A stretch of 64,000 nt of DNA, from NCBI GenBank assembly GCA_965206345.1, contig OZ242211.1, positions 1,338,758-1,402,757 on the forward strand. The letters are read 5' to 3'. A program made the position numbers and the translations under genes. This DNA is from Arenicellales bacterium (GTDB lineage: Bacteria > Pseudomonadota > Gammaproteobacteria > Arenicellales > JAJDZL01). Shown here one piece after another: positions 1 through 64,000 of the stretch; positions within the stretch are counted from its first letter, which is position 1; each line of letters begins with the position of its first letter. Below the pieces are notes generated by a model. That model was not told the DNA's origin, made no database searches, and saw only the letters and a list, made by a program, of their open reading frames with translations.

Positions 1-432
1 TCTGTATACTGGGGTGCGGCCCTGGTCCTTTGGCTCGCTAGCCATCGGACTTAGGCCGCACCTACTTCTTCGTCACTTTGCGTCACTCTACAGTGAACTC
101 TTGGTGTCCATCTACTTGATTTAAAAAAAGTTTATATCAATTATGAGCACCAATCAGTTACATTGCTGAACACGCACACTTTCCCAGAAAATTCTTGTAA
201 AACCACTTCACAAGCCAAGATAACGGCATCAGGCCAATCGTTAACAACATCGGTGGTCATCTGCATTTTCAGACTCCAATGTCTTGCGTACAAAAGAAAT
301 CCGAACGTTAAAATGACAAAATATAAGTGTCATTAAGTTCCTCTTGCAATTCAAGAACCCGTAATTAGTGTGTTTGAGACCCACTTTTGAGAACACATCT
401 CATCTATTCCAAATTGAAAATACAACCTGACT

Positions 433-1068
433 GTGGTCCTGCCTAATTCATACAGAATTATTGTTGGGTTGCTATTAGCGCTCCTTGTGAGTAATACCAG
501 CTTCGGCAACACCATTCGTCTGGTTGCAATAGGTGACAGCCTGATTGCAGGCTACGGTCTACCTGTAGAGGACGGATTTGTTTCACAACTGGAGAAAGCA
601 CTAAAGGCGAGGTCATTTGATGTACAAATTTTCAACGCTGGCGTATCTGGCGATACAACGAGTGGTGGCCTTGCACGAATTGACTGGGTACTGACAGACG
701 ACTACTCCGGCGTCATCTTGCATTTAGGGCACAATGATGCCTTTCGTGGAATTGCTGTCGAGCAGGTGCGTAGCAACATGAACAAACTGATTGCGAACAT
801 CAAGCAGCGCGGGCTGCCGATTGTCATGTCTGGTGCAATGGCACCTAGAAACCTGGGACCCGACTATTACCTTGAATTTGATTTGATATTTCCAGATTTG
901 GCAGAAAAATACGACCTGCTTTTCTACCCATTTTTTCTAGATGGTGTCGCTACCGACCCGGGTCTGAACCAAGGTGATGGCATTCACCCAAACAAGGACG
1001 GCGTTGCCTTCATTGTGGAACGAATCGTTCCCTATGTGGAACAACTGATTCATCAGGTTTCTGAATAA
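433..1068 (+). CDS. tesA: SGNH/GDSL hydrolase, TesA-like arylesterase/lysophospholipase L1 (secreted)
   Basis: N-terminal signal-like hydrophobic segment. SGNH blocks are present: GDSLIAGYG, GVSGDTT, GHND and DGIHP. GTG start taken from the ORF track. Confidence 0.75.
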   Translation: MVLPNSYRIIVGLLLALLVSNTSFGNTIRLVAIGDSLIAGYGLPVEDGFVSQLEKALKARSFDVQIFNAGVSGDTTSGGLARIDWVLTDDYSGVILHLGHNDAFRGIAVEQVRSNMNKLIANIKQRGLPIVMSGAMAPRNLGPDYYLEFDLIFPDLAEKYDLLFYPFFLDGVATDPGLNQGDGIHPNKDGVAFIVERIVPYVEQLIHQVSE

Positions 1069-1180
1069 TTCAAGGTCAAAATCTGTTCGCGGCGAATGAA
1101 ATTAAAAGTTTGAGTCATATAATAAACACGACGTTCAGCCACCTTGCGAATTTGCTCGCTCAAACCAGCCAAAGTTCAAA

Positions 1181-1513
1181 ATGTATTTCTTTTTCGATCG
1201 TATTCGATTGTCCGTCTATTTGTTGATCGCTGCATTGATTGGTTCCCTGCTTTTGCTATCAGGTTGCGGTGGACAAAGTGAGGAGACCGCTGCAGGCCCA
1301 CCTATTCCAGATTCACCCAGGGCTTATCAGGGTACTGGAACACCAATTCGACTTTTTGGAGCGGGCGGCACGCGCTCCAGGCCTGGTGCTGATGACCCTG
1401 AGTATCAGGAATACCTACTCTGGAAAGAGTGGAAGGAATACCAGCGCTACAGGGAATTCTTGGAGTCGCAGGGCAGAGACGGCATCAATTCCGGTCAAAC
1501 GGAAAACGAATAA
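1181..1513 (+). CDS. small lipoprotein, unknown function
   Basis: Signal peptide ending in the lipobox LLLSGC. The C-terminal half has an aromatic/charged motif, EYLLWKEWKEYQRYREFLE. No recognisable family. Confidence 0.5.
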   Translation: MYFFFDRIRLSVYLLIAALIGSLLLLSGCGGQSEETAAGPPIPDSPRAYQGTGTPIRLFGAGGTRSRPGADDPEYQEYLLWKEWKEYQRYREFLESQGRDGINSGQTENE

Positions 1514-1863
1514 TCTGCGCTAAGGCTGCCATCCTTCTATCGGGGGAATGACCAGAATATCACAATTCGGTCTGAAGGAGACTGAATCGTGATCTCTTAA
1601 GTATATGAAGTTATTTTGTTTCTCTGAAATATGCATCTCTCAAAATAGCTTCAGCAAGATGATTCGGAATAATGTCAATAAACACACCTTCTCTCAGTTC
1701 CATTCTATTCAGCTGAGATGATCGACGACAAGAATTAGCAGTCGGCTTCTAACCGATTGGTTTCTTCTCCTTTCATTTCATCACGATCCAGTGGCCTTGT
1801 AAGTATTTCATCTTGTGCATCTGTGCTTTTGATCCAGCCGAAATGTTCTTTCACAACCTCCAC

Positions 1864-3021
1864 TCAAACAGACAAGCGCTCGTAGATGATCAGCAAAATA
1901 CCCTGAGCGGCTTCCTGACGCTTCTCAGGTTCCAGCTCAGAATTTGTGCCCACAACTGAAACTTCGGTCATTTCACCCCGCCTCTTGACTAGCACTTCGT
2001 ACTCGTACTGGTCTGGCACCACAACGTCCGCAGGCCTCCAAAACCGCCACCTGAATCTTTTCTTCTTTTTGTCTTTTGTACTTTCAGCAAAGCTGACGTA
2101 GTAAACGCCTTCGCTTCGATTAATGTCCTCAATACCTGCACCGGCACCTTGTAATGTCCGACCTACTTTTACCCAGACAGTCTCAAATCTCTCTCCTAAC
2201 AAGATGCTCTGTTGACCATCGGCTCCCTGAATTAGCCGTTTGTCAACAGAAGCCGACCCAGAATCGCCATAAGCTTGCTCCTCGGCCTCAAAGTGCGCCA
2301 GCAGATAAAATCGCAAACGCTGGAAAAACTCCTGACCTGCTGTTGGATTGACCTCTATATCCAAATCAGAAAGGCCGCTGATCTCTGTTTGGTTAGATCC
2401 AACGGAATGGACCTGAACTTTATCTACACTTCCGGAAAATTCTCTAAGAAGTAAACGGTCCAGAAACTTCCTGCTTTGCTTGACACCGGTATTAGCGACC
2501 AAAATGATTCGGTCAGCATTATTTATTTCAAGGACAAAAACATTCATATCAGCCAATACAGATGGCAATATGTTCCAGACTACGTCTGCATTTTCATGGA
2601 CCAATAATCGAAGGGTCTCGGCCTCCCTGTCTTCGATCACCAAGACCTTAAAGATACCTTCACCACTAAGTCTGGCGGTTTGAAACTCTAGTTCAGACAA
2701 TCCAACGCCTTCAATCTGATCCTTGTAATTCTTGTATTCTTCAAACTCAAGCCAAAGCTGATAGGCCCTTAACTGTTCCGGACCCAGATCTGGTGGTGCC
2801 GAAGGGTCAGATTCAATTTCACCAGGTACAACAAATTGTTCCGGTTCCGGCAACGGCGACAGACCAGGGGGAACTTCCAAAGGGTCTGAAAGCCTTGCAC
2901 CCGGTAGCAGAGAAACCTCCCTACCGCCAAACTCCGCACAGCCGACAATCAGCAAGGCACTGGTGAATATCGATATAAATATTTGATATCGTTTAGTTTT
3001 CAGTTGAGATGTATCAGTCAT
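1864..3021 (-). CDS. BamC (NlpB)-like outer-membrane lipoprotein
   Basis: Lipobox LLIVGC. Two helix-grip-like segments resemble E. coli BamC: VVWNILPSVLADMNVFV versus LWPQVVSVLQAKNYTI, and FETVWVKVGRTLQGAGAGIEDINRSEGVYYVSF versus [33 protein letters not shown]. The comparison was made from memory, not by alignment. Confidence 0.45.
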   Translation of the reverse strand: MTDTSQLKTKRYQIFISIFTSALLIVGCAEFGGREVSLLPGARLSDPLEVPPGLSPLPEPEQFVVPGEIESDPSAPPDLGPEQLRAYQLWLEFEEYKNYKDQIEGVGLSELEFQTARLSGEGIFKVLVIEDREAETLRLLVHENADVVWNILPSVLADMNVFVLEINNADRIILVANTGVKQSRKFLDRLLLREFSGSVDKVQVHSVGSNQTEISGLSDLDIEVNPTAGQEFFQRLRFYLLAHFEAEEQAYGDSGSASVDKRLIQGADGQQSILLGERFETVWVKVGRTLQGAGAGIEDINRSEGVYYVSFAESTKDKKKKRFRWRFWRPADVVVPDQYEYEVLVKRRGEMTEVSVVGTNSELEPEKRQEAAQGILLIIYERLSV

Positions 3022-3072
3022 TACAGTGACCCTTCTAGTTCAGCAATTCAGCAGCAGTGTTTGACAAACCCA

Positions 3073-3936
3073 TCAGCCAATACGTTCCAGGACGCCATCC
3101 AGTTCGTCCAAGTTTTGATAATTGATCTTAATGTGCCCTTTGCCCTTTCGATCATGAATGGTAACTTTTGCCGCCAGTCGTTCGGATAACTTGCGTTCAA
3201 GATTTAATATATCGGCATCGACCTTGTTTGGTTGCTGCGCGCCTCTCGTCGATTTTCGTTTGTGCCAGTTCTTGACCAGGTCTTCGGTTTTGCGTACCGA
3301 CAGCAACTTGGATATTACAATTCTAGCTGCCTCGATTTGGTCCTGGTCGCTCAGTGCTAACAGCACCTTCGCGTGTCCTGCTTCAATCTGACTCTGAGCA
3401 AGCATATTAAATACTGGTTGTGTAAGGCTTAGCAAACGGATTAGATTGGTTACCGACGCTCGGGATAATCCGACACTGGAGGCAATTTCAGCGTGTGTCA
3501 TGCCAAATTCATCAATGAGGCGTTTCAGAAGTCGCGCAATTTCGGTGACATTGAGATCTTCTCGTTGAATATTTTCGATCAGCGCCAAAGCCATCGCATC
3601 CTGATCTGCAATTGATCGCACGATAACCGGTACTTCATGTTGCGCCGCCATCTGTGCTGCACGCCAACGCCTCTCGCCAGTGATGATGTCGTATTGATTA
3701 CCATCCGATGCGCGAACGACTATGGGCTGAATAATGCCGTGCGCAATAATTGAATCAGCGAGTTCCCGGATTGAGGATTCGCTAAATTGCGTACGAGGCT
3801 GAAAGGGCCCAGGCCGCAGCCTTTCGATCGCAATCATCTCGATACCACCGGGACCGGACTCAGAAGACGCGAGATTGGGTTCGACTGAGCCAAGCAATGC
3901 ATCCAGACCGCGACCCAGTTTGTCGCGGCTTGTCAT
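3073..3936 (-). CDS. parB: chromosome partitioning protein ParB (Spo0J)
   Basis: ParB box GERRWRAA and an HTH segment (THAEIASSVGLSRASVTNLIRLL). Overlaps the parA stop by 4 nt. Confidence 0.95.
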   Translation of the reverse strand: MTSRDKLGRGLDALLGSVEPNLASSESGPGGIEMIAIERLRPGPFQPRTQFSESSIRELADSIIAHGIIQPIVVRASDGNQYDIITGERRWRAAQMAAQHEVPVIVRSIADQDAMALALIENIQREDLNVTEIARLLKRLIDEFGMTHAEIASSVGLSRASVTNLIRLLSLTQPVFNMLAQSQIEAGHAKVLLALSDQDQIEAARIVISKLLSVRKTEDLVKNWHKRKSTRGAQQPNKVDADILNLERKLSERLAAKVTIHDRKGKGHIKINYQNLDELDGVLERIG

Positions 3937-4700
3937 ATGCCTGACTCCTGATTCAGCAACTCACCTGCGAATGCCATATAAGCCGTTGTTCCTAAACAGT
4001 TATTATCGTATTCAAGGACAGACAATCCGTGACTGGATGCCTCAGCAAGCCGCACATTTCTCGGAATTATCGTTCGGTACAGTTGAGCATCAAAGTGTGT
4101 CTTCAACTGATCAGACACTTCGCGGCTTAATTTATTTCGCGTGTCATACATGGTTCTGAGAATGCCATTCAGTTTAAGGTCAGGATTGAAATTGCGCTGC
4201 ACCGTTTTGATTGTAGAAAGTAGTTCAACAAGGCCTTGCAGTGCAAAATATTCACACTGTGTAGGAACAATTACACTGTCAGCAGCAACCATTGCATTGA
4301 TAACCACAATATTCAGGGATGGAGGGCAATCCAACAGAATCCAATTATATTCCTTGCGTACGCTGCTTAGCGAATCCCTGAGTTGGAACTCGCGTCGCTT
4401 TACAGTAATCAACTCGACTTGAGCGCCGGCGAGATCCCTATTCGCAGGAACAATGTCAAAACCCGCTTCATTGGAAACGATTGCATCTTCCATAGATTTG
4501 AGACCCAGCAAGGCTCCATACACGCCGCGTTGGCCGTCTATCGGATCAATTCCAACCCCCGTAGTCAAATTGGCCTGCGGATCCAGATCTATCGCCAATA
4601 CCTTGCGCTTGGCTTTGGCAAGCATGGCTGCAACATTGATCGCCGTTGTCGTTTTGCCGACACCACCTTTCTGACTCGCAACTGCGATTACGCTGGTCAC
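3933..4700 (-). CDS. parA: chromosome partitioning ATPase ParA (Soj)
   Basis: Deviant Walker A KGGVGKTT, plus DCPPSL. Conserved position upstream of parB. Confidence 0.95.
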   Translation of the reverse strand: MTSVIAVASQKGGVGKTTTAINVAAMLAKAKRKVLAIDLDPQANLTTGVGIDPIDGQRGVYGALLGLKSMEDAIVSNEAGFDIVPANRDLAGAQVELITVKRREFQLRDSLSSVRKEYNWILLDCPPSLNIVVINAMVAADSVIVPTQCEYFALQGLVELLSTIKTVQRNFNPDLKLNGILRTMYDTRNKLSREVSDQLKTHFDAQLYRTIIPRNVRLAEASSHGLSVLEYDNNCLGTTAYMAFAGELLNQESGI

Positions 4701-4710
4701 GATTCAATCC

Positions 4711-5334
4711 TTACGAATGAACTGGGTGTTTCAATATGACGCAGTGCCGATCGCTATCAAGGTAGGGCACATCGACTTTTTTAACTTCCACTCGACATGG
4801 AGATTTGAGCGATGCGAGTTCCGCCTCAGGACTTTTCCCCTTCATCGCAATCACCCGGCCACTCTTGGACAATACTGGCAACGCAAATTCCGCAATCGCA
4901 GATAGTGAACCAAGACTCCTGACCAACGCAGTGTCGAAACCGCCTCTGGAGGAATAATTCTGAATACGCTGGTGAACAACCTCAACATTAGCAAATCCAA
5001 ATTTAGCGATGGCATGACGCAGAAACTGCACTTTTTTACCTTTTGCATCGAGCAACACTAACTGAAATTTCGGCCTCACCAAAGCCACCGCAATGCCTGG
5101 AAATCCCGCACCGCTGCCAATATCAATAATACGTTGGCCCTGGATGTGTTCAACGATCGCCAGACTATCTAAAAAGTGTTTAATTACAACACCTTCCAAT
5201 GTACGAATCGCTGTTAGATTCATGCGTAGATTCCACCTGAGCAGTAGTTCGGAATACGCTATGGCGCACTCAATCTGTCCTTCGGTCAAATCCAGTGACA
5301 TCAGCGACGATGCTTGCCGCAACCGGGTTGCCAT
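4711..5334 (-). CDS. rsmG: 16S rRNA (guanine527-N7)-methyltransferase RsmG (GidB)
   Basis: LLLRWNLRMNLTAIR and the SAM motif IDIGSGAGFPG. Sits downstream of mnmG. The ORF track starts at 5424 (237 aa). I prefer the ATG at 5334 (207 aa) because it matches the family length. The start is uncertain. Confidence 0.85.
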   Translation of the reverse strand: MATRLRQASSLMSLDLTEGQIECAIAYSELLLRWNLRMNLTAIRTLEGVVIKHFLDSLAIVEHIQGQRIIDIGSGAGFPGIAVALVRPKFQLVLLDAKGKKVQFLRHAIAKFGFANVEVVHQRIQNYSSRGGFDTALVRSLGSLSAIAEFALPVLSKSGRVIAMKGKSPEAELASLKSPCRVEVKKVDVPYLDSDRHCVILKHPVHS

Positions 5335-5440
5335 AGTGACACGCTCATCGCTTGCACTGGCCTGCTCCCAATCCTGCCGGGCCCGCCGTTCTGAGGTTTC
5401 AGTAAGTTCCGCTGAACGGACCATATTCCAAAGTTTGCCG

Positions 5441-7336
5441 CTAGGTCACCGGCTCGGATTTTTGCATGGCCTCTCTTTTCAGGTGTACGGCCAGAGCCGA
5501 AACCGCAGCTGGCGTAATACCAGGTATTCTGGATGCAAGACCTAAATTCTGCGGACGATGCCGGTCCAACTTCTGCCGCACCTCATTCGACAGCCCATGA
5601 ACCCTGAAATAGTCAATGGCTGAGGGTAGATCGACACTTTCCAGCTTCATTGTTTTACGAAGCGCCGTTTTTTGGCGCTCAATGTAGCCTTCATAACGCG
5701 CTTCTATTTCAAGCTGTTCCTGTACTGAACGGTCAGTAACCGGATTACCGGCACCTGGAAGCTGCATTATTGCATCGTAGTTCACTTCGGGATCTCTGAG
5801 TAGGGCATACAGGGTTGCTTCACTAGTCAACGCACGACCCATGATTTTTTCGCTTACCGCCTGTGTTTCAGCCGTTGGCGTCACTTTAACAGCCTCAAGG
5901 CGGGAACGTTCACTCTCAAGCAAATTACGCTTGGCGCTGAATATATCCCAGCGTCGGTTATCAACCAGCCCAAGTTCACGCCCTATTTCGGTCAAACGAA
6001 GGTCTGCATTGTCTTCACGCAACAGCAGTCGATTCTCTGCCCGCGAGGTAAACATACGATAGGGTTCATCGGCACCTTTCGTCACCAGATCGTCGATAAG
6101 CACTCCAATATAGGCCTGATCTCGTCTAGGCCACCATGTCTCCAGATTCTGAGCCTGTCGGGAGGCATTAAGTCCCGCAATCAAACCCTGGCACGCAGCT
6201 TCTTCATAGCCAGTTGTACCGTTGATCTGGCCTGCGAAAAAAAGTCCGCCAAGAACTTTCGTTTCGAGACTGGGATGCAGGTCCCGAGGGTCCAAAAAGT
6301 CGTACTCAATTGCATAACCCGGACGGGTGATCACTGCACTTTCAAAGCCTTCGATGGATTTGACAAAGTCACACTGTGCTTCGAATGGCAGGCTGGTTGA
6401 AATTCCGTTTGGATAAATTTCATATGAATCAAGGCCTTCGGGCTCTACAAAAATTTGATGAGAGGAGCGATCCGCAAATCGAACCACCTTGTCCTCGACT
6501 GACGGACAGTAGCGCGGTCCTATGGAGTCTATAACACCACCGTACATCGCCGATTCATGTAAATGTTTGCGAATGATGTCGTGCGTCTTTTCGTTGGTGC
6601 GTGCGATATAGCAGGATATCTGACGCGGATGCTCATCAACCGAGCCGATAAACGAAAATACCAGCGTTGGCTGATCGCCAGGCTGCTCAATCAGCCTTGA
6701 ATAATCAATGGTTCGACCATCAATGCGGGGAGGCGTACCGGTTTTTAGACGTTCCACGTGGAACATCATGTCTCGCAGCCTAGTAGCCAGCCGATTCGAC
6801 GGCGCATCGCCGGCACGGCCACCACTTCGCTGCTGAAGGCCGACATGCAAAACACCGCCTAGAAAAGTGCCTGTCGCGAGTACCACACTTCGAGCGTTGA
6901 TTCGAACACCAAATCGGGTAACCACGCCCGTCACACGATCACCATCGACCACCAGATCATCCACTTCCTGCTGAAAAAAAGTCAGATTATCCTGTTCTTC
7001 CAACATCTTTCGAACAGCTGATCGGTAAAGCGATCGGTCTGTCTGGGCTCTCGTGGCACGTACAGCCGGACCTTTTCGAATATTTAACCGACGAAACTGA
7101 ATCCCGCTACGATCAGTCGCATGCGCCATAAGACCGCCCAATGCATCGATTTCACGAACGATGTGCCCCTTGCCGATTCCGCCAATGGCTGGATTGCAGG
7201 ACATTTGTCCAATGGTCTCAATGTTTTGGGTCAATAGCAGTGTACGACTGCCTGTCCGGGCTGCGGCCATTGCGGCTTCAGCACCAGCATGACCGCCGCC
7301 CACAACAACGACGTCGTAGTTCATCATTGACGGCAT
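5441..7336 (-). CDS. mnmG: tRNA uridine 5-carboxymethylaminomethyl modification enzyme MnmG (GidA)
   Basis: FAD motif [15 protein letters not shown]. About 630 aa and family-typical throughout. The ATG at 7336 is preceded by AGGAG 6 nt upstream, so the ORF-track start at 7390 is probably an over-extension. Confidence 0.96.
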
Positions 7337-7525
7337 GACGCTACTCCTGCCTCGGATAAGGGCGCAACACACCCCAGACGCGCAGTACAAGCGCCTTGAA
7401 TATTGCTGAACGTGTATTTAGTCATGTAGACGCGGTCTGTTAAGTGATGCACAGATGCTTGAATTTAGGACGTTAAGTGCCTATTCTGCAGGTCTTGCGG
7501 TCGAATTGGCAATTCGGACTGTGCA

Positions 7526-7534
7526 TTATCCACC
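7526..7534 (+). promoter_or_regulatory. single DnaA-box-like 9-mer TTATCCACC (8/9 to TTATCCACA) upstream of mnmG
   Basis: Read directly from the sequence. It is an isolated box and the 340-bp intergenic region contains only one GATC. Confidence 0.3.
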
Positions 7535-7731
7535 AAATTCACTTCTCTGAATGCTTCAATTTCGCTTTGGATCACCCAATAGAGTCACGCATACGCTCTT
7601 TACCTGCCACAAAATTTTCTCAGGCAAAAGTCCTGTAATTGCGAAATAAAAACTTCATTAGTCTTTATTATCAATAACTTATGAATATATCAGTATTGAT
7701 TTGGCCACACTGAAGATGATGCTTCAGTCTG

Positions 7732-10632
7732 TCATTGATTGGAATAGTAGTCGTATTTCGACTGAATGTGTTGAGTAAAGGCCCAGGCCTCAGAAAAAGT
7801 CAACCTGTCTTCATCAGGAAAAATTATTCTGGTGTAAAGGCCCTCAGACCGTTCGCTTTTAAGGCGGGTCAATACTCCTTCAAGCTCCTCGCGTGACACT
7901 TGAACTGCAGCAGCCTCACCTGGCAACCTATAGCGAAATACGTTTTCACCTTCAAGTGACTTGTTAAATATCACATCGACAACATAGCGGTTAGCTGGAC
8001 TTCGTGCAGGTCGCAGTAGAATTTGACGCTCCTCCTGAAGTTCGACAATCTCACTTTGAAGCTGTTCAACTTCACCACTTCTCGATGTCAGTGCGGTTTG
8101 CAGATTGGCCAATTCGGTTAGCCGCTGCTGATAGGCCTCACGCAATTCGGCAATTTCGTGGTCGCTTTTCACACCCGTCTCAAATAACTCTTCTTTCTCT
8201 GTCTGCAGGCTTTCAATCTTTTCATCCCGAGACTTTAAATCGGCACTCAATTGCGCCATAACAGTTTGCAGAGTTTCAAACTGCTGTTGCCGATCTGCCT
8301 GCAGCCTGCGACTGTAGTCAAGCTCCCGCAGCAACTCTTCATTTTCGATTGTTATCTGCTGTATCGTCCGCTCAAGTTCCACCAGTTGCTGTTGCTGTTG
8401 GGCTATTCGGTCCTGGTTCTGTGTTCTTTCTGTTAGTAATTGATCTATTTGACTTTTTGACTCATCGCTGGAGGTGTTTAGTGCACTGACTTCGTCACTT
8501 AGTGTGGCAACTTTCGCATTAAGAGAATTGATCTTTTCGTTACGCTCCTGTAGATCCAATCTCAAAGAACTGATCATTTCAACTGCGGACACCATCTGTT
8601 CCTGTAACCGCGCCAGACTACGCTCGTTTTCAATGAATTCCGACTCCATGCGATCAAGCTCAGCTAAACGTTCTGTGTAAAGTGCCTGTAGCGCAACAAG
8701 TTCCTGTTTCTGGCTTTCAATGGTCTGCGTACTTTGTACCTCAGATTCAGTCAGACGAGCGATGTCGGCCTTCTGGCTTTCACTCAAGGCTGCACTGGCC
8801 AGTCGAACCTTCTGTAATTCCTCCAACGCTGTTTTAAGCTCCGACTGAGTTCGAACCAGGTCCCGGTCACTCTCTATAAACTCAGCTTCAACTCGATTCA
8901 ACTCTACAAGCCTTTCATCGTATAGCGCCTGTAGCGATGTAAGTTCCTGCTTCTGACGTTCGATAGTCAGCGCGCTTTGCGTCTCAGACTCAGTCAGTCT
9001 CGCTATGTCAGCCTGCTGAGTCTCGCTCAACGCCGCACTGGTAATTTTCACCTGCTGCAGTTGACTCAACACATCATCTAACTGCGATTTAGTTCGAGCC
9101 AGTTCGCGCTCTCGGTCGAGAAAACTCTCCTCTATTTGATTGAGTTCCGCCAAGCGTTCAGCGTACAGTGCCTGTAGCGATGCTAGCTCCTGCTGCTGAC
9201 GTTCGATAACTAGCGCACTTTGTGTCTCAGACTCAGTCAGTCTCGCTATGTCAGCCTGTTGAGTCTCACTTAGTGCCGCACTTGATAACCTCACTTGCTG
9301 TAAATCTCTCAACGCTCGAACCAATTCGGACTTGGTTCGTACCAGTTCGCGCTCCTGTTCAAGGAATTGCGCTTCTGCTTGAGTGAGTTCTGTAAGCTGT
9401 TCGGCCTGTATAACCTGCAAAGACGCAAGTTCCTGCTGCTGGGATTCAATGATGCGTCCACTCTCCACCTGGCTCACCTCCAAGGCTTCAATTTCGTCCA
9501 GCAATCCGACTTGTGCTTCAGTTAACTGAGCCACCTGGTCTGATTTAGCGGTCAGTTGACGCTCAATATCGGAAATTTCAGCAGCGCGCTGTGTCAATGT
9601 TTCGCGCAACTGTGCCTGTGACTCCTGTTGGCGCTCAATAGTCAACCCCTGTTCCAATCTAACGGCTTCCAATTGCTCCACAACACCCTGCAGCTGCGCA
9701 CTGGCAAGCTTCAAACTCTGGATTTCATCCTCTCGACTGACCAGACCGGTGCGAAGCTCCTCCACCGCCGCAAGACTCTCGCTATATGCCTGTTCCAGTT
9801 CTTCTAACTCAGTCAATCGCTCTGCCAACTCGGCACTCTGCTGCTGAGTAGCCTCAGATAAAGCCGCAATCTGTTCGTCCTTCAAGCCTGATTCAGCGAT
9901 CAAATCTTGAATCTTGACTTCGCTTTCTGCTCTGACCTTTTCAAGTACTGCAATCTGATTGCGCTGTTCTGCTTCAAGTGCCTGTAGATCGGCCAGAGTA
10001 AGACGCAACTCTTCCACTTCGCTACTTCGCTGACTCAAATGCTCTTCCAGAGCCGCCAACTGGTTCTGCTTATCAAGAAGTCCGGCTTGTAGCGCTTCCA
10101 GTTCCACCGTTCGTGATTGAATCAACGAATTCAACTCAGTTATGGTAAGGTTCATCGAACTGACTCGTTCTGTCAGCTGATCGCGCTGGCCTCGAATCTC
10201 CTGAAGGCTTTTGGTTAAGCTACTGACTTCAGCGTCAAGCTGCTGTTGGACCTGATAGAGTTCAGCAGTTTCAATTTCAAGTTCAGATATTCGGGCGCCA
10301 CGTTCTATTGACAATTTCTCAAGTTCTGCCTTTTGAAACTCTGTCAGGTTAAGCTGCTCTTTGGTTTGTTCAACAATTTCAGCAAGATAAGCGGCTCTCT
10401 CACGCAAAGACTCAGTTTCCATCATCGCCTGGCTACGCGCCTCAGAAGCGAGTTCCATATCTTGACCTAACTGGATATTACGCAGCATGAAAATTACCGC
10501 CGCCATGAGAAATATCATCACAATAACCATCATGATGTCAGTGAATGATGGCCAGATACTGTCGTCAGAATGACTGCTTTCAGTGGCGCGGTGAACGCGC
10601 AGGTCAACGAAGCCGCCAGAGTTCCCCGTCAT
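7732..10632 (-). CDS. ExbD/TolR/MotB-like single-pass membrane protein with a giant (~820 aa) coiled-coil stalk and a small C-terminal alpha/beta domain
   Basis: N-terminal TM WPSFTDIMMVIVMIFLMAAV closely resembles the E. coli ExbD TM TPFIDVMLVLLIIFMVAAP, including the essential Asp (D32 here, codon 10537-10539). Residues ~55-870 are heptad-like and Q/E/L-rich, with 81-aa tandem repeats. The last ~95 aa (RYVVDVIFNK...LYTRIIFPDEDRLTFSEAWAFTQHIQ) are reminiscent of the ExbD/TolR periplasmic domain. No OmpA-like peptidoglycan-binding motif is present. Confidence 0.8.
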   Translation of the reverse strand: MTGNSGGFVDLRVHRATESSHSDDSIWPSFTDIMMVIVMIFLMAAVIFMLRNIQLGQDMELASEARSQAMMETESLRERAAYLAEIVEQTKEQLNLTEFQKAELEKLSIERGARISELEIETAELYQVQQQLDAEVSSLTKSLQEIRGQRDQLTERVSSMNLTITELNSLIQSRTVELEALQAGLLDKQNQLAALEEHLSQRSSEVEELRLTLADLQALEAEQRNQIAVLEKVRAESEVKIQDLIAESGLKDEQIAALSEATQQQSAELAERLTELEELEQAYSESLAAVEELRTGLVSREDEIQSLKLASAQLQGVVEQLEAVRLEQGLTIERQQESQAQLRETLTQRAAEISDIERQLTAKSDQVAQLTEAQVGLLDEIEALEVSQVESGRIIESQQQELASLQVIQAEQLTELTQAEAQFLEQERELVRTKSELVRALRDLQQVRLSSAALSETQQADIARLTESETQSALVIERQQQELASLQALYAERLAELNQIEESFLDRERELARTKSQLDDVLSQLQQVKITSAALSETQQADIARLTESETQSALTIERQKQELTSLQALYDERLVELNRVEAEFIESDRDLVRTQSELKTALEELQKVRLASAALSESQKADIARLTESEVQSTQTIESQKQELVALQALYTERLAELDRMESEFIENERSLARLQEQMVSAVEMISSLRLDLQERNEKINSLNAKVATLSDEVSALNTSSDESKSQIDQLLTERTQNQDRIAQQQQQLVELERTIQQITIENEELLRELDYSRRLQADRQQQFETLQTVMAQLSADLKSRDEKIESLQTEKEELFETGVKSDHEIAELREAYQQRLTELANLQTALTSRSGEVEQLQSEIVELQEERQILLRPARSPANRYVVDVIFNKSLEGENVFRYRLPGEAAAVQVSREELEGVLTRLKSERSEGLYTRIIFPDEDRLTFSEAWAFTQHIQSKYDYYSNQ
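8560..9480. repeat. ~3.8 tandem copies of a 243-bp (81-aa) coding repeat inside the coiled-coil gene
   Basis: The string tcaga(c/t)tcagtcag recurs at 8741, 8984 and 9227, an exact 243-nt spacing. The protein unit is LSETQQADIARLTESETQSALVIERQQQELASLQALYAERLAELNQIEESFLDRERELARTKSQLDDVLSQLQQVKITSAA. Confidence 0.9.
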
Positions 10633-10651
10633 AACGGTTGGACCTTAGCTC

Positions 10652-11578
10652 CTAGTCAGAATTGGAATCGTCCCGCAAACGGAAACCAGCTCGCAGAATG
10701 CCCCGAATGTCACTGAGCAAATGCATGTTCTGTTCGTTGAGCTTTTCAAAGTTGTCCAGCATCTCCTTTTGCGCAACACCGAGGGACTGAATTTGATTGA
10801 TGAAGGAATTGAACTTGTCGATCGTCTCAACCGTGCTGGCCAGCATTTCACTCAATGCCTGCTCTGGAGAACGGGTTGCAACCTGATAGCGTGGAATCAT
10901 CTGGGTTGCGGTCTCATGCTCTACCCAGCCCAGGATGTAAGACTGGGTGTCGAGTAATTTAAGGTAAAAATACCCGAACAGAAAATACGACACAATCGCG
11001 GTCATCGTAGTTGAGAGTGCAGTCGACATACCATGAATAACAATATCAATACCGCTTAAACTCTCTGTTGCCGAGATTGCCGTCGATGCGCCAAGCAGTG
11101 CCACTGTCAGCGATACAATCGTACCAAAGACACCCGCCAAAATTAGAATGTTATTGATAAATTTGACAAAACTTGTCTTGCTCGTCTCTCTGGCGAGCAA
11201 CGTTGAAGCCAGCGCATTGTGATTGATTTCGGTTCGTGCTCTGAAAAATCCAGCAATGGTCCAATAACGCTGTCCAATGATGGAATCTTTTGGCAGTACA
11301 TCTCCTATATCTTCTTCTCTTCCGGACGCGACGGCGTTTGAAAAAGCATTTATTGCGATTTCTTCATTCCGGTAGTGAAGAAAAAGATGAATCATCCGCC
11401 CCATCCCAACCAAAAACAATGCCAGAATTGCGCCATTGATCACCCATCCAACTCTGGTGAGTTGATTTTCAATATACAAATCCGACAGATAGTCGAATTG
11501 CCATATAACGGCGACAATAAGAAGAGCCAGAACAACGGCTATCTGGATCAAAATTCGCTCTGATTGGTTTTTTCGCAT
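10652..11578 (-). CDS. MotA/TolQ/ExbB-family proton-channel-like membrane protein
   Basis: Four predicted TM helices. Family-like motifs are ILILAGVFGTIVSL (compare LLGLLGTVxG) and MSTALSTTMTAIVSYFLF (compare ALxTTxxGLxxAIP). There is a ~100-aa C-terminal soluble extension. The gene lies 19 nt upstream of the ExbD-like gene. Confidence 0.7.
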   Translation of the reverse strand: MRKNQSERILIQIAVVLALLIVAVIWQFDYLSDLYIENQLTRVGWVINGAILALFLVGMGRMIHLFLHYRNEEIAINAFSNAVASGREEDIGDVLPKDSIIGQRYWTIAGFFRARTEINHNALASTLLARETSKTSFVKFINNILILAGVFGTIVSLTVALLGASTAISATESLSGIDIVIHGMSTALSTTMTAIVSYFLFGYFYLKLLDTQSYILGWVEHETATQMIPRYQVATRSPEQALSEMLASTVETIDKFNSFINQIQSLGVAQKEMLDNFEKLNEQNMHLLSDIRGILRAGFRLRDDSNSD

Positions 11579-11650
11579 TTTTGCACAGATGGTGGGCTTG
11601 TTCCATTAAGGAGTATTCAAATAGTTTACTCTCAATTCAATGAATTCGCT

Positions 11651-13033
11651 CTATTTCCCGATACAAAAGCTGGCAAATATTTCACCTAGCAGTTCATCGG
11701 CTGATCGAGTTCCAACAATTTTGCCAAGCTCATCCATTGCATCTCGCAAATCCTGCGCCGCCAGTTCTCCAGATTTATTTTCACTGAGCGCAGTATGTGC
11801 ATTGACAACATATCTAAGCGCATTCTCAATCGCCTCAAGGTGCCGCCTTCGCGCAAGAAACATACCTTCATCACTTGCGGTAATACCAGCAAACTTCCGA
11901 ATGTGACTGCGAATCGCATCAATACCGAGTGCATTCTTAGCGGATATTGTGACCTCATTCGCCTGACATCCCGTTGGAGATGGAACAAAAGAATCATCAA
12001 GATCTATTTTATTCCACACAATCAACAATTTAGACTCTTCTATTTTGCCGAGATTACCCCGATCTGTGTCGCTGATGTCTTGCGTAATGTCAATCAGATA
12101 CAGTACGAGGTCTGCATCGCTGATGCTTTGCCAAGCTCGTGATATACCTTCCTGTTCGACGGGATTGTCACTAACTCGAAGACCAGCAGTATCCGTTATG
12201 CGAACCGCTAGGCCTTCAATGTCAACGACAAGATCCACTGTATCCCGGGTGGTTCCTGCATAGGGTGTCACGATTGAACGCTCAAGACCAGCGAGCTGGT
12301 TTAGCAGGCTGGATTTCCCGGCATTGGGTAACCCCGCGATGACGACTTCTATCCCCTCGCGCATCACCTTTCCCCGCTCTGCAGCATTCAGCAGATCAGC
12401 GAGCTCACTTCTAATCCCAACCACTGACGTGATCAGTTGCTGATCATCTAGGAAATCAATCTCTTCGTCCGGAAAATCGATGGCAGATTCAACATAGATT
12501 CGCAGATTCTGCAGCTGATCCATTATTCGAGATACTTTGTAGGAAAAGTCTCCCTTTAGCGAACGCAGTGCACATCGTGCTGCAGCTTCTGTCGAACTGT
12601 TGATCAAGTCGACAACCGCCTCAGCCTGGGCGAGGTCAATTTTCGAATTCAAAAATGCGCGGCGGGTAAATTCCCCAGGTTCAGCAGTGCGAGCGCCTAA
12701 ATCGAGGACCCTTGCCAACAGCATACCAAGCACCACCGGGCCGCCATGACACTGAAATTCAACAACGTCTTCGCCAGTATAGGAGTTAGGTGCTGGAAAA
12801 AAGAGCAACACTCCCCGATCAATTTCGCCACCCTCGCCATCGTAAAAGATACGATAGCCAGCGTTTCTCGGTGGCGGAACCGAGCTACTCAGACGGGCTG
12901 CGATTGCTACTGAATTGGGCCCGGAAAGACGGACAATTCCAATGCCACCCACGCCAGCGGGTGTTGATATGGCAGCAATCGTATCGGTATCACCACCATC
13001 TATTCCGCGATCAGTTTGCGGGTGATATACCAC
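11651..13033 (-). CDS. mnmE: tRNA modification GTPase MnmE (TrmE)
   Basis: DTIAAISTP at the N-terminus, G1 motif GLPNAGKSSLLN and the C-terminal CIGK. GTG start overlapping the end of yidC. Confidence 0.95.
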   Translation of the reverse strand: MVYHPQTDRGIDGGDTDTIAAISTPAGVGGIGIVRLSGPNSVAIAARLSSSVPPPRNAGYRIFYDGEGGEIDRGVLLFFPAPNSYTGEDVVEFQCHGGPVVLGMLLARVLDLGARTAEPGEFTRRAFLNSKIDLAQAEAVVDLINSSTEAAARCALRSLKGDFSYKVSRIMDQLQNLRIYVESAIDFPDEEIDFLDDQQLITSVVGIRSELADLLNAAERGKVMREGIEVVIAGLPNAGKSSLLNQLAGLERSIVTPYAGTTRDTVDLVVDIEGLAVRITDTAGLRVSDNPVEQEGISRAWQSISDADLVLYLIDITQDISDTDRGNLGKIEESKLLIVWNKIDLDDSFVPSPTGCQANEVTISAKNALGIDAIRSHIRKFAGITASDEGMFLARRRHLEAIENALRYVVNAHTALSENKSGELAAQDLRDAMDELGKIVGTRSADELLGEIFASFCIGK

Positions 13034-14697
13034 TGCTGTGCAATTGAAAGGATGTTATTGACCAGCCAGTAAAGCACAAGTCCGGAAGGAAACCAAAGGA
13101 AAAAGACTGTAAAAACGATAGGCAGTGCCATCATGATGTTTTTCTGCATTGCATCCAGAGGAGTTGGATTCAGGAATTGCTGGGCAAACATGGAAGCGCC
13201 CATCAGAACTGGCAACACATAAAAGGGATCTGAGCGGGAAAGATCCGTCAACCAAAAAATAAACGGTGCCTGTCGAAGTTCCACACTTTCCAGCAACACC
13301 CAGTAGAGCGCAATGAACACTGGAATTTGTATCAGGATCGGCAAACAGCCTCCCAAAGGATTGATCTTCTCTTTCTTGTAGATCTGCATCATTTCCTGGT
13401 TCAGCTTCTGCTTGTCATCACCGTATCTCTCCTTAAGTGTCTTAAGGCGCGGCTGTAATTTTTTCATTCTCGCCATCGATTTGTAGCTGGCTGCTGACAG
13501 CGGATAAAAGACAATCTTGACCAGTAAAGTCAGAGCGATGATGGAAAATCCCCAGTTTTGAATAAAGTCGTTGATTTTGTCCAGAATCCAGAATAGCGGC
13601 GATGAAACAGGCGTGAGCCAACCATAATCGACAGTCAGAATCAGACCCTCGGCCGGGTCCTTGATCCGGTCTTGTTCTTTGGGACCCACATAAAGTCGGG
13701 TGTTGATCGCCCCGACTGAGTCATTGGCAACCGTCAATGGGCTCTGCGATATGTACCCGATCTGGTAGCGCAAATTTGCACCGTGCCCGTCCAGCGGCCC
13801 CGTATAGAATCGATAGGGGGCATTTTCTTCAGGCAGCCATGCGGTCACAAAATAGTGCTGCAGCATGGCAACCCACCCCGACTGGGTTAGAAATTCAGGT
13901 CGTTCATTTCGAATTTCTTTGAAATCAACCTTATCGTACTTGTCTTCCGGGGTATAGATGGCTGCACCTTGATAACTTGGCAGCGCTCTAAGGAAAAGGA
14001 AGCCTTCGCCATCAGGCTGATGTTCGGTGGCTACATACTGCCCATAGTCATATCCTTGCCATTCACGACCACTCTTGTTTGAAATTTGATATTCAATATC
14101 AATTAAGTAACTGTCGCGGTGAAAGGTAAACAGTTTGGTGTACTCGACTCCATCAGGCGATTCCCAGTGCAATGGAACTTCGATGAAGTCTTCCCCCGTG
14201 CCCAATGTATATGACTGCGATTCTGCTTGAAATTGAGTCTTGTGATTTGGAAATTCAAAATCATTTCCGACTAACCCAGATTGTGCGATTAGGACTTCAG
14301 GCGGCTGATCTTTAAGCAGTCTGAACGGCACATCCGGCATCTCAACTTCAACTGGGTATTGAATCAAACGAGTGTCTTTTAACTGTGCGCCGAGTGTATC
14401 GATCTTGACCTTAAGCAGATCAGTCTCTACAGCTACGATTGTGCCTGATTCATTTGATTCAGTCGGTAGAACAGTTTGAGGAAGTGGAGTGGCGGATGAA
14501 TCTGGCGCCTGAGGCATGATTGATGTTTCCGCCTGTGGTCTGGGCTCCGGAGTCTGCGGTAATTCTGCATCGACTACCGATTCAGTCGGGAGCGTATTAA
14601 TTTGCGGTGTACTTCGAAAATCAACCCATGCCTGCCAGATCAGCAGCAGAATCAAACCTAGCGAAATTGCCAGAAGCGCGCGGCGAAAATCCATCAT
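13000..14697 (-). CDS. yidC: membrane protein insertase YidC
   Basis: N-terminal TM, a large periplasmic domain, and the conserved core [22 protein letters not shown]. Conserved position. Confidence 0.96.
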
Positions 14698-14921
14698 TTC
14701 TGTTCAGTCGTTCCTGGAACCGGATCATAGCCACCCGCATTCCACGGATGACAGCGTCCAATCCGGCGTAGCGCATACCAGCTACCCTTAAGGGCACCGT
14801 GTTTTTCGATTGCTTGCAACGCGTAGCTTGAACAGGTTGGATAAAAACGGCAACTTGGCGGCATCAGAGGGCTGATCGCATAACGATAGAACTTCACTGC
14901 AAAAATGAACAATCGTTTCAT
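14694..14921 (-). CDS. yidD: membrane protein insertion efficiency factor YidD
   Basis: [11 protein letters not shown] motif. 75 aa. 4-nt overlaps with both rnpA and yidC. Confidence 0.9.
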
Positions 14922-15280
14922 GATTCCAGTTTTCTTAACAGCTTGACAACACTTCCAGACAACTCATCATTAGTCGCGGATTCGCATATGCGATGAGCGA
15001 TAACAATCAAGTCCATGTTTTTCAGTTTATGCCGATTCAGTCTGAACGCTTCGCGTAGTTGGCGTTTGATACGATTGCGGTTGACAGCTTTTCGCGACAC
15101 CCGGCGGGAAACAATGATTCCGATCCTCGAATCAGACTGATCGTGCTTGTATCGAACCAGTATGCGGAAATGGCGATTTGAGACTTTTTTATGCTGACTG
15201 AAGACTGCCCTAAATTGTGCAGAACCTGTCAATCTGCAACGTTTTGGGAATTGAAATTCTAACTTTTGAATTTCATGCAC
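14918..15280 (-). CDS. rnpA: ribonuclease P protein component
   Basis: Basic 120-aa protein ([19 protein letters not shown]) in the conserved slot between rpmH and yidD. GTG start. Confidence 0.9.
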
Positions 15281-15407
15281 TTAGACGTGAACGACCCTTG
15301 GCTCGGCGTGAATTGATCACTGCGCGTCCGCCACGTGTACGCATCCGTGCTCTAAACCCGTGCTTGCGCTTTCGTTTTAAGTTGCTTGGCTGAAAGGTGC
15401 GTTTCAT
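15273..15407 (-). CDS. rpmH: 50S ribosomal protein L34
   Basis: Not in the ORF track because it is under 60 aa. My own translation of the minus strand gives [44 protein letters not shown] (44 aa), the canonical L34 sequence. It overlaps the rnpA start by 8 nt. Confidence 0.95.
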
Positions 15408-15722
15408 AGTAACTAACTGGCTTCAATATACACAAAAGAGGCTTGACGACTACCGGCTGAGGTCGCAACATCTGCTTCAGTCATCCGCAAAATCGAATGG
15501 AAAATTATAGCAAACGAAAATTTTGTTAACTGAGTGAAAATTACCAAAACCGCAAGTGTATTATTATTGTAAGATAGCAGTTCACGATTCGATACACCTT
15601 GTGCGGTTGGCTATGCCCTGCAAGGTATGGAATTGAAACGAAAATAAAAAAATTCAGCCTCGCTTCGTCACTCTTAAAAGGTTGTCGAACATTACTTGAA
15701 GGAGCATTTGAGCCATATTCCG

Positions 15723-17078
15723 ATGGTACCCTTGAATCTCTGGGAGAGCATCTTAGAACAGCTGGAGCAGGAGGTTAGTGAAAAAGACCGCCACGCTTGG
15801 CTGCGTACATTGAGTGCCGATTCAGAAAACGGTGTACTGGTGCTTAGGGCGCCAAATGCTTACGTCAAATCCGGCATTGAATCCAAGTGGCTGAATAGAA
15901 TAACTGAGTTAGCCTGTGCTTACCAGGGCGACCGTGTTGCAGTGAAGATCGAATTGGAATCAGGAAACGATTCTTCGCATCGTAAACGGTCCAGACCAAG
16001 TAATACCACCAGCAAATCGAAAGGCCCGAAAAAACTGCCGTACGGATTCAGTCAGTTAGACCCCGCCTTCACTTTTGAACAACACATTGTTGGCGAATCA
16101 AATCAACTCGCAAGATCTGCTGCAGAGGCGGCGAGCAGAGACCCTGGTCAAAGGGAATACAACCCGCTGTTCATTTACGGTACGGTTGGAATTGGCAAGA
16201 CGCATTTGATGCAGGCGGCGGGGCACGCACTGGAATCGAATTTTCCGAATGCGAAGGTTGGATACGTTAACGCCCAAAATTTCGTGCAGCACACCATACA
16301 GGCCATCATGCAACGCAACAATAACGCTGCTGAGCGAATGAAGGCCGCCTACCGAGAACTGGATGCGTTGCTGATTGATGACATACATCTGTTTTCCGGC
16401 GGTGAATCTTCCCAGAGCGAGTTTCTGCAAACATTCAATTTGCTGCTTGAAGGTGGTAAACAGGTGATTTTAACCAGCGATAAGTTTGCAAGAGAGCTTG
16501 TTCATGTTGAAGAACGCATTACTTCCAGATTGAGCCAGGGTTTGACCGTTCGAATCAGGCAGCCAGAATTGGAAACCCGAATTGCGATTTTGGAAACCAA
16601 GGCTAGATTGCGATCGATTACGTTAGCACCCGAAGTATTGAGATATTTAGCAGACAACATCACTGCCAGTGTCCGGGAACTCGAAGGCGCTCTCAACAAG
16701 CTGACAGCCACACACCGCCTCACCGGGAAAGACATAACGGTTGGATTTGTCAGGGAACAGCTGGCAGATTTTCTGGAATTTGATGCGCGACCGATCACTG
16801 TAGAATTCATACAACAAACTGTGTCACACTTTTATGGAATCAGACATTCAGACATGCTCTCCAGCAATAGACGAGGCGATCTGGTTTCAGCGCGCCACGT
16901 TGCTATGAGCCTAGCGCGGGAGTTCACCAATTACAGCCTGCCAGAGATCGGCAAAGCTTTCGGAGGCAGAAATCATGGAACGATCATTCATGCACAAAAG
17001 AGAGTCAAAGCGCGCATGAGAGAAGACAGGCGATTCAGGGAAGAATACGAAAACCTGCAGGATCAATTCAGGCGGTGA
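15723..17078 (+). CDS. dnaA: chromosomal replication initiator protein DnaA
   Basis: Walker A GTVGIGKTHL, a box VII-type region, and the C-terminal DNA-binding domain (SARHVAMSLAREFTNYSLPEIGKAFGGRNHGTIIHAQKRV). The ORF track begins at TTG 15696. ATG 15723 (MVPLNLWESILEQL...) fits the family N-terminus better. Confidence 0.96.
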   Translation: MVPLNLWESILEQLEQEVSEKDRHAWLRTLSADSENGVLVLRAPNAYVKSGIESKWLNRITELACAYQGDRVAVKIELESGNDSSHRKRSRPSNTTSKSKGPKKLPYGFSQLDPAFTFEQHIVGESNQLARSAAEAASRDPGQREYNPLFIYGTVGIGKTHLMQAAGHALESNFPNAKVGYVNAQNFVQHTIQAIMQRNNNAAERMKAAYRELDALLIDDIHLFSGGESSQSEFLQTFNLLLEGGKQVILTSDKFARELVHVEERITSRLSQGLTVRIRQPELETRIAILETKARLRSITLAPEVLRYLADNITASVRELEGALNKLTATHRLTGKDITVGFVREQLADFLEFDARPITVEFIQQTVSHFYGIRHSDMLSSNRRGDLVSARHVAMSLAREFTNYSLPEIGKAFGGRNHGTIIHAQKRVKARMREDRRFREEYENLQDQFRR

Positions 17079-17304
17079 TCGATCAGTTCAACTATTCCGG
17101 ATGCGACTTCCCGTAAATTATCTCGACGTCTGTCAAACATAGAATTTGCGCTAGTTTCGCATGAGCCTGAAGTGGCTTTCCTGACTCGCTGTTTCGATGG
17201 AATGGTTAAGCATCAGTTCCGACGATCTTTTATCCCGTTTTGTGTTTGAATTTCAACGGAAATTCATCAATTGACAAGGATTGGGTGTATAATTTGCGAA
17301 CAAA

Positions 17305-17384
17305 TGTGAATAACTCGATACGGATTTTGTTCAAGTTGAAATCCATCCACATTCTTCCACAGTTTCTTCACCATTTTCTTCACA
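17305..17384. promoter_or_regulatory. cluster of DnaA-box-like 9-mers in the dnaA-dnaN spacer
   Basis: The boxes are TGTGAATAA (17305-17313, 8/9 to the reverse box TGTGGATAA), CCATCCACA (17343-17351), TCTTCCACA (17353-17361), TTCTTCACC (17364-17372) and TTCTTCACA (17376-17384). The last four are spaced 10-12 bp apart in the same orientation. An AT-rich stretch follows (17400-17483), and a TATAAT lies at 17288-17293. Confidence 0.45.
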
Positions 17385-17492
17385 GATTTTTGCTCTCTAT
17401 CTCATTGATAATAGGTGAGTATTGAGGTTTTTGACACAATTTGCAAGCCTAACAAAAAAAGAAAACATTTATAAACAACTTTATTGGTTACC

Positions 17493-18689
17493 ATGCAATT
17501 CCTGATTGAAAAAGATGCGATTATCGATCCTTTGACCCGAGTTTCGTCCGTCATTGATTCCGGTCCAACAATTCCAATCCTGTCGCAGGTTTTGATTGAA
17601 ACAAATAGTGATGGTATTCGCCTGTGGGGTTCCAACATTGATATGGAAGCCAGCGAGCGAATTGTCGATGTCGATGTCGCTGCTGAAGGCAGGTTTGTCT
17701 GCTCTGCACAGTTGTTGCTGGAGTATTGTCGCCGTCAGCGAAATGGCAGTCGTCTGAGCTTTTTTCGTAGCAACAGAGATTTGGTGGTTGAGAATATTGA
17801 TACGACTGCAATGGGCACTCCGCCCGAAGCCAATGGGGATGCATCGGAGGATTTTAAGAATGCATTTACCGAAACATTGCTGGATCCGGACGATTTTCCA
17901 TACCTTAGTGTTGGTGAAGATGAGTGGGCACTACAGTTTGATATTGATCGGTTTGCGTTGCGTAGCATTCTCAAGCGGACGGAGCATGCAATGGGCCAAA
18001 ACGAACCGCGTATGTATTTGAATTCCACTTTATTGGAGGTTTCGAATACCTCAGTACGCGCAGTCACCACTGACAGCCATCGCTTGGCAATCAGTGAAAC
18101 GAACCTGGATACAGAAATTGGCGATGCATTTTTTCGACATCGTGCCGTGCTACCGCGGAAAACTGCGCTTGAACTCAGCAAGGTTCTGGGAACCTTGACT
18201 TCAAGAGTTACGGTAAAGATCAAGAACACACACATTCAGGTATCGACACCTTACTACTCTTTTACTTCAAAACTGCTGGAAGGTGCATTTCCAGATTGGC
18301 GTGCGGCTGTACCCGGGGATCTGGACCTGGCGTTTCGTGCAAACCGAGAGGAACTTGCCAATGGCTTGAGGACGGTCGGTATTCTCGGTATGTCGCAGCG
18401 GGATGCAAACAAATCGCGAATTGCGGCCAAAGTAGAAGTGAGCGGCGGTAGACTGGATATTCGAGCCGACGTTGTTCAGAAGAAAGTTGAACACACAATG
18501 AATGTGGAAGAGAATGTGGAAAAACACGTGTTCCAGATCAATTACCGATACCTGTTAGACGCGCTCGACGCAATGCCTGATTGCGAGAACGCCGATGTGT
18601 ATTTGCGGGATACCCAATCCGCCTGCCATGTAAAGTTTCCTGAAGATGAATCAACCAGTTTTCTGGTTATGCTGCTGAAAGACAGTTAG
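17493..18689 (+). CDS. dnaN: DNA polymerase III beta sliding clamp (divergent)
   Basis: Conserved position. Recognisable blocks are PTIPILSQVLIE, MYLNSTLLE, TTDSHRLA, SKLLEGAFPDW and FLVMLL at the C-terminus. About 30 aa longer than E. coli DnaN, with an acidic insert (ENIDTTAMGTPPEANGDASEDF...). The ORF track starts at TTG 17484. I prefer ATG 17493. Confidence 0.85.
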   Translation: MQFLIEKDAIIDPLTRVSSVIDSGPTIPILSQVLIETNSDGIRLWGSNIDMEASERIVDVDVAAEGRFVCSAQLLLEYCRRQRNGSRLSFFRSNRDLVVENIDTTAMGTPPEANGDASEDFKNAFTETLLDPDDFPYLSVGEDEWALQFDIDRFALRSILKRTEHAMGQNEPRMYLNSTLLEVSNTSVRAVTTDSHRLAISETNLDTEIGDAFFRHRAVLPRKTALELSKVLGTLTSRVTVKIKNTHIQVSTPYYSFTSKLLEGAFPDWRAAVPGDLDLAFRANREELANGLRTVGILGMSQRDANKSRIAAKVEVSGGRLDIRADVVQKKVEHTMNVEENVEKHVFQINYRYLLDALDAMPDCENADVYLRDTQSACHVKFPEDESTSFLVMLLKDS

Positions 18690-18787
18690 TGCTCGCAACA
18701 GCAGCAAAATAATTCAGTAACTTTCGTTTGTGCTAGATGCGTTCGCCAGCCAATCCAACGCATTCAACACAGCATTCATTGGATAAG

Positions 18788-21238
18788 ATGACAGAAAACA
18801 AAAACAACGGAAGTTCTTACGGAGCCGAAAACATAAAGGTTTTACGCGGCTTGGAACCGGTCCGTAAACGTCCTGGTATGTACATTGGTGACACTGACGA
18901 CGGAACCGGTTTGCATCACATGGTGACCGAAGTTGTTGACAACTCGATTGATGAGGTTTTGCAGGGATTTTGCGATCGGATTGCTGTCACTATACATGCA
19001 GACGGAGCGGTTTCCGTTGAAGATAACGGTCGAGGCATTCCGACCGATATCGTCAAAGAAGGCGGGCCAAACGGTGAAGATATGCCCGGCGCAACAGTTG
19101 TGATGACGGTCCTGCACGCTGGTGGAAAATTTGACGAAGAGTCGTACAGTGCTGCAGGAGGCTTGCATGGTGTTGGCGTATCTGTGGTGAATGCACTTTC
19201 GGAAAAGCTGTACATGACTATCCACCGGGAAGGCGAAGTTCACTATCAGGAATTCGCCGATGGGGAACCCGTCGAACCGATTCGGGTAACAGGTCAATCC
19301 GACAAAACCGGAACCACGATCCTTTTCAAACCGTCGGACAAGTACTTCAGCGATACTGAATTTCATTATGAGATCATTCATCAGCGGTTACGGGAGCTGG
19401 CTTATCTGAATTCTGGCATTCATATTGAACTCTACGATGAGCGTGACGGGCGCCGAGAGGTCATGAAAAACGATGGTGGCATCGTACAGTATGTAGCCGA
19501 TCTGAATCATTCGCGCGACCCGATTAACCAAGACGTGATTTCGTTGTCTGGTGAACGGGACGGCGTGGTTGTTAACGCAGCTTTGCAGTGGTGCAATAAC
19601 TATTACCAGGATAATTCCCGAAGCTACACGAATAATATCTATCAACGCGATGGTGGCACCCATACAACAGGTTTTCGCAAGGGTTTAACAACAACAATCA
19701 CCGCGTATATGGACGATTTGGGTATCGGCAAGAAAATTTCAGTGAATGGAGACGATATTCGCGAAGGCTTGACATCGATTCTGTCGGTTAGGGTGAGCGA
19801 TCCCAAATTCTCCTCTCAGACAAAGGACAAACTGGTATCCTCATCTGTCGAAAGCGCAGTGCGACAAGTGGTTTCCCAGGGCCTGAATGAGTTTCTGGTA
19901 GAAAACCCCAGAATCGCTCGTATGATTTGTGATAAAGCCGTTCACGCAGCCGCGGTTCGCGAGCGCGCACAACAGGCACGAAAAGCCGCTCGAAAGAATG
20001 GCTTTGAGTCAACCACCCTGCCAGGGAAACTGGCAGATTGTCAGGAGCAGGACCCGGCACTCAGTGAATTATTCCTGGTTGAGGGCGAATCCGCTGGTGG
20101 TTCGGCCAAGCAGGCTCGAGATCGAAAATACCAAGCGATTCTACCCCTTAAAGGCAAAATTCTTAATGTGCAGAAAGCATCGATTGACAAGATTGTGGCG
20201 TCTGAAGAAATTCAAACACTGATTGCTGCACTAGGAACTGGTGTTGACAATGATTTTGAAATCGAAAATTTGCGCTATCACCGCATCATCATCATGACTG
20301 ATGCAGATATCGACGGCTCTCACATTCGCACCTTGCTACTGACGTTTTTCTTCAACAAAATGCGTCGTCTAATCGAAGACGGGCACCTATATATCGCGCA
20401 GCCACCGCTGTACAAAGCGAAGTATAAAAAGTCGGAAAAGTATCTGAGCGATGATGGTGAACTGGATGACTATGTGCTGGAGAATGCACTGTTGGATGCA
20501 AAAGTCGAACTGATGAATGGTTCAGACAGTGCCGCGATCGTGCTTGAAAAGGAAGCGCTTGAAAAACTCTGCCAGACTCGAATTGATGCTCGACTGGCAA
20601 CCGAAAAACTATCAAATCGCAACATTGACCCCCGGGTGCTTTCTGTCCTAAGTAAGCTGCAGCCACTTGATCCGGATAAATTCGGTGATCAGGCTTACCT
20701 TGAATCATTCGCGGAAAAGATCTCAGAAGCATTGGAAGACGAACGCGGTGATTATTCTGTCGAGGTCATTCCTGCAGAAGGGGAAGAGCCTGAAGCTGGC
20801 TACCATATTAAGTTTGTTAGAGAACACATGGGAAGCCGTAGAGAGTCTTTGATTGACAGATTGATTGTGAGCTCATCCAGCTATAAGCTGATGACTGCCT
20901 TGGCTAATGAAATGCACAAGCACGATGTGTCGGCAGTTATTGCTCAGCGTGGTACAAAATCCGCCAAACATGTTGATCTGACCGAGGCAGTCGACTGGCT
21001 GATGCAGGATGCCCGCAAGGGAATGACCATTCAGCGCTACAAGGGCCTCGGTGAAATGAACGCAGATCAGTTGCGCGATACCACCATGGATATGAGTGAG
21101 CGCTTGTTGCGAAAGGTCAAGATCGAAGACATAGATGGCACCGACGAGACTTTTGAAATTTTAATGGGTGACAAGGTGCCGCCTCGGCGTGAGTTCATTG
21201 AAACCAAGGCCCTCTCGGCAAAAAATATCGATATCTAG
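18788..21238 (+). CDS. gyrB: DNA gyrase subunit B
   Basis: RKRPGMYIGD, LVEGESAGGSA, PLKGKILNV and IMTDADIDGSHI. MTENKNNGSSYGAENIKVL at ATG 18788 matches the family N-terminus, so the ORF-track start at 18737 is probably an over-extension. Confidence 0.96.
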   Translation: MTENKNNGSSYGAENIKVLRGLEPVRKRPGMYIGDTDDGTGLHHMVTEVVDNSIDEVLQGFCDRIAVTIHADGAVSVEDNGRGIPTDIVKEGGPNGEDMPGATVVMTVLHAGGKFDEESYSAAGGLHGVGVSVVNALSEKLYMTIHREGEVHYQEFADGEPVEPIRVTGQSDKTGTTILFKPSDKYFSDTEFHYEIIHQRLRELAYLNSGIHIELYDERDGRREVMKNDGGIVQYVADLNHSRDPINQDVISLSGERDGVVVNAALQWCNNYYQDNSRSYTNNIYQRDGGTHTTGFRKGLTTTITAYMDDLGIGKKISVNGDDIREGLTSILSVRVSDPKFSSQTKDKLVSSSVESAVRQVVSQGLNEFLVENPRIARMICDKAVHAAAVRERAQQARKAARKNGFESTTLPGKLADCQEQDPALSELFLVEGESAGGSAKQARDRKYQAILPLKGKILNVQKASIDKIVASEEIQTLIAALGTGVDNDFEIENLRYHRIIIMTDADIDGSHIRTLLLTFFFNKMRRLIEDGHLYIAQPPLYKAKYKKSEKYLSDDGELDDYVLENALLDAKVELMNGSDSAAIVLEKEALEKLCQTRIDARLATEKLSNRNIDPRVLSVLSKLQPLDPDKFGDQAYLESFAEKISEALEDERGDYSVEVIPAEGEEPEAGYHIKFVREHMGSRRESLIDRLIVSSSSYKLMTALANEMHKHDVSAVIAQRGTKSAKHVDLTEAVDWLMQDARKGMTIQRYKGLGEMNADQLRDTTMDMSERLLRKVKIEDIDGTDETFEILMGDKVPPRREFIETKALSAKNIDI

Positions 21239-21261
21239 ATTCGATACTCGGATTCCCGCTC

Positions 21262-21639
21262 CTAGTGTAGCGTTTGCTTCGCAGACAGTACAAAAAGTGG
21301 AATTGTGGCATCAAACTGTGCGCCGTCATCGGCAATCATCTGGTAGCTTCCTTCCATCGTACCGACCGGTGTCTCAAGTACGGTTCCGCTGGTGTACTGG
21401 TAAGACTCTCCAGGCATGAGGTGCGGCTGTTCACCAACGACGCCATCGCCGCGTACCTCCTGTACCCGTTCATCACTGTCCTTAACGATCCAGTGACGTC
21501 GAAGGAGTTGCGCGCCAACCCTACCATAGTTGGTAATGGTGATGGTATAGGCAAATACAAAGCGATCTTCGTTTGGACTGGAACGGTGATCAAGATAGTG
21601 CGTTTCAACGCTCACATGAATGTCGTAGTCATCGGCCAT
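21262..21639 (-). CDS. apaG: ApaG (DUF525) protein
   Basis: 125 aa. FVFAYTITITNYG...LLRRHWIVKD...GEQPHLMPGESYQYTSG is typical of ApaG. Confidence 0.85.
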   Translation of the reverse strand: MADDYDIHVSVETHYLDHRSSPNEDRFVFAYTITITNYGRVGAQLLRRHWIVKDSDERVQEVRGDGVVGEQPHLMPGESYQYTSGTVLETPVGTMEGSYQMIADDGAQFDATIPLFVLSAKQTLH

Positions 21640-21675
21640 TGCAGTAGTTCCCTGATGATTTTGTTCGTACCGTTT

Positions 21676-22842
21676 CTAATTGCTCTGTGAATTTTGTTCC
21701 GAAGCCTGAACTCTCATGTTTCGATAGCAACTCTGATGATAGTCAGCATCACCAAACAAGAGACCGAGTGTGAAAACTCGCTTAAGGTAGTGTCCAACAG
21801 GCATTTCATCCATCATTCCCATTGCGCCATGCAACTGCACCGCTTCTTCAGCATTGAGCAGTGCCGAGTTCGCGATTTCGCACTTGGCCGCTGAGATAAT
21901 CATATCCTGTTGTGTTTCGTTTTCGGACTCGATCGCACGCGCCGCTTCACGGCGCATTGATTCAGCTAGTTGACAGCGCATGAACATATCGACCATGCGG
22001 TGCTGAAGTGCTTGAAAGGAACTGAGGTGTTTTCCAAATTGCTGACGCGTTTTTAGATACTCCAGGGTCATTTCAAATGTCACTTCCATTGCACCCACAA
22101 GTTCAGCACATATGGATGCGTTCGCATATCTTACGGCACGTTTGACGATTGGTAGTGTTTCCTGACCGTGAAGCAGAACCTGTTTTCTGTTAACTTCAAC
22201 GTCTCTGAGTAGCACATCGGACATTCTCCCGCCGTCGTGTGTATGATGATGAGTCATTGCGACGCCCTTCTGATCGACTGGTACCAGACAGAGAGAACAA
22301 TTGGCATTCTTAGGTTCAGCTTCATTACGCGCTAAAACCAATAGTTCCGACGCAACGTTGCCGTACAGAACTGCGGTTTTCGTACCATTCAAAACGATAC
22401 GATCGTCATTTTCACTCGCTGTTGTCGCAATGTTATCAAGATCATAGCGGACCTGAGCTTCATAAAGCGCCGGCGATACGATGGCTCCACCTGTACCGAT
22501 TCCGTCGAGAGTTTCAGTGCGTAGTGGTTCACGCTCAGATTCCTCAATGATTTTCGTCGAGACAAGCGCGCTTCCAAGAAATGGGTTGATGAATAACGAT
22601 CGACCAAATTCTTTCGCAAGCGTTGAAACCAAAGCCATGTCTCCGCCCAATCCTCCAAAGTCTGTCGACATCGGCAAAAGCATCCAACCGAGTTCAGCCA
22701 TCTCTTCCCACTGCCGGGTTGAGTACCCTGGTTCTTCATGGATGATTTTTTGGCGCGCCTCGAAGCTGTAGTGGTGGTCGAGAAACCGTCTGGCGGAGTC
22801 CTCAATTAGCGATTGCTGTTCGTGCAGGGCTGTGTCTGTCAT
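21676..22842 (-). CDS. acyl-CoA dehydrogenase family protein (downstream partner)
   Basis: ACAD-like length and C-terminal helical domain (QLHGAMGMMDEMPVGHYLKR). Its start overlaps the upstream ACAD stop as TAATG. Confidence 0.8.
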   Translation of the reverse strand: MTDTALHEQQSLIEDSARRFLDHHYSFEARQKIIHEEPGYSTRQWEEMAELGWMLLPMSTDFGGLGGDMALVSTLAKEFGRSLFINPFLGSALVSTKIIEESEREPLRTETLDGIGTGGAIVSPALYEAQVRYDLDNIATTASENDDRIVLNGTKTAVLYGNVASELLVLARNEAEPKNANCSLCLVPVDQKGVAMTHHHTHDGGRMSDVLLRDVEVNRKQVLLHGQETLPIVKRAVRYANASICAELVGAMEVTFEMTLEYLKTRQQFGKHLSSFQALQHRMVDMFMRCQLAESMRREAARAIESENETQQDMIISAAKCEIANSALLNAEEAVQLHGAMGMMDEMPVGHYLKRVFTLGLLFGDADYHQSCYRNMRVQASEQNSQSN

Positions 22843-24044
22843 TACGACAGCCCAAGTTCCGCTTTGGCAATAATGTTGCGCTGAATTTCGTTTGAACCCG
22901 AATAAATGGGAGTCTTTCGATAGTTGAAGTAATTCCTGGTGGCATCTCCAACTTGATAGAGGTTGTCAACTTGAAGTTCGGTGCCACCACGAGCGATATC
23001 AATTGCTGCGAAGTGGGCACTGGCTTCTGCAGTCAGGCGAAAGACATCCGACTGAATTTCAGTACCGCGAATTTTTAGCAGTGAAGCACCAGTGTCTACC
23101 GATTCAGCCCTCTGGTCACCAAGCAGCAAGCGCCTTTCAGTCATTTCCAGTGCATGTAGGGAACGTTCAATTTTGCAGTAGCGCTCGGCAAAATCTACGT
23201 TGTCGATCAATCGCACACCACCTGCAACGGGTGCGAACGCCAACTCTGTAAGCCGCTTCATACTGGCTTTGGTTCGAGATACCTCTGCAGTACCGAAGCG
23301 TTCCAGACTCAATAGATATTTGCCGATTTCCCAACCTTGTCCGGGTACACCAACAACGTTTTCTTTGGGAACTCGCACTTGATCGAAGAACACCTGGTTG
23401 ACCTCGTGGGTATCTTCAAAAATTGTGAGAGGCCGAATCGTTACCCCGGGCGAAGAAAGATCAATCATCAGGAACGAGATGCCCTGTTGCTTGCGTTCAC
23501 CACCGCCAGAGCGAAATAGTCCGAAAATCCAATCAGCGAGATGCGCATCACTGGTCCAAATTTTGGAGCCATTGATGACATACTCGTCTCCATCTTCTGT
23601 CATTCGGCACTGCAAAGAGGCGAGGTCGGAACCGGAATCAGGTTCCGAAAAACCCTGGCACCAAAAAATGTTGCCTTCGAGAATGTCCGGTAAAACGTGT
23701 TGTTTTTGTTCCTCGGTTCCATACTTGAATAGCGTTGGTCCTAGCATTCCGACACCATAAATCATCAAGCGCGGTGCATCATTCAAAGACAGTTCCTGTT
23801 CAAAAATATATTGCTGCTCATCGCTCCAACCCGGGCCACCATGGTGCTCTGGCCAAGAAGGACAGCACCAGCCGCCCTGATTGCGCAAAATTCGATGCCA
23901 GCGTACTTGAGCCTCTCGTGGCAGATCCATACGTTCGCAGGCAACCATCTGCCGAATATCATCGGGCAGGTTTTTCTGAATGAACTGCCGAACCGTCAGT
24001 CGAAATGCTTCAAGTTCCGGGGTGAACTGAGGAGTGATTAACAT
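22842..24044 (-). CDS. acyl-CoA dehydrogenase family protein (upstream partner)
   Basis: ACAD middle-domain motif WCQGFSEPDSGSDLASL...INGSKIWTS, and the C-terminal IYSGSNEIQRNIIA. Confidence 0.85.
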   Translation of the reverse strand: MLITPQFTPELEAFRLTVRQFIQKNLPDDIRQMVACERMDLPREAQVRWHRILRNQGGWCCPSWPEHHGGPGWSDEQQYIFEQELSLNDAPRLMIYGVGMLGPTLFKYGTEEQKQHVLPDILEGNIFWCQGFSEPDSGSDLASLQCRMTEDGDEYVINGSKIWTSDAHLADWIFGLFRSGGGERKQQGISFLMIDLSSPGVTIRPLTIFEDTHEVNQVFFDQVRVPKENVVGVPGQGWEIGKYLLSLERFGTAEVSRTKASMKRLTELAFAPVAGGVRLIDNVDFAERYCKIERSLHALEMTERRLLLGDQRAESVDTGASLLKIRGTEIQSDVFRLTAEASAHFAAIDIARGGTELQVDNLYQVGDATRNYFNYRKTPIYSGSNEIQRNIIAKAELGLS

Positions 24045-24127
24045 ACAGGCTTTTCGAACGTTTGTACTTGGAAATTTCTGTTGAATTCATTCAATTTTAT
24101 ATCAGCGATGGGGTTGGTTTATGAACC

Positions 24128-25300
24128 CTAGAGTTTCGAAATCAGATGGTAAATCCGTTCACACGCCAATTGCAGGTTTTGGTCCGACTCGCCAATATTC
24201 ATTCTAAGTATGCCTTCCCCACTCGGTCCAAATGCTGTGCAAGGTAATAGTGCGACATCGTATTCATTGAGCAGCTGCCAAGCAAATTCGTTGCCATCAA
24301 TTCCCAGGTCTCTAATGTCGAATGTAACGAACATGCCGACGTTTGATCCGCGTATGATCACCCCTGAAATTTCACTCAATTTGGAAATGACCCAGTTTCG
24401 TTTGCGGTTGATTTCATTTCGTATTGTCCCTTCAATATCCTCTGATCGCGCCAGAGCTGTACTGGCGGCATCCTGGGTAAAAGGGGGCAGACCATAACTC
24501 ATGCAGAGCGACAGACTAAACAGTTTTTCGATCAGTGGTTCGCTGGCTATAACCCAGCCCACGCGCCAGCCGGTCATGCGGTGAGATTTTGAGACGCTGG
24601 AGACGGTTACACAATGTTCGAATGCGCCAGGCAGTGCCGCGGGCGAACGAAAGGTGCCGGGTTCGGGGAAAAAGGCGTAAACTTCATCGGAAATCAGCCA
24701 GATGCCTTTGTCCTTACATAAATTGACGAGATCGACAATGAGCCTTTCTGGATAAACCATGCCTGACGGGTTATGTGGCGAATTAATTAGAATTGCGCGA
24801 GTTTTATCCGTAATTCTGCTGGAAACATCATCAATTGATGGTAAAAAGTTATTTTCCGGACGTGTTGGTACTGCTGAAATTGCAGCTCCGCCAACTGAAA
24901 GTGTGGCTGGATAAGTTGCGTAGTAGGGTTCGATCAGAATCGCTTCATCACCTTTTTCCAGGAGGCACAGTGATGTCGCAAATAAAGCGTTCTGAGCACC
25001 AGACATGATGGAAACATTGGATGCTGAGACAGATTTGCCCCAAAGTTTTGTATAACGAGCCGCTACTGATTCACGCAGGTGCAGTTCTCCACCAATTTCG
25101 CTATAGTGATGCCGTCCATTGTTCAGACTACCAACCGCGGCTTCAAGCACAGCCGTTGGTGTGGATTCAAGCATTTCCTGTCCGATTGAGAGAATAATCA
25201 CGTTTTCACCATTCAATTGGCGACTCGCTGCTGCGTAGTGAATTTCCCAAGCATCTGAGCCAGGCCCGTCAACGCGGTCAGTGAGGCTGGCAAACTTCAT
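24128..25300 (-). CDS. pyridoxal-phosphate-dependent aminotransferase, class I/II
   Basis: PHNPSG and the PLP-lysine block SSVSKSHRMTGWRVGW. 390 aa. Confidence 0.85.
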   Translation of the reverse strand: MKFASLTDRVDGPGSDAWEIHYAAASRQLNGENVIILSIGQEMLESTPTAVLEAAVGSLNNGRHHYSEIGGELHLRESVAARYTKLWGKSVSASNVSIMSGAQNALFATSLCLLEKGDEAILIEPYYATYPATLSVGGAAISAVPTRPENNFLPSIDDVSSRITDKTRAILINSPHNPSGMVYPERLIVDLVNLCKDKGIWLISDEVYAFFPEPGTFRSPAALPGAFEHCVTVSSVSKSHRMTGWRVGWVIASEPLIEKLFSLSLCMSYGLPPFTQDAASTALARSEDIEGTIRNEINRKRNWVISKLSEISGVIIRGSNVGMFVTFDIRDLGIDGNEFAWQLLNEYDVALLPCTAFGPSGEGILRMNIGESDQNLQLACERIYHLISKL

Positions 25301-25480
25301 GTGTTGGTTCCATCGATTAAAAAAATTACGTTAACTTAAATATAAAAGGGGAATTATGTACTTTCGTTGGCTAGTGTGGTAGCGATTAAAAATTGATATG
25401 TCATTTATTTGATGACCTTTGTCAACTGAAGCACATAATTTCCTTGCACCGCATTGTTCTGTGTAATTGAATACGCTTTT

Positions 25481-26713
25481 ATGAATTTTGAAAGAATTAG
25501 CCGACCTGTTGCAGGGATGAAGGACCTGCTTCGTGACATCGGTGGTACCTATCTGGGTACCGCAACGGTCGCATTTCTTTTTTCAGCGACGGGACCCACT
25601 GCCATCATTATTTCAGTGGGTCTGGGCGGAGGTCTGACGCAAGCCGAAATCGGTTCTTGGCTCTTTGCCGGTTGCGTTTTCAGCGGTATTATCACCATCG
25701 GATTCTCGCTTGCATATCGGCAGCCACTCAGTTTTGCCTGGACAATTCCCGGAACAGTGCTGCTTGCATCAGCATTTAATCACTTGAGTTTTGCTGAGAT
25801 TATTGGTGCTTACTGGGCAACCGCGTTGCTGTTGACTGTGATCGGCGTGTCTGGAGGGGTCGGTAAAGCCATGCGCTATGTACCGATGTCTGTTGTGCTA
25901 GCCATGGTAGCCGGTATATTTCTGCAGTTTGGTCTTGACTTGGTTTTGGCATTTGAAAGTGAACTGCTGCTTTCTGCCGTGATGGTCTTGGCATATTTGG
26001 GAACAGTACTGGTTCCAGGCTTGAGCGCGCGCGTGCCGCCAGTGGTAATGACCCTGATTGCCGGCATAGTCGTCGTTCTAATGACCGGCAATTTCACAAC
26101 GGATCAGGAGATGGTTCAGTGGGTTGCATTACCTGCTTTTCAGATGCCACAGTTCAATCAACAGTCGATTTTCGAGTTGGTTGTGCCGTTGGCGGTGACA
26201 GTGCTGGTTGCACAAAATGCTCAAGGCATTGCGGTACTGATTAGCGGTGGTCACAAGCCGCCAGTCAACAACATGACTTTGGCCTGTGGTTTGGGTTCTG
26301 GGTTGTGTGCGTTGTTCGGTGCGGTTTCGATGTGTGTCACTGGACCATCCAACGCAGTGCTGGTAAGCGCTGGTAAACAGGATCGCCAATACACAGCAGG
26401 CGTGATGTTTGGGGTGATGAATATTCTGTTCGGCATTATGGCGTTTGTCGCAACCTGGTTGATTCTTAAGTTACCGCCAGAGTTTATAGCCGTATTGGCC
26501 GGTCTGGCTCTCTTACCGGTTTTGCTGCGAGCTTTTGTCGTCGCTTTTTCAAGTAATTTTCAGATGAGTGCACTGATTACCCTGCTGGTTACGGTGTCTG
26601 ATATTTCGATATGGAATATCGGTGCGCCATTTTGGGGATTGGTGATTGGCATGGGCGTTGCCATCCTGATTGATCGGGAAGACTGGCGCGAGCACATGGC
26701 ACAAGATCGTTAG
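25481..26713 (+). CDS. benE: BenE-family benzoate/H+ symporter-like membrane transporter
   Basis: Polytopic membrane protein of ~410 aa. The N-terminal region (LRDIGGTYLGTATVAFLFSATGPTAIIISVG) is typical of the BenE family. ATG 25481 is preferred over the ORF-track TTG at 25454. Confidence 0.7.
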   Translation: MNFERISRPVAGMKDLLRDIGGTYLGTATVAFLFSATGPTAIIISVGLGGGLTQAEIGSWLFAGCVFSGIITIGFSLAYRQPLSFAWTIPGTVLLASAFNHLSFAEIIGAYWATALLLTVIGVSGGVGKAMRYVPMSVVLAMVAGIFLQFGLDLVLAFESELLLSAVMVLAYLGTVLVPGLSARVPPVVMTLIAGIVVVLMTGNFTTDQEMVQWVALPAFQMPQFNQQSIFELVVPLAVTVLVAQNAQGIAVLISGGHKPPVNNMTLACGLGSGLCALFGAVSMCVTGPSNAVLVSAGKQDRQYTAGVMFGVMNILFGIMAFVATWLILKLPPEFIAVLAGLALLPVLLRAFVVAFSSNFQMSALITLLVTVSDISIWNIGAPFWGLVIGMGVAILIDREDWREHMAQDR

Positions 26714-26789
26714 AAGAGGTTCAACTTGTCATCACATAACTATGCTGATGGGGTTATGGCAGCTGGATTTGGAAGTAAGGGGGACGGGC

Positions 26790-26866
26790 TGGTGGCTATG
26801 GGTGGACTCGAACCACCGACTTCGGCATTATGAGTGCCGCGCTCTAACCGACTGAGCTACATAGCC
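26790..26866 (-). tRNA. tRNA-Met (anticodon CAT), elongator type
   Basis: The reverse complement reads GGCTATGTAGCTCAGTCGGTTAGAGCGCGGCACTCATAATGCCGAAGTCGGTGGTTCGAGTCCACCCATAGCCACCA. It folds as a cloverleaf with a 7-bp acceptor stem, a CTCATAA anticodon loop, a GGTTCGAGTCC T-arm and an encoded CCA. It is very similar to E. coli metT as I remember it. An Ile2 (lysidine) identity cannot be formally excluded. Confidence 0.9.
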
Positions 26867-27122
26867 ACTTGTGGCAATCATGATTGGTCTGCATTTTCCA
26901 TCAATGAAACGGATCATATTTTCTGCTGGCAGACTCGAAAAAGAAGATTTTATCAATTGACATTGAAGCCGACCGCAGAATTTTCGATTTCGAGTCAATG
27001 AAGGCAGTGGATTCAATATGAAATTGTACCGATTGGCACACACATCGTGTTAGCAGAACTTTAACATCATAAAATAAAACGACACAATGCTTCTTCTACT
27101 GGCTTAAACAAAGATAAAACCC

Positions 27123-27890
27123 GTGAAAATTTGCACCTGGAACGTCAATTCCCTAAAGGTACGTCTTGAGCACCTAAAGACCTGGTCTCAGCAAACAGAC
27201 CAAGACGTAGTCTGTCTTCAGGAAACCAAAACGATGGATGATGCGTTTCCGGTCGATCCGATCATTGAAGCGGGATACAACGTGAGTTTTTTCGGCCAGA
27301 AGACCTATAACGGTGTGGCAATTCTCGCCAAAGGAGAGATAGGAGACATTGTCCGCGGAATTCCAGAGTATGAAGATCAACAGCGACGTGTTATTGCTGC
27401 ATCAGTAAATGGGGTTCGAATCATCAATCTCTACGTGCCAAATGGACAGTCAGTCGGATCTGAAAAGTATCAATACAAGCTGGAGTGGTTTGCGCACCTG
27501 AAAGAATTCGTCCAGCAGGAAATCGATCAGCATAGCAAGCTGGTCATTGTTGGGGATTTCAATATTGCACCAGAGGACATTGATGTTCACGACCCGGAAG
27601 TCTGGGAAGGAAAGATACTCTGCAGTGAGCCGGAGCGACAGCAGTACAGGGATCTGATCGCAATGGGATTGATTGATGCGTTTCGTTTGTTTGAACAACC
27701 GGAGCGGAGTTTTTCCTGGTGGGACTATCGGGCAGCGGGGTTCCGTCGAGATTTGGGACTGCGAATTGACCTGATTCTGATCAGTGAAGCACTGCGTGAC
27801 AGTTGCAGCCGTTGTGTTATCGACAAAGAGCCGCGCAAGTGGGAGCGGCCTTCCGATCATACGCCCGTATGGGCAGAATTCAATCTGTAA
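27123..27890 (+). CDS. xthA: exodeoxyribonuclease III
   Basis: WNVNSL, QETK, GDFNIAP and PSDHTPV motifs. GTG start. Confidence 0.92.
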   Translation: MKICTWNVNSLKVRLEHLKTWSQQTDQDVVCLQETKTMDDAFPVDPIIEAGYNVSFFGQKTYNGVAILAKGEIGDIVRGIPEYEDQQRRVIAASVNGVRIINLYVPNGQSVGSEKYQYKLEWFAHLKEFVQQEIDQHSKLVIVGDFNIAPEDIDVHDPEVWEGKILCSEPERQQYRDLIAMGLIDAFRLFEQPERSFSWWDYRAAGFRRDLGLRIDLILISEALRDSCSRCVIDKEPRKWERPSDHTPVWAEFNL

Positions 27891-27904
27891 GTGCCTAAGG
27901 GCAG

Positions 27905-28762
27905 CTAGCCGTTTCGTCCCTCAGTTACACGGTCTAGATCAGCCAGGTCTTTGAATGTGCTACAGGCCTTAAGGCCATTCGATTCGAAAAGATTACGTAC
28001 TGCATTGCCCTGATCGCTGCCATGTTCGACAATCAGCCAGCCCCCTGGTTTGAGATATTTCCGAATACCGCTCACAATGCTCCGAATTGATTCCAGGCCA
28101 TCAGATCCGCCAATTAATGCCACTGGTGGTTCGAAGCTCATAAATTTGTCTGCAAGGCATTGATCATCACTGGCGATGTAAGGGGGATTGGAAACAATAA
28201 TGTCGAATCTGCGATTCGGCAGCGCCTCTGTCCAACTGCCGCAACAAAAACTGACGTTGTCAAGTTCTAATGCTTTGCAATTCTGTTTCGCTACTTCAAG
28301 TGCATCGGCTGAGATGTCAGTTACGACCAGATGTGCCGCAGCAACTTCGGATGCGATCGCAAGTGCAATGCATCCCGATCCGGTGCCGAGGTCGGCCAAT
28401 TTAGGACTCTCTATGGATTGACAGTGAAATAATGCCCGCTCAACAACGAGTTCAGTCTCTGGCCGCGGGACTAAAGTTGCGGGGCTGACCTGAAGGTCAA
28501 TGGTCCAGAATGCTTTGGACTTCGTTATGTACGCAATCGGTTCGCCAGCCAGTCGACGCTGCAGCAGGTGTTCAAAATCTTCGGCCGGGATTGATCCAAG
28601 TTCTGCTGAGTCAAGAACTTCCAGCAGATTGCGATTGACTGAAAGTGCAGCGCACAGCAGCAGGTCTGCGTCCAGTGCCGCTGTGTCCGTTTTTTCGTTG
28701 AGCAACGCCCTAGCCGCCTGCCGAGCATTGCCAATCGTCTTTACCGTAGAAAGGTAGTTCAC
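27905..28762 (-). CDS. prmC: release factor glutamine N5-methyltransferase PrmC (HemK)
   Basis: SAM motif [10 protein letters not shown] and the NPPY motif. 4-nt overlap with prfA. Confidence 0.9.
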
Positions 28763-29847
28763 TGAAATGCATTCATATCAGCCATCAGACTGGCCTGATA
28801 CTCAGTTGTCAAATGATCAATGATAGGCTGAATGTCGCCGGCTAGCAGTCCGTCGAGCCGATTGAGCGTTAATTTGATTCGGTGGTCGGTTACCCGGTTC
28901 TCTGGAAAGTTGTAGGTCCGAATTCGCTCTGAGCGGTCTCCGCTACCGACCAGACGTCTTCGCTCTTCAGATTCCTGTTCCTGCTGTTTTTGAATTTCAG
29001 CCTGAAGCAGGCGCGCACGCAGCATTGCCATTGCCCTTGCCCGGTTCTGATGCTGTGAACGCTCGTCTTGACACTCAACCACAACTCCGGTCGGCATGTG
29101 AGTGATGCGAACGGCAGAGTCCGTACGGTTGACGTGTTGACCGCCAGCTCCGGACGCGCGATAGGTGTCGACCCGCAAATCCTGTGGATCGATGGAGACA
29201 TCATCAATTTTGTCAGCTTCAGGCAAAACCGCAACGGTGCACGCAGAGGTGTGAATGCGCCCCTTAGCTTCTGTTTTGGGAACCCGTTGAACACGGTGTG
29301 TGCCAGACTCGAACTTTAACTTTGAATAGGCACCTTTGCCGACCACCCGCATAACGACCACCTTGAATCCGCCGTGTTCGCCTTCATGTTGGCTGACAGT
29401 TTCGCTGGTCCAGCCTTGATTCTTGACATAAATCTGGTACATTCGATACAGGTCACCTGCAAAAATTGCAGCTTCATCGCCGCCTGTGCCAGCGCGAATT
29501 TCAAGAAAGAGGTTGCGGTTGTCGTTTGGGTCGCGTGGAAGGAGAAGGTTCTGAATTTTGCTGAGTGTCGCATCAAGACGTTCTTGAATATCGACAACTT
29601 CTTCAGCAGCGACGGTCTGAATTTGGGGGTCTGGGTCGTTCAGAAGTGACTCCACTTCTTCGAGTTCCGTTTCCAGATCTCGGAATTTTCCATATGATTC
29701 TACGACCTCTGAAATTTCAGACTGTTCAATCGACAACTCGCGCAACCGGTCAGGGCGCTGAACAATCTCAGGGTCTGACAGTTGTTCATTGAGTGTCTCA
29801 TGTCGTTTAATGAGAACCTCAAGTTTTTCTCTCAACGTGTCTTTCAT
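28759..29847 (-). CDS. prfA: peptide chain release factor 1
   Basis: GGQ motif (SGAGGQHVN) and a PxT tripeptide region (RVQRVPKTE). 362 aa. Confidence 0.96.
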
Positions 29848-30162
29848 TAGAACAATGATAGCAAGGCCGCAGACTATGTTTTTCAGTGGCCTGAAGTGGG
29901 CGGCAAATCGTCGGTGGGGTGTTTTGAAACTGATGAGACCGACAGCACTATCATTATAATGTAATTGAATGAGTCAACGACAAGACGGCAATGAGCAAAG
30001 ACCAGTTTGGCAAGACAAACTGAATGGGGTTCCATGTCGTGGATTGCAACTTTTGACAATTCATTTAAGCGGACTTGCTACGGTGCAATTTGGCGCTGGT
30101 TACCGCGCCAGGACAACTTCTCTCGCTGCTGCTTTTTGATAACTTTTCCAACTTTTAACATT

Positions 30163-31887
30163 ATGTGTAGACCAGTATTGCGCCTTACTCTGGCAACGCT
30201 TATTCTGAGTGCGTTTATTTTGAGTGGCTGTGCTGCAACTCAGCCTACGGCAGATGGTACAGATGCACAAGGAACCGCTGAAGCCGAAGACTTGCGTCTT
30301 GCACCACCGGTCGATCTTTCTGCGGAGATTTTGCACCAGTTTCTGATCTCAGAACTCGCTTACTATCGAAATGACGTCTTAACTTCAATTGAAATTCTTG
30401 AGAAGCTGGCGTTTGAAACGAACGATCCTCGTATTGCCGAAATCGCCTCGCTCCGTGCAATCGGCAATCAGCAGTATGATGTCGCCTCCAATACCACAGA
30501 CCTGTGGGTCATGCTTAGTCCGGATTCTGCAGAGGCATGGTTTTCCAACGCCGTATCGATGATTGCGACACAGCGATATGATGAGGCAGTCGAAGGATTT
30601 CAGAATAATTTGGATTTATCAACTGATCCTGATCGGGCCAAATTTCAGAGGGTCAGTCGTTCACTAAGCGGCAGCGTGGATCCGAATTTAGCCTTTGATC
30701 TGTTTGACAGAATCATTTCTGAATTTCCTGAGAGCATATTCGGTCGCCTGTACTCGATTGAACTTGCAGTAACTGCTGAAAAAGACGAAGAATTGATCGA
30801 TCAGTTGATTACCGAAGGGCTGGCGATGGCACCCAAGTCCGATGACATGGCATCAGCCAAGTTTTTCGTTGAAATTCGACGTGGCGCTGTATCTGAGGCA
30901 GTGGAATTTGCAAAGAAATTTCTGTCCCGCAATCCCGACTCCCACAATCTTCGGCATCACTACGCCCGTCATCTGGCTGGTGAAGGGCTGTACCGCGAAG
31001 CGATCAAACAGTATGAGATGCTCACGGATGCTGAATCGCTATACATGCAAGGAACCTTGCACGAACAGGCAAACTTTCCAGAGTTATCGCGAGACAAATT
31101 CCTAGCGTTTCATAAACTAGAACCCGAAAATCAACGGGTTCTTATTAATCTTGCGGAACTGGCTCTTGAGAGGAAAGATTTCGAAGAAGCGGGTGTATGG
31201 ATCAGTCGAATCACTAATCGTAATCTTGGATTCAGCAGGGATTTACTCACCGCAAAGTACATTGCAGGAATACGCAACATTGATGAGGCGGTCGCATTGC
31301 TGGAAGAACATCCGACGGAAAGTCAGCAGGAACGGATTCGAATCATTTTAGTCGTTGAAGATTTGTATCGAAATGACGGCCGGTTTGACAATGCGTTTTC
31401 CGTGCTTGAAGCCGGGCTGGAGGAGTTTCCTGGCAATACCACTTTACTGCTCGCAAAAAGCTATACCGCCGCTGAATTGAACCTGATTGATCAGGTGGAA
31501 ATAACGGTCAATGCAATTCTTGCCCAGCAACCTGACAATGCGTTGGCGCTCAATGCATTGGGGTATACGCTGATTGATCAAACGGACCGGTTGGAAGAGG
31601 GAACGGATTACATCGCGAAGGCACTGGAGATTAAACCGAACGACCCCTTTATTTTGGACAGCATGGGCTGGGCGCATTTCAAAATGGGCAACTTCGAGGA
31701 CGCAATTGAGTTTTTGAGTGTCGCACTCTCTCGCCGGGACGATCCAGTCATGGCGGCCCATTTGGGCGAAGTGTACTGGACAATTGGACGCACCCAGAAA
31801 GCCAGACAACTTTGGGATGATGCGCGCAAGAAATCGCCCGAAAATGAAATCCTTATCGAGACAATTGAACGATTGACCAGCCAATGA
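30163..31887 (+). CDS. TPR-repeat lipoprotein (conserved upstream partner of lolB-ispE)
   Basis: ATG 30163 gives MCRPVLRLTLATLILSAFILSGC, a signal peptide plus lipobox. Multiple TPR-like repeats follow (e.g. ALNALGYTLIDQ..., GWAHFKMGNFEDAIEFL). The ORF-track start at 30007 adds 52 non-signal residues. 4-nt overlap with lolB. Confidence 0.75.
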   Translation: MCRPVLRLTLATLILSAFILSGCAATQPTADGTDAQGTAEAEDLRLAPPVDLSAEILHQFLISELAYYRNDVLTSIEILEKLAFETNDPRIAEIASLRAIGNQQYDVASNTTDLWVMLSPDSAEAWFSNAVSMIATQRYDEAVEGFQNNLDLSTDPDRAKFQRVSRSLSGSVDPNLAFDLFDRIISEFPESIFGRLYSIELAVTAEKDEELIDQLITEGLAMAPKSDDMASAKFFVEIRRGAVSEAVEFAKKFLSRNPDSHNLRHHYARHLAGEGLYREAIKQYEMLTDAESLYMQGTLHEQANFPELSRDKFLAFHKLEPENQRVLINLAELALERKDFEEAGVWISRITNRNLGFSRDLLTAKYIAGIRNIDEAVALLEEHPTESQQERIRIILVVEDLYRNDGRFDNAFSVLEAGLEEFPGNTTLLLAKSYTAAELNLIDQVEITVNAILAQQPDNALALNALGYTLIDQTDRLEEGTDYIAKALEIKPNDPFILDSMGWAHFKMGNFEDAIEFLSVALSRRDDPVMAAHLGEVYWTIGRTQKARQLWDDARKKSPENEILIETIERLTSQ

Positions 31888-32519
31888 TCGCGCGGCTGGC
31901 ACTGGTCGCTGTTTTGGTGATGACGGGATGCTCAACGCAGAATGTCAATTATTCATTCGATCCAGCGATTCTTGACTCACATCTAAGCACTCTAGATTTA
32001 CTTGACAGCTGGGATATTCGAGGGCGTCTTAGTGTTCGTACAGACAAAGGTGGACACATTGGTCGAATAGCGTGGGCGCGTAGCGGTACCAATCACCAGA
32101 TTGACATCTACGGCAGCCTGGGATCAGGTCATATTCGAATCGTTGTCGATCCCCGCGAGGCTGTGTTAACTGACTCGGATGGCTGGATATCGGTCGGCGC
32201 CAACGCTCAAAGTGTTCTCGATGTTTACCTCGGTTGGCGATTTCCAGTGACTGAAATGGAAAGCTGGATTCTCGGTAAGGCTTACCCCTATTCATCTGCT
32301 GAGCAGAAGTGGGATACATCCGGCCACGTCGTTGAGATTGAGCAGGAGGGATGGCAGGTCGTGTTTTTGGAGTACGACACATTTGACGGCTACGATCTTC
32401 CGACTCGTTATCGAATTTTTGCAAGTGATGATCTTCAGCAGGAAATGGCGGAACAGCGGCCTCAAGCGGAGGTGCCGAGTCAAATCAGGCTGGTGATCAA
32501 CTCTTGGTCACTTAACTGA
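31884..32519 (+). CDS. lolB: outer-membrane lipoprotein LolB
   Basis: Lipobox LVMTGC. ~210 aa. Conserved position immediately upstream of ispE. Confidence 0.75.
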   Translation: MIARLALVAVLVMTGCSTQNVNYSFDPAILDSHLSTLDLLDSWDIRGRLSVRTDKGGHIGRIAWARSGTNHQIDIYGSLGSGHIRIVVDPREAVLTDSDGWISVGANAQSVLDVYLGWRFPVTEMESWILGKAYPYSSAEQKWDTSGHVVEIEQEGWQVVFLEYDTFDGYDLPTRYRIFASDDLQQEMAEQRPQAEVPSQIRLVINSWSLN

Positions 32520-32538
32520 CAACACTGAGAGTTTCAGA

Positions 32539-33345
32539 ATGTTGACTCGGCTTGCACCTGCCAAAATCAACTTGTTTCTGCACGTTACGGGTCGATTCGA
32601 TGATGGATATCACGAATTGCAAACCGCTTACCATCTGATCGACTGGTGTGATGAAATTGAATTTGAACTCACCAGTGACGGAAGCATTGGCCGAGGCAGG
32701 GACATTGAAGGCGTTGAGGAAGCGAACGATATTACCGTCCTCGCCGCTCGCAAGCTAAGGTCCCGTTTCCCGGGTTCTGAAGGTGTGATGATTCGTTGTA
32801 ACAAGCACATTCCAATCGGTGCAGGTCTTGGTGGCGGTAGCTCCGATGGCGCGACGACTCTGCTTGCGCTGAACGAATTGTGGGAGTTAGGAGCCGAACT
32901 CGGCCAATTAGCTGAAATAGGCCTAGAGCTCGGAGCGGATGTACCCGTTTTTATATTCGGAAAAAATGCATGGGCGGAAGGTAGAGGCGAAATTCTGTCC
33001 GGCGTTTCAGTCAACGAACAGCTCTACCTTGTTGTCTACCCTGGTTTCTCAGTATCGACAGCACGAGTTTTTGAGGCGTTCCACGGAGTTCCTTATACGG
33101 AGAAAATTGACAATGAACAATTTTCTACGGGTGACACAGTGAATGATCTTGAGGCAATCACATGTACTCTGTATCCTGAGGTGCGTACGCTGATTGACTT
33201 TCTGAAGCAATGGGGGTTGACTCGAATGACGGGTTCCGGCAGCGCCGCGTTTATGCCAATTCAGAGTCGCGAGTTTGGTGAATCCATAATTGCAGAATTG
33301 CCTGCAGCCTGGATTGGACGTGTGTGTTTAGGTCAGGCGAGTTGA
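32539..33345 (+). CDS. ispE: 4-diphosphocytidyl-2-C-methyl-D-erythritol kinase
   Basis: APAKINLFLHV and the GHMP kinase motif PIGAGLGGGSSDGA. Confidence 0.9.
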   Translation: MLTRLAPAKINLFLHVTGRFDDGYHELQTAYHLIDWCDEIEFELTSDGSIGRGRDIEGVEEANDITVLAARKLRSRFPGSEGVMIRCNKHIPIGAGLGGGSSDGATTLLALNELWELGAELGQLAEIGLELGADVPVFIFGKNAWAEGRGEILSGVSVNEQLYLVVYPGFSVSTARVFEAFHGVPYTEKIDNEQFSTGDTVNDLEAITCTLYPEVRTLIDFLKQWGLTRMTGSGSAAFMPIQSREFGESIIAELPAAWIGRVCLGQAS

Positions 33346-33364
33346 TACCTGCGTCTAAATTAGG

Positions 33365-33919
33365 TTAAACGGCTGGTGATGAATTTGCCGGTTCATTTGC
33401 CCAGAGTCGTTTGGTGACGACAAAATAGGGCAATATCAGAAACAGGGCTGAAATCAGCTTTACCGCATAATCGCCAATCGACCAGCCTACCCAGGGGAGA
33501 CCAGTGCCAGCAAATGCGATGCTGTAGAAAATGACTGTGTCAACAGTTGAGGCGATGCTGGATGAAATAAGCGGAGCGTGCCACCAGTTTTTGTGACGCA
33601 GTCGATCGAAGATGCCGATATTCGTGAGCTGGCCAATGATAAATGCGCTGCCTGAAGCTGCCGCGATACGCGGTGTGGCGAGCCAGAAAGACAACACAAC
33701 GGCTACAGCAAACCCAACGTAAGCGACCTTCCGAGCTCGTTCTGCACCGAGTCTCCTATTGATCAGGTCGGTAATGAAGAAGGTGATGGGAAAGCTGAAA
33801 TGCCCCCACGTTAACCAGTCGTTAATAGGATAGCCGACCAGAATGTTTGAGGCTGTAATGACTGCCGCCATCGCGACAATCCCTAGAATTAGAGAACGAA
33901 CTAGGCCGGTCTGACTCAA
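33365..33919 (-). CDS. YhhQ/VUT-family queuosine-precursor transporter-like membrane protein
   Basis: FSFPITFFITDLINRRLGAERARKV resembles the YhhQ signature (YPLTFLITD...YG). Polytopic, 184 aa. Confidence 0.65.
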   Translation of the reverse strand: MSQTGLVRSLILGIVAMAAVITASNILVGYPINDWLTWGHFSFPITFFITDLINRRLGAERARKVAYVGFAVAVVLSFWLATPRIAAASGSAFIIGQLTNIGIFDRLRHKNWWHAPLISSSIASTVDTVIFYSIAFAGTGLPWVGWSIGDYAVKLISALFLILPYFVVTKRLWANEPANSSPAV

Positions 33920-33943
33920 GATCGCTTTCCCTCACTCCTCAAG

Positions 33944-34810
33944 TTATTCGACAGCCGGCATTTCATCAACGAGAAACTGCGGATCCAAACGGGCAGAGAA
34001 TAAATTGATACGCCAGTCCAAGTGTGGTCCAGTACTACGTCCAGATGAACCAACCGTACCAATCACCTGGTTTTTCTTGACGTAGCCACCAACTTCAACC
34101 AGAATTTTGTCCATGTGCAAAAATGCTGATGAAAGACCGTGTCCGTGATCTATTATCATGGTGGCGCCGGAAAAGAACATGTCTGGGTGTGCAACAGTTA
34201 CCACACCACCTGCCGGCGCGCGAACCAGTGTTCCAGTTGGTGCATGAATGTCGATGCCGTAATGAGGCCTGCGCGGCTCACCATTCAGAATACGCTGGCT
34301 GCCATAGACTCCTGTGATGATGCCGTGAACAGGCCAGTCAAATTCATCAAGAAAATCGAGCCTGGGATCGTCAATATTGCGCGCTTTTTTGACTAGTGCA
34401 GAATCCTTTGCAATACGTTCATAGTCTTCTTCTGACGGTGTTACTTTGCTCGGTGGAATTCCATCTATACGCTGGATTTGATAACTTCGGGGGCTAATTT
34501 CAATGGTGCTCGTATATGCTGACCCGTCCGGATGTTCAACGACCAACTGCCAGCTGAGCTTTGCGTCGCGCCCAAATCCAATTAAAAAATTTCCAGCATC
34601 TGAAACCCGAACATTTTGCTTGTCGATCAATACTGTCGAACCGGGTTCGGTGTTTCCAAACAGTAATCCACCTTGGGTGAAGTTCCCCTTGAGTTGTGCG
34701 CCGCGGTTGATGCTCGAACCCGAATCAGCCCATAGTGCTGTGCTGGCAATAAAGTACAGCAGACCGACTGCAACTACATGTACAAGGCATCTTCCCATTA
34801 ATTGATTCAT
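33944..34810 (-). CDS. M23-family metallopeptidase (secreted)
   Basis: Signal peptide. HYGIDIHAPTGT and GSSGRSTGPHLDW (HxxxD / HxH-type zinc ligand blocks). Confidence 0.85.
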   Translation of the reverse strand: MNQLMGRCLVHVVAVGLLYFIASTALWADSGSSINRGAQLKGNFTQGGLLFGNTEPGSTVLIDKQNVRVSDAGNFLIGFGRDAKLSWQLVVEHPDGSAYTSTIEISPRSYQIQRIDGIPPSKVTPSEEDYERIAKDSALVKKARNIDDPRLDFLDEFDWPVHGIITGVYGSQRILNGEPRRPHYGIDIHAPTGTLVRAPAGGVVTVAHPDMFFSGATMIIDHGHGLSSAFLHMDKILVEVGGYVKKNQVIGTVGSSGRSTGPHLDWRINLFSARLDPQFLVDEMPAVE

Positions 34811-36192
34811 GATGCAAGCATTAGGGTTTTGAGGTCTTCCGGATTGCTCGAAATCCGCCGATAGCGTTCGGGAAGATCAATAATCTCCCGCAGCTGTTTA
34901 GGTATGGGTACTTCAATATTGAGCGTCTGCTCAATTGTTTCAGGAAATTTAGCCGGATGAGCTGTCGCTACAACCATAACCGGTGGTTCCAAACCACTTT
35001 CAGCCTGATTGACCGCATTCAACGCCACAGCGGAATGTGGATCGACAATTTCACCGGTATCTGAGTAGTGTCGAGCAATAGTCTCGCAAGTCTGTTCATC
35101 ATTGACCCGATAGGCACTGAAATGTTTGCGAGATTGCATCAGCTTGTCCTTTTCGATTTTGAAATTGCCAGTTTTTGTTAAATTCTGCATTAGGTTGTCG
35201 ACACGGTGACCATCGCGATCATACAGCTCAAAAAGATATCGTTCGAAATTACTGGAGACTTCGATATCCATGCTGGGTGTAATGGTTTGCTTGACACCGA
35301 GTTTTGTCATCTCTCCACTTTCAAAAAAGCGCGTTAGTATGTCATTAGCATTTGAACAGACCAGAAGTTTACCCATGGGCAAACCCATTTTGGAAGCTGT
35401 CCAGGCAGCGAATACATTTCCGAAGTTCCCTGTTGGAACTGCGAAGCTGACCTTGGTGTTTAAAGCGCCGATCTTGAGAACTGCATAGAAGTAATAGGCA
35501 ACCTGAGCTGATATTCGGCCCCAATTTATTGAGTTAACCGCACCAAGCACGTAGCGCCTTTGAACTTCGCGATCACCGAAGATGGTTTTGACTATCGCTT
35601 GACAGTCATCAAATGTACCATTAACGGCGTAGTTGAAGATATTTGAGTCTTGATTGGTGGTCATCTGGCGGCGCTGCATCATGGAAACCCGCTGAAATGG
35701 GTGCAACATGTAAAGGTCAATTGTGTCGCGCCCTGCTACCGCGCTGATAGCTGCTGAGCCTGTATCGCCCGAGGTGGCACCAACAACGGTCAGGTGCTCA
35801 CCGCGCTTTCGAAGACTCCAATCCATAACCCTGCCGAGAAACTGAAGTGCGTAATCCTTAAAGGAAAGCGTAGGACCATGAAAGAGTTCCATCATGTAGA
35901 CGCCAGATCGAATCTCTCGAATGGGGGCAATTTCAGGGTGACTGAAATTGGCATACGCATCCGTGACAATCTGATTGAGCTGGTCCCGCGGCACACTGTC
36001 ACCAGCGAACTTCCGCAGCACCTCCAGCACCACTTCACAATACGATTTGCCGATTAAAGACTTTAATTCGTGGTGATCGAATTTTGGCCACTCAGCTGGG
36101 ACATAAAGACCGCCATCCGGTGCAAGCCCACAGGTTGCAGCCTGCTCGAAATCAAGCTCTGGGCTCTGAGACCGCGTACTGATGTATTTCAT
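34807..36192 (-). CDS. thrC: threonine synthase (long form)
   Basis: PLP-lysine block FHGPTLSFKD, then ATSGDTGSAA. 461 aa. Confidence 0.92.
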   Translation of the reverse strand: MKYISTRSQSPELDFEQAATCGLAPDGGLYVPAEWPKFDHHELKSLIGKSYCEVVLEVLRKFAGDSVPRDQLNQIVTDAYANFSHPEIAPIREIRSGVYMMELFHGPTLSFKDYALQFLGRVMDWSLRKRGEHLTVVGATSGDTGSAAISAVAGRDTIDLYMLHPFQRVSMMQRRQMTTNQDSNIFNYAVNGTFDDCQAIVKTIFGDREVQRRYVLGAVNSINWGRISAQVAYYFYAVLKIGALNTKVSFAVPTGNFGNVFAAWTASKMGLPMGKLLVCSNANDILTRFFESGEMTKLGVKQTITPSMDIEVSSNFERYLFELYDRDGHRVDNLMQNLTKTGNFKIEKDKLMQSRKHFSAYRVNDEQTCETIARHYSDTGEIVDPHSAVALNAVNQAESGLEPPVMVVATAHPAKFPETIEQTLNIEVPIPKQLREIIDLPERYRRISSNPEDLKTLMLAS

Positions 36193-36605
36193 TTAAGCGT
36201 TTTCTTTGAATCTAGGCGTCTTCAGGAGAGGGGAAGTTAATGTAATGAGCAATGACATCACTAGACCTCACGAGCCTGAGAGCTCTGGTGCACAGCAAAT
36301 TTAAATTTTACCGTATCGCAGCATGAGTTTAGACAACCACTAATACACGATTAGGTGCGGTTATGTTGCGTTGCGTTTTCGTCAATTCGCATTTACATTG
36401 CGCCAATTTAACAGATATTCAACTGGCAAGGTACGATAAAGGCAGAGCTAAAAAACGGACACCGAACTTTTTGATGTCGATTAATTACATTAAAAACAAT
36501 AAGATAACAACCAATATATAGCGATCACAGCGCTTTAGCCCACACTATCACGAAAGTAGGCCGTATTGAATAAAAAGCAGCTTTTAACTTCGATTCACAA
36601 TCGCC

Positions 36606-37262
36606 ATGATTTTCAACTACGCATTTAATCCTGCGGCAGCGACTGATGGATTTGCAGGGGCAGCAGTTGCGGCAGCCATCCGTTTTGGTGTGGCGCGAGG
36701 TGTTTTCTCAAATGAATCCGGACTTGGATCAGCGGCAATCGCCCATGCCGCAGCACGAACCAACAATCCGGTTAGACAAGGCATCATCGCAATGCTCGGA
36801 ACATTTATTGATACGCTCGTGGTCTGCACCATGACAGCACTGGTGATTTTGACATCTGGTGCATGGACGCTGATCGCTCCAGAAGGTGGCGGTTACACCG
36901 GTGCGGTACTAACCTCTCAAGCTTTCGATGTCAGCATTGGTGGCGGTCAGTACATCGTAACTGTTGTGCTGGTAGTGTTCGCATTCACCACCATTTTGGG
37001 CTGGTCTTATTATGGCGAACGATGCTGGCAGTATCTGTTCTCAGAAAAAAGCGTGATGATTTATAGAGCATTTTGGGTACTGGCGGCACTTTCGTTTGCC
37101 AACGTGAAAGTCGATTTCGTGTGGAATCTATCTGATACGTTGAATGGACTGATGGCCATACCAAACCTGATTGGATTGCTATTGTTGGCGATTACTTTGA
37201 AGAGCAGGGTACGCCGTTATCACGGACTAAACTACCAAAAGCATAACAGCTTTTATCTCTGA
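36606..37262 (+). pseudogene. 5'-truncated remnant of an alanine/glycine:cation symporter (AGCS/AlsT family)
   Basis: The 218 aa correspond only to the C-terminal half of the family (GVFSNESGLGSAAIAHAAARTNNPVRQGIIAMLGTFIDTLVVCT...). An in-frame stop lies 18 nt upstream. Only ~410 bp of AT-rich non-coding DNA separates it from thrC, whereas the missing N-terminal half would need roughly 700 bp. Confidence 0.6.
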
Positions 37263-37270
37263 ATCTAATC

Positions 37271-37308
37271 TGGCGGTTTGCTCTACAGCAGGCTGCCAGG
37301 TTTTTTCT
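37271..37308 (+). terminator. weak hairpin + T-run after the alsT remnant
   Basis: ggcgg...ctgcc stem followed by aggttttttc. Short stem and long loop. Lies between convergent genes. Confidence 0.3.
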
Positions 37309-37344
37309 TTCACTTACAAACAGAACAGGCTTAATTTATTGAAC

Positions 37345-38571
37345 TTAGTTCCTTGGCCAGTTGAGTGCGTGTGAAGCGAACGCTGATGGCGCAACCACGT
37401 TGTATTGACCATCTTGAATTTGGCGTAGCACCATTGGCTTCGCTATATTGTTTCCAGCTTCTGAAAACTTGATCTGACCGTAGAAAGTTGAGAAATTCGT
37501 TTCAGTCAGTGCATCGCGTACAGCTTCTTTATCAAGTGTTCCGGCGCGTTCAAACGCATCTTTGAATACATAAACGGCTGCCGAAGCCTGAGCGGTTTGG
37601 TATGGGACCGTCTTTTCGGCGTATTCCGGGTAGGCTGCCTTGAATTCCTGATCGTAATTTGCGGCGGTTCCAAAGATTTCATCGCCATAAGCCAGCGTTT
37701 CTGCCCACTGTGTCGCGCACAGAAGGTCGTTGGCGGCTTCGCCGAAATTTCCAACTACATCAGCTGCTTCGCAGTGCGTAATGGCGATCATCGGGACATT
37801 CACGTTTTGTTCTTCAATTTGTCGGACAGCAGTGGCAGCTCCTTTTGAATACCCACTGACTATCAATACGTCTGGTTTCAGCAATATCACCTTGGTCAGA
37901 ATTGCGCTCATGTCAGAGAGGTCTCGCGGCAACTGCTCATCAACAACGATCTGCATGCCATATTTGCTTGCATCCTCGAGCACACCAGCCCGGATATCCA
38001 GTGAAAATGGATCATTTCCAACAGCAACAGCAACTTTGACATCATTGGTAGCCATACCGGTTTCTTCTGCTTTTTCAGCAGCGAGCGCAATCGCAGAGGC
38101 CAGATACTGTTCAGATGTCGAAAGTACTGCGAACAGGTACCTGTATCCCTGGTTAAACAAAGAACGACTGGCACCTTCAGCTTCGACCATGGGAATCTGA
38201 AATTTTTCAGTCACTGGCGCGATTGCTTTCGTCAAACCTGAAGAATATGGTCCAAGCATATACTGAACTTTGTCCTGGTTGATCAATCGCTCGGCAAGTG
38301 TTGCGCCACGATCGCCCTTCGATTCATCATCGTAGTAGATGACACTGAAGTTGTAGCATTCGTCGCCGATTTTGACGCCACCAGATTCTTTGATCTTTTG
38401 AATCGCAAATTCATAACCGTTCTTGGTATGTACACCATTGGTTGCATATTTGCCGGTCAGTGAGATTGCTGATCCAAGTACCAACTCCTTACACTCAGCC
38501 TGTGCCGCTGAATTTGCAAAAAACAATGCAATGCTGGTTAAAAACAGACCCAGCACTTTTTTCACTTTCAT
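37345..38571 (-). CDS. periplasmic ABC-transporter substrate-binding protein (LivK/branched-chain amino acid-type), orphan
   Basis: Signal peptide. GSAISLTGKYATNGVHTKNGYEFAI is typical of type-1 periplasmic binding proteins. No adjacent permease or ATPase genes. Confidence 0.8.
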   Translation of the reverse strand: MKVKKVLGLFLTSIALFFANSAAQAECKELVLGSAISLTGKYATNGVHTKNGYEFAIQKIKESGGVKIGDECYNFSVIYYDDESKGDRGATLAERLINQDKVQYMLGPYSSGLTKAIAPVTEKFQIPMVEAEGASRSLFNQGYRYLFAVLSTSEQYLASAIALAAEKAEETGMATNDVKVAVAVGNDPFSLDIRAGVLEDASKYGMQIVVDEQLPRDLSDMSAILTKVILLKPDVLIVSGYSKGAATAVRQIEEQNVNVPMIAITHCEAADVVGNFGEAANDLLCATQWAETLAYGDEIFGTAANYDQEFKAAYPEYAEKTVPYQTAQASAAVYVFKDAFERAGTLDKEAVRDALTETNFSTFYGQIKFSEAGNNIAKPMVLRQIQDGQYNVVAPSAFASHALNWPRN

Positions 38572-39031
38572 GCCCTAAACCTCCTAGGGTTGTAAGCATT
38601 AGGCCATTGGCCTGCTGTGGATGAACAAAAAGTAGTGTTCAATATACCAAAGGGATGTCTGACGCACGGGAGGCATGTCGACACAGTAACTGACAAAAAT
38701 TTCATATTTAGAAATCAAACTCAGGGAATCGACGTATAGTAATTGCTGTCAATGATCGTTAAATGCAAGAACTGATCATAAGTCAACAAAAGCAAACAGT
38801 TTACCAGTCAATCAATGGTTTAGAGATTCACATCGGCATGAATATAGAACTGTGCGAGCGCTAAATTTACACAGCCAATGCGGTCTGAATCGTAGGCTGG
38901 TTGTGAGTCTGCGACTTCATGCAGTTAGATAAATCGAGAACCTTGAAGTCCCTTTCTTTTACCGCTGATCTGCACCAATTCAGTAGCTTAAATCGATTGA
39001 AATTTCCCTGATGTAGGGTGATGCGATTGAA

Positions 39032-39490
39032 TTACTGCTTTCCAGTCAGTGAGATGCGTCGTCCAATCCAGTCGGGATGATCTGTTTCCACTGCATTCTG
39101 TAGCATGTTCTGTGTGGCATCCGGCATCGGAGCGGTGCGTGATTCGCGTGTATTGTAGTGAAGCATAATCATTTCACCCGTTGCACAGATGTTACCGCTT
39201 ACAACCATCATATGGGCACACCAGATTTTCTTTGGATCAAATCCGAGAATTATGGTTTCAACATCTAGATGAGCTGGTTTTCTGACTTCGTTGACGTAGC
39301 GAACGTGTGTCTCCAGTGTGTACAGCGCACAGCCTGTCTCGTCAAAGTAAGGAACGCCAATCTCAAAATGTTCCTGCATGGCCCAATTGGCATTCGTGAA
39401 CGGAACCAGATAATATGCTTCGTTCAAGTGGCCATAAGCATCAAGCCAACCGTCTTGCAGAGGTTCGGAATGAAAGTTAAATGTCTTCAC
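39032..39490 (-). CDS. hotdog-fold thioesterase (4HBT/YbgC-like)
   Basis: 152 aa. DAYGHLNEAYYLVPF resembles the 4HBT catalytic N-terminal block. Confidence 0.55.
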   Translation of the reverse strand: MKTFNFHSEPLQDGWLDAYGHLNEAYYLVPFTNANWAMQEHFEIGVPYFDETGCALYTLETHVRYVNEVRKPAHLDVETIILGFDPKKIWCAHMMVVSGNICATGEMIMLHYNTRESRTAPMPDATQNMLQNAVETDHPDWIGRRISLTGKQ

Positions 39491-39671
39491 GCGGATGTCT
39501 CCCGAATTTGAATTAGTATTGCAAAAATATAACCCGAATGCACTTACGACTGGTGTGGGATAATGGTATGAAGGCAGATACGCAAAGCAATTGCGTTTTT
39601 GGTTTTTGACTTGTTGTGGAAACTGATTAGATTAAGGGCAACGGCACCATAAAGCCTTACAGGAGGCACAA

Positions 39672-40409
39672 ATGTCCGCTTCATTGAGAGTGATTGTATT
39701 GCAGCATATCGCATGCGAGCATCCTGGTATATTTCGCCGGTTTATGGAAGAAGACGGAATTCAGTGGGATCCAATTGAATTGGATGAAGGTGAAACAATT
39801 CCAGATCTCGCGCCTTACGATGCGATGGTATCCATGGGCGGCCCGATGGATGTCTGGCAGGAAGACGAGTTTCCATGGTTGGCCCGCGAGAAGGAGGCGA
39901 TTCATGAAGCAGTTCGTGTACGAAAAATGCCCTTTTTGGGGGTGTGTCTGGGACACCAGCTGCTTGCTGAAGCTGCAGGCGGCTCGGTAGGACTTGCTAA
40001 CACGCCAGAAGTTGGAATGCTGGATGTCGAGTTGACACCAGATGCCGCAGACCATCCACTGATGTACAGCCTTCCTGGCAAATTCAAAACACTACAGTGG
40101 CATGGTGCTGAAGTCAAAACATTACCAGACGATGCTTCAGTGCTAATGTCTTCTCCTGTATGCCCGATTCAATCTTTCGCGGTCGGGCAGGCTGCGCTTG
40201 GCATTCAGTTCCATGTTGAAACCGGGCCGAATACGATTGATGAGTGGAATGCGGTGCCGGAATACGAGGCAGCCCTGCGCAAGACTTTCGGTGATAACGG
40301 TGCAGTGGATCTGAAGAAAAAAGCCGAAGAATATGAAACGGAATTGTCAGCAACAGCCGGCAAATTGTACCGAAACTGGGCTAGTACGCTGTTAAAAGCG
40401 AGCAAATAG
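39672..40409 (+). CDS. class I glutamine amidotransferase-like protein
   Basis: Nucleophile elbow FLGVCLGHQLL, followed by HVE. Confidence 0.8.
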   Translation: MSASLRVIVLQHIACEHPGIFRRFMEEDGIQWDPIELDEGETIPDLAPYDAMVSMGGPMDVWQEDEFPWLAREKEAIHEAVRVRKMPFLGVCLGHQLLAEAAGGSVGLANTPEVGMLDVELTPDAADHPLMYSLPGKFKTLQWHGAEVKTLPDDASVLMSSPVCPIQSFAVGQAALGIQFHVETGPNTIDEWNAVPEYEAALRKTFGDNGAVDLKKKAEEYETELSATAGKLYRNWASTLLKASK

Positions 40410-40453
40410 CTTTAATTGATCGATTCCTTTACCGGTTGTTAGTCGTCTATCGA

Positions 40454-41668
40454 TCAAACTGATTTGTTTCTAAGCAGTACTTTTGCAATTCGGCGCTTGC
40501 CAACCTGAAACACATGTGATGCACCGGCCGGTATCAACATCCTTGAGTCGTTGACGCGCTCACCATCGATTCGAACAGCTCCTTGTCGGACGAGCCGATG
40601 TGCGTCAGAGGTTGAGTCGACGAGATTTGAATCTTTAAGCAGGTTGGCCAATGCAATATTCCCTTGGATGATGTCCAGAATCTGTTCATCAACGTCATCG
40701 GGAACTCCGCCTTTCTGGAATTGCGCGATAAACGCCTCATGTGCCCTTTTCGCATCGGTTGCAGAATGAAAGCGTTCTACAAGCTCCTGGGCAAGCAGGA
40801 ATTTGACATCGCGCGGATTAAGGCCGTCGGCAACCTGCTGCTTGAGAGTGTTGATTTCGTTAACCGTGCGTGCACTAATCAATTCAAAGTAGCGCCACAT
40901 CAAGTCGTCTGAAATTGACATGATCTTGCCGTAAATCTCACCAGGCGGTTCGTTGATGCCGATGTAGTTGTTCAGTGACTTTGACATCTTTTTGACACCA
41001 TCGAGTCCTTCCAGGATGGGTACCGTGATGACAATCTGAGGTGGTTGCGAATAGTTCTTTTGCAACTCTCTGCCGACCAGCAGATTGAACTTCTGGTCGG
41101 TGCCCCCTAGCTCGACATCCGAGCGAAGTGCAACAGAGTCATATCCCTGAACTAGAGGATAAAGAAATTCGTGTATGGCGATAGACTGCTGGTTACTGAA
41201 ACGAGTCTTGAAATCATCCCTTTCCAGCATTCTGGCGACGGTGTGTTGTGCCGCGAGTCGGATCATCATACTGGCGCCTTGATTTTCGAACCATTCAGAG
41301 TTGAATCGAACGATTGTTTTGTCTGGATCAAGTACCTTAAATACCTGCTCCTTATAGGTTGAGGCATTAGCGTTGATTTCTTCTTCGGTCATTGGCGGGC
41401 GAGTCGCTGATTTACCGGAAGGGTCGCCAATTCTACCGGTAAAGTCACCGATCAGGAAAGTGACTTTGTGGTCGAGTTGCTGAAACTGACGCATTTTTTC
41501 GAGTAGCACGACGTGTCCCAGATGCAAATCAGGCGCTGTAGGGTCAAAACCCGCTTTGACGTTTAACGGTCTATCCAGTTTAAGCCGTTCAATGAGTTCT
41601 GATTCAAGCAGAATTTCGTCGGTTCCGCGGCTGATCAGACTGAGGTGTTCTTCGAGTGAATAGGACAA
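40454..41668 (-). CDS. tyrS: tyrosine--tRNA ligase
   Basis: HLGH and KMSKS motifs, plus a C-terminal S4-like domain. Confidence 0.95.
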
Positions 41669-42071
41669 TGCGTAAATCCTTATCTGAAAGTTTGGTGTGA
41701 ATAGATAGACACAAGGTGAGTGACAAATGAAATTTTATTGCGAATTACTGTGCTGTGTTTGGGGATTCCTGATGGTATGCGACTTAAGTTGTACGCATAT
41801 GGTGGGATGGTTGTGAGTCACCTACTCCGCTTGCTTGTGCAGAAAAAAGGGATGATTTCTATGCGCCGTCAACCACATCACTATCTCGGTTGTTTTTGGC
41901 TGCGATATCTGTTGATTAAATATTGATCTAGAAGGTGGCGGTTTGAGCGAAAGAAGCGAAACGTGGTAAAAAAACTCTACTCTTATCTGCCAGACTGTCG
42001 AAATTTGTCGTGCCCGCAACTTGAGGATTTCATAAAGTGCATGCTATTTGATGCGAAGAATTTCCCCGCCA

Positions 42072-42221
42072 ATGCGGAAGTTGTTTAGGGTTGATAACGA
42101 GAGCGCTGAAAAGCCACCGATTGAAATAAAGACGGCAAACCGGCTTGAGCGGTTGCTTGGATTGAATTCGGGTTTCTGGACTAATGTGATAAGAAAATCA
42201 CCAACTTCGATAAGGAGATAA
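42072..42221 (+). pseudogene. possible remnant of an XRE/HigA-type antitoxin (C-terminal half only)
   Basis: My translation gives MRKLFRVDNESAEKPPIEIKTANRLERLLGLNSGFWTNVIRKSPTSIRR. The segment PIEIKTANRLERLLGLNSGFWTNV resembles the HigA consensus (K)R(x)IT(x)(x)(x)ALRL(x)(x)(x)FG(x)S(x)(x)FW(x)N(L). No intact N-terminal helix and no toxin gene were found. Confidence 0.3.
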
Positions 42222-42411
42222 ATCGAAGTTCATTGCTGAATTTTGTCGACATACCATAGTGAGAGGAACCTCAATTTTTGCCTCAAACCAGTTGGTTTTC
42301 ATACAGACTATAATTGAGCGAAAAGTCTTTGCTGAATTGACAGGCAAAATCGCAACTTTGCGAGCTTCTGGGGATAGAACTATAACAACGCTTTGCCAGT
42401 GCTGATTTCCA

Positions 42412-45400
42412 ATGAATAACAACTACGACAGCAAGGAGAACTATGCAGGTCGCCATTCAACGAGCTCACCTGCTAGTGATTGGCAGCGTGCAGTTCCATT
42501 CGACGTTCAAAATGACACGCCGCTCAAAGGATTAATTTATTTCACAGTCTTTACAGCGCTCTCGTTATCAATTCTGGCTTTTGCGCTGGTCCCTCAACTG
42601 AGGGTCGACGATAAAAACTTCAATTCTATAACTGGAATTGCCCCGCCAGTTTCACAGGCTATCACCAAAGAAGCGACACCTGCATCTGAAGCGGCGCAAA
42701 ATATCGAGTTAGAGACTGACGCACAGGATGGTGGCAACCCAGTTAATATTTTGGAGCAGACGGTCCAAACTGATAGTGAGCTAGACCAGCCATTGGGACT
42801 CACCTCTTCAGCGATGGAACTGACTACAGCTGAAACTAGCGGATCAGCGAAAGAGACAGAAAGTACCGGCGAACAAGTCAGTGTTCAGGAGCCAGTAGAT
42901 GTGTCTGCTACCGGACCCGCACAACTTCCAGAACCACCTGACCCCGCGTTGGAGTTGGCAACGACCGAATCAAGTGAAGAACTTGCACCAGAGACAGACC
43001 CTCAACTCTCTTTTGAATTGAGAAATCATACCGAAGAGGTGATCGAAGTCACTGAAACGCCTGTTCAACCATCCGAGCCGATGACTCTGCTTACAACTGA
43101 ACTGGCTGCACTTACAGATTTTGATGCAGAACATCAGAATCTTCCCGAGTCAATCAGTGATTTCGAATCGACAGCCTCTGTTGGACAAGCGCCGGTTCAA
43201 CAAGCCGAATTGACCGTAGTAGAGCCGCGGTCACTTGAGACGGAGTTAGCCCAGGTTGACGAATCGGAAACGGATCGTCAAAGTCTTGAAGAGCTGGTCG
43301 TGCCTGTCGAGTCGGTGTTACAGGTTGAAACAGAGCACGGACAACAGGTTGAACAGATGCAGCCCGAGTTGGCCGTTGTTATCGATTCTGAAATTGATGC
43401 TCAACAATCCGGTGGACCAGCAAGTAACCAAAAGTCGCCGGAATTCACTGTAACAGATTCGGACCAAGGTTCCAGGCCGCTGCAATCAGCCACAACTGAA
43501 ATAGCTCAGATTGCTGCAATGAGGGATATCCAGCAAAGCCATGTTGAACCGGTCAACGACACTGAATCTAGTGCTCGCATCGATGAAGAGTCAGTCGAAC
43601 AGCCCAAGCTAGCTGTTCCGGTACTGGAACAGCTTGCAACTGAACTGGTTGCTATTACAGACTTTGATGCAGAAAACCGGAATCTTCCCGAGCCAATCAG
43701 TGATATCGAATCGGCAGCATATGTTGAAGAAGCACCGGTCCAACAATTCGAATTGGCTATGCTTGAACCGGAGTCACTTGAGACGGAGCTGGCGCAAGTT
43801 GCTGAATCAGTCACAGATGGCCAAACTTTTGACGAACTGGCCGTGTCCGCCGAGTCGGAGGTGCAGTTTGTAGCAGAGCACGAGCAGCAGGTCGAACAGA
43901 TTCAGGCCGAAATAGCCGTTGTTTCAGGTGCTGGTAAGGATGCTCAAAATTCCAGTGAACCGGTAAACGAGCGCGAGGAACCGGAATCCATAGAAATGGA
44001 GCAGGACCAAGGTTTCAGTGAACTGCAGCCAGATACGACTCAATTGGCTCGGACTGCTGAAGTTGATGTTGCCCAGCAAAGTCACATTGAGCCGATCAGC
44101 AACACCGAATCCGTTGCCCGCATCGGTGAAGAGTTAGTTGACCAATCACAGCCAGCTGTACCGGTACTGGAACCGCTTACAACTGAACTGGCTGCACTTA
44201 CAGATTTTGATGCAGAAATCCAGAACTTTCCCGAGTCAGTCCGCGATATCGAATTTGCGGATTATGTTGGAGAATGGTTTGTATCAGGACCGGCGCTGCT
44301 TGAGACGGAGCTGGCAAAAGCTGCTGAATCAGTGGCCGATGATCAAAGGCTTGTCGAACCGGTTCTGCCCGCTGAGTTGGTGGTACAGGTTGAAGTAGAG
44401 CACGAACAACAGGCTGAACAGATTCAGCCCGAATTGAACATCGTTTCAGTTCTGGCCAAAGAGGCACAAGATCCTGGTGAATTGGCAAGCAGTCGCGAGG
44501 CACCGGAATTCATTGAAGCAGAATTGGACCAAAGTCTCGGTGAACTGCAGCCAGCCACGACTCAATTGGCTCGGGCCACTGAAGTAGATGTTGCCCAGCA
44601 AAGTCACATTGAGCCGATCAGCAACACTGAACCTTTCGCCCGTATCGGAGAAGGATCAGCTGGCCAGTCCCAACCTGTCGAACCAACGGTGGAACCGGTT
44701 GAGACTGATTTGGCTGAAACTACTGAGTCGGAGACGGGCGACGAGGGCGTTGGTGGACCGATTAGCGATTACGAACAGGCGCTTCAGCTTGATCAACAGC
44801 CTAATCAACAGACACAGCCAGACGTTACCGTGCTCGAACCCGTATCGGGTGAAGAAAAGTTGGTACCAACCGGAGTAGCCGAGCCAGTCATTCTGCTGTC
44901 CACCGACCTTGAGTCTCTAGCGAACGCACCTGTGGTTTTAACTGAGTCGATTGTTCGTCCTGGTGATTCACTGTCGTCCATATTCAATCGTAATAACCTG
45001 TCCTACAAAATTGCCCAAAGGCTGATTAGTGCACCGGGCAGCAAACCAATCTCTGTGCTGTATCCACGCGACCATTTTAAGTTCGTCTGGAGTAACAACA
45101 AACTGCTTGGCATTGAACTTCGTCGTAAAAATAAACTTTCGCTAATGGCAACTTACGATGGAAGACAGTTTTCCGTTATCAATATCAGAGAGGCCCGACG
45201 CGCTGGTACGATTGTGAAGTTGTTGAAGCAGGAAATTGATTCCGTAGAACGTGAAGATCTGATTGACTATGAGACTCAATACGCAAAACTAAAGAGTACA
45301 AATTTGAAGTGGAGCACCATCACTGTAAAAAAAGGTGATGCATTGAGCAAAATTTTCAGACGTACTGGCCTTTCTGCAGTTGAAGCTATTGCTGTTGCAG

Positions 45401-46434
45401 GCTACCCCGGTAATGAGTGGTTGGCCACCGGTTTGAAACCAGGACAGGAGATGAATATTGCAAAGTCTGAGGAGGGGAAATTTGCAATCCTAGAGGTTCC
45501 TGAGAAGGGAACAGCAAAAGTTCGGCTTGTTTTTCCAGTGGAAGACGGATTCTTCGCAGGTTTTAAAATGATCAAGGCTGAAGTTCAGGAACACTATGCC
45601 TGTGCAGAAGTTGAGAGCAGTCTTTATACTGCAGGATATGCGATCAATATTCCTAGAGAAGTAATGGACGAATTTGTATCGTTGTTTGAATCGCGTTTTG
45701 ACTTCAGCCGACAGTTACAACAGGATGATCAATTCTGCGTCATTTATGATCGTGAATACATCAAGGGTAAGCCTTTAAAGGAAATCAAAATTAAAGCGGG
45801 ATCTCTGATTCAGGAAAACGCTGAGTTGCGCGCCTTCCGGCACGTTGATGATGATCACAGGGTTGCCTACTATGACAGCGAGGGTTTGAACATGCAGGGA
45901 CACTTCCTGCGGTCACCAATCAAGTCTGCAAGAGTAGTTTCAAATTACAGTAAAAGACGCTACCACCCGGTGCTGAAAACCAATCGGCCCCATCTTGGTG
46001 TTGACTATGGCGCCAGAACTGGAACTCCAATTCGGTCGACTGCAACCGGACAGGTCATTAAACGTGGATGGTCCGGCGGTTATGGCAAAATGATCGTTGT
46101 TCAACACGGCAGCAAATATCGTACGCTTTATGCCCACATGTCACGCTATGCTGACGGCACCTCGGTTGGTAGCTACGTCAAGCAAGGGCAGGTGATTGGT
46201 TACGTCGGTTCAACCGGCCTGTCTACGGGTCCGCATTTACACTATGAATTTCATGTAAATGGTAGACATCGCGATCCGTTGCAATATGACATGCCAAAAG
46301 GCCAGCCCATTCCAGAACAATACAAAGTCACCTTTCAATCAGTAGTCGACGAATTCAGCAAACGTCTGGTAAGTATTGATTCACCACAGGTTGAGTACCG
46401 TCCCTCAACTGTCCAAACTGCGAGCAGCCAGTAA
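42412..46434 (+). CDS. MepM/YebA-like murein endopeptidase (OapA/LysM-like + M23) with an ~800-aa acidic repeat insertion
   Basis: N-terminal TM (LIYFTVFTALSLSILAFALVP). A highly acidic (E/D/Q-rich) repeat region follows, then VRPGDSLSSIF and ITVKKGDALSKIF LysM/OapA-like segments. The C-terminal M23 core is HLGVDYGARTGTPI...GSTGLSTGPHLHYEF. The tyrS / M23 peptidase / anmK synteny matches Pseudomonas. Confidence 0.85.
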   Translation: MNNNYDSKENYAGRHSTSSPASDWQRAVPFDVQNDTPLKGLIYFTVFTALSLSILAFALVPQLRVDDKNFNSITGIAPPVSQAITKEATPASEAAQNIELETDAQDGGNPVNILEQTVQTDSELDQPLGLTSSAMELTTAETSGSAKETESTGEQVSVQEPVDVSATGPAQLPEPPDPALELATTESSEELAPETDPQLSFELRNHTEEVIEVTETPVQPSEPMTLLTTELAALTDFDAEHQNLPESISDFESTASVGQAPVQQAELTVVEPRSLETELAQVDESETDRQSLEELVVPVESVLQVETEHGQQVEQMQPELAVVIDSEIDAQQSGGPASNQKSPEFTVTDSDQGSRPLQSATTEIAQIAAMRDIQQSHVEPVNDTESSARIDEESVEQPKLAVPVLEQLATELVAITDFDAENRNLPEPISDIESAAYVEEAPVQQFELAMLEPESLETELAQVAESVTDGQTFDELAVSAESEVQFVAEHEQQVEQIQAEIAVVSGAGKDAQNSSEPVNEREEPESIEMEQDQGFSELQPDTTQLARTAEVDVAQQSHIEPISNTESVARIGEELVDQSQPAVPVLEPLTTELAALTDFDAEIQNFPESVRDIEFADYVGEWFVSGPALLETELAKAAESVADDQRLVEPVLPAELVVQVEVEHEQQAEQIQPELNIVSVLAKEAQDPGELASSREAPEFIEAELDQSLGELQPATTQLARATEVDVAQQSHIEPISNTEPFARIGEGSAGQSQPVEPTVEPVETDLAETTESETGDEGVGGPISDYEQALQLDQQPNQQTQPDVTVLEPVSGEEKLVPTGVAEPVILLSTDLESLANAPVVLTESIVRPGDSLSSIFNRNNLSYKIAQRLISAPGSKPISVLYPRDHFKFVWSNNKLLGIELRRKNKLSLMATYDGRQFSVINIREARRAGTIVKLLKQEIDSVEREDLIDYETQYAKLKSTNLKWSTITVKKGDALSKIFRRTGLSAVEAIAVAGYPGNEWLATGLKPGQEMNIAKSEEGKFAILEVPEKGTAKVRLVFPVEDGFFAGFKMIKAEVQEHYACAEVESSLYTAGYAINIPREVMDEFVSLFESRFDFSRQLQQDDQFCVIYDREYIKGKPLKEIKIKAGSLIQENAELRAFRHVDDDHRVAYYDSEGLNMQGHFLRSPIKSARVVSNYSKRRYHPVLKTNRPHLGVDYGARTGTPIRSTATGQVIKRGWSGGYGKMIVVQHGSKYRTLYAHMSRYADGTSVGSYVKQGQVIGYVGSTGLSTGPHLHYEFHVNGRHRDPLQYDMPKGQPIPEQYKVTFQSVVDEFSKRLVSIDSPQVEYRPSTVQTASSQ
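43060..44700. repeat. three tandem ~522-543-bp (174-181 aa) coding repeats in the mepM-like gene
   Basis: ttacaga(t/c)tttgatgcagaa recurs at 43112, 43655 and 44198, a 543-nt spacing. gcccagcaaagtcacattgagccgatcagcaacac recurs at 44071 and 44593, a 522-nt spacing, because the third unit has a 21-nt deletion. Confidence 0.9.
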
Positions 46435-46476
46435 CAGTCAGTTGAGTGTTTTTGCTGCTGTTCCAGCAAATATTTG

Positions 46477-47589
46477 ATGGACACCCTATTTGCCGGACTG
46501 ATGTCTGGCACCAGTCTGGATGGAGTTGATGCTGTCCTCGCTTCATTTGATTCTGATCAACGTGTCAAGATTATCAATTCAGAATTTCTTCCATATCCGA
46601 AGACATTTCGAAAAAAACTGCTTGAGCTAATCAATGACCCTCATTCAGACAAGGTATTTATTCGAGAAATTGATGTTGAGCTGGGTGAACTGTATGCACA
46701 GGCCGCTCTAAAGCTAACGGCTGAACATCAACAATCTCATGTGCGGGCAATTGGTTGTCATGGCCAGACAATTTTGCACCGACCCGATGCTGATCCGCCA
46801 TTTACCTGGCAGGCAGGTGATCCAAAGACGCTTGCACAATTGACCGGTATTGCGGTTGTCAGTGACTTTCGTAGCGCTGATATGAACCATGGCGGTCAAG
46901 GCGCACCACTGGCACCAGCGTTTCATCAGTATGCCTTTAGCACGGAAAAAGAAGCGATTGCAGTTGTCAATATCGGTGGTATCGCTAATGTTACTTACCT
47001 TCCTGCTGATAAAAGCGAACCCGTTGTCGGATTTGACACTGGCCCTGGCAACACACTATCAGATCGATGGGTCCAGATGTGCAAAGGCGATTCCTATGAC
47101 AGGAATGGAAGCTGGGCGTGTTCAGCGACCCTCAATGAGTCACTGCTTGCATCATTTTTAAAGGATCGGTACTTTAGTGAGCCGCCACCGAAGAGTTTGG
47201 ATACGCGTTATTTCAATGTTGATTGGCTAAAGAGAAAACTCGATGCAGTGACTGATCGAAAACAGGACACAGCAGTGATACAAAGTACGATTGCCGCATT
47301 CACCGCTGATTCGATTTGGCTTGGAATCAAAAAATGGATTCCCGATGTACGGCGTCTCGTTCTCTGTGGCGGAGGCACACACAACCTTGCAATGGTTGGG
47401 CGCCTGGTGCAAATAACAGGTCTTGAGGTGTCAACATCCCAAGAATTCGGAGTATCGCCTGACGATGTAGAAGCATGTGCGTTTGCCTGGCTGGCGCATC
47501 AGCGAATAAACGGTTTTCCAGCCAACCTTCCATCCGTCACGGGCGCATCGCACAGAGTTTTGCTCGGGTCGATAACCAACCCTGACTGA
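46477..47589 (+). CDS. anmK: anhydro-N-acetylmuramic acid kinase
   Basis: GLMSGTSLDGVD N-terminal motif. ~370 aa. The ORF-track TTG at 46474 is one codon upstream of the ATG. Confidence 0.92.
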   Translation: MDTLFAGLMSGTSLDGVDAVLASFDSDQRVKIINSEFLPYPKTFRKKLLELINDPHSDKVFIREIDVELGELYAQAALKLTAEHQQSHVRAIGCHGQTILHRPDADPPFTWQAGDPKTLAQLTGIAVVSDFRSADMNHGGQGAPLAPAFHQYAFSTEKEAIAVVNIGGIANVTYLPADKSEPVVGFDTGPGNTLSDRWVQMCKGDSYDRNGSWACSATLNESLLASFLKDRYFSEPPPKSLDTRYFNVDWLKRKLDAVTDRKQDTAVIQSTIAAFTADSIWLGIKKWIPDVRRLVLCGGGTHNLAMVGRLVQITGLEVSTSQEFGVSPDDVEACAFAWLAHQRINGFPANLPSVTGASHRVLLGSITNPD

Positions 47590-47592
47590 GTG

Positions 47593-47625
47593 AGTTTGAC
47601 TGCCGTAGGGTTCAGCAGTCAAACT
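47593..47625. terminator. perfect 11-bp-stem hairpin between convergent anmK and the GS-like gene
   Basis: agtttgactgc / cgtagggttca / gcagtcaaact. There is no flanking T-run on either strand, so intrinsic-terminator function is uncertain. Confidence 0.4.
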
Positions 47626-47669
47626 ATCGTCGTGCAACTGGCTTATTGCGTCAAAGGATGTAAGACCAA

Positions 47670-48977
47670 TCAGCAATCTAGCGTATTGGCACGCTCCCAG
47701 TTGGAAACTTCGGCGCAGTACTGATTCCAGTTCTGCAGTTTCAATTTGCAGTAGCTATTGATGTTGTCAGCACCAAGTGAATTTAGAAGCACCTTGTTGG
47801 ACTCGGTCAGTCGAATGGCATCCAGCAGATTCAGTGGTAGTTTCTTGACATCGCCAGCCAGTTCAGGATTGGCATACATGTCATTGTCCAGTCTCTGACC
47901 CGGGTCGCGATTATTCTGAATGCCATCAAGTCCGGCCGCTGCGATTCCAGCTTGCAACAGGTAAGGATTCGCTGAACCATCCATCAAACGTAATTCGAAA
48001 CGTCCAGCATCAGGAATTCGAATCATGTGTGTTCGATTGTTTCCGGTATAGGTAACTGAGTTGGGTGACCAGGAAGCGCCTGAACGGGTTCGTGCGGCAT
48101 TGATCCTCTTGTAGCTATTGACAGTTGGATTAAATATTGAACACAGCGCTTCTGCACTGTGAATGATGCCGCCCAAAAACTTGTAGGCCAGTTCGGATAG
48201 TCCCATTTCCTCAGATTCGTCAAGAAACAGATTTTTACTTCCATCGGCATTCCACACCGAGACATGTGCGTGACAACCATTACCAGTCAAATCAACAAAA
48301 GGTTTCGGCATAAATGTTGCGCGCTCACCATTGCGCTCAGCGATTGTCTTTACCATGAACTTGAAGAAGGTATGCTGATCTGCTGTCGTCAGGGCGTCGC
48401 TGTAGTCCCAATTCATCTCAAACTGGCCGTTGGCGTCTTCGTGGTCGTTCTGGTAAGGTCCCCAGCCAAGTTCGACCATTGCATCGCAGATTTCACTGAC
48501 GATGTGATATTTTCTGAGTAGCGAAGACTGGTCGTAGCAAGGTTTCTCCTGGGAGTCCAGCGAGTCATTGATATCATCGCCACTTGCGTTGATCAGCATG
48601 TATTCGCATTCCACTCCAGTTTTCATCACATGACCGTTTTCGGCGAACTTGGCGATCTGTCGCTTTAGCATGACGCGTGGACACTGCTCCACTTCAGCGC
48701 CGCTCATCCACAAATCTGCGGCCAGCCATCCGATTTCACGGTTCCATGGCAGTATGATGAGACTGTTGGGGTCGGGAATTGCGAGCATGTCAGGGTCTGC
48801 GGGAGTCATGTCCAGCCAGGTTGCGAATCCGGCGAACCCGGCGCCGTCTTCCTGCATACCACCAATTGCGGCAGCAGGCACAAGTTTTGCACGAAGTACT
48901 CCAAACAGGTCAACGAAACTAATCAAGAAATACTTGATTGATTCTTCTTTTGCGACTTTTGCAAGATCTGTCGGCAT
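47670..48977 (-). CDS. gmaS: glutamine synthetase-family protein, gamma-glutamylmethylamide synthetase (GmaS/GlnT)-like
   Basis: GS catalytic-domain blocks (TGNGCHAHVSVW, NSYKRI...SWSPN, RIPDAGRFELRLMDGSANPYL). 435 aa. Last gene of an mgsABC-like cluster. Confidence 0.7.
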   Translation of the reverse strand: MPTDLAKVAKEESIKYFLISFVDLFGVLRAKLVPAAAIGGMQEDGAGFAGFATWLDMTPADPDMLAIPDPNSLIILPWNREIGWLAADLWMSGAEVEQCPRVMLKRQIAKFAENGHVMKTGVECEYMLINASGDDINDSLDSQEKPCYDQSSLLRKYHIVSEICDAMVELGWGPYQNDHEDANGQFEMNWDYSDALTTADQHTFFKFMVKTIAERNGERATFMPKPFVDLTGNGCHAHVSVWNADGSKNLFLDESEEMGLSELAYKFLGGIIHSAEALCSIFNPTVNSYKRINAARTRSGASWSPNSVTYTGNNRTHMIRIPDAGRFELRLMDGSANPYLLQAGIAAAGLDGIQNNRDPGQRLDNDMYANPELAGDVKKLPLNLLDAIRLTESNKVLLNSLGADNINSYCKLKLQNWNQYCAEVSNWERANTLDC

Positions 48978-49110
48978 CTTTCAACCTCCTAAAATGTGAT
49001 TGGTGCTCACGTAAACAATCAATCAGACTGTTCAGCCTGATTCACATTATCGTGAGCAGGTCAAACTCAAAAATCTCTGTTGTACACCCACAACGAATTG
49101 CTCAAATGGT

Positions 49111-50433
49111 CTACGTTCCAGGAATCCAACTGGTTCCGGCAAGCGGCACTTTTGCCATAGCCGCTGCTTCTACTGTTAAAGCGACCATGTCCTCTGGTTC
49201 CAAATTCTGGACATGGCTCTTACCGCAGGCTCTTGCCAGTGTCTGTAGTTCGAGCACCATTGTGGAAAGGTAATTCCTAAGCCACCTCGATCCCTGCTCG
49301 GGTCGAAGACGCGCTTCGAGTTCAGGATCCTGGGTGGTAATTCCGACTGGACACTGTCCAGTGTGGCAATGATGACAGCACCCTGGCAAAGTACCGAGTT
49401 TTTCATAATCCTCAAGATAAACCGGTCGATTGCAGCCAAGCGCAACCATTGCCGCGCTGCCGATTGAAACAGCATCAGCCCCGAGAGCCAAAGCCTTGGC
49501 AACATCGGCGCCACTTCGAACGCCTCCCGACACGATCAACTGAACCTTACGATGCATATCGAGTTCAACGAGTGCATCGACGGCCTGTCGCACTGCGGGA
49601 AGAGTCGGAATTCCAACGTGTTCGATAAAAACATCCTGTGTTGCTGCAGTACCGCCTTGCATACCATCAAGCACAATAGCATCGGCTCCTGCCTTGATGG
49701 CCAGTGCAACATCAAACTGAACGCGGGTGGCACCGATTTTGATCAGAATTGGAATTTTCCAGTCAGTGATTTCTCTAAGTTCTTGAACTTTAATTTCGAG
49801 ATCATCAGGCCCGGTCCAGTCCGGGTGACGGCATGCGCTTCGTTGATCAATGCCAACTGGTAAATCACGCATTCCGGCAACCCGTTCGGTAATTTTCTGA
49901 CCCAGCAGCATGCCACCGCCACCAGGTTTTGCACCTTGCCCGACGACCACTTCCAGTGCGTCAGCGCGGCGTACATCATCCGGGTTTAGTCCGTACCTTG
50001 AAGGCAGAACCTGATAAATCAGTGTTTTTGATGAAAGTCGCTCTTCATCTGTCATTCCGCCATCACCTGTGGTGGTACTAGTTCCCATCTGGGTGGCTGC
50101 CAGTCCAATTGACTCTTTCGCGTTTGCACCGAGCGCGCCAAAACTCATACCAGCGATGGTAATCGGAATTTTAAGATCCAAGGGCTGCTTTGCAAACCGG
50201 TCGCCAATCACCACATTGGTATCACAGCGTTCGCGGTACCCTTCGAGCGGGTAGCGCGACATAGATGCACCTAAGAACAACAGATCGTCAAACGTCGGAA
50301 TTGATCGTTTCGCACCAAATCCACGGATTTCATAGACACCCTGATCAGCAGCTCGATGGATTTCTGCAAGCACATGGTCAGGGAACGTCGACGAGGGCCG
50401 AAGCACCCGGGAGTCAAAATTCTGACGTTTCAT
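49111..50433 (-). CDS. mgsC: FMN-binding glutamate-synthase-family protein (N-methylglutamate synthase subunit C / GlxD-like)
   Basis: GQGAKPGGGGML and the SGGVRSGADVAKALALGAD FMN/TIM-barrel blocks of GltB domain 2. ATG 50433 lies 1 nt after the mgsB-like stop, so the ORF-track start at 50490 is probably an over-extension. Confidence 0.75.
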   Translation of the reverse strand: MKRQNFDSRVLRPSSTFPDHVLAEIHRAADQGVYEIRGFGAKRSIPTFDDLLFLGASMSRYPLEGYRERCDTNVVIGDRFAKQPLDLKIPITIAGMSFGALGANAKESIGLAATQMGTSTTTGDGGMTDEERLSSKTLIYQVLPSRYGLNPDDVRRADALEVVVGQGAKPGGGGMLLGQKITERVAGMRDLPVGIDQRSACRHPDWTGPDDLEIKVQELREITDWKIPILIKIGATRVQFDVALAIKAGADAIVLDGMQGGTAATQDVFIEHVGIPTLPAVRQAVDALVELDMHRKVQLIVSGGVRSGADVAKALALGADAVSIGSAAMVALGCNRPVYLEDYEKLGTLPGCCHHCHTGQCPVGITTQDPELEARLRPEQGSRWLRNYLSTMVLELQTLARACGKSHVQNLEPEDMVALTVEAAAMAKVPLAGTSWIPGT

Positions 50434-50434
50434 T

Positions 50435-51112
50435 TCAGATGGTATCAGCGTTGTCGATATGAAAGTTATAGAGTGTCCGTGCCGAGCCATAGCGGCGGAA
50501 TTCCGCAGCTGAATAATGAAGTCCGGCGTTCTGTAACATGTCCTGAAGCTCGCTTTGGTGATCAGGCGTCATTTCTTTTTCGATGCAGTCTGAACCGAGA
50601 CTGTCAATTTCACCGCGAACAAAAATATGCGCTTCATAAATTGAATCACCGAGGTTGCCACCGCAGTCACCGCATACGACAAGTCTACCAGACTGTGCCA
50701 TGAATGCACCAAAGTGACCGATGGAGCCGCCTACGACAATATTTATGCCTTTCATCGAAATACCACAGCGCGAACTGGTATTGCCCTTGATCACAAGCAG
50801 GCCTCCATGACCTGAGGCGCCTGCATACTGCGAGGCGTTGCCATCTACGACAACCCGTCCAGACATCATGTTTTCAGCGAGCCCTGGCCCGGCGTTGCCG
50901 GCGATATGAATACTAGCACTTTTGTTCATTCCAGCACAGTAATATCCCACGTGGCCGTCGATGGTCACGTCAATTGGATCGGTCAGCCCGACGGCAACAG
51001 AATGCGTACCCTTGGGATGGGCGATGACAAATTCTTCACCTTCCTTTCTGTCGGAATGATGCAGAGCTGCGTTGATCTCCCGCAGCGATTGGGTGGCCAA
51101 ATCAAGCTGCAT
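50435..51112 (-). CDS. mgsB: GXGXG-motif (GltB C-terminal domain) protein (N-methylglutamate synthase subunit B / GlxC-like)
   Basis: Repeated beta-helix glycine motifs (GNAGPGLAENM, GASGHGGLLVIKGN, GGSIGHFGAFM). ATG 51112 (MQLDLATQSLREIN...) overlaps the mgsA-like stop by 11 nt. Confidence 0.75.
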   Translation of the reverse strand: MQLDLATQSLREINAALHHSDRKEGEEFVIAHPKGTHSVAVGLTDPIDVTIDGHVGYYCAGMNKSASIHIAGNAGPGLAENMMSGRVVVDGNASQYAGASGHGGLLVIKGNTSSRCGISMKGINIVVGGSIGHFGAFMAQSGRLVVCGDCGGNLGDSIYEAHIFVRGEIDSLGSDCIEKEMTPDHQSELQDMLQNAGLHYSAAEFRRYGSARTLYNFHIDNADTI

Positions 51113-52031
51113 TTTGATCTCCGGCTTCAGATTCACTACGCTCCCAGCTGTAAATCTGTGCAGGAGCGGGCTCCCAAATATTGGAGTGCTTTGCATCTGG
51201 CAGGCGGGCTATGGCACGATATTCCGATGACATTGCTACCCAGTCATCATTTTCTGCGAGCACCGCTGGCTTGCAGGCAATTGGATCGCGCAGCACTGAA
51301 AACCCGTTACTTGAGCCGATGGCAAACGTGTAAAAACCGTCGAGGTCGCGGATGGCAGACTTGAGAGCGTCGACTACTGATTCACCGAGTGACAGTCGCC
51401 AAGTCAGGTAACCTGCAGCCACTTCACTGTCATTGTCAGTTTGAAACTGGCCGCCTTGTCTGGTAAGGTAATTTCTGAGACGGTTGTGATTTGACAGTGA
51501 GCCATTATGGACCAGGCACAGGTCAAGACCTGTGGAAAATGGGTGAGAGTGCTCTGTGGTCACCGCACTTTCAGTTGCCATACGGGTGTGCGCAACGGCG
51601 TGTGTGCCAGAGAAGTTCTTAAACCCGAATCGCTCAGCAACAGCTTTCGGATGCCCCATTTCCTTGTAAATTTCGATTGACTCACCGACACTCATTATGC
51701 GCAGTTCCGGCCAATTGCTGCGTATCCAGCGCTCGATTTCATCGACTGGTGCTGAGCTTGTCAAAATGGCATGGCTGGCATGTATTTCAAGATCAAATTC
51801 AAGGTCAAATGCCTGGCTGACTTGAGCCGTCCGTGTCGGCCAGTCTTCATCTGAACTGGCACTGAATAGCGATACTTTAGAGCCTCCCTTAGGTGCCGGA
51901 TTTCGGTAAATTGCGACGCCTGCACTGTCAGGTCCACGGTCACCCATTTCCTCGAGCATGTCTGAGACGAACTCACCAAGCCGCGATTCTAGTTCAGGTT
52001 TCTTTAGATATAGACCAACAATTCCGCACAT
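51102..52031 (-). CDS. mgsA: class II (Ntn) glutamine amidotransferase-like protein (N-methylglutamate synthase subunit A / GlxB-like)
   Basis: N-terminal MCGIVG nucleophile, and HTRMATES...HPF. Confidence 0.75.
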   Translation of the reverse strand: MCGIVGLYLKKPELESRLGEFVSDMLEEMGDRGPDSAGVAIYRNPAPKGGSKVSLFSASSDEDWPTRTAQVSQAFDLEFDLEIHASHAILTSSAPVDEIERWIRSNWPELRIMSVGESIEIYKEMGHPKAVAERFGFKNFSGTHAVAHTRMATESAVTTEHSHPFSTGLDLCLVHNGSLSNHNRLRNYLTRQGGQFQTDNDSEVAAGYLTWRLSLGESVVDALKSAIRDLDGFYTFAIGSSNGFSVLRDPIACKPAVLAENDDWVAMSSEYRAIARLPDAKHSNIWEPAPAQIYSWERSESEAGDQNAA

Positions 52032-52275
52032 GATTATCTGAAAACACCACTGATTTGAACGGGAATACTGTACCGTTGCTGCCCTTGAACACCAGATAGA
52101 AAGTGCTAAATTCTATCTTAAATTAAGCAGTCGAACGACACTAAACGGGAGATTTCAGGCAATTTGAAGGGAACCGATTCAGGCGAAGAATTATCCAGGC
52201 GTCAATGCGTCCGAGGATATAACATTTGGGAGACTTTACAGTCTTTAACCATCAATTCGCACGACTTTATCCGCC

Positions 52276-52908
52276 ATGAATTTTATTGACGAAAAAATTG
52301 AAGCTTATGCTGAAACACATTCAGAACGGTCGTCTGATCTGGTAATAGAAATTCACGACTGGACGGTTGAAAATTCCGACATGTCAAGAATGCTGTCCGG
52401 TGGACTACAAGCAGCTGTTCTCAGGCTTCTGGCGCGCAGTGTCGGAGCAAAGCGTGCGCTGGAAATAGGGATGTTTACCGGCTATTCTGCACTGGCAGTT
52501 GCCGAGGTTTTGCCGCAAGATGGCGAGTTAGTCACACTCGACATTGATCCGGACAGTGAGGCGATTGCTCGGAATTTCTTTGGTCGCAGTCCTCACGGAA
52601 GCAAAATAAAAATCAGGATCGGACATGCACTGGATGTCATTCCCAGTCTTGATGGGTCCTTCGATATGGTATATATCGATGCCGACAAAGTGAACTACAT
52701 TCGGTACTATGAAGCAGTCATGCCGCTGGTTTCAGGCGGTGGTTTGATTATTGCCGACAATGTGCTCTGGAGCGGTGAGGTATTAAATCCCGAAGGTGAG
52801 TCGGCTGTGGCACTTGCCGAATTCAATCGGCACGTTTTGGGGGATGCACGCGTCACCAACACCTTGCTGCCAATTCGCGATGGTCTAATGGTCGCACGCA
52901 AGAATTGA
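52276..52908 (+). CDS. class I SAM-dependent O-methyltransferase (family 3, caffeoyl-CoA OMT/YrrM-like)
   Basis: LEIGMFTGYSALAVA and YIDADKVNY motifs. Confidence 0.8.
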   Translation: MNFIDEKIEAYAETHSERSSDLVIEIHDWTVENSDMSRMLSGGLQAAVLRLLARSVGAKRALEIGMFTGYSALAVAEVLPQDGELVTLDIDPDSEAIARNFFGRSPHGSKIKIRIGHALDVIPSLDGSFDMVYIDADKVNYIRYYEAVMPLVSGGGLIIADNVLWSGEVLNPEGESAVALAEFNRHVLGDARVTNTLLPIRDGLMVARKN

Positions 52909-53214
52909 TCCGCCAAGTAGCTCTGAATATGCGGGGTTCGCAGGTTCTTCCAGCGCTCGCTGAGCGAGACTGACCCAGTCAGCGACCGATGTGCATTCGG
53001 ATTTAAGGTCTTCTATTTCTTGCCTATTCGGCATGGAAATTGTGAAAAATAATGCTGAAACAGGTTATTATTGTTCACCATTAGGAGACTGTCCTCTCAA
53101 TTGACCGGTTCAAAGCTACCGAATCGGTTTTCCAAAATCAATCGCTGCTGATACGCAGACTCAGTCTGCGTCAGTACTAATATGTTCCAATTCTGATTCA
53201 GGCGGAGGCATTCT

Positions 53215-54228
53215 ATGAAAATCTGTATTGTTGGTGCAGGGTCAATGGGTGGCATGATGGGTGTGAAGCTTCACAATTTAGGTGAAGAGGTAACGCTGAT
53301 CGCCCGAGGCCCACATCTTGCAGCAATTCAGGCGAATAACGGCATCAAACTCATTATGAATGATGGGACCGAAGAGTTCGCAGAAGGGGTTGCAGCGACT
53401 GATGACATCCGTTCAGTCGGACGTCAGGATTTGGTAATTCTGGCAGTAAAAGCTCATCAGATTGCACCAATAGTCGATGACGTAAATTCTTTACTGGGTG
53501 AAGATTCTGTGCTGCTGACCATTCAGAATGGCATTCTTTGGTGGTACTTTCAGTTGCATGGCGGCGAATTCGATAACCATGTATTGCAGACTATCGACCC
53601 GAACGGCAAACTTAGTTCAACGCTTGATCCACGAAATATTATTGGTTCGATTTCCTATCCAGCGGCGGAAATCAGCGCCCCTGGGGAAATTACGCACATC
53701 GAGGGTCTTCGGATGCCGATTGGGGAGATTGATGGTGTTGAAAAAGATAGGACCAGGGAGCTGGCAGATCTTTTGACTCGCGCGGGCTTCAAGTCACCAA
53801 TTCTTGAAAGCATTCGAGCTGAGACTTGGTTGAAGGTGCTCGGAAACCTGAGCTTTAACCCGGTCAGTGCTTTGGCTCATGCAACATTGGAGGACATCTG
53901 TCGCTACGATCCCTCGCGCGACTTGATTGACAATATGATGACAGAATGTCGCGAAGTTGCGCATCGTTTAGGTATTGAGATTCGGTTGTCCAATGAGCGC
54001 CGAATAGCAGGTGCTGAAAGAGTCGGCAAGCATAAGACCTCAATGTTACAGGACATTGAAGTCGGAAAAGCGCTTGAGCTTGAAGGGCTGATCGGTGCGG
54101 TGATCGAAATGGCGCAAATGACAGGTAAAGAGGTGCCATACATTGAAGCAGTCTATGCCATGATCAGACTTTTAGATCATACTGTGCAGACTGAGCGTGT
54201 GTACGTCAAGGCCCAGCGGCTTGACTAA
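53215..54228 (+). CDS. 2-dehydropantoate 2-reductase (PanE/ApbA family)
   Basis: Rossmann motif KICIVGAGSMGG, and the KTSMLQD family block. Confidence 0.8.
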   Translation: MKICIVGAGSMGGMMGVKLHNLGEEVTLIARGPHLAAIQANNGIKLIMNDGTEEFAEGVAATDDIRSVGRQDLVILAVKAHQIAPIVDDVNSLLGEDSVLLTIQNGILWWYFQLHGGEFDNHVLQTIDPNGKLSSTLDPRNIIGSISYPAAEISAPGEITHIEGLRMPIGEIDGVEKDRTRELADLLTRAGFKSPILESIRAETWLKVLGNLSFNPVSALAHATLEDICRYDPSRDLIDNMMTECREVAHRLGIEIRLSNERRIAGAERVGKHKTSMLQDIEVGKALELEGLIGAVIEMAQMTGKEVPYIEAVYAMIRLLDHTVQTERVYVKAQRLD

Positions 54229-54767
54229 GTGAAAATTCGTAACTGAGAACTAGGCTGACAGGAAGTCAGTTAATTTAGAACTACCCCATAGCAGATCACG
54301 TGCGAGAGATGATCCGCGCGGATTCCTAGGGCAAATTCGTGATGGGATCATTTTTGATGTAGCGCAATCTGATCCAGATGTGCCGTCTAATATTCAGATT
54401 ATTGTAGAAGACAACCACGTACGCGGTTGCTGGAATCTGATCTGTTCAAATTTCCGCTCTGTTGGAGCAGGTCCGCTAGCCGAATTGCGGGTATCGTCTC
54501 AGCCAGATCAAGTGCAGTCAACCGACAGTTTTACTGCAACGAAAAATTTAAAACAGCAAGTCGAACCACAACAAAGTAATCCTTCTACCGTCAGTCCTTA
54601 ACTATTTTTCCTAGCGACTTCTGTTCGGAGGACTTATTGGATTTGGAGGTGCAGGTGGAGCCGGTGGAGGTGGCGGTTTTGCCGTGTGTGGTGGTTTTGG
54701 AGACATACCATGATCTCCTGGTTGTCTACTTGGCGGGGGATTTGGTGCTTTTACCATGACTCTCTCG

Positions 54768-55382
54768 TTAATTTTGGCTTTGTTCGGATATCGGGACAAA
54801 TTCAACAATTTGAACATCAATCACCGGAACCAGTAAAGAAATTACACTTTCCCTGTATTTACTGTTGGTATTCATTTTACTCTCTTCTATCCATTCTGCT
54901 TCTTCCAAGTGAAAGTGCCCCTCTGCAGGTCTGCTTGGCCATTCGGTCGGCCAACCATAAACTCTTCGACCGTCATACAAGTGAAGCACTACGTACGATC
55001 TTTCGTGCTGGGAAAATGCGGAATACCACTCAGAAGAGTATGTGTTTTCTTTTGTGATTTTTAGTATTCGAAAAAGTCTATGTGGCCAATCGTGATTGAT
55101 GCAAATAGCAGCGAATATTCCCAAAACAATTGCAAAAAGTGCCGCCAACCATGCCAGACTGCCGTATGTATCTTGTTGAGTTGGCGCTATAGATGGAACC
55201 ATCGCCTGTACTATCGGCATTATTGACTGAACAATAAATGTAAAAATTAAGGCGAGGATTGTCCTTTCGAATGAGTTAGGTTTTGAATGGGAGATCAGCG
55301 AATAGAATATTGCGGCAGCTATGAATCCAGGTAGCAGAAACAATAGAAGTTCAAGCAGCGTGCTGGGGATTTGTGAAAACAT
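54768..55382 (-). CDS. hypothetical membrane protein (N-terminal 3-4 TM + soluble C-terminal domain)
   Basis: Hydrophobic N-terminal half and a W/Y-rich C-terminal domain (YSSEWYSAF...VYGWPTEWPS). No family recognised with confidence. Lies in a low-density, AT-richer patch. Confidence 0.45.
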   Translation of the reverse strand: MFSQIPSTLLELLLFLLPGFIAAAIFYSLISHSKPNSFERTILALIFTFIVQSIMPIVQAMVPSIAPTQQDTYGSLAWLAALFAIVLGIFAAICINHDWPHRLFRILKITKENTYSSEWYSAFSQHERSYVVLHLYDGRRVYGWPTEWPSRPAEGHFHLEEAEWIEESKMNTNSKYRESVISLLVPVIDVQIVEFVPISEQSQN

Positions 55383-55579
55383 AGAGAGTTACAAAAAAAT
55401 TATTCAGGTCCGAGAAAAGTAAACATTCTGATGTGTTTTACGATTATTTTACAGCCGTCATCCCAAGTTTATAATTCCCAAAACCAAGGACTCTTTTGTT
55501 GTAGCGGAAAATTGTAATATTGGATGATTCTCTGTATAAGATACTGTTCAAACCGAATATCAATTGAGGCTTGGAAATA

Positions 55580-56308
55580 ATGCCAAGGAAGGGTTTCTCG
55601 TTGTACGCTCCGTTTGCAGCAGTGGGCTGTTGCCTTTTTCTTTTTTCCTCTTCCGCTAGTACCAAAGATCTAATGGAGTGTGTTCAATCAGTTGACCATA
55701 GCTTTGAAGGACAGCTACTTACTGAAGAAGAAAAGTATCAAATTCTGCTGCAGCGATTGGCAGATGACCAGATTCGCTTTGAAGAATGCCTCCAAATCAA
55801 CATCAGTGCCGCCAGGGACGGCGGTGGTGCGTCAGGAGGTGGAAGCGGCGGTACAAATTCAAGTGCAACAGCTGGTGGAGGTCAACTCAAAGGACAGAGT
55901 ACAGATGGCAGTCAGACCTTTGCTACTGCGTTGGAATCAATTTCTGCATCGGGAGTTCAGGGTACGGAATTGCCGGAGCCTGAAAATCAGATTACGGGAT
56001 TGGGCGAACCCGAAAATGAACCTGCCGAATTGTCTGATTTCGAAAATCAGGACGGACTTTCTCCGGCAATATTGAATGAAATTACACCAGGTGGTGTAGC
56101 AAGCGGTGGAAATAGAGTGCTTTCAAACGGCATGCAACCAGAGGAGCTGGAAGTTTCAGACAACGATGCAATTTTACTGAGCCAAATACTGGCGGCCGCT
56201 AACGCTGAACAGGACCCTGACAAGAAAAAGAAACTGATGGAAGAGTACCGTAGAATGAGATCAGGCAATAGCGGTGAAACCGCCGTAGCTGCAGGAGGGC
56301 AGCAATGA
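55580..56308 (+). CDS. secreted Gly/Ser-rich acidic protein, unknown function (first gene of the candidate operon)
   Basis: ATG 55580 gives MPRKGFSLYAPFAAVGCCLFLFSSSAS, a signal peptide. There is a low-complexity GGGASGGGSGG tract. The stop overlaps the next start (ATGA at 56305-56308). Confidence 0.5.
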   Translation: MPRKGFSLYAPFAAVGCCLFLFSSSASTKDLMECVQSVDHSFEGQLLTEEEKYQILLQRLADDQIRFEECLQINISAARDGGGASGGGSGGTNSSATAGGGQLKGQSTDGSQTFATALESISASGVQGTELPEPENQITGLGEPENEPAELSDFENQDGLSPAILNEITPGGVASGGNRVLSNGMQPEELEVSDNDAILLSQILAAANAEQDPDKKKKLMEEYRRMRSGNSGETAVAAGGQQ

Positions 56309-57540
56309 TGCTAACGAGAATTACTTCAATCGCACTACTGACAATTTTTTCGCTGTACCTTGCCGCTTGTGGCGGAACATCCGCGGTAGTTAGCTCCTCG
56401 ACCGCGCCAAAAACACCGTTTGGGATCAGCTTGGAACATTCACCCAATAATCAAGGTTGGAGCGAACAATATACAGGTGTGCGCCTTGATGTCATTGTGC
56501 CGTTGTTTGACCCCAACATACCCTCTGATCCTGACGACTATGAAAAGGAAGGCATTTGGCCGGAATTGCGTCGCACCGAAGCCATTCGCTTCTCCGTGAG
56601 CCTGTCGGATGAAATTAAAGCAACTGGTGCATTTAACGGCGTGCGCGTAACGCCGGACGTTGCGGTTAGCGGCGATCTTTTTGTTTCGGGCAAAATCCTC
56701 GAATCAAATGGCGAAGATATCAAGATCGAAGTGCAAGTGCATGACATCAGCGGCAAAAGATGGATGAAGCGGACTTATAAACATCGCGTGAAGGAGTATC
56801 ACTGGCAAAGTAGTCGCACCAGTGCTACGGATCCGTACAATCCAGTGTTCAAAAAGGCTGCCACCGACATTGTGAAACTTCTGAAGAAAAAATCTTCTGA
56901 AGAACTTGCTGATATCCGAGCGACTTCTCAGCTTCAGTTTGCTGCCACTCTTTCACCCGACGCATTTGCACAACATCTCGAAGTCAAAAACAATCGAGTA
57001 AAACTCGTTTCATTACCAGCAGTGAATGATCCATTACTGGTTCGAGCCAATGGAATGCGAGTGCAGGATGCGCTTTTCATGGATGATATGCAAAAACACT
57101 ACACAGGGTTTGTCCGTACAACCAATGCCAGTTACATTAACTGGCAGCAGCATAGTATGGAAGCTGCAAAGGCCCAGCGTGAAGCGGAAGGAAGGGCCAA
57201 TGCCCAGGCTATTGGTGGATTTTTGCTGCTTCTTGGTGCTGCGGCAATTGCTGACGACAGTAGCGGCGACACCGGCGCCGCTCTGGCAGCAACCGCCGTG
57301 GCAGTTGGTGGCATTTCAATGCTGCAAAACAGCTTTGCCGCAAATAGTGAGAGTAAATACCATCACGATATTCTGGTAGAGCATGGCGAATCGTTTAATC
57401 GCGAGGTTGAACCCAAAGTGATCCTGGTCGAAGGACATAAACTTGAAATTCGAGGCAGTGTTGTCACCCAATATCAAAAGTGGCGGGAAACTCTAAAACT
57501 GCTCCACGAACATGAATCTCCACCGCCGGTGCAACTCTAA
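56305..57540 (+). CDS. lipoprotein with a C-terminal hydrophobic Gly/Ala-rich segment, unknown function
   Basis: Lipobox LYLAACGG. A beta-rich middle part (DLFVSGKILESNGEDIKIEVQVHDISGKRW). A hydrophobic stretch, AIGGFLLLLGAAAIA...ALAATAVAVGGISML. Confidence 0.6.
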   Translation: MMLTRITSIALLTIFSLYLAACGGTSAVVSSSTAPKTPFGISLEHSPNNQGWSEQYTGVRLDVIVPLFDPNIPSDPDDYEKEGIWPELRRTEAIRFSVSLSDEIKATGAFNGVRVTPDVAVSGDLFVSGKILESNGEDIKIEVQVHDISGKRWMKRTYKHRVKEYHWQSSRTSATDPYNPVFKKAATDIVKLLKKKSSEELADIRATSQLQFAATLSPDAFAQHLEVKNNRVKLVSLPAVNDPLLVRANGMRVQDALFMDDMQKHYTGFVRTTNASYINWQQHSMEAAKAQREAEGRANAQAIGGFLLLLGAAAIADDSSGDTGAALAATAVAVGGISMLQNSFAANSESKYHHDILVEHGESFNREVEPKVILVEGHKLEIRGSVVTQYQKWRETLKLLHEHESPPPVQL

Positions 57541-57611
57541 TCGGTCATCGTGCAAGCGACGCTCAGGATAAGTTCGTGATGCGGTAACTTGTAAATCAGA
57601 TCTGAGGTAAG

Positions 57612-59108
57612 ATGCCTGTCATGCACAGCAGCCAATCAGCAGGTGTCAAATTACTGAAACACGTTGTTCCCACCGTATTGAGCTTTTTCCTGTTCTGTGG
57701 TTTAGCAGATTCAGTCAGTTCCGATTTGCAGGTTGTTTCATCAATCACGCAGCCAAACGTTGAAAGCAAAACCAGCGACCAAGTTTTTCGCGACGATAAC
57801 CGCACAGATCACTCGTTAAGTCAGGACGATGCGATAGTCATTGGAGTTATCACGCAAACTTCATCTGACAGTCAACAATCAGAATCTAAACACTACAAAC
57901 AAATGCTTGCCCGCGTGGATGAAGCATTGACAGCGTGGGAAATAAGACGGTCAATTGTTCCAGGTTTTGATCAAAGTCTTGAGTTCATTCTTACCAGTCG
58001 GGGTAAGGCAGAAGCGGCTTTTTTTGACGTCGATTATCCGGAAGCGATTCGTCTCATAGAGCAGGTACTTGCTGAAGTCGAATACATTTTTCAGCTGGAG
58101 GAAGATTTCTATTACATCAATCTGAAAATCGCAATCAGTGCGTTTGAGGCGGAAGATGTCGAAGGCGCACAGGACGCCATCACTTTGGCACTCGCCTTGC
58201 GCCCCAACAACAAAGAGGCAGAATTTTGGCAGCAGCAGATTATTCAGTTGCCGGAATTGATTGCTGCCAGGCAGGTTGCCATTGAAGCACGCAATGAAGG
58301 TCGATTGCAGGATGAAATTGATGCACTTTATCGTGTTCTGAAAATTAAGCCTAACGAAGAAGAGGTGAAGACACGCATTGAAGCAGCAAATCGCGAGTTA
58401 CAGGACCAACGATTCAAACGCGCAATTGACGAAGGGCGTCAAGCACTGTCCAATCAGGATGTGGAAAAGGCGAGAAATGCACTAGCAAACGCTCAACGAT
58501 TTAAACCATCGCATCCGGAAATCTCGCGACTGAAACAAAGTATTGAAGAACTGGTCCGTGATCTTGAAGTGGCAAAACTGATTGAGGCTGCTGCAAATGG
58601 CGCAATTCAGGATGACTGGCTCGCTGTTCAGCAGAGCCTTGAGCTGGCGTTAAAGCTTAACCCGAATCTGAGTGATGCGATCGAGGGCCGAATTCTAGCC
58701 AAGAGCATCATTGACGCACAGTCTAAATTTGATGACTATTTGGCCAGATCACATCGGCTGAGTTCCAAAAATATTGTCGATGCCGTACGTAAGGAACTAG
58801 AGGAAGCCCAAGTGTTGCTGAAATACAGTCCACGCTTGCGAACAGCTGTCAGTGAACTTGAAGTTGAAGTGGTTAAGTGGCAAACAGAAGTGCCTGTGCG
58901 CGTGATCTCTGATGGCAAAACGCACATCATAGTGCGCAGGGTTGGCATTATCGGAGCAGTTCGCGATCGGGAGATTATGCTCAAACCCGGAACCTACCGA
59001 TTTGAGGGAACAAGGAGAGGGTATCGAAACAAGTTGGTGGAGGTAAAAGTTCCACCGTATGCTAATGAAGTTACCGAAGTAACGGTTATCTGCGATGAGC
59101 GGGTTTAA
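57612..59108 (+). CDS. secreted TPR-like/helical-repeat protein with a C-terminal PEGA-like beta domain
   Basis: Signal peptide (VVPTVLSFFLFCGLADS). Helical repeats (AITLALALRPNNKEAEFW..., ALELALKLNPNLSDAIEG). C-terminal VRVISDGKTHIIVRRVG...LKPGTYRFEGTRRGYRNKLVEVKV. 14-nt overlap with the next gene. Confidence 0.65.
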   Translation: MPVMHSSQSAGVKLLKHVVPTVLSFFLFCGLADSVSSDLQVVSSITQPNVESKTSDQVFRDDNRTDHSLSQDDAIVIGVITQTSSDSQQSESKHYKQMLARVDEALTAWEIRRSIVPGFDQSLEFILTSRGKAEAAFFDVDYPEAIRLIEQVLAEVEYIFQLEEDFYYINLKIAISAFEAEDVEGAQDAITLALALRPNNKEAEFWQQQIIQLPELIAARQVAIEARNEGRLQDEIDALYRVLKIKPNEEEVKTRIEAANRELQDQRFKRAIDEGRQALSNQDVEKARNALANAQRFKPSHPEISRLKQSIEELVRDLEVAKLIEAAANGAIQDDWLAVQQSLELALKLNPNLSDAIEGRILAKSIIDAQSKFDDYLARSHRLSSKNIVDAVRKELEEAQVLLKYSPRLRTAVSELEVEVVKWQTEVPVRVISDGKTHIIVRRVGIIGAVRDREIMLKPGTYRFEGTRRGYRNKLVEVKVPPYANEVTEVTVICDERV

Positions 59109-61116
59109 GGACCTTTTAGACAAGGCACAGCGCGCCCGTCGTCGTCGAATGATGCTGGGCATTGGTGGCGTAGTACTGATTCTATTGATTTCGGCGGGCG
59201 TCTATATCGGCACGGCCGTCATTGATCGAGTGTTTGTCGCTGTTGCACCAAATGAAGCGGTCGACATTGCACAATTGGAAATTCTTGATGGTACTGGCTG
59301 GATTTGGAAAGATGAAATTATTGCAGTAAGAGGCCCATTGAAACTACAGGTGTCTGCTGACGGATTCAAACAGGAAGTCTTGACGGTCGGTGATGCGACA
59401 TGGAGACGAGGGCGACTTGATGTGGTGCTAAAGCCACTGCCAGCTACAGTCACAGCAACAACCAAGCCAGAATCGGATGAAGTTCGCTGGTATTTGGATG
59501 GTACGTTGGTATCGGTAGCGGCACAGTTAACTGTCGATGTACCTGCGGGTCAGCACACAATTGAAGCCAGACATCCACATTTTGAACCAACCAGTCAATC
59601 GGTAACTCTTAAGCGCGGCGAGTCGTTTCAGTTGAGTCTTGATCTGAAACCAGTGATGGGTCTAGTTGAGATTACCTCTGCGCCGAGCGGGGCAGAAGTG
59701 TCACTTGATTCTGAAGCGATCGGAAAAGCTCCGCTGCACTTGGAATTGCAAGGCGGTGAGTATGAAATTGCGCTTTCACTCGCTGATCACGATCTGAGAA
59801 AGGATTCGTTTGTCATTTCGTCAAACAATCCTGCTGTGAGCCGGCACTATGAACTGGCAATGAGTAACCGCGAAGTGACATTTATGTTGACGCCGGCTGA
59901 TGGGTCATTGACAGTGGGTGGCAGTTCGGTTGCATCCCGAGAATTCGCAAGAGTTTCGCTACCCGTCAATTCCCGCCAAACCGCCACGTATTCGAAGCCT
60001 GGTTTCAGAACTCAAGAAATAGAATTCGAGGTGAACTCGAACTTTGACAACCAAATCAAAATAGAACTTCAGCCCGTTTACGGAATTGTGGAAGTCAGAT
60101 CAAACCCAACAGCTGATGTCTCTCACAATGGCAAAATCATTGGAAGAACTCCGGTTCTGGTTCGTATGCAGACGCTTCCTCAAACAATTACTGTCAGCCA
60201 GAAAAAATTCTTGCCTGAGACTCGCACGATTACGCCCGTTGAAGGCACAACCCGTGTTTTGGAGGTCAATCTTGTGTCGGAACAAGAACACCGACTAAAA
60301 ACCTCTCCGGATACGTATGTGAACAGCATTGGAATGAAATTCAAACTGTTCAGAGAGGCGGATTACTTCACTATGGGCTCAAAGCCCGGTGAATTAAACA
60401 GCAGACCGAACGAGTTTTATCGTCAGGTCCAGTTGAAAAAACCGTTCTACGCCGGCGTGCACGAAGTAACGATCGAAGCGTTTCAAACATTTATTGGCAG
60501 CAGTTCGACTCCAACCGGCGGTAATCGTCCGATTACTGGAATCAGTTGGAAGGAGGCAGCGCAGTTCAGCAACTGGCTCAGTGAAAAGGAGGGGCTGAGA
60601 ACTGTGTATAGGTTCACGGGTGACGAGTACCTGGGTAGCGATTCGACTGCGGATGGGTACCGGATGTTGACGGAAGCTGAATGGGAGTGGTTGGCCAGAA
60701 AGGCGGGCCGTAATCAGCAAACCATCTTCCCTTGGGGTAACGAGACAATCATTCCTCAAAACTCGGGCAATCTGGCTGATACGACGGCTAAGGGTTCGTT
60801 AGCTGTCTTCATTCCGCAATACGACGACGGCCAGGCAGGCGTGAGTGCGACAGGATTGTTTAAACCTAATCCCGCAGGCATTCATGACTTGACTGGCAAT
60901 GTGAGTGAGTGGACGCATGATGCGTATGACCACACTGTTCCCAGTGGCGATCAGATTGAGCTCGACCCATTCGACACCTCCAATGCCACATATCACACGA
61001 TCAAGGGGTCAAACTGGGCATCGGGTGAAGCAAGTGAACTTCGGGTCGCTTACAGAACGGGCAGTTCAGCAGGCAACGAGAGAACTGGGTTTCGACTTGC
61101 TCGTTATCTGTACTAG
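59095..61116 (+). CDS. single-pass membrane protein with tandem PEGA domains and a C-terminal FGE-sulfatase (SUMF1) domain lacking the catalytic cysteines
   Basis: TM MLGIGGVVLILLISAGVYIGTAV. PEGA units (GLVEITSAPSGAEVSLDSEAIGKAPLHLEL; GIVEVRSNPTADVSHNGKIIGRTPVLVRM). FGE-domain blocks (GMKFKLF..., HEVTIEAFQTF, PITGISWKEAAQFSNWLS, GYRMLTEAEWEWLAR, HDLTGNVSEWTHD, IKGSNWAS...TGFRLARYL). There is no Cys in the region equivalent to the FGE active site. Confidence 0.8.
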   Translation: MSGFKDLLDKAQRARRRRMMLGIGGVVLILLISAGVYIGTAVIDRVFVAVAPNEAVDIAQLEILDGTGWIWKDEIIAVRGPLKLQVSADGFKQEVLTVGDATWRRGRLDVVLKPLPATVTATTKPESDEVRWYLDGTLVSVAAQLTVDVPAGQHTIEARHPHFEPTSQSVTLKRGESFQLSLDLKPVMGLVEITSAPSGAEVSLDSEAIGKAPLHLELQGGEYEIALSLADHDLRKDSFVISSNNPAVSRHYELAMSNREVTFMLTPADGSLTVGGSSVASREFARVSLPVNSRQTATYSKPGFRTQEIEFEVNSNFDNQIKIELQPVYGIVEVRSNPTADVSHNGKIIGRTPVLVRMQTLPQTITVSQKKFLPETRTITPVEGTTRVLEVNLVSEQEHRLKTSPDTYVNSIGMKFKLFREADYFTMGSKPGELNSRPNEFYRQVQLKKPFYAGVHEVTIEAFQTFIGSSSTPTGGNRPITGISWKEAAQFSNWLSEKEGLRTVYRFTGDEYLGSDSTADGYRMLTEAEWEWLARKAGRNQQTIFPWGNETIIPQNSGNLADTTAKGSLAVFIPQYDDGQAGVSATGLFKPNPAGIHDLTGNVSEWTHDAYDHTVPSGDQIELDPFDTSNATYHTIKGSNWASGEASELRVAYRTGSSAGNERTGFRLARYLY

Positions 61117-61220
61117 GCTACGACAACTGGAGGGCGGTACAATGAATGGAGTTGAAAACCACATCCGAAAGTCAGTCCATTGACTAAATTCAGACAATTC
61201 AAAGTAGGAGTGTGCTCAAA

Positions 61221-61388
61221 ATGCTAAGACTAATGGTCGGAAATAAGCACTTCAGGGTGGTGCTGGCGGTGGCGCTTGCTGTTGCGTTGATTGTGTTTGC
61301 ATTTGGATATCACAAAGCTGGTACCGCGCAGAACACAGGACCGCAGATCAGTTTGAATACACCAGTCAGTTTCCCCGGGGATATTTAG
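61221..61388 (+). CDS. small single-TM protein (55 aa), not in the ORF track
   Basis: My translation gives MLRLMVGNKHFRVVLAVALAVALIVFAFGYHKAGTAQNTGPQISLNTPVSFPGDI. AGGAG lies 10 nt upstream. Its TAG stop directly abuts the TTG start of the ExbB-like gene. Confidence 0.4.
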   Translation: MLRLMVGNKHFRVVLAVALAVALIVFAFGYHKAGTAQNTGPQISLNTPVSFPGDI

Positions 61389-62144
61389 TTGAGAGAAGCA
61401 CTGCGTGGTCTGATAATTCTGGCTATTGCGGCAGCGTCGGTCCACACGCTTTATGTACAGTTAATTCGCCCCAGAGCGGAAATTCTAATTGAAGCTGGTG
61501 TGGCAGCCGGGCAGTATGCACCGCGAGATTGGGTTGTAATTCTGAAAGACTGGGAGCAGGAGATTTGCCTGATTCTTGCAATCTACTGTATTGTGGAAAT
61601 AATGATCCGTCTCTACAAACTTTCAAAAGAACAGTATCTTTTCGAAGTTGATTTTGTCGGTCAGGTTGAGTCGGGTGAGACCGATCTCAAGAGCACTTTG
61701 GAGGACCTTGAGACTTTGCCTCGCTCTGTGGGAAAATCTCAGTTGGTAGAGACGCTAAAGGCTTCCATTCGGCGGTATCGGATTACGTCTGATGTGCAGA
61801 ATACCTCCGATGCAATTCAAACCAGTGTTGATGCGGTAGCCATGCGACTTGAAGCAGATAACACAATGCTGCGCTACATGATTTGGGCGATTCCATCAAT
61901 TGGATTTATTGGCACAGTCCGTGGTATTGGGCAGGCGCTTTCGCAAGCCGACCAGGCGTTATCTGGAGACATTTCAGAAATGACTGCCAGCCTTGGCATC
62001 GCGTTTAACTCAACATTCGTCGCTCTGGTGATCAGCATTTTCCTGATGCTGCTTCTCCATTCGCTTCAGCGTGCACAGGACCGGCGCCTGGTCGACATAC
62101 AAAGTTATTGCGAAGAATTTCTCCTGAATCGAATCAGTCAGTAA
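61389..62144 (+). CDS. MotA/TolQ/ExbB-family proton-channel-like membrane protein
   Basis: Family motifs WAIPSIGFIGTVRGIGQAL (compare PxLGLLGTVxGm) and LGIAFNSTFVALVISIFLMLL (compare ALxTTxxGLxxAIP). 251 aa. TTG start from the ORF track. Confidence 0.75.
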   Translation: MREALRGLIILAIAAASVHTLYVQLIRPRAEILIEAGVAAGQYAPRDWVVILKDWEQEICLILAIYCIVEIMIRLYKLSKEQYLFEVDFVGQVESGETDLKSTLEDLETLPRSVGKSQLVETLKASIRRYRITSDVQNTSDAIQTSVDAVAMRLEADNTMLRYMIWAIPSIGFIGTVRGIGQALSQADQALSGDISEMTASLGIAFNSTFVALVISIFLMLLLHSLQRAQDRRLVDIQSYCEEFLLNRISQ

Positions 62145-62160
62145 TTATTGGGATATCTCC

Positions 62161-63228
62161 ATGAAAAGGAGACGACGCGCTCTCGGCAACAACCTTGCAT
62201 TCCTAGATGTGATGGCATGTGGTTTAGGTGCGGCGGTATTGGTTTTTCTGATTGTCAAGCATCACACAGGTGCTGAGCCGATGATTGAAGAGGCCGTATC
62301 TGACGACGGTCAAATTTTGACCATGCTTCGACAGTCCGAAGCAATGCTGGAAGATCAGGTTGAAGCGACTGCCCGACAAATTGAGAATTTGCAGACTCAA
62401 AACGAAGATCGCGAAAATCAGATCGAAGCTCACAAAGCCAAACAGGCTGAGTTGGAGGATTTGCAATTGCAGATCAAAGAGCTGAAGACGAAAAACTCAG
62501 GACTGAAGAAAGAGGTGGTCCGTATTCGTCCGCAGCAAACTGCAGATGTCATTCAGAACAAACAGACAGGCGAAGAGGACTACCTGATTGGGCTCAAAGT
62601 GGAGGGCCGACGAATTGCCATTGTTTTAGATCACAGCGCATCAATGACTGACGAAAAACTGGTTGACATTGTTACACGTAAACTTGGATCAGATGCTGAT
62701 AAACAAAAAGGACCGAAGTGGAATCGCACAGTTCGGGTGGCGCGCTGGCTGTTGGCTAGACTACCGAAGTCCAGTGAGGTAGCAGTCATCGGGTTCAATG
62801 AGAAGGCTAAGTTACTGAATAAAGGTGCCTGGGCTCACAGCAGCGACGCTACTCAGATCAACGGGCTTTTGGCTGAAATTGTCAGCCTTGTTCCGACTGG
62901 TGGAACCAACCTGGAAGCAGGATTGCGTGAGCTGAGAAATTTGAGACCGCAAGCGACCGATATCTATATTGTCACGGATGGACTACCCACGCGAAGCGTA
63001 TCTTCACCAAACCCGATATCCCGCTGTCGAAAAAATGCGACAAAAGTGAGTGGAAAGTGTCGTGTCGTTTTGTTTAACACAGCCATCAAGCATTCGATAC
63101 CTGCCAGAAGCAAAATTAACGTAATTCTGCTTCCGGTCGAAGGTGATCCTGATGCTGGACCACAATTTTGGGGTTTGACTGCCGCGACTGGTGGTTTGCT
63201 GCTGGTTCCAGCGGTGGGTTGGCCATGA
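62161..63228 (+). CDS. ExbD/TolR-like TM helix + coiled coil + von Willebrand factor A (MIDAS) domain protein
   Basis: N-terminus RRRRALGNNLAFLDVMACGLGAAVLVFLIV (compare TolR IVPLLDVLLVLLLIF, conserved Asp = D16, codon 62206-62208). Coiled coil from ~50-125. vWA motifs: IAIVLDHSASM (DxSxS), TGGTNLEAGL and IYIVTDGLPT. Confidence 0.8.
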   Translation: MKRRRRALGNNLAFLDVMACGLGAAVLVFLIVKHHTGAEPMIEEAVSDDGQILTMLRQSEAMLEDQVEATARQIENLQTQNEDRENQIEAHKAKQAELEDLQLQIKELKTKNSGLKKEVVRIRPQQTADVIQNKQTGEEDYLIGLKVEGRRIAIVLDHSASMTDEKLVDIVTRKLGSDADKQKGPKWNRTVRVARWLLARLPKSSEVAVIGFNEKAKLLNKGAWAHSSDATQINGLLAEIVSLVPTGGTNLEAGLRELRNLRPQATDIYIVTDGLPTRSVSSPNPISRCRKNATKVSGKCRVVLFNTAIKHSIPARSKINVILLPVEGDPDAGPQFWGLTAATGGLLLVPAVGWP

Positions 63229-64000
63229 GAAATCGCCGCCGAAGTGGTGAGGGTGAGAGCCTCGCTTTTCTTGATATTGTCACCTGTGGCTTTGGCGCGA
63301 TAGTACTGCTGCTGATCATTACTAAACCGGTACCGGACCACACGGACTTTGCAGAGCAGCAGCGAGACTTAAGTGGTGTTATTGAAACTGGGGGACAGCA
63401 GGTAATCGCATTGCAGGCAAAGTTGCAAAGCCTCCTGACTGAACTTGCGGCAATTCCCGATCCTAGTGAGCATTCAGTTGATCAAGGGCTGAATCAGTCC
63501 CTTTCTGAAGCACGAGATGCGGTTGAGGAATTAAATAGTAGCAACGAGGCGTTGGAGTTAGTCAAAGAGACTCTGATCGCAGCTACGATCACTCAGACAA
63601 CCACACCACAGCAACGTGACCCGGAGGTAGGTGGTATTCCGGTTGACAGTGAGTACGTGATATTTGTAATAGACACCTCAGGCAGCATGATTGAAATCTG
63701 GAATACTGTCATTGATACCATGAACCGAATCATAGATATCCATCCCAAGGTTAAAGGTTTTCAGGTAATTAATGACGACGGCAACTACCTGTTCAAATCA
63801 ACAAAAGGCAAGTGGATACCGGATACCTCAAAGTCCCGAAAGAGGGTCAAAGATGCGTTGAGACACTGGCGAAGCTTTTCAGACAGCAATCCCGTTCAAG
63901 GTTTGGAATCCGCACTTCGTACTTATGGAAGAAAACACGAAAAGTTATCCATATACGTCCTCGGGGATGAATTCACAGGTTCATCTTATGATGAAGTGAT
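63225..64000 (+). CDS. paralogous ExbD/TolR-like TM + coiled coil + vWA domain protein (3'-truncated by the window end)
   Basis: Not in the ORF track because it runs off the end. My translation gives MRNRRRSGEGESLAFLDIVTCGFGAIVLLLII (D17), then a coiled coil, then YVIFVIDTSGSM (DxSxS, D150 at 63672-63674) ... SIYVLGDEFTG. The ATG overlaps the upstream TGA (ATGA). Confidence 0.8.
   Translation, partial: MRNRRRSGEGESLAFLDIVTCGFGAIVLLLIITKPVPDHTDFAEQQRDLSGVIETGGQQVIALQAKLQSLLTELAAIPDPSEHSVDQGLNQSLSEARDAVEELNSSNEALELVKETLIAATITQTTTPQQRDPEVGGIPVDSEYVIFVIDTSGSMIEIWNTVIDTMNRIIDIHPKVKGFQVINDDGNYLFKSTKGKWIPDTSKSRKRVKDALRHWRSFSDSNPVQGLESALRTYGRKHEKLSIYVLGDEFTGSSYDEV

Follow-up and report, generated by a model that had tools for sequence, protein, structure and literature searches.

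GldLM/PorLM is a 5:2-type motor whose B-like subunit GldM forms a long periplasmic dimer that reaches outer-membrane components. For the ExbB-ExbD and TolQ-TolR motors, residues T148/T181 of ExbB, T145/T178 of TolQ and Asp25 of ExbD have been termed essential (PMC12905483), and in E. coli ZorB the Asp of the transmembrane motif is Asp26 (PMC11946911). The Zorya motor ZorAB (PDB 8QYD/8QYH, 8VVN, 8VVI) is the system closest by sequence to both proteins presented here. These proteins, A and B, are encoded side by side in a 64,000-nucleotide stretch of an Arenicellales genome (the window) and appear to be a branch, not described so far, of the proton-driven MotAB/ExbBD/ZorAB membrane motors. A previous interpretation of this DNA, made without database searches (the sequence-only reading), had recognised no described system with this architecture; likewise, no described family fitting the pair was found in Pfam, NCBIfam, PADLOC or literature searches, and the family to which A and B belong is unnamed.

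A conserved gene pair between mnmE and mnmG

The locus has the following organization:
10652..11578, minus strand: gene A, 308 aa, MotA/ExbB/TolQ-type channel subunit (ORF and translation)
7732..10632, minus strand: gene B, 966 aa, B/D-type subunit (ORF and translation), laid out as N-terminal peptide, transmembrane helix, coiled coil and C-terminal domain
10633..10651, minus strand: 19-nt A-B spacer with a GGAG/AAGG ribosome-binding site ahead of B (sequence)
11651..13033, minus strand: mnmE, same orientation, upstream of A with a 72 nt gap (Pfam, synteny)
5441..7390, minus strand: mnmG, same orientation, downstream of B (Pfam, synteny)

As noticed in the sequence-only reading, the two co-oriented genes lie between the mnmE and mnmG blocks, beside the replication origin; yidC and rnpA come before mnmE, dnaA is divergent, and mnmG is followed by rsmG, parA and parB. 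No terminator-like sites were found between mnmE, A and B, and the GC content of the pair is that of its flanks. The gap between B and mnmG measures 341 nt in the window versus 9-31 nt in most lineages (gap statistics). Genes for ZorC/D or TonB/TolA and peptidoglycan-binding domains, all reported missing before, were indeed not found near the pair.

The order A then B recurs in all 19 species of Arenicellales and at about 80 loci from metagenomes. It is seen in 84 of 93 loci, the others being cut by a contig end; in 44 of 84 related loci a 4-nt overlap joins A and B, whose translation is usually coupled. They co-occur in every complete locus, and the pair is present in many marine Gammaproteobacteria. 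The mnmE/mnmG setting is kept in about 14/20 lineages; the pair is a long-standing resident between mnmE and mnmG and not, as had been suggested, an insertion into this cluster, at least no recent one. The lineages with the shortest B have the pair away from the origin genes.

Subunit A resembles ExbB and TolQ

Two regions of A are distinguished:
10964..11158, minus strand: channel-lining helices, A residues 141-205 (family alignment; MAFFT with E. coli ExbB and TolQ)
10655..10963, minus strand: A residues 206-308, cytoplasmic extension of TM4 and a ~60-residue C-terminal helix (model secondary structure)

Four transmembrane helices are predicted in A (aa ~5-26, 42-66, 141-169 and 174-205) with both termini inside, and the loop charges fit the positive-inside rule for this N-in, four-helix topology. 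When the AlphaFold2 model (pLDDT 77) was searched with Foldseek, each of the 34 best matches was an ExbB/TolQ chain (E from 0.02 to 0.16, probability from 0.89 to 1.0, target-based TM-score of 0.62 at most), followed by MotA 8ucs and ZorA 8qyh. At the sequence level, A reached 17 bits with Pfam MotA_ExbB, below the 22.9 cut-off, and a sub-threshold E=7e-5 with PADLOC ZorA1; PF01618 is present in homologues sharing 55-59% identity with A, and the family profile of A found no ExbB, MotA or ZorA sequences in the PDB.

The family alignment revealed the invariant residues G149-x-F151-G152-T153 and G183...A187-L188...T191...A194-I195, and in the MAFFT alignment the two channel helices match E. coli ExbB and TolQ motif for motif: T153 aligns with ExbB T148/TolQ T145 and T191 with ExbB T181/TolQ T178, while T186 replaces the conserved glutamate (ExbB E176/TolQ E173). 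The loop between TM3 and TM4 is acidic. The C-terminal helix, ending in an invariant L-x-x-G-F-R-L (L295, G298, F299, R300, L301), is absent from ExbB/TolQ, whose alignment with A stops before residues 206-308. Judged by its modelled fold, A is an ExbB/TolQ/MotA-type channel subunit that keeps the two channel threonines, in line with the MotA/TolQ/ExbB motifs first noted in its translation.

The transmembrane helix of B and its aspartate

The N-terminal part of B contains:
10483..10632, minus strand: B residues 1-50, conserved N-terminal peptide (GFVDLR...HSDDS) and transmembrane helix WPSFTDIMMVIVMIFLMAAVIFML (hydropathy)
10537..10539, minus strand: codon of Asp32, within WPSFTDIMMV

According to hydropathy, B has only one hydrophobic segment, at about residues 26-50, and its first 50 residues are 65-100% identical across Arenicellales. 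Asp32, the presumed ion-binding residue, aligns with the Asp in the W-x-S-[FY]-x-D-[IL]-M motif of three ZorB chains and with ExbD Asp25. It is kept in all 21 genome loci, in all complete metagenome loci and in 114 of 116 full-length representatives, two representatives having Asn instead. In PADLOC, the N-terminal region matched ZorB1 (E=2.4e-8), ZorB2 (5e-7) and ZorB3 (5e-5); in the PDB, the family profile of B matched ZorB 8vvn_B (E=6e-6), and the transmembrane region retrieved ZorB 8vvn_B, 8vvi_A and 8qyd_F first and then ExbD. The segment had been described as an almost textbook ExbD helix; in these searches, ZorB/MotB-type sequences are nearer to it than ExbD is.

Both subunits thus have their best sequence similarities with Zorya models or structures (ZorA1, ZorB1 and PDB ZorB), and the extra helix of A follows TM4, where the ZorA tail begins, which would suit a sensing or defence module akin to Zorya, in which ZorAB, ancestral or pared down, senses envelope perturbation with its periplasmic coil and signals through the short C-terminal helix bundle of A. 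However, ZorC/D/E/F/G or another effector adjoins the pair in none of 93 loci, A has ~100 cytoplasmic residues compared with the ~500-residue, 70-nm ZorA tail, and B lacks the Pal-like peptidoglycan-binding domain needed by Zorya. Furthermore, the locus is a conserved core-genome position without a defence island, and searches of 2.9 million viral contigs and of plasmids turned up no relatives, making this explanation very improbable.

A different question is whether the pair does ion-driven work at all, as B could be a passive periplasmic tether or filament on a degenerate, channel-like A. Scores of A below the family thresholds, its T186 in place of the ExbB/TolQ glutamate, the Asn in two representatives and weak matches of the B rod to crescentin-type and other filament coils would be consistent with such a structural element, but the Asp of B and T153, T191 and the TM3/TM4 motif of A are nearly invariant in sequences only 40% identical overall, which points to selection on the ion pathway and leaves a passive role improbable.

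The charges flanking the B helix (1.25 K+R before versus 2.25 after) are ambiguous and slightly the wrong way round for an N-in orientation. In ZorB, comparable periplasmic arginines pair with an acidic ZorA loop (PMC11946911). We infer from homology that the N-terminus of B is cytoplasmic, as in all known relatives, so that the coil and end domain would be periplasmic.

A coiled coil of variable length

The remainder of B comprises:
8017..10470, minus strand: heptad coiled coil, B residues 55-872, 818 residues, acidic and continuous
8590..9561, minus strand: four tandem 81-aa (243 nt) repeats, B residues 358-681 (TRF)
7735..8016, minus strand: C-terminal alpha/beta domain, B residues 873-966 (PARS...EAW-x-FT...YDYY; alignments)

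The heptad stretch, previously estimated at ~820 residues, covers 818 and scores 0.54 versus 0.40 +/- 0.013 for shuffled sequences (>10 SD), with mostly L/I/V at position a and mostly L at position d. B has no proline between residues 28 and 875, and Gly and Pro are entirely absent from residues 393-819. The coil segment is likewise free of proline in 61/61 complete B proteins, among which its length varies continuously between 185 and 962 residues (rods of ~27-142 nm), a spread that argues against a strict periplasm-spanning ruler. Minimal coils measure 185-192 residues. A typical B has ~335 aa (median) and a coil ~28 nm long (~190 residues), whereas the 966 aa of the window B are extreme, giving a stalk of ~120 nm, 63 nm of which lacks a helix breaker. 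With a periplasm 15-40 nm wide (PMC12905483), the claim that the coil is too long for this compartment holds for the window but not for the typical B, which fits.

The 81-aa repeats share 80-93% offset identity, and each consists of 10 heptads and one hendecad, moving the heptad register by +4 (series 2, 6, 3, 0). Independent tandem duplications in B coils have periods of 42, 49, 70, 133, 154, 287 and 81 aa, all 7n or 7n+4, indicating at the sequence level that coil length is altered by independent in-phase tandem duplications. These would be tolerated by a parallel, in-register coil and not by a folded-back antiparallel one, which favours a parallel coil in B.

If B were inserted the other way round, N-out/C-in, its coil would be a cytoplasmic, SMC-like rod that together with the end domain might serve chromosome or origin organisation with ParAB/oriC. 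The location between mnmE and mnmG, near parAB and dnaA, in about 14/20 lineages, the flanking charges slightly favouring C-in, a weak match of the coil to SMC models (TIGR02168, 63.6 bits versus a cut-off of 567) and the label 'chromosome segregation ATPase' given to B fragments by some annotation pipelines all fit this arrangement. Yet the SMC matches are confined to the coil and far below cut-off, with no ATPase head, and the transmembrane motif runs in the same direction as in ZorB/ExbD, whose N-termini are cytoplasmic. Neighbouring mnmE and mnmG may be the ancestral arrangement in Gammaproteobacteria; the position would then be explained by inherited synteny. In the lineages with the shortest B, the pair lies elsewhere. 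Among the explanations considered, we credit this one least.

The C-terminal domain

The 94-aa end domain is modelled with b-b-b-a-b-a-b topology (pLDDT 83, >90 over most of the domain) and defines a compact family of 388 clusters in which it is always C-terminal. It had no sequence match in Pfam, NCBIfam or the PDB, and Foldseek, which had placed A with ExbB/TolQ, returned nothing significant, TolR 5by4 having the best TM-score. Of the ~95-aa, ExbD/TolR-like domain postulated earlier, the small domain stands; its likeness to the ExbD/TolR fold is putative and, in the model, a topological resemblance only, without a significant match.

Proposed mechanism

We propose, with confidence about evenly balanced, that A and B form an ion-driven housekeeping envelope motor in the inner membrane, of the MotAB/ExbBD/TolQR/ZorAB kind, with the coiled coil of B as a periplasmic stalk. 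The stoichiometry is predicted to be probably A5B2. Asp32 of the two B helices would lie inside the ring of A subunits, facing T153/T191, and ion flow at this site would rotate the ring against the B dimer. The paired B helices, parallel to each other, would carry on as a parallel, in-register dimeric coiled coil, whose end domain would dimerise and, as a guess, be anchored by gripping peptidoglycan or some outer-envelope partner. In the common short B, the ~190-residue, ~28 nm stalk would span the periplasm, and B would thereby do the work of ExbD/TolR and, like TolA/TonB, also bridge the periplasm. The ~120 nm stalk of the window B cannot stand upright and would therefore run obliquely or along the membrane, acting as a lengthy tether or an arm for torque. 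The pair would be transcribed together with core genes near the origin and serve housekeeping, not defence. No client or partner gene is conserved in its vicinity.

A narrower version of the envelope motor is a Ton/Tol-like energiser, in which the C-terminal domain of B contacts a receptor or lipoprotein of the outer membrane and the stalk transmits proton motive force as TonB/TolA do. The ExbB/TolQ fold of A, the minimal ~28 nm stalk that fits the periplasm, the TolR-like topology of the end domain and two Slp outer-membrane lipoprotein genes after B in one lineage agree with it. On the other hand, the TonB/TolA C-terminal domain and proline-rich spacer are absent, a receptor gene linked across lineages was not found, and stalks reaching 142 nm in a continuum are hard to square with point-to-point force transmission; we regard this variant as unlikely.

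Comparison with known systems

The broader envelope motor shares features with each of the described systems. ExbB-ExbD/TolQ-TolR provide the best structural match for A, with channel motifs aligned residue for residue, the same gene order and, in TolR, the same order of secondary-structure elements as in the B end domain. In contrast to ExbB/TolQ, A carries one more transmembrane helix at its N-terminus and one more helix at its C-terminus, and a threonine replaces the conserved glutamate; the ExbD HMM matches B weakly, via the transmembrane helix only, the ~20-residue linker of ExbD/TolR (PMC12905483) compares with 185-962 coil residues, and no TonB/TolA gene accompanies the pair.

With MotAB/PomAB the pair shares a four-helix A, the presumed 5:2 stoichiometry and, in B, an Asp as residue 32, close to where the helix begins on its N-terminal side, preceded by Trp. 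B lacks the OmpA-like domain, A lacks the large torque-generating cytoplasmic domain, neither MotB_plug nor MotA matched at threshold, and flagellar genes are absent from the loci examined. The MotB-like NCBIfam families PRK09039/PRK09040 ('peptidoglycan-binding protein' and hypothetical protein), for which our searches found no functional study, matched the helix and early coil of B weakly but repeatedly (E=1.6e-7 for the Thiodiazotropha B; 20-31 bits, far under the 194-388 cut-offs), suggesting a wider group of MotB-like proteins with a coil after the helix; the peptidoglycan-binding domain implied by the name PRK09039 was not found in B.

GldLM/PorLM resembles the pair as a 5:2-type motor with a long periplasmic B-like subunit, whereas the periplasmic part of GldM is a chain of globular domains instead of a coiled coil, sequence similarity was not detected and no T9SS genes are nearby.

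Compared with Zorya, which resides in defence islands, the pair belongs to the core genome and has neither a Pal-like peptidoglycan-binding domain in B nor ZorC/D/E effectors. ZorB and B have the W-x-S-[FY]-x-D-[IL]-M motif around the Asp in common, ZorA and A both carry threonine/serine on the two inner helices, and each system is a motor with one very long coiled coil. In Zorya this coil is the pentameric cytoplasmic tail of ZorA (~70 nm), whereas here, as the sequence-only reading had pointed out, it is on the B/D-like subunit, where it would be periplasmic and dimeric.

Genomic setting of the A/B gene pair

The pair consists of a gene for a 308-aa MotA/ExbB/TolQ-type channel subunit (A) and a gene for a 966-aa B/D-type subunit (B), and was compared with loci carrying the same pair in other genomes and metagenomes (L-numbers) and with representatives of the homologous proteins (P-numbers). 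The relevant features of the window are as follows.

10652-11578 (-): A, open reading frame of 308 aa
7732-10632 (-): B, open reading frame of 966 aa, co-oriented with A
10537-10539 (-): codon of Asp32, in WPSFTDIMM of B
7391-7731: gap between B and mnmG, 341 nt, AT-rich, with one promoter-like site at 7512-7483 (-)

In the window, A and B are spaced by 19 nt, with a GGAG ribosome-binding site ahead of B, and no terminator-like site was found in the mnmE-A-B stretch. According to Pfam, the upstream flank comprises rnpA, yidC and mnmE, with dnaA, dnaN and gyrB divergent, and the downstream flank mnmG, rsmG, parA, parB and an NlpB/BamC-like lipoprotein gene. The cumulative GC skew is minimal at ~13-15.5 kb of the window, consistent with an origin close to the rnpA-dnaA gap; DnaA boxes were not enriched, an Rfam search of the first 20 kb gave no match and scanning the intergenic regions for repeats revealed nothing remarkable. 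The gap between B and mnmG measures 350-400 nt in the closest relatives of the window's clade and 9-31 nt in most lineages (27 of 37 cases).

Two details of gene order were seen in passing. Immediately after dnaN (401 aa) comes gyrB (17484-21238 (+)), with recF absent between them, and the same dnaA-dnaN-gyrB order occurs in L020, whereas dnaA-dnaN-recF-gyrB is the common order. The NlpB/BamC-like gene (385 aa, 1864-3021 (-)) directly follows parB, where the atp operon would be expected in many Gammaproteobacteria; such a gene was detected past parA/parB in each of the 19 Arenicellales loci.

Conservation and pairing

The order rnpA-yidD-yidC-mnmE-A-B-mnmG-rsmG-parA-parB was present in 19/19 Arenicellales species representatives. 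B is conserved at both ends in these species and measures 610-1030 aa. The GC content of the A+B region (0.44-0.51) is the same as that of its flanks. The sequence-only reading had described the pair as inserted into the mnmE-mnmG cluster; order-wide synteny and composition rule out a recent insertion or mobile element. A defence island is ruled out by the context and by the absence of A/B relatives from 2.9 million viral contigs and the PLSDB plasmids. The exact A sequence had no record in the contig index.

Beyond the order, mnmE and/or mnmG lie nearby in ~14 of 20 lineages (a lineage being defined by 70% A identity), and an unrelated 5.2-Mb genome has the arrangement mnmE-A-B(407 aa)-x-mnmG. 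Four lineages, those in which B is shortest (331-339 aa), have the pair away from mnmE/mnmG; in Thiodiazotropha it is located elsewhere, with a B of 333 aa followed by two Slp lipoprotein genes.

A and B are obligatorily paired, with translational coupling: in 84 of 93 loci B is the gene after A, the remaining loci ending at a contig edge, and 44 of these 84 have a 4-nt overlap between the two. Among 80 metagenome loci with an A 39-49% identical to that of the window, the next gene encoded WP[SA]FTD[IV]M in virtually all complete cases. Conservation beside A/B does not extend to a third gene in the 93 loci, the other neighbours including an agmatinase-like gene, cystathionine enzymes and a MoxR-DUF58-transglutaminase cassette. 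This cassette, located between B and mnmG in L023, L028, L031, L032, L053 and L082 and made up of minus-strand genes for a MoxR-type AAA ATPase, a DUF58-like protein and a transglutaminase-like membrane protein, appears to have been inserted independently and not to be a partner. Two same-strand genes for Slp-family outer-membrane lipoproteins follow a B of ~335 aa in L021 (L021:10023-11076), L022, L074 and L083; apart from these Slp genes nothing hints at an envelope partner, and they belong to one lineage (Thiodiazotropha-type, away from mnmE/mnmG).

With clustering at 90%, at least 2779 members of the A family were counted, nearly all of them unnamed or 'hypothetical'. Source labels can mislead, B fragments being called 'chromosome segregation ATPase' or 'predicted nuclease with TOPRIM domain' and A 'uncharacterized MnhB-related membrane protein' (P0125, P0147, P0169); the SMC-type ATPase label that automatic annotation sometimes gives to B fragments is particularly deceptive beside parAB. 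An SMC-like identity of B is ruled out, as it has neither ATPase head nor hinge and its coil-only matches reach 63.6 bits versus a cut-off of 567.

Subunit A

Sequence comparisons placed A at the margin of known families. It scored 17.0 bits (E=0.005) against Pfam PF01618 (MotA/TolQ/ExbB), below the gathering cut-off of 22.9, whereas the homologues P0059, P0062 and P0065 (55-59% identical) carry PF01618 in precomputed annotation. Matches to PADLOC ZorA were weak (best E=7e-5), and a profile of 28 A homologues recovered no ExbB, MotA or ZorA among PDB sequences, only helical noise, so that the family must be regarded as very divergent. The AlphaFold2 model, however, has the ExbB/TolQ fold: its best 34 Foldseek matches in the PDB were all ExbB/TolQ chains (probability 0.89-1.0, TM-score <=0.62 by target), with modest E-values of 0.02-0.16 for a query model of pLDDT 77, and MotA 8ucs and ZorA 8qyh came next.

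When A is aligned by MAFFT with ExbB and TolQ of E. coli, its G149-x-F-G-T153 falls on GLFGT148 (TolQ T145) and its G183...A-L...T191...A-I on PGIAE176ALLAT181 (TolQ E173, T178). T153, T191 and the aligned channel-helix positions are invariant in the family alignment, the members of which are 40-45% identical to the A of the window; ExbB Thr148 and Thr181 have been described as essential, as has ExbD Asp25 (PMC12905483). Unlike ExbB and TolQ, A has T186 in place of the conserved glutamate and no proline in either channel helix. The loop charges fit four TM helices with both ends inside, the N-terminus having a mean of 3.0 K+R and the TM3-TM4 loop 0.25 K+R and 2.0 D+E. About 100 residues follow TM4, including a 60-residue helix that ends in an invariant G-F-R-L and is absent from ExbB and TolQ. 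Fold, motif alignment and invariance agree in marking A as a predicted channel subunit with an intact polar pathway, and its proposed kinship with MotA/TolQ/ExbB is upheld by the fold and the channel threonines.

Transmembrane helix of subunit B

B has a single hydrophobic segment (residues ~26-50), in which Asp32 lies. All complete metagenome loci have this residue, as do 21/21 genome loci and 114/116 full-length representatives; the two relatives with Asn instead, P0289 (WSSFSNVM) and P0290 (WPSFTNIM), may be inactive or differently coupled variants. The segment had been called an almost textbook ExbD helix, but its sequence is nearer to ZorB/MotB. The 83-residue N-terminus matched ZorB1 (E=2.4e-8), ZorB2 (5e-7) and ZorB3 (5e-5) of PADLOC and, weakly, PRK09040, PRK09039 and ZorB1 of NCBIfam. 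Pfam ExbD (PF02472) matched the helix region only (16.5 bits versus a cut-off of 25.4, E=0.009), the ExbD HMM gave a weak match in 4 of 116 B family members, and a regular expression for ExbD/TolR-type helices found none in the window and all loci. A profile of the 116 full-length relatives retrieved from the PDB the ZorB chains 8vvn_B (E=6e-6) and 8vvi_A (5e-4), of the type I and type II ZorAB complexes 8VVN and 8VVI, respectively (PMC11890865). W-x-S-[FY]-x-D-[IL]-M is common to B, these two chains and E. coli ZorB (8qyd_F), and is shared more loosely by ExbD. Given these matches and the shared motif, the segment is better termed ZorB/MotB-like than ExbD-like.

The charges flanking the helix are ambiguous as to orientation, but against this can be set the precedent of ZorB, the periplasmic arginines of which pair with an acidic ZorA loop (PMC11946911), and the acidic TM3-TM4 loop of A. 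A cytoplasmic, origin-related coil, to which the flanking charges and the place beside parAB would lend themselves, is a less probable reading; judged by the orientation of all known relatives, the coil would be periplasmic.

A coil of variable length

Residues ~55-872 of B are proline-free, and residues 393-819 contain neither Gly nor Pro (427 residues without a helix breaker). The heptad score is 0.54, compared with 0.40 +/- 0.013 for shuffles; position a is mostly L/I/V, position d mostly L, and the sequence is strongly acidic. Residues 358-681 consist of four tandem 81-aa units (243 nt), each of ten heptads plus one hendecad with a register shift of +4. Many lineages have undergone recent tandem duplications of their own, with periods of 42, 49, 70, 133, 154, 287 and 81 residues, each 7n or 7n+4, and the copies of the 133-residue period are 100% identical. 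From the helix to the PARS motif of the C-terminal domain, 61/61 complete B proteins have 185-962 residues (median 479) and zero proline. Together with the periods, this argues for selection on an unbroken coil and not on a set length. Full-length B has a median of 335 aa among cluster representatives, which makes the 966-aa protein of the window an extreme.

At ~0.15 nm per residue, the rods would measure 27-142 nm across the family. With a periplasm width of 15-40 nm (PMC12905483), the shortest fit, whereas the ~120 nm calculated for the window does not, as the sequence-only reading had stated for its ~820-residue coil. A symmetric antiparallel hairpin is judged unlikely, as the tandem duplications are one-sided and the long central stretch is free of breakers; by the same features, a parallel in-register dimer would fit better than a folded-back hairpin.

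The B coil has a counterpart in the window: another envelope protein anchored in the inner membrane likewise carries a linker hugely expanded by repeats. This M23 peptidase (42412-46434 (+), 1340 aa) has an N-terminal membrane anchor and ~900 residues of very acidic low-complexity sequence made up of ~190-aa tandem repeats, followed by OapA-LysM, Csd3 and M23 domains.

The C-terminal domain

Outside the coil, B consists of the TM helix and a 94-aa domain only. These last 94 residues (PARS...EAW-x-FT...YDYY) are conserved and yielded a confident model with the topology b-b-b-a-b-a-b. The domain has no match in Pfam or NCBIfam, its profile found nothing among PDB sequences, and Foldseek returned no significant match. 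An ExbD/TolR-like periplasmic fold had been proposed for it, and TolR 5by4 did give the best TM-score (0.46/0.48, probability 0.80), but amid many partial RNase H-like matches; hhalign of B profiles against E. coli TolR/ExbD was not significant, the alignments covering only the helix (E=0.014) and a brief strand-helix portion (E=0.62). In a HMMER scan of 1.84 billion representatives, the end-domain family comprised 388 clusters at E<=1e-3, 362 of them already at 1e-10; it is compact, always C-terminal and has no tail of distant relatives.

Possible mode of action

We consider the chances roughly even that A/B is a housekeeping envelope motor in which B takes on an ExbD/TolR-type role and also provides a stalk that spans the periplasm or acts as a tether. 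By homology, five A subunits would surround two B helices (A5B2), ion flow would drive rotation, the stalk of B would be a parallel dimer, and the end domain might serve as its anchor. A passive tether appears less probable; the conserved Asp of B and the invariant threonines of A stand on the side of a motor.

A more far-reaching reading is rather unlikely as a whole: A/B would represent a third way of building the 5:2 ion-driven motor, with the coil on the B dimer passing through the periplasm over 27-142 nm as a rotating shaft or torque arm for an undescribed envelope function. It would take the B coil as the periplasmic mirror image of the cytoplasmic tail of ZorA, and the extreme coils of Arenicellales together with the M23 peptidase linker would point to an unusual envelope architecture of the order.

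To our knowledge, the understood 5:2 ion-driven motors are few, namely flagellar stators, Ton, Tol, gliding/T9SS and Zorya, and each of them showed a new route from ion flow to mechanical work. A/B combines a conserved ion pathway with a new kind of B, which has a variable-length rod and an orphan end domain; no client is linked to the pair. In sequence the nearest kin are the Zorya defence motors, yet it resides in a housekeeping operon, which may bear on the relation of Zorya to chromosomal motors. The coil series of 185-962 residues also provides a natural test of the transfer of force or rotation along a periplasmic coiled coil.

Comparison with known motors

By fold, ExbB/TolQ are closest, whereas by sequence ZorAB is closest for both subunits. 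B differs from ExbD/TolR in that the ExbD HMM is not matched at cut-off over helix plus periplasmic domain and in having a long coil and no short linker; genes for TonB, TolA or TolB/Pal were found neither in the neighbourhood in the window nor in the 93 related loci. A narrower Ton/Tol-like energiser, which the fold of A would suit, is rated below a housekeeping envelope motor. Flagellar stators have an OmpA-like domain and B is without one: neither B nor its 116 relatives matched PF00691 or PF13677 (the OmpA-like peptidoglycan-binding domain and the plug helix of MotB/PomB), and nothing OmpA-like was among the fold matches.

The cytoplasmic coiled-coil tail of ZorA comprises ~500 residues and 70 nm (PMC11946911), whereas A has only 308 aa, with ~100 residues past TM4. 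ZorB of Zorya has a Pal-like peptidoglycan-binding domain; B matches the N-terminal region of ZorB only and has no such domain C-terminally. The effectors ZorC/ZorD, ZorE and ZorF/ZorG are not adjacent, the neighbours being mnmE, mnmG and unrelated metabolic genes; the lack of ZorC/ZorD, of a peptidoglycan-binding domain and of TonB/TolA noted from the window recurs at related loci. A Zorya-like sensor, with the sequence kinship of both subunits in its favour and this context against it, is also rated lower. The A/B architecture is not described in recent surveys covering MotAB relatives and periplasmic force transducers (PMC12505986, PMC12204202), and literature searches, including one for ZorAB-like systems, found no description of the family, in line with the initial impression of an undescribed system. 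A/B lacks defining features of Zorya, of Ton/Tol and of flagellar stators; we file it with the 5:2 ion-driven motors, as a well-supported, widespread and undescribed architecture.

Follow-up and report, generated by a model that had tools for sequence, protein, structure and literature searches.

A strictly conserved eight-gene envelope operon that probably encodes one machine around a TolQ-like channel and paired vWA proteins

Eight same-strand genes (g1 to g8) at the end of the window, the whole 64,000-nucleotide stretch of Arenicellales DNA that was analyzed, form a real and strictly conserved envelope operon. Together their products probably make up one envelope machine with an ion-driven 5:2 motor like MotAB, ExbBD and TolQR at its center, and the operon most likely encodes a trans-envelope force transducer driven by the proton motive force (PMF). 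The features of the operon are as follows.

55448-55475, + strand: candidate sigma-70-like promoter, TTTACA-16-TATAAT (11/12 consensus match), ~100 nt upstream of g1
55580-56308 (or from TTG 55571), + strand: g1, exported protein, 242 aa (245 aa from TTG)
56305-57540, + strand: g2, lipoprotein, 411 aa
57612-59108, + strand: g3, 498 aa, signal or signal-anchor, TPR and PEGA-like C-terminus
59095-61116, + strand: g4, 673 aa, inner-membrane anchor, PEGA-type repeats and FGE-sulfatase-fold head
61221-61388 (or from GTG 61212), + strand: g5, micro-ORF, 55 aa (58 aa from GTG)
61389-62144, + strand: g6, MotA/TolQ/ExbB-family channel subunit, 251 aa
62161-63228, + strand: g7, vWA protein 1, 355 aa
63225-64000, cut at the window end, + strand: g8, vWA protein 2

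An ORF check of the window reproduced exactly the eight genes and the operon-like junctions claimed in an earlier, sequence-only reading. ATGA overlaps join g1 to g2 (56305-56308) and g7 to g8 (from 63225), g4 starts within the end of g3 (14-nt overlap, 59095-59108), the g5 stop (61388) directly adjoins the g6 start (61389), and further spacings are 71 nt (g2 to g3) and 16 nt (g6 to g7). Each of the eight products carries a signal peptide, lipobox or TM anchor, and neither an outer-membrane beta-barrel nor an obvious substrate gene is encoded in the operon. The g8 gene exceeds the window end at 64000 and was followed in L001, a 97%-identical contig used for comparison, where it is complete (313 aa, L001 10052-10993) and is succeeded by a 224-nt gap and unrelated genes (DUF169, PEPCK). 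The last gene of the operon is g8; of the continuation past 64000 that had been proposed, nothing exists there beyond g8 itself. The promoter candidate is a consensus match only, promoter-like sites in the region as a whole being no commoner than in shuffled sequence, and it lies just outside the stretch common to L001, which starts at 55486. The upstream flank of the operon is not alike between the 97%-identical strains.

Of 81 genome loci, at least 62 had the collinear g1-g8 block, and contig ends cut short most of the rest; every locus long enough to show all genes had them collinear on one strand. Its hosts span Gamma-, Alpha-, Beta- and Zetaproteobacteria, Desulfobacterota and Nitrospirales, including Arenicellales, Sneathiella, Methylophaga, Mariprofundus, Desulfocapsaceae, Nitrosomonadaceae and Magnetovibrio. 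In Arenicella the block is kept at 33% identity, with a 43-aa ORF included, and a 30-35%-identical subfamily from metagenome loci also has it. The gene association is retained across phyla, in line with the sequence-only reading. Invariably, g6 is adjacent to g7 and g8, and the partner gene set around this TolQ-like and vWA core is likewise invariant, which is new here. No flanking genes are conserved beyond close relatives, and neither MoxR nor DUF58 is conserved near the operon.

The channel assignment of g6 was upheld by its match to Pfam MotA_ExbB (PF01618; 5.3e-16, 59 bits vs a cutoff of 22.9). It is a very divergent member of the family: NCBIfam TolQ (1e-4) and ExbB (5e-4) were both far under cutoff, and the profile reached PDB MotA with only E 0.15. 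Two threonines, invariant or at least 95% conserved among homologues, align opposite TolQ T145 and T178 and lie in two conserved motifs.

61902-61931, + strand: g6 motif GFIGTVRGIG, including T176
62001-62027, + strand: g6 motif AFNSTFVAL, including T209

No named Tol, Ton, Agl, Bat or Zorya profile in NCBIfam or PADLOC claims the locus, which at the profile level lies outside these characterized systems, as had been proposed. The proposed lack of Tol/Pal genes was borne out for the E. coli queries used, phmmer finding no match in the window for TolQ, TolR, TolA, TolB, Pal or CpoB. PADLOC returned a weak, partial match of g6 to ZorA (E 2.7e-4), which might indicate a Zorya-like anti-phage or conflict system with a MotA-like sensor; FGE/FGS and vWA domains are recurrent in conflict systems (PMC7159879), and the dissimilar upstream flanks would also fit. 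However, PADLOC matched nothing else in the operon, no nuclease, NTPase or other effector is present, the products are all envelope proteins, no copy occurs on IMG/VR viral contigs, and a single gene order is kept across phyla, whereas defence islands typically show modular shuffling. Such a system is highly improbable.

The two vWA proteins are homologous over 265 columns (hhalign 99.4%, E 4e-21), and their diagnostic segments are listed below.

62194-62256, + strand: g7 trans-pore-type helix, residues 12-32, with D16 at 62206-62208
62629-62643, + strand: g7 MIDAS D157-x-S159-x-S161, complete with T249 and D273
63261-63323, + strand: g8 helix, residues 13-33, with D17 at 63273-63275
63672-63686, + strand: g8 vWA motif D150-x-S152-x-S154, plus D248

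Pfam VWA_2 matched g7 at 2.2e-8 and g8 at 1.6e-4, the latter under the gathering score; g8 has a coiled-coil region as well as the vWA domain, and Thr is not kept at its MIDAS Thr position. In the AF2 model of g7, a TM helix (13-34) is followed by a single long helix of 75 residues (48-122) and a vWA fold (150-350), in agreement with the earlier description of two paralogous TM-Asp/coiled-coil/vWA proteins. Across phyla, D16 of g7 and D17 of g8 are both conserved to at least 95%, as they are in the 30%-identical subfamily; the g7 MIDAS residues are at least 95% conserved too. BLASTP of g7 against g8 detected the TM helix alone (55% identity), which implies that selection acts on the helix itself. 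The Asp residues align opposite TolR D23. No Pfam match to PF02472 was found in either protein, and hhalign of the helices against E. coli TolR was non-significant (P 0.04-0.08 over 11-12 columns). By sequence, homology of these helices to ExbD/TolR is at the motif level only: of the ExbD/TolR-type helix first described, the motif and its conserved Asp stand, but the profile match and significant homology do not.

That non-significant similarity would suit a different arrangement, in which g6 is an orphan TolQ/ExbB paralogue using an ExbD/TolR encoded elsewhere and the vWA proteins are Bat-like anchored scaffold or adhesion proteins. TPR and vWA are found together in Bat operons (MoxR-DUF58-BatA-E), as TM-anchored vWA and TPR proteins are here, and the modeled g7 vWA fold matches many vWA domains, those of BatB and the aerotolerance protein included. 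However, the Asp lies at equal depth of the single helix in two divergent paralogues and is retained across phyla, BLASTP between the paralogues picks up the helix alone, g6 is constantly beside g7 and g8, and MoxR ATPase and DUF58 are lacking. Bat operons, in turn, have neither a MotA/ExbB channel nor an Asp-bearing helix of the g7/g8 type. The orphan-channel arrangement is quite unlikely. No TolR-like ORF was found in ~160 loci, and g7 and g8 appear to be the only possible plug partners of the g6 channel.

The core of this operon has been predicted before. TMH-tethered vWA proteins occur in heterologous pairs beside tolQ homologues, without tolR/exbD; their predicted trans-pore helix resembles that of TolR/ExbD and holds a conserved Asp, which AF3 models put within a Thr ring of the TolQ-like pentamer (PMC12204202, Mol Biol Evol June 2025, section 8, Fig. 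4c,d). This "trans-pore-helix vWA" (TPH-vWA) family, with Idiomarina loihiensis as the reference organism, was given no function. All the described features are matched here, namely a tolQ-like gene without tolR/exbD, two heterologous TM-tethered vWA genes, an Asp-bearing trans-pore-type helix, a channel Thr ring and a mainly proteobacterial distribution. The statement that no system was known to pair such a channel with vWA heads is contradicted by that paper, which describes exactly this pairing. The claim that the machine was undescribed fails for the channel and vWA-pair core but holds for the five partner genes known here, since PEGA, FGE/sulfatase, lipoprotein and micro-ORF go without mention in its main text and available supplements.

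Of these partners, g4 matched Pfam FGE-sulfatase (2.4e-30) and PEGA (1e-23, in three stretches), with an additional CarboxypepD_reg-like stretch, and was found in 78 of 81 genome loci. The TM, PEGA and FGE parts of the earlier description were recovered, but with three PEGA stretches and not two. A 19-aa cytoplasmic tail and a TM segment (20-43) precede about five PEGA/CarboxypepD_reg-like beta-sandwich repeats and a head (425-670) of FGE-sulfatase, C-type-lectin-like fold. There is no Cys in residues 425-673, and this cysteine-free FGE-like head is new here. At 70.7 bits, the best NCBIfam match (GldK/PorK) falls below its cutoff of 350, which leaves g4 outside that family. The micro-ORF g5 starts with a basic N-terminus, continues with a hydrophobic segment and closes with an invariant C-terminus (ISLNxPxSFP(V/G)DI-stop); in 108 of 118 loci a small ORF ending this way sits between g4 and g6. 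Residues L(-11), F(-5), P(-4), D(-2) and I(-1) were invariant in all 73 non-redundant genome loci, every one of which also had a heuristic small-x-small cleavage site (predicted mature peptide, median 17 aa). A signal sequence followed by a short peptide ending in invariant FP(V/G)DI is thus predicted for g5, and is new here.

The g1 protein, found in 66 of 81 genome loci (absences mostly from contig ends), has a signal peptide, a Gly/Ser-rich disordered middle, two invariant cysteines (C37 and C73, 245-aa numbering) and a conserved C-terminal helix (DND..L.AQIR.AA..E.DP…LWNEYRKYKG); it had no match in Pfam, NCBIfam or PDB. The lipoprotein assignment of g2 was supported by its lipobox LAAC (Cys22, Gly at +2), Cys22 being invariant or at least 95% conserved and 56 of 65 homologues matching the lipobox regex. 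By sequence g2 matched nothing in Pfam or PDB. Its AF2 model (pLDDT 77.7, pTM 0.73) combines an alpha/beta domain (60-235) with a long helical hairpin (243-365), the tip of which (305-340) is hydrophobic and rich in Gly/Ala. Foldseek against PDB placed PelC best (E 2.4e-4, TMt 0.52-0.57), with the TolB N-domain and LptE; the resemblance is marginal (best E 2e-4, TMq ~0.2) and suggests a PelC/TolB-N/LptE-like domain, which is new here. In g3, an N-terminal signal or signal-anchor is followed by TPR repeats (~130-370) and a PEGA-like beta-sandwich (~425-498). The TPR claim, weak in the single sequence, is clear at the profile level (1.6e-11 vs PDB consensus TPR; TPR_2 in 11 of 18 homologues), but the C-terminus is only PEGA-like, resembling g4 repeat 2 (hhalign probability 87%, P 4e-6) with Pfam PEGA in 0 of 18 homologues.

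Distant variants of the operon gain FHA domains, which is new here. In 42 of 54 loci of a distant subfamily a ~470-aa cytoplasmic FHA protein (Pfam 3e-13) lies between g6 and g7, and g4 there bears an extra N-terminal cytoplasmic FHA-like domain (hhalign 96%, P 4e-9). These domains could point to an energized trans-envelope signalling device rather than a force machine. Its vWA and FGE-like heads would sense the periplasmic or outer-membrane state, and information would reach the cytoplasm via g4 and FHA/phospho-threonine partners, as in the T6SS threonine-phosphorylation pathway (TagQRST-PpkA-PppA-Fha1) or TonB-dependent FecA-FecR. In the T6SS pathway the periplasmic protein TagR has an FGE-sulfatase domain, and TagQ, an outer-membrane lipoprotein, holds it. 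TagR acts on PpkA, which has an extracellular vWA sensor domain (PMC3224232). However, the operon of the window lacks FHA domains and has only the short g4 tail, nothing conserved beside the operon is a kinase, phosphatase or transcription factor, T6SS genes are lacking, and the vWA domains are fused to a channel-plug helix, not to a kinase. A passive sensor, moreover, needs no conserved ion-channel Asp/Thr set. Signalling as the main role is unlikely.

In the preferred reading, the PMF-driven force transducer, g6 would form a TolQ-like pentamer and g7 and g8 would each give one Asp helix to a heterodimeric plug in place of TolR/ExbD. This role is proposed because no ExbD/TolR/MotB gene is present, the Asp and Thr residues are conserved and the published AF3 model of relatives predicts it. 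Proton flow would turn the pentamer relative to the g7/g8 dimer, moving a ~10-nm coiled-coil stalk with two vWA heads, one with a full MIDAS (g7) and one with a degenerate MIDAS (g8). The heads may bind at least one co-encoded periplasmic partner through a metal-coordinated acidic residue; it is the invariant synteny alone that suggests their engagement with PEGA, FGE, TPR and lipoprotein components. Candidate partners are the FGE/lectin-like head of g4, raised above the inner membrane on its beta-sandwiches, the TPR/PEGA-like g3, the exported g5 peptide, the disulfide-containing g1, and g2 as an outer-membrane lipoprotein resembling the ring- or plug-forming PelC/LptE/TolB-N fold. Powered by the PMF, the machine would do mechanical work at the outer membrane or cell wall, possibly for tethering, remodelling, export or signalling, with a logic like that of Tol-Pal or the PorLM-PorKN assembly of T9SS.

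The PorLM-PorKN (GldLM-GldKN) system of T9SS and gliding shares a 5:2-type inner-membrane motor, a dimeric partner spanning the periplasm and a co-encoded FGE-sulfatase-fold protein. However, g4 is held in the inner membrane by a TM helix rather than being an outer-membrane lipoprotein, and the operon lacks PorN/GldN and SprA. The Proteobacteria, Desulfobacterota and Nitrospirota that host the operon are not known to have T9SS. With Tol-Pal and Ton it shares a PF01618 channel with two TM Thr, an Asp-bearing helix partner, and periplasmic, TPR and outer-membrane lipoprotein components. In contrast to those systems, the plugs carry a coiled coil and vWA in place of the ExbD/TolR periplasmic domain, a third subunit of the TolA/TonB type with an SHLS motif and a TolB beta-propeller are both missing, and nothing in the window matches the E. 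coli Tol-Pal proteins at the sequence level. Further likenesses to Tol-Pal are the TolB-N-like domain of g2 and, in 9 of 40 distant-variant loci, an appended OmpA-family peptidoglycan-binding gene, an addition that is also new here.

Eight same-strand ORFs, here termed g1 to g8, were recovered at 55571-64000 of the window, with all junctions exactly as the sequence-only reading had listed them. They encode, in order, an exported protein (g1), a lipoprotein (g2), a TPR/PEGA-like protein (g3), a PEGA-FGE protein (g4), a micro-ORF product (g5), a MotA/TolQ/ExbB-family channel (g6) and two vWA proteins, each with an Asp-bearing TM helix and a coiled coil (g7 and g8). The overlapping or abutting junctions are the following:

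56305-56308, same strand as all eight genes: ATGA overlap of g1 and g2
59095-59108, same strand: 14-nt overlap of g3 and g4
61388/61389, same strand: stop of the small ORF g5 abutting the start of g6
63225-63228, same strand: ATGA overlap of g7 and g8

The remaining junction spacers are one 71-nt gap and one 16-nt gap, the latter separating g6 from downstream g7. The last ORF, g8, extends beyond the window end, and the operon had been said to continue past 64000. However, only the remainder of g8 does so. The metagenome contig L001 matches the window at 97% identity across 55486-64000; its equivalent of g8 is 313 aa long, and beyond a 224-nt gap come genes unrelated to the operon (DUF169, PEPCK). 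Eight genes therefore make up the operon, the last being the second vWA gene. Its left boundary is set at 55486, because the window and L001 are unrelated upstream of that position: despite 97% identity over the operon, L001 1-2312 and window 54380-55486 display no similarity left of 55486. Upstream of the operon, L001 carries DctPQ transporter genes, and the window carries a 204-aa membrane ORF (54768-55382, minus strand) and a ketopantoate-reductase-like gene. The difference points to a breakpoint, from an indel or a rearrangement, immediately ahead of the operon promoter region.

As expected for an ExbB-type channel, g6 matched MotA_ExbB in Pfam (PF01618, E 5.3e-16); its best NCBIfam matches were TolQ and ExbB, both far below cutoff. 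VWA_2 was matched in Pfam by g7 (E 2.2e-8, 35.1 bits vs a cutoff of 27) and, under the cutoff, by g8 (E 1.6e-4, 22.7 bits). Comparison of g7 with g8 by BLASTP picks up only the N-terminal helix (55% identity over 31 residues), and homology was detected by hhalign over 265 columns at 22% identity (99.4%, E 4e-21). On this profile alignment, the two are true, highly diverged paralogues. In the AF2 model of g7 (pLDDT 74.9), the TM helix spans 13-34 and one helix of 75 residues spans 48-122; a linker then leads to a vWA fold at 150-350. Foldseek matched this model best to vWA domains in the PDB, including CLCA1 (TMt 0.74) and BatB. Profile searches of g6 and g7 against PDB sequences returned nothing or marginal matches only.

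The residues on which a motor would depend are conserved. The TM Asp is at least 95% conserved in both vWA proteins (g7 D16, g8 D17) and invariant in two alignments. Also at least 95% conserved or invariant are D157-x-S159-x-S161, T249 and D273 of g7, and D150-x-S152-x-S154 and D248 of g8. The conserved MIDAS proposed for both proteins is thus complete in g7, whereas in g8 the position of the MIDAS Thr is not kept as Thr. In g6, T176 (GFIGTVRGIG) and T209 (AFNSTFVAL) are invariant in homologues and align with E. coli TolQ T145 and T178. The alternative that g6 is an orphan TolQ and that g7 and g8 are Bat-like scaffolds is contradicted by the selective conservation of the Asp helix, and we regard it as quite unlikely.

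In both vWA proteins, the helix Asp falls opposite TolR D23 of E. coli (FLDVM or FLDIV vs LLDVL). A PF02472-like helix had been expected, but no PF02472 or MotB match was found in any of the eight proteins (Pfam, E<=0.1). Alignment of the g7 and g8 N-termini with E. coli TolR by hhalign gave P of 0.08 and 0.04 over 11-12 columns, which is too short for significance. The putative plug helix is therefore ExbD/TolR-like in motif and position only, and is not demonstrably homologous. The periplasmic part of both proteins, a coiled coil plus a vWA domain, is unlike the ExbD/TolR periplasmic domain. A phmmer search with E. coli TolR, a single-sequence query of limited sensitivity, detected no TolR-like ORF in the window or in ~160 related loci.

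The sequence-only reading regarded this system as undescribed and knew of no pairing of such a channel with vWA proteins. That part of the claim must be withdrawn, because PMC12204202 (Mol Biol Evol 2025) already predicts a TolQ-like pentamer with a vWA pair; the core idea was therefore already published as an in-silico prediction. According to that paper, TMH-tethered vWA genes tightly co-occur with tolQ homologues, without tolR/exbD and mostly as heterologous pairs. The vWA proteins have a TolR/ExbD-like trans-pore helix (TPH) with a proton-binding Asp, which AF3 puts inside the Thr ring of the pentamer, and Idiomarina loihiensis is named as a carrier organism. The operon shares with these TolQ-like + TPH-vWA pairs a tolQ/exbB-family gene adjacent to vWA genes (g6, 16 nt before g7), a cluster in which no tolR/exbD/motB was found, one N-terminal TM helix with a conserved Asp (g7 D16, g8 D17), a heterologous vWA gene pair (g7, g8) and conserved channel Thr residues (g6 T176, T209), which would form a ring as in the AF3 model of relatives. 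Judged by these shared features, the locus belongs to this recently predicted kind. PEGA, FGE/sulfatase and other partners are nowhere mentioned in the text and supplements of PMC12204202, and a literature search for this system returned no further paper. The present analysis adds that the eight-gene composition is invariant, what the partners are, and which variants occur. Of the sequence-only reading, the architecture and the motor hypothesis hold.

All eight products carry targeting signals for the envelope. The exported protein g1 combines a signal peptide with two invariant Cys, a spacer rich in Gly/Ser and a C-terminal helix that is conserved. Pfam gave no match for g1, g2 or g5 and only scattered chance matches for 18 g1 homologues; profile searches of g1 and g2 against PDB sequences gave nothing or marginal matches. 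g2 is a conserved lipoprotein, with the lipobox regex matched by 56/65 homologues, Gly at +2 and a lipobox Cys22 that is at least 95% conserved or invariant. In its AF2 model (pLDDT 77.7, pTM 0.73), an alpha/beta domain (60-235) is followed by a long helical hairpin with a Gly/Ala-rich hydrophobic tip, modeled at low confidence. In the PDB, the domain best matches LptE, the TolB N-domain and the ring-forming lipoprotein PelC (E 2.4e-4, TMt 0.52-0.57 for PelC), all with marginal E-values. The TPR of g3 is weak in Pfam as a single sequence, reaches 1.6e-11 against consensus TPR at profile level, and is called as TPR_2 in 11 of 18 homologues. By hhalign (87%), the C-terminal beta-domain of g3 is similar to the PEGA-type repeats in g4, but PEGA was never called there by Pfam.

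The PEGA and FGE matches expected in g4 were both obtained (PEGA, E 1e-23, in three stretches; FGE-sulfatase, E 2.4e-30), together with a CarboxypepD_reg-like stretch. The protein consists of a 19-aa cytoplasmic tail, a TM anchor, ~350 residues of beta-sandwich repeats and an FGE-fold head. Catalytic FGE binds Cu(I) through an active-site pair of two Cys. The FGE-fold region of g4 (425-673) has zero cysteine, and a 71-sequence alignment has no conserved Cys column, so g4 cannot be a catalytic FGE; the head is best read as a putative lectin-like binding module.

A g5 micro-ORF ending in ...I-S-L-N-S-P-x-S-F-P-(V/G)-D-I was found in the g4-g6 gap of 108/118 loci (61212-61388 in the window), and its stop and the start of g6 are 0-1 nt apart. 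Across 73/73 non-redundant genome loci there is no variation at L(-11), F(-5), P(-4), D(-2) or I(-1). The N-terminal half is variable and signal-sequence-like, and a heuristic small-x-small site predicts that g5 may give an exported mature peptide of ~17 residues. ORFs of this type are easily missed by annotation pipelines.

The family is widespread. At least 948 g7 relatives occur among 5.8 billion proteins. Among 1.84 billion cluster representatives, 754 match g7 at E<=1e-3 (a count of clusters at 50% identity) and 214 at E<=1e-30, nearly all of them full-length at ~350 aa. In one-genome-per-species contigs, at least 591 stretches encode a g7 relative; the best 80 of these, with 10-kb flanks, and L001 were used as a synteny set of 81 loci. 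The closest genomes among the matches listed are Arenicellales MAGs (Gammaproteobacteria; 93-97% protein identity). The set spans Gamma-, Alpha-, Beta- (Nitrosomonadaceae) and Zetaproteobacteria, Desulfobacterota and Nitrospirales, and includes the isolates Magnetovibrio blakemorei, Aestuariispira insulae and Denitrobaculum tricleocarpae. Cluster names of relatives were only "VWA domain-containing protein" or "hypothetical", from MAGs, and no Idiomarina member emerged among them.

The gene association proposed for the locus is conserved across several phyla. The order g1-g2-g3-g4-(g5)-g6-g7-g8 on one strand was found in 62 of the 81 loci (best 80 of at least 591, plus L001); the other 19 are mostly cut by contig ends, and a few have local rearrangements. 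g7 and g8 are adjacent in all 81 of these loci, and g6 adjoins or is near the vWA genes in 80/81 genome loci and in metagenome loci. An Arenicella locus with a vWA protein only 33% identical also has all eight genes, a 43-aa ORF among them. Of the flanking gene families, none is common to more than 10 of the 81 loci, and these 10 loci are closely related to one another, so the conserved unit is exactly these eight genes. No copy of the operon was found in IMG/VR viral contigs. A Zorya-like defence function would fit poorly with the lack of effectors, the lack of viral copies and the fixed architecture, and is highly improbable.

A more distant subfamily of metagenome loci (L083-L162, 30-35% identity) retains g1-g4, g6, g7 and g8. 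Between g6 and g7, 42/54 loci encode an extra ~470-aa cytoplasmic protein with a C-terminal FHA (Pfam 3e-13), and g4 has an N-terminal cytoplasmic FHA-like extension (hhalign 96%). A by-eye impression of a Hsp70/actin-like N-terminal domain in the extra protein was confirmed neither by Pfam nor by PDB sequence search. An OmpA-family glycine-zipper protein (Pfam OmpA down to 2.6e-16) follows g8 in 9 of the 40 loci with enough downstream sequence, compared with 0/72 loci of the window's own subfamily. Examples are:

L090 8596-10005 and L090 5009-7462: FHA features
L090 12177-12932; L097 11684-12436; L119 12217-12972; six other loci: OmpA-family (peptidoglycan-binding) gene

In two metagenome loci (L083, L100), g6 lies after g8 and not before g7, so that gene order within the motor module can vary in this subfamily. 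Through these variants, the system is linked to the cell wall and the outer membrane and, in certain lineages, to signalling by phospho-threonine. The FHA variants would suit an energised signalling device. However, the window version has no FHA and no kinase is present, and we consider that reading unlikely.

No named system was assigned to any of the eight proteins by NCBIfam or PADLOC. The T9SS PorK/GldK identity of g4 was rejected (TIGR03525, 70.7 bits vs a cutoff of 350; an N-terminal TM anchor and no lipobox), as were Bat/MoxR-vWA membership (no MoxR AAA+ ATPase or DUF58 domain in the eight genes, and no flank family in more than 10/81 loci) and Zorya membership (only a partial ZorA match of g6, E 2.7e-4 over 84 residues, and no other PADLOC match). 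The operon resembles Tol-Pal and T9SS PorLM-PorKN in overall logic, but it is a member of neither. TagR carries an FGE fold. A precedent for vWA/FGE-fold pairing is offered by the T6SS pathway, in which TagR acts on the PpkA vWA sensor domain (PMC3224232). The FGS/vWA conflict systems described by Kaur et al. 2020 (PMC7159879) do not include this operon.

Taken as a whole, the operon probably encodes a PMF-driven motor or force transducer. Support comes from the family membership of g6 and the vWA proteins, the conservation of Asp, Thr and MIDAS residues, the envelope targeting signals, the invariant synteny and the absence of an ExbD/TolR/MotB gene. Flagella, TonB-dependent uptake, Tol-Pal maintenance of the outer membrane, gliding, T9SS and Zorya defence all run on 5:2 ion-driven motors, and to our knowledge every newly found coupling partner has brought new envelope biology to light. 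Here the usual plug protein is replaced by vWA/MIDAS heads, in a family present in at least ~590 species-representative genomes. A g6 pentamer would surround a g7/g8 heterodimer, the model support being the AF3 prediction of relatives in PMC12204202, and ion flow would rotate the assembly. The coiled-coil stalk (75-residue helix, ~10 nm) would present two vWA heads, which would bind via the MIDAS to an acidic ligand of another product of the operon; candidates are the g5 C-terminus (...FP(V/G)DI), the FGE-like head of g4 and the acidic motifs of g1. Force would then pass to an outer-membrane assembly containing g2.

A stronger version of this reading is put forward tentatively, and we would not rely on it. 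All eight genes could together make up a PMF-driven envelope machine that is complete in itself and new in function, in which a 5:2 motor directly moves integrin-like MIDAS heads gripping the dedicated, exported ~17-residue g5 peptide (invariant ...FP(V/G)DI) and/or the cysteine-free FGE-lectin head of g4 on its PEGA stilts. Force would be transmitted to a PelC/LptE-like outer-membrane lipoprotein assembly, and the cellular role would lie outside those of Tol, Ton, flagella, gliding and T9SS. If true, force would be transduced on a principle other than that of TonB/TolA boxes, MotB peptidoglycan anchoring or GldM/PorM. A two-component prediction is in any case extended to a defined list of eight components, together with contacts that can be tested and residues to mutate, and culturable carriers are named: M. 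blakemorei, A. insulae and D. tricleocarpae, with I. loihiensis according to PMC12204202.

A candidate second MotA/MotB-like pair was observed elsewhere in the window, at 7732-11578 on the minus strand:

10652-11578, minus strand: 308-aa membrane protein with a weak MotA_ExbB match (E 0.005, below gathering)
7732-10632, minus strand: 966-aa protein, next after the 308-aa one, with an N-terminal MotB/TolR-like helix with Asp (...SFTDIMMVIVMIFLMAAV...)

The rest of the 966-aa protein is an internally repetitive coiled coil of ~800 residues, and this stretch of the window explains the odd AT skew of -0.20 at 8001-10000.

What the first reader, a model, noticed from the sequence alone, without database searches (positions are those of the whole stretch)
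59095..61116. PEGA-PEGA-FGE(SUMF1)-domain membrane protein without FGE catalytic cysteines, a GldK/PorK-like scaffold next to a stator
The C-terminal ~270 aa carry the FGE-sulfatase fold blocks. The segment equivalent to the Cys-pair active site (IKGSNWASGEASELRVAYRTGSS) has no cysteine, so formylglycine generation is unlikely. Cys-less FGE-fold proteins are known as structural or binding modules, for example GldK/PorK of the type IX secretion/gliding apparatus, which works with the GldLM/PorLM ion-driven motor. Finding such a protein two genes upstream of an ExbB-like channel is a suggestive architectural parallel, although no gldLMN/porLMN homologues are present.
Basis: partly seen in the sequence, partly recalled or inferred. 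Interest (0 to 1): 0.6.

Follow-up and report, generated by a model that had tools for sequence, protein, structure and literature searches.

The report
Cysteine-less FGE-fold subunit of vWA motor
This membrane-anchored protein carries an enzyme-like domain that has lost its catalytic residues, and it always occurs in a widespread, uncharacterised gene cluster encoding a proton-driven envelope motor, so it most likely binds or scaffolds rather than catalyses.

Summary
ORF 59095-61116 encodes a 673-aa protein with an N-terminal membrane anchor, five tandem Ig-like domains (three score as PEGA) and a compact C-terminal FGE fold. Both FGE catalytic cysteines are missing. That loss is unremarkable alone, because most bacterial PF03781 homologues sampled also lack them.

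The protein is not a GldK/PorK member. It is not a lipoprotein, has no insertion domains and no PorN/L/M partners, and its fold matches minimal FGE folds better than PorK.

The gene is a core part of a conserved cluster:
- a secreted protein
- an orphan lipoprotein
- a TPR protein
- the PEGA-FGE protein
- a small secreted peptide ending in FPxDI
- a TolQ/ExbB-like channel
- two vWA proteins with ExbD-like Asp-bearing helices and intact MIDAS motifs

The order holds in about 60 genomes from at least six phyla. All 38 loci found through the vWA gene that had enough upstream DNA carry the PEGA-FGE gene. A 2025 paper predicted the channel plus vWA pair as a new 5:2 motor but did not mention these partners.

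My best reading is a non-catalytic periplasmic binding or scaffold subunit of this motor system. Its function is unknown.

The parts
55448..55475 (+). Sigma-70-like promoter candidate upstream of the first gene of the cluster
   Evidence: TTTACA-16-TATAAT, 11 of 12 matches. This is a consensus match only. The total number of such sites in the region is not above shuffles.
55571..56308 (+). g1: secreted low-complexity protein (245 aa from TTG, 242 aa from ATG 55580); overlaps g2 by 4 nt
   Evidence: ORF. No Pfam or NCBIfam hit. Weakly conserved: phmmer hits in 13 of 82 loci, always just upstream of g2. An ORF of similar size sits there in L001 and L002.
56305..57540 (+). g2: 411-aa lipoprotein (lipobox LAAC, Gly at +2) of an orphan family
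   Evidence: Lipobox Cys22 is invariant in A5. No Pfam, NCBIfam or PDB relatives. There are 880/594/249 representatives at E<=1e-3/1e-10/1e-30 among 1.84 billion proteins. Present upstream of g3-g4 in 63 of 82 loci.
57612..59108 (+). g3: 498-aa N-terminally anchored TPR protein; overlaps g4 by 14 nt
   Evidence: Weak TPR hits here, clearer in homologues (TPR_2 5e-8 in L021). Fused to an N-terminal Ser/Thr kinase in some loci. Conserved in 71 of 82 loci. Its C-terminus could not be shown to be PEGA.
59095..61116 (+). g4 (the finding): membrane-anchored protein with five Ig/PEGA domains and a cysteine-less FGE-fold domain, 673 aa
59152..59220 (+). g4 transmembrane anchor (residues ~20-42), preceded by RARRRR
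   Evidence: Read from the sequence. The model shows helix 5-42. The positive-inside rule gives N-in, C-out; this is an inference.
59221..60270 (+). g4 stalk: five tandem beta-sandwich (Ig-like/PEGA) domains, residues 43-392
   Evidence: AlphaFold model m72c43353b4a8, pLDDT mostly >90 for residues ~110-400. Pfam PEGA 1e-23 plus CarboxypepD_reg. Best Foldseek match of the full model is the B. anthracis TIE protein 6fwv.
60307..61113 (+). g4 head: compact FGE-fold (C-type-lectin-like) domain, residues ~405-673
   Evidence: Pfam PF03781 2.4e-30. Domain model pLDDT 96, pTM 0.93. Foldseek: TvpA 2y3c, PvdO 5hha and FGEs at TM ~0.68-0.70.
61000..61056 (+). Segment equivalent to the FGE active-site loop (I636-R654, IKGSNWASGEASELRVAYR); no cysteine
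   Evidence: First Cys aligns with S643; second Cys falls in a 2-residue deletion after A646. Family-wide absence.
61221..61388 (+). Small ORF (55 aa; AGGAG 10 nt upstream): signal peptide or anchor plus conserved C-terminal tail ...SFPGDI-stop; its stop codon abuts the g5 start
   Evidence: An ORF ending [F/L/Y/I]-P-x-[D/N]-I-stop lies between g4 and g5 in 111 of 119 loci. Only 163 such endings occur among 165,186 stops in all frames of all loci. Last five positions: F 97, P 111, V 74, D 106, I 111 of 111.
61389..62144 (+). g5: TolQ/ExbB/MotA-like channel subunit, 251 aa (TTG start)
   Evidence: Pfam MotA_ExbB 5.3e-16. The 'GTVxGI' threonine is present in 125 of 125 homologues. Adjacent to g4 in 69 of 82 loci, and present upstream of g6 in 45 of 45 eligible loci found through g6.
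62161..63228 (+). g6: ExbD/TolR-like Asp-bearing transmembrane helix (LAFLDVMACG), a coiled coil and a vWA domain with complete MIDAS; 355 aa
   Evidence: Pfam VWA_2 2.2e-8. D16, D157-x-S-x-S161, T249 and D273 are invariant in A4. DxSxS present in 140 of 140 homologues. TM Asp conserved. Matches the 'TPH-vWA' class of PMC12204202.
63225..64000 (+). g7: paralogous second TPH-vWA protein (LAFLDIVTCG...VIDTSGSM), cut off by the window end
   Evidence: Translation. Homologues are 316-334 aa in L001, L002 and L021. DxSxS present in 120 of 120. TM Asp conserved.

Best explanation
The 673-aa protein is a non-catalytic periplasmic subunit of a conserved, uncharacterised envelope machine driven by the proton-motive force.

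Anatomy. It is anchored in the inner membrane by one N-terminal helix. It extends a stalk of five Ig-like (PEGA-type) domains into the periplasm. At the tip it carries a compact FGE-fold (C-type-lectin-like) head that has lost the copper-binding cysteine pair.

Cluster. Its gene is translationally coupled to an anchored TPR protein upstream. Downstream come a small secreted peptide with an invariant FPxDI C-terminus, a TolQ/ExbB-like channel, and two paralogous proteins. Each paralogue has an ExbD/TolR-like Asp-bearing pore helix joined by a coiled coil to a vWA domain with a MIDAS site.

Proposed working (inferred). The channel pentamer and the vWA heterodimer form a 5:2 ion-driven motor. The PEGA-FGE protein, with the TPR protein and the lipoprotein, forms the periplasmic or outer-membrane-proximal partner. 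The vWA heads engage or pull on this partner, or it fixes the machine to the wall or to a ligand. The FGE-fold head acts as a docking or ligand-binding module, as in PorK, rather than as an enzyme.

Shown here: domain anatomy, loss of the catalytic residues, and obligate conserved synteny. Inferred: physical interaction, the ligand and the cellular function.
For: Anatomy and loss of catalysis:
- Pfam FGE-sulfatase 2.4e-30 and PEGA 1e-23.
- The first catalytic Cys is replaced by Ser; the second is deleted.
- No Cys at that segment among 115 relatives, and none in A3 family rows.
- The stalk of five domains is well modelled, as is the FGE head at pLDDT 96.
- The head matches cysteine-less, non-FGE members of the fold best: TvpA and PvdO.
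- No sulfatase signature in the 64-kb window.

Synteny from the g4 side:
- In 82 loci found through g4, g2, g3, g5, g6 and g7 homologues are present in 63, 71, 69, 65 and 65 loci.
- With few exceptions (for example L067 and L074) they keep the same order and strand. Most absences are at contig ends.
- Hosts include Gamma-, Alpha- and Betaproteobacteria, Desulfobacterota, Acidobacteriota, Bacteroidota, Verrucomicrobiota and Cyanobacteria.

Synteny from the motor side:
- Of loci found through the vWA protein g6, 38 of 38 with at least 5.2 kb upstream carry g4.
- 45 of 45 with at least 2.6 kb upstream carry the channel.

Motor features:
- The TM Asp in g6 and g7 is conserved.
- MIDAS DxSxS is present in 140/140 and 120/120 homologues, and the channel Thr in 125/125.
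- The same class was independently predicted to be a 5:2 motor without TolR/ExbD (PMC12204202).

Precedents for the fold as a binding module:
- PorK is an FGE fold without the catalytic cysteines. It serves as a docking hub for a ring driven by the PorLM motor (PMC12421860).
- PEGA+FGE modules also occur as extracytoplasmic parts of Ser/Thr kinases (P0034-P0037).

Gene overlaps suggest co-translation: g3/g4 by 14 nt, g1/g2 and g6/g7 by 4 nt, and the small ORF's stop abuts the g5 start.
Against: - No interaction was tested.
- No phenotype or expression data exist. PMC12204202 states that no deletion phenotypes are known for the related vWA transducer family it describes.
- Conserved synteny shows a functional link, not a mechanism.
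- The fold also houses real enzymes with other chemistries (EgtB, OvsA, PvdO, ToxD, CalU17). An unknown catalytic role, for example on the co-encoded peptide, is therefore not excluded.
- The metagenome test kept only the 80 best relatives of g6. More distant TPH-vWA motors, such as the Idiomarina cluster used in the paper, may lack the PEGA-FGE gene.
Confidence: 0.6

Rival explanations
1. It is the ligand-sensing ectodomain of a transmembrane signalling complex. The PEGA-FGE module binds an envelope or external ligand and relays this to the cytoplasm through the partner TPR protein (kinase-fused in some lineages) and FHA proteins. The motor is the regulated output, not a mechanical partner.
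For: - PEGA+FGE modules are fused to Ser/Thr kinases in other proteins (P0034-P0037).
- In about 10 loci the upstream TPR protein gains roughly 250-340 N-terminal residues. These are a Pkinase domain in L002 (E = 6.7e-38).
- In L002 the extra gene between the channel and the vWA genes carries an FHA domain.
- In those loci g4 itself gains a cytoplasmic N-terminal extension of about 130 aa.
Against: - The window's version and 11 other short-form loci have no kinase, no FHA domain and almost no cytoplasmic part (about 19 residues), yet keep the whole cluster.
- The g4 extension matches no Pfam family.
- This reading overlaps with the best explanation, since both make the head a binding module.
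Confidence: 0.2
2. It is an enzyme with a chemistry other than formylglycine generation, as the NCBI label 'SUMF1/EgtB/PvdO family nonheme iron enzyme' suggests. For example, it might modify the co-encoded FPxDI peptide or an envelope component.
For: - The fold hosts diverse enzymes: PvdO, EgtB, OvsA, ToxD and CalU17 are among the Foldseek matches.
- NCBI names close homologues this way.
- A conserved small secreted peptide is encoded immediately downstream.
Against: - NCBIfam PvdO scores 41.6 bits against a cutoff of 500.
- From my own knowledge, the iron ligands of EgtB-type enzymes lie in a DinB-like domain. No such domain was found here.
- No redox partner or cofactor genes were identified among the cluster products.
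- A five-domain stalk and obligate linkage to a motor and vWA heads suit a structural or binding role better.
Confidence: 0.1
3. It is a true GldK/PorK orthologue, part of a T9SS-like or gliding apparatus outside Bacteroidota.
For: - The best PDB sequence hits are PorK chains (E ~2e-11).
- The best NCBIfam hit is GldK.
- A 5:2-type motor is encoded next to it.
Against: - The PorK and GldK matches cover only the generic FGE core (residues 476-614). The GldK score is 70.7 bits against a cutoff of 350.
- No lipobox and no insertion domains. Foldseek TMt to PorK is 0.33.
- No PorN, PorL, PorM or GldJ homologues.
- A Saprospiraceae (Bacteroidota) MAG carries this cluster as a separate system (L034).
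Confidence: 0.03
4. It is an ordinary sulfatase-maturating formylglycine-generating enzyme.
For: The Pfam FGE-sulfatase hit, and JGI auto-annotations of homologues as 'formylglycine-generating enzyme required for sulfatase activity'.
Against: - Both catalytic cysteines are absent in this protein and in the whole family.
- No sulfatase signature in the window.
- The conserved neighbours are motor, vWA, TPR and lipoprotein genes, not sulfatases.
Confidence: 0.02

Closest known systems
PorK/GldK of the type IX secretion system (with the PorLM/GldLM motor)
   Same: Both are FGE folds that lack both catalytic cysteines and are used as non-enzymatic docking modules (PMC12421860). Both are encoded with an ion-driven 5:2-type inner-membrane motor. 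Sequence similarity over the fold core is E ~2e-11.
   Different: - PorK is an outer-membrane lipoprotein with two insertion domains. It forms a ring with PorN.
- This protein is anchored in the inner membrane by a helix, has a five-Ig stalk and a minimal FGE fold (TMt 0.33 to PorK).
- It has no PorN, PorL or PorM partners.
- Its motor is TolQ/ExbB-like with vWA-bearing B subunits.
- It is found mainly in Proteobacteria.
TolQ-like + TPH-vWA pair predicted as a new 5:2 motor (Mol Biol Evol 2025, PMC12204202)
   Same: g5-g6-g7 match the description: a tolQ-like gene with no tolR/exbD, followed by a heterologous pair of vWA proteins. Their transmembrane helix carries the conserved Asp.
   Different: The paper's text and the supplements held do not mention the PEGA-FGE protein, the lipoprotein, the upstream TPR protein of this cluster or the FPxDI peptide. 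Here these are shown to be conserved partners in the relatives sampled.
Cysteine-less minimal FGE-fold proteins: Treponema denticola TvpA (2y3c) and PvdO (5hha)
   Same: They are the best structural matches to the head domain (Foldseek E 6e-16 and 1e-15, TM ~0.68-0.71). They have the same compact fold without the FGE cysteine pair.
   Different: Both are stand-alone proteins without a PEGA stalk or membrane anchor, and they sit in unrelated gene contexts. Sequence identity is only about 23%.
Formylglycine-generating enzyme (human SUMF1, T. curvata and S. coelicolor FGE)
   Same: Same fold (TM ~0.68-0.70). Core motifs are conserved: GYRLPTEAEWE, GNVxEW and the two arginines after the active-site loop.
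   Different: The active-site cysteine pair is missing (Cys272/277 in S. coelicolor FGE, PMC2459300). There is no sulfatase context.
Ton and Tol-Pal systems (ExbBD-TonB, TolQRA-TolB-Pal-CpoB)
   Same: A MotA/ExbB-family channel. The Asp-bearing helix of the B subunit. Co-encoded TPR protein and lipoprotein. A presumed periplasm-spanning force-transducing role.
   Different: - The B subunits carry coiled-coil and vWA heads instead of a peptidoglycan-binding or ExbD fold.
- No TonB/TolA-like protein is present.
- The partners (PEGA-FGE protein, orphan lipoprotein, FPxDI peptide) have no counterpart in Ton or Tol.

Membership tests
Formylglycine-generating enzyme (catalytic FGE/SUMF1) | FGE fold (PF03781) | tested here: met
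   Pfam E = 2.4e-30. Foldseek TM ~0.68-0.70 to human, T. curvata and S. coelicolor FGE.
Formylglycine-generating enzyme (catalytic FGE/SUMF1) | Two active-site cysteines (human C336/C341; S. coelicolor C272/C277) | tested here: not met
   The first aligns with S643; the second falls in a 2-residue deletion. Absent family-wide. Reference residues are from PMC2459300 and from the C336S/C341S entry names 2aft/2afy.
Formylglycine-generating enzyme (catalytic FGE/SUMF1) | Type I sulfatase substrates encoded in the genome or neighbourhood | tested here: not met
   No PS00523-like or CxPxRxxxxTG motif in any frame of the 64-kb window. Conserved neighbours in other genomes are not sulfatases. The rest of the genome was not available.
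GldK/PorK (T9SS ring lipoprotein) | Score above the NCBIfam TIGR03525 equivalog cutoff | tested here: not met
   70.7 bits against a cutoff of 350; matched profile positions 219-343 of 408 only.
GldK/PorK (T9SS ring lipoprotein) | N-terminal lipoprotein signal (outer-membrane acylation) | tested here: not met
   The N-terminus is MSGFKDLLDKAQRARRRRMMLGIGGVVLILLISAGVYIGTAV, with no lipobox cysteine. It is modelled as a long helix. The PorK feature is from PMC12421860.
GldK/PorK (T9SS ring lipoprotein) | FGE-like fold lacking the catalytic cysteines | tested here: met
   PMC12421860 states the same for PorK.
GldK/PorK (T9SS ring lipoprotein) | Insertion domains in the FGE fold that mediate PorK-PorK and PorK-PorN contacts | tested here: not met
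   The head is about 270 aa, the size of the Pfam domain. Foldseek covers only a third of PorK (TMt 0.33, rmsd >14 A).
GldK/PorK (T9SS ring lipoprotein) | Partners PorN/GldN and PorLM/GldLM encoded alongside | tested here: not met
   No such NCBIfam or Pfam hits among the seven cluster proteins.
TolQ-like + TPH-vWA 5:2 motor system (PMC12204202) - for the cluster as a whole | MotA/ExbB/TolQ-family channel gene with no adjacent tolR/exbD/motB gene | tested here: met
   g5 scores MotA_ExbB 5.3e-16. No ExbD or MotB family hit in the cluster.
TolQ-like + TPH-vWA 5:2 motor system (PMC12204202) - for the cluster as a whole | Heterologous pair of vWA proteins, each with an N-terminal helix carrying the conserved Asp | tested here: met
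   g6 has LAFLDVMACG and g7 has LAFLDIVTCG. The Asp is conserved in nearly all homologues. vWA and MIDAS are conserved.
TolQ-like + TPH-vWA 5:2 motor system (PMC12204202) - for the cluster as a whole | 5:2 assembly with the Asp facing the channel's threonine ring | not testable with these tools
   Only monomer prediction was available. The channel Thr ('GTVxGI') is conserved in 125 of 125 homologues, which is consistent but not a test.

The most novel reading that the evidence does not exclude
The cluster encodes a previously unrecognised periplasm-spanning machine, a non-Bacteroidota functional counterpart of PorLM-PorKN. A TolQ-like pentamer turns a heterodimeric coiled-coil/vWA 'rotor'. Its MIDAS heads engage a fixed partner built from the PEGA-FGE stalk, the TPR protein and an orphan outer-membrane lipoprotein. 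The secreted FPxDI peptide acts as the docking ligand or regulator. The machine would power an as yet unknown process at the outer membrane, such as adhesion or motility, export, or envelope maintenance.
Probability: 0.3. Interest if true: 0.85.

Novelty: new variant of a known kind. Interest (0 to 1): 0.62.

Why it matters
Ion-driven 5:2 motors (MotAB, ExbBD, TolQR, PorLM/GldLM, ZorAB) each power a different envelope process. What a motor does is defined by its partners. The TolQ-like + vWA motor was only predicted in 2025 and has no known function or partners.

This analysis shows that the motor travels with four further conserved components across at least six phyla:
- a PEGA-stalked, cysteine-less FGE-fold protein
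- a TPR protein
- an orphan lipoprotein
- a tiny secreted peptide with an invariant FPxDI C-terminus

That gives a defined parts list and testable contacts: MIDAS with an acidic C-terminus, the TPR domain with the peptide, and the FGE groove with the peptide. Several cultured hosts are available, including Microbulbifer, Sneathiella and Spectribacter.

It would also be a second, independent case of the FGE fold being recruited as a docking module next to a 5:2 motor. Finally, it corrects the database labels 'formylglycine-generating enzyme' and 'nonheme iron enzyme' for this family.

Tried and rejected
- PADLOC defence models: only a weak ZorA-like hit for the channel (E = 2.7e-4) and nothing for g4. 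A Zorya-like defence system is not supported, and no nuclease or effector genes are present.
- Full-length structure prediction modelled half of the FGE head poorly (pLDDT ~30 for residues 538-603). Its Foldseek results were dominated by multi-Ig proteins. I re-predicted the head alone with a deeper alignment.
- The C-terminus of the TPR protein could not be shown to be PEGA by BLAST against the g4 stalk.
- The ~130-aa cytoplasmic N-terminal extension of g4 in kinase-type loci looked FHA-like by eye. It matches no Pfam family even at E = 10, so I make no claim.
- PDB sequence and profile searches for the lipoprotein, the channel and the vWA protein found nothing useful.
- Literature searches for the PEGA/FGE/MotA/vWA combination found only the 2025 motor paper and the PorK structure papers.
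- One look-up by exact protein sequence (P0017) returned nothing.
- The small ORF and g5 are in the same frame in the window, separated by a single stop codon. I considered read-through. In most loci the two genes are in different frames or overlap, so this is ordinary tight coupling.

Full report
**1. The observation**

ORF 59095-61116 (+) encodes 673 aa. Pfam assigns FGE-sulfatase (PF03781, E = 2.4e-30, residues 425-670) and PEGA (PF08308, E = 1e-23, three stretches). The N-terminus, MSGFKDLLDKAQRARRRRM followed by about 22 hydrophobic residues, reads as an N-in signal anchor. There is no lipobox.

An AlphaFold model of the whole protein shows a long N-terminal helix (5-42). It then shows five tandem beta-sandwich domains (43-111, 117-183, 188-253, 258-324, 329-392) with pLDDT mostly above 90. 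The stalk is therefore longer than the 'PEGA-PEGA' of the finding.

The head was poorly modelled in that run. I re-predicted it alone (residues 400-673) with a 104-sequence alignment, which gave pLDDT 96 and pTM 0.93.

**2. The catalytic site**

HMMER alignments to T. curvata FGE (5nxl/6s07) and human FGE (2aft and others) place the first catalytic cysteine opposite Ser643. The second falls in a two-residue deletion after Ala646, within IKGSNWASGEASELRVAYR (I636-R654). S. coelicolor FGE uses Cys272/Cys277 at this site (PMC2459300).

No member of the family alignments has a cysteine there. Among 115 homologues recovered from related loci, 100 gave a regex match to the segment and none of those contains a Cys. 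The C-termini printed for the other 15 show none there either. Most of the 115 have a single Cys in the whole head; 13 of them have none, and the window protein's head also has none.

Formylglycine generation can be set aside. No sulfatase signature occurs in any frame of the window.

One caution applies. Nearly all of the roughly 65 more distant PF03781 homologues in alignment A3 also lack the cysteine pair. 'Cysteine-less FGE domain' is the common state in bacteria, not a distinguishing mark.

**3. Is it GldK/PorK-like?**

By sequence, PorK chains are nominally the best PDB hits (E ~2e-11). They align only to the generic core, residues 476-614. FGEs align to 517-669 with nearly the same score. 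NCBIfam GldK scores 70.7 bits against an equivalog cutoff of 350.

By structure, the head matches TvpA (2y3c), PvdO (5hha) and the FGEs at TM ~0.68-0.70. PorK gives TMq 0.51 and TMt 0.33. This is as expected if PorK's two insertion domains (PMC12421860) are missing here.

PorK is an outer-membrane lipoprotein that pairs with PorN. This protein is helix-anchored in the inner membrane, and no PorN, PorL, PorM or GldJ homologue is in the cluster. It is not a member of that family.

**4. The surroundings**

The gene sits in a co-directional, tightly packed cluster.
- g1, 55571-56308: a secreted, low-complexity protein.
- g2, 56305-57540: a lipoprotein with LAAC, and no known family.
- g3, 57612-59108: an anchored TPR protein that overlaps g4 by 14 nt.
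- g4: the finding.
- A 55-aa small ORF, 61221-61388.
- g5, 61389-62144: MotA_ExbB, E = 5.3e-16.
- g6, 62161-63228: a vWA protein.
- g7, 63225 to the window end: a second vWA protein.

A divergent DUF6338 gene bounds the cluster upstream. A good sigma-70-like site lies at 55448-55475.

g6 and g7 begin with LAFLDVMACG and LAFLDIVTCG. From my knowledge of E. coli ExbD and TolR, these resemble the Asp-bearing transmembrane helix of those proteins. A coiled coil of about 90 residues follows, then a vWA domain with a full MIDAS. D16, D157xS159xS161, T249 and D273 are invariant in A4.

**5. Conservation**

*From the g4 side.* A scan of one genome per GTDB species with the g4 alignment returned 80 loci. 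phmmer with the window's seven proteins against all ORFs of these loci, plus L001 and L002, found g2, g3, g5, g6 and g7 in 63, 71, 69, 65 and 65 of 82 loci. With few exceptions (for example L067 and L074) they keep the same order and strand. Most misses are at contig ends or in five distant FGE-only hits.

Hosts include many Gammaproteobacteria: Arenicellales (best at 49% identity), Methylophaga, Microbulbifer, Porticoccus, Halieaceae and SAR92. Beyond these are Alphaproteobacteria (Sneathiella, Rhodospirillaceae), Nitrosomonadaceae, Desulfobacterales, Thermoanaerobaculales, Saprospiraceae, Opitutales and Nostoc.

*Two forms exist*.
- The short form, as in the window, occurs in 12 loci.
- The long form, in 47 loci, has an extra gene of about 430-460 aa between the channel and g6. 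That gene carries an FHA domain in L002.
- About ten loci also fuse roughly 250-340 N-terminal residues to the TPR protein, a Ser/Thr kinase domain in L002, and add about 130 cytoplasmic residues to g4.

*From the motor side.* This test is independent of g4. A metagenome scan with a g6 alignment gave 80 loci. All 38 with at least 5.2 kb upstream carry g4, and all 45 with at least 2.6 kb upstream carry the channel.

*Motor residues.* The TM Asp is conserved in essentially all g6 and g7 homologues. DxSxS is present in 140/140 and 120/120 homologues. The channel's 'GTVxGI' threonine is present in 125/125.

*The lipoprotein.* The g2 family has no Pfam, NCBIfam or PDB relative. It comprises 594 representatives at E<=1e-10 among 1.84 billion proteins. 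This gives a rough size for the system's diversity.

**6. A conserved small peptide**

Between g4 and g5 lies an ORF. AGGAG sits 10 nt before its ATG at 61221, and its TAG stop abuts the g5 start. It encodes MLRLMVGNKHFRVVLAVALAVALIVFAFGYHKAGTAQNTGPQISLNTPVSFPGDI.

In 111 of 119 loci with adjacent g4 and g5, an ORF in that gap ends in [F/L/Y/I]-P-x-[D/N]-I-stop. Only 163 such endings occur among 165,186 stops in all frames of all loci.

Short-form peptides have a signal-like N-terminus, often with an AxA site, and a tail of 15-20 residues (...ISLNSPxSFPVDI). Long-form peptides have a signal peptide, an acidic linker and ...PSEEISEDxxVxFPVDI.

This is a further core component. It is an obvious candidate ligand for one of the binding modules: the vWA MIDAS, which typically binds an acidic group; the TPR domain, by analogy with EEVD-type C-terminal clamps; or the FGE groove. 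None of these was testable here.

**7. Literature**

PMC12204202 (Mol Biol Evol 2025) describes exactly the g5-g6-g7 arrangement. TMH-tethered vWA proteins occur in heterologous pairs and co-occur tightly with tolQ-like genes, with no tolR/exbD. They carry a trans-pore helix with the conserved Asp. AlphaFold3 predicts that they sit inside the pentamer. Their function is unknown.

The paper's text and the supplements held contain no mention of sulfatase, FGE, PEGA or GldK. Further searches found no description of the other partners.

PMC12421860 establishes PorK as a cysteine-less FGE fold repurposed as a docking hub for the ring driven by PorLM.

**8. Mechanism**

Shown here: g4 is an inner-membrane-anchored periplasmic protein with a five-domain stalk and a catalytically dead FGE-fold head. 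It is an obligate genomic partner of a TolQ-like/vWA-pair motor, a TPR protein, a lipoprotein and the FPxDI peptide.

Inferred:
- The channel and the vWA pair form a 5:2 proton-driven motor.
- From generic domain dimensions, the five-Ig stalk of g4 and the coiled coils of g6 and g7 are each long enough to reach the wall or the outer membrane.
- The FGE-fold head, which from my knowledge is a C-type-lectin-like fold, acts as a docking or ligand-binding site.
- The head therefore gives the motor's vWA heads something to hold or pull, or it fixes the assembly. This is functionally comparable to PorK with PorLM.

The kinase and FHA additions in some lineages suggest the assembly can be regulated by, or signal through, phosphorylation. 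A sensor role for the PEGA-FGE module is the main rival, and it overlaps with the best explanation. An unknown enzymatic activity cannot be excluded but has no positive support.

**9. Verdict**

The GldK/PorK family assignment is rejected. The stator connection is confirmed and extended to a defined eight-component system in the window's short form, with one or more extra genes in the long form. The motor core of this system was predicted only recently, and I found no description of its partners.

I rate it a new variant of a known kind, a 5:2-motor envelope system. Interest is moderately high because the parts list makes the function experimentally approachable.

Noticed in passing
window 61221-61388 (+): A small ORF (55 aa) lies between the PEGA-FGE gene and the channel gene. 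It has a signal-like N-terminus and a C-terminus ...SFPGDI. An equivalent ORF ending F-P-x-D-I-stop is present in 111 of 119 related loci. It is a candidate docking peptide of the system.
   Followed up: yes
window 7732-10632 (-) and 10652-11578 (-): A 966-aa protein has a MotB-like N-terminal helix (SIWPSFTDIMMVIVMIF) followed by about 850 aa of coiled coil with internal repeats of ~95 aa. Next to it is a 308-aa protein with no Pfam hit. The only NCBIfam hit to its N-terminal, helix-bearing region is weak (PRK09039 'peptidoglycan-binding protein'); its stronger SMC hits lie in the coiled coil. This may be a second unusual stator-like pair, close to gidA/mnmE/yidC/dnaA. The region 8001-10000 shows an AT skew of -0.20.
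   Followed up: partly
window ~3000-21300: By the order and N-terminal sequences of the long ORFs, the window appears to contain the chromosomal origin neighbourhood: parB/parA-like, gidA-like, mnmE-like, yidC-like, then dnaA-, dnaN- and gyrB-like genes. Cumulative GC skew turns near 13-15 kb. These assignments are by eye and were not checked with family searches.
   Followed up: no
window 42412-46434 (+): A very large (1340 aa) protein combines LysM/OapA, Csd3 and Peptidase_M23 domains at its C-terminus. About 840 N-terminal residues are unassigned.
   Followed up: no
L002 7635-10004 and 13572-14966; also L042, L051, L052, L055, L058 and others: In a subset of related clusters the TPR protein carries an N-terminal Ser/Thr kinase. 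The PEGA-FGE protein gains a cytoplasmic extension of ~130 aa that matches no Pfam family. The extra gene after the channel carries an FHA domain. This suggests phospho-regulation of the machine in those lineages.
   Followed up: partly
L001 1191-6371: In one related metagenomic contig the cluster lies directly downstream of a TonB2-type set: DUF3450, a long MotA_ExbB protein, ExbB, ExbD, TonB_C and TPR. This neighbourhood is not seen in the window or in L002, so it may be coincidental.
   Followed up: no
L012 ~8926 (g7 homologue): The translated g7 homologue in this MAG contig runs into a long poly-Ala stretch right after the FLDV helix motif. This is probably an assembly or masking artefact.
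   Followed up: no
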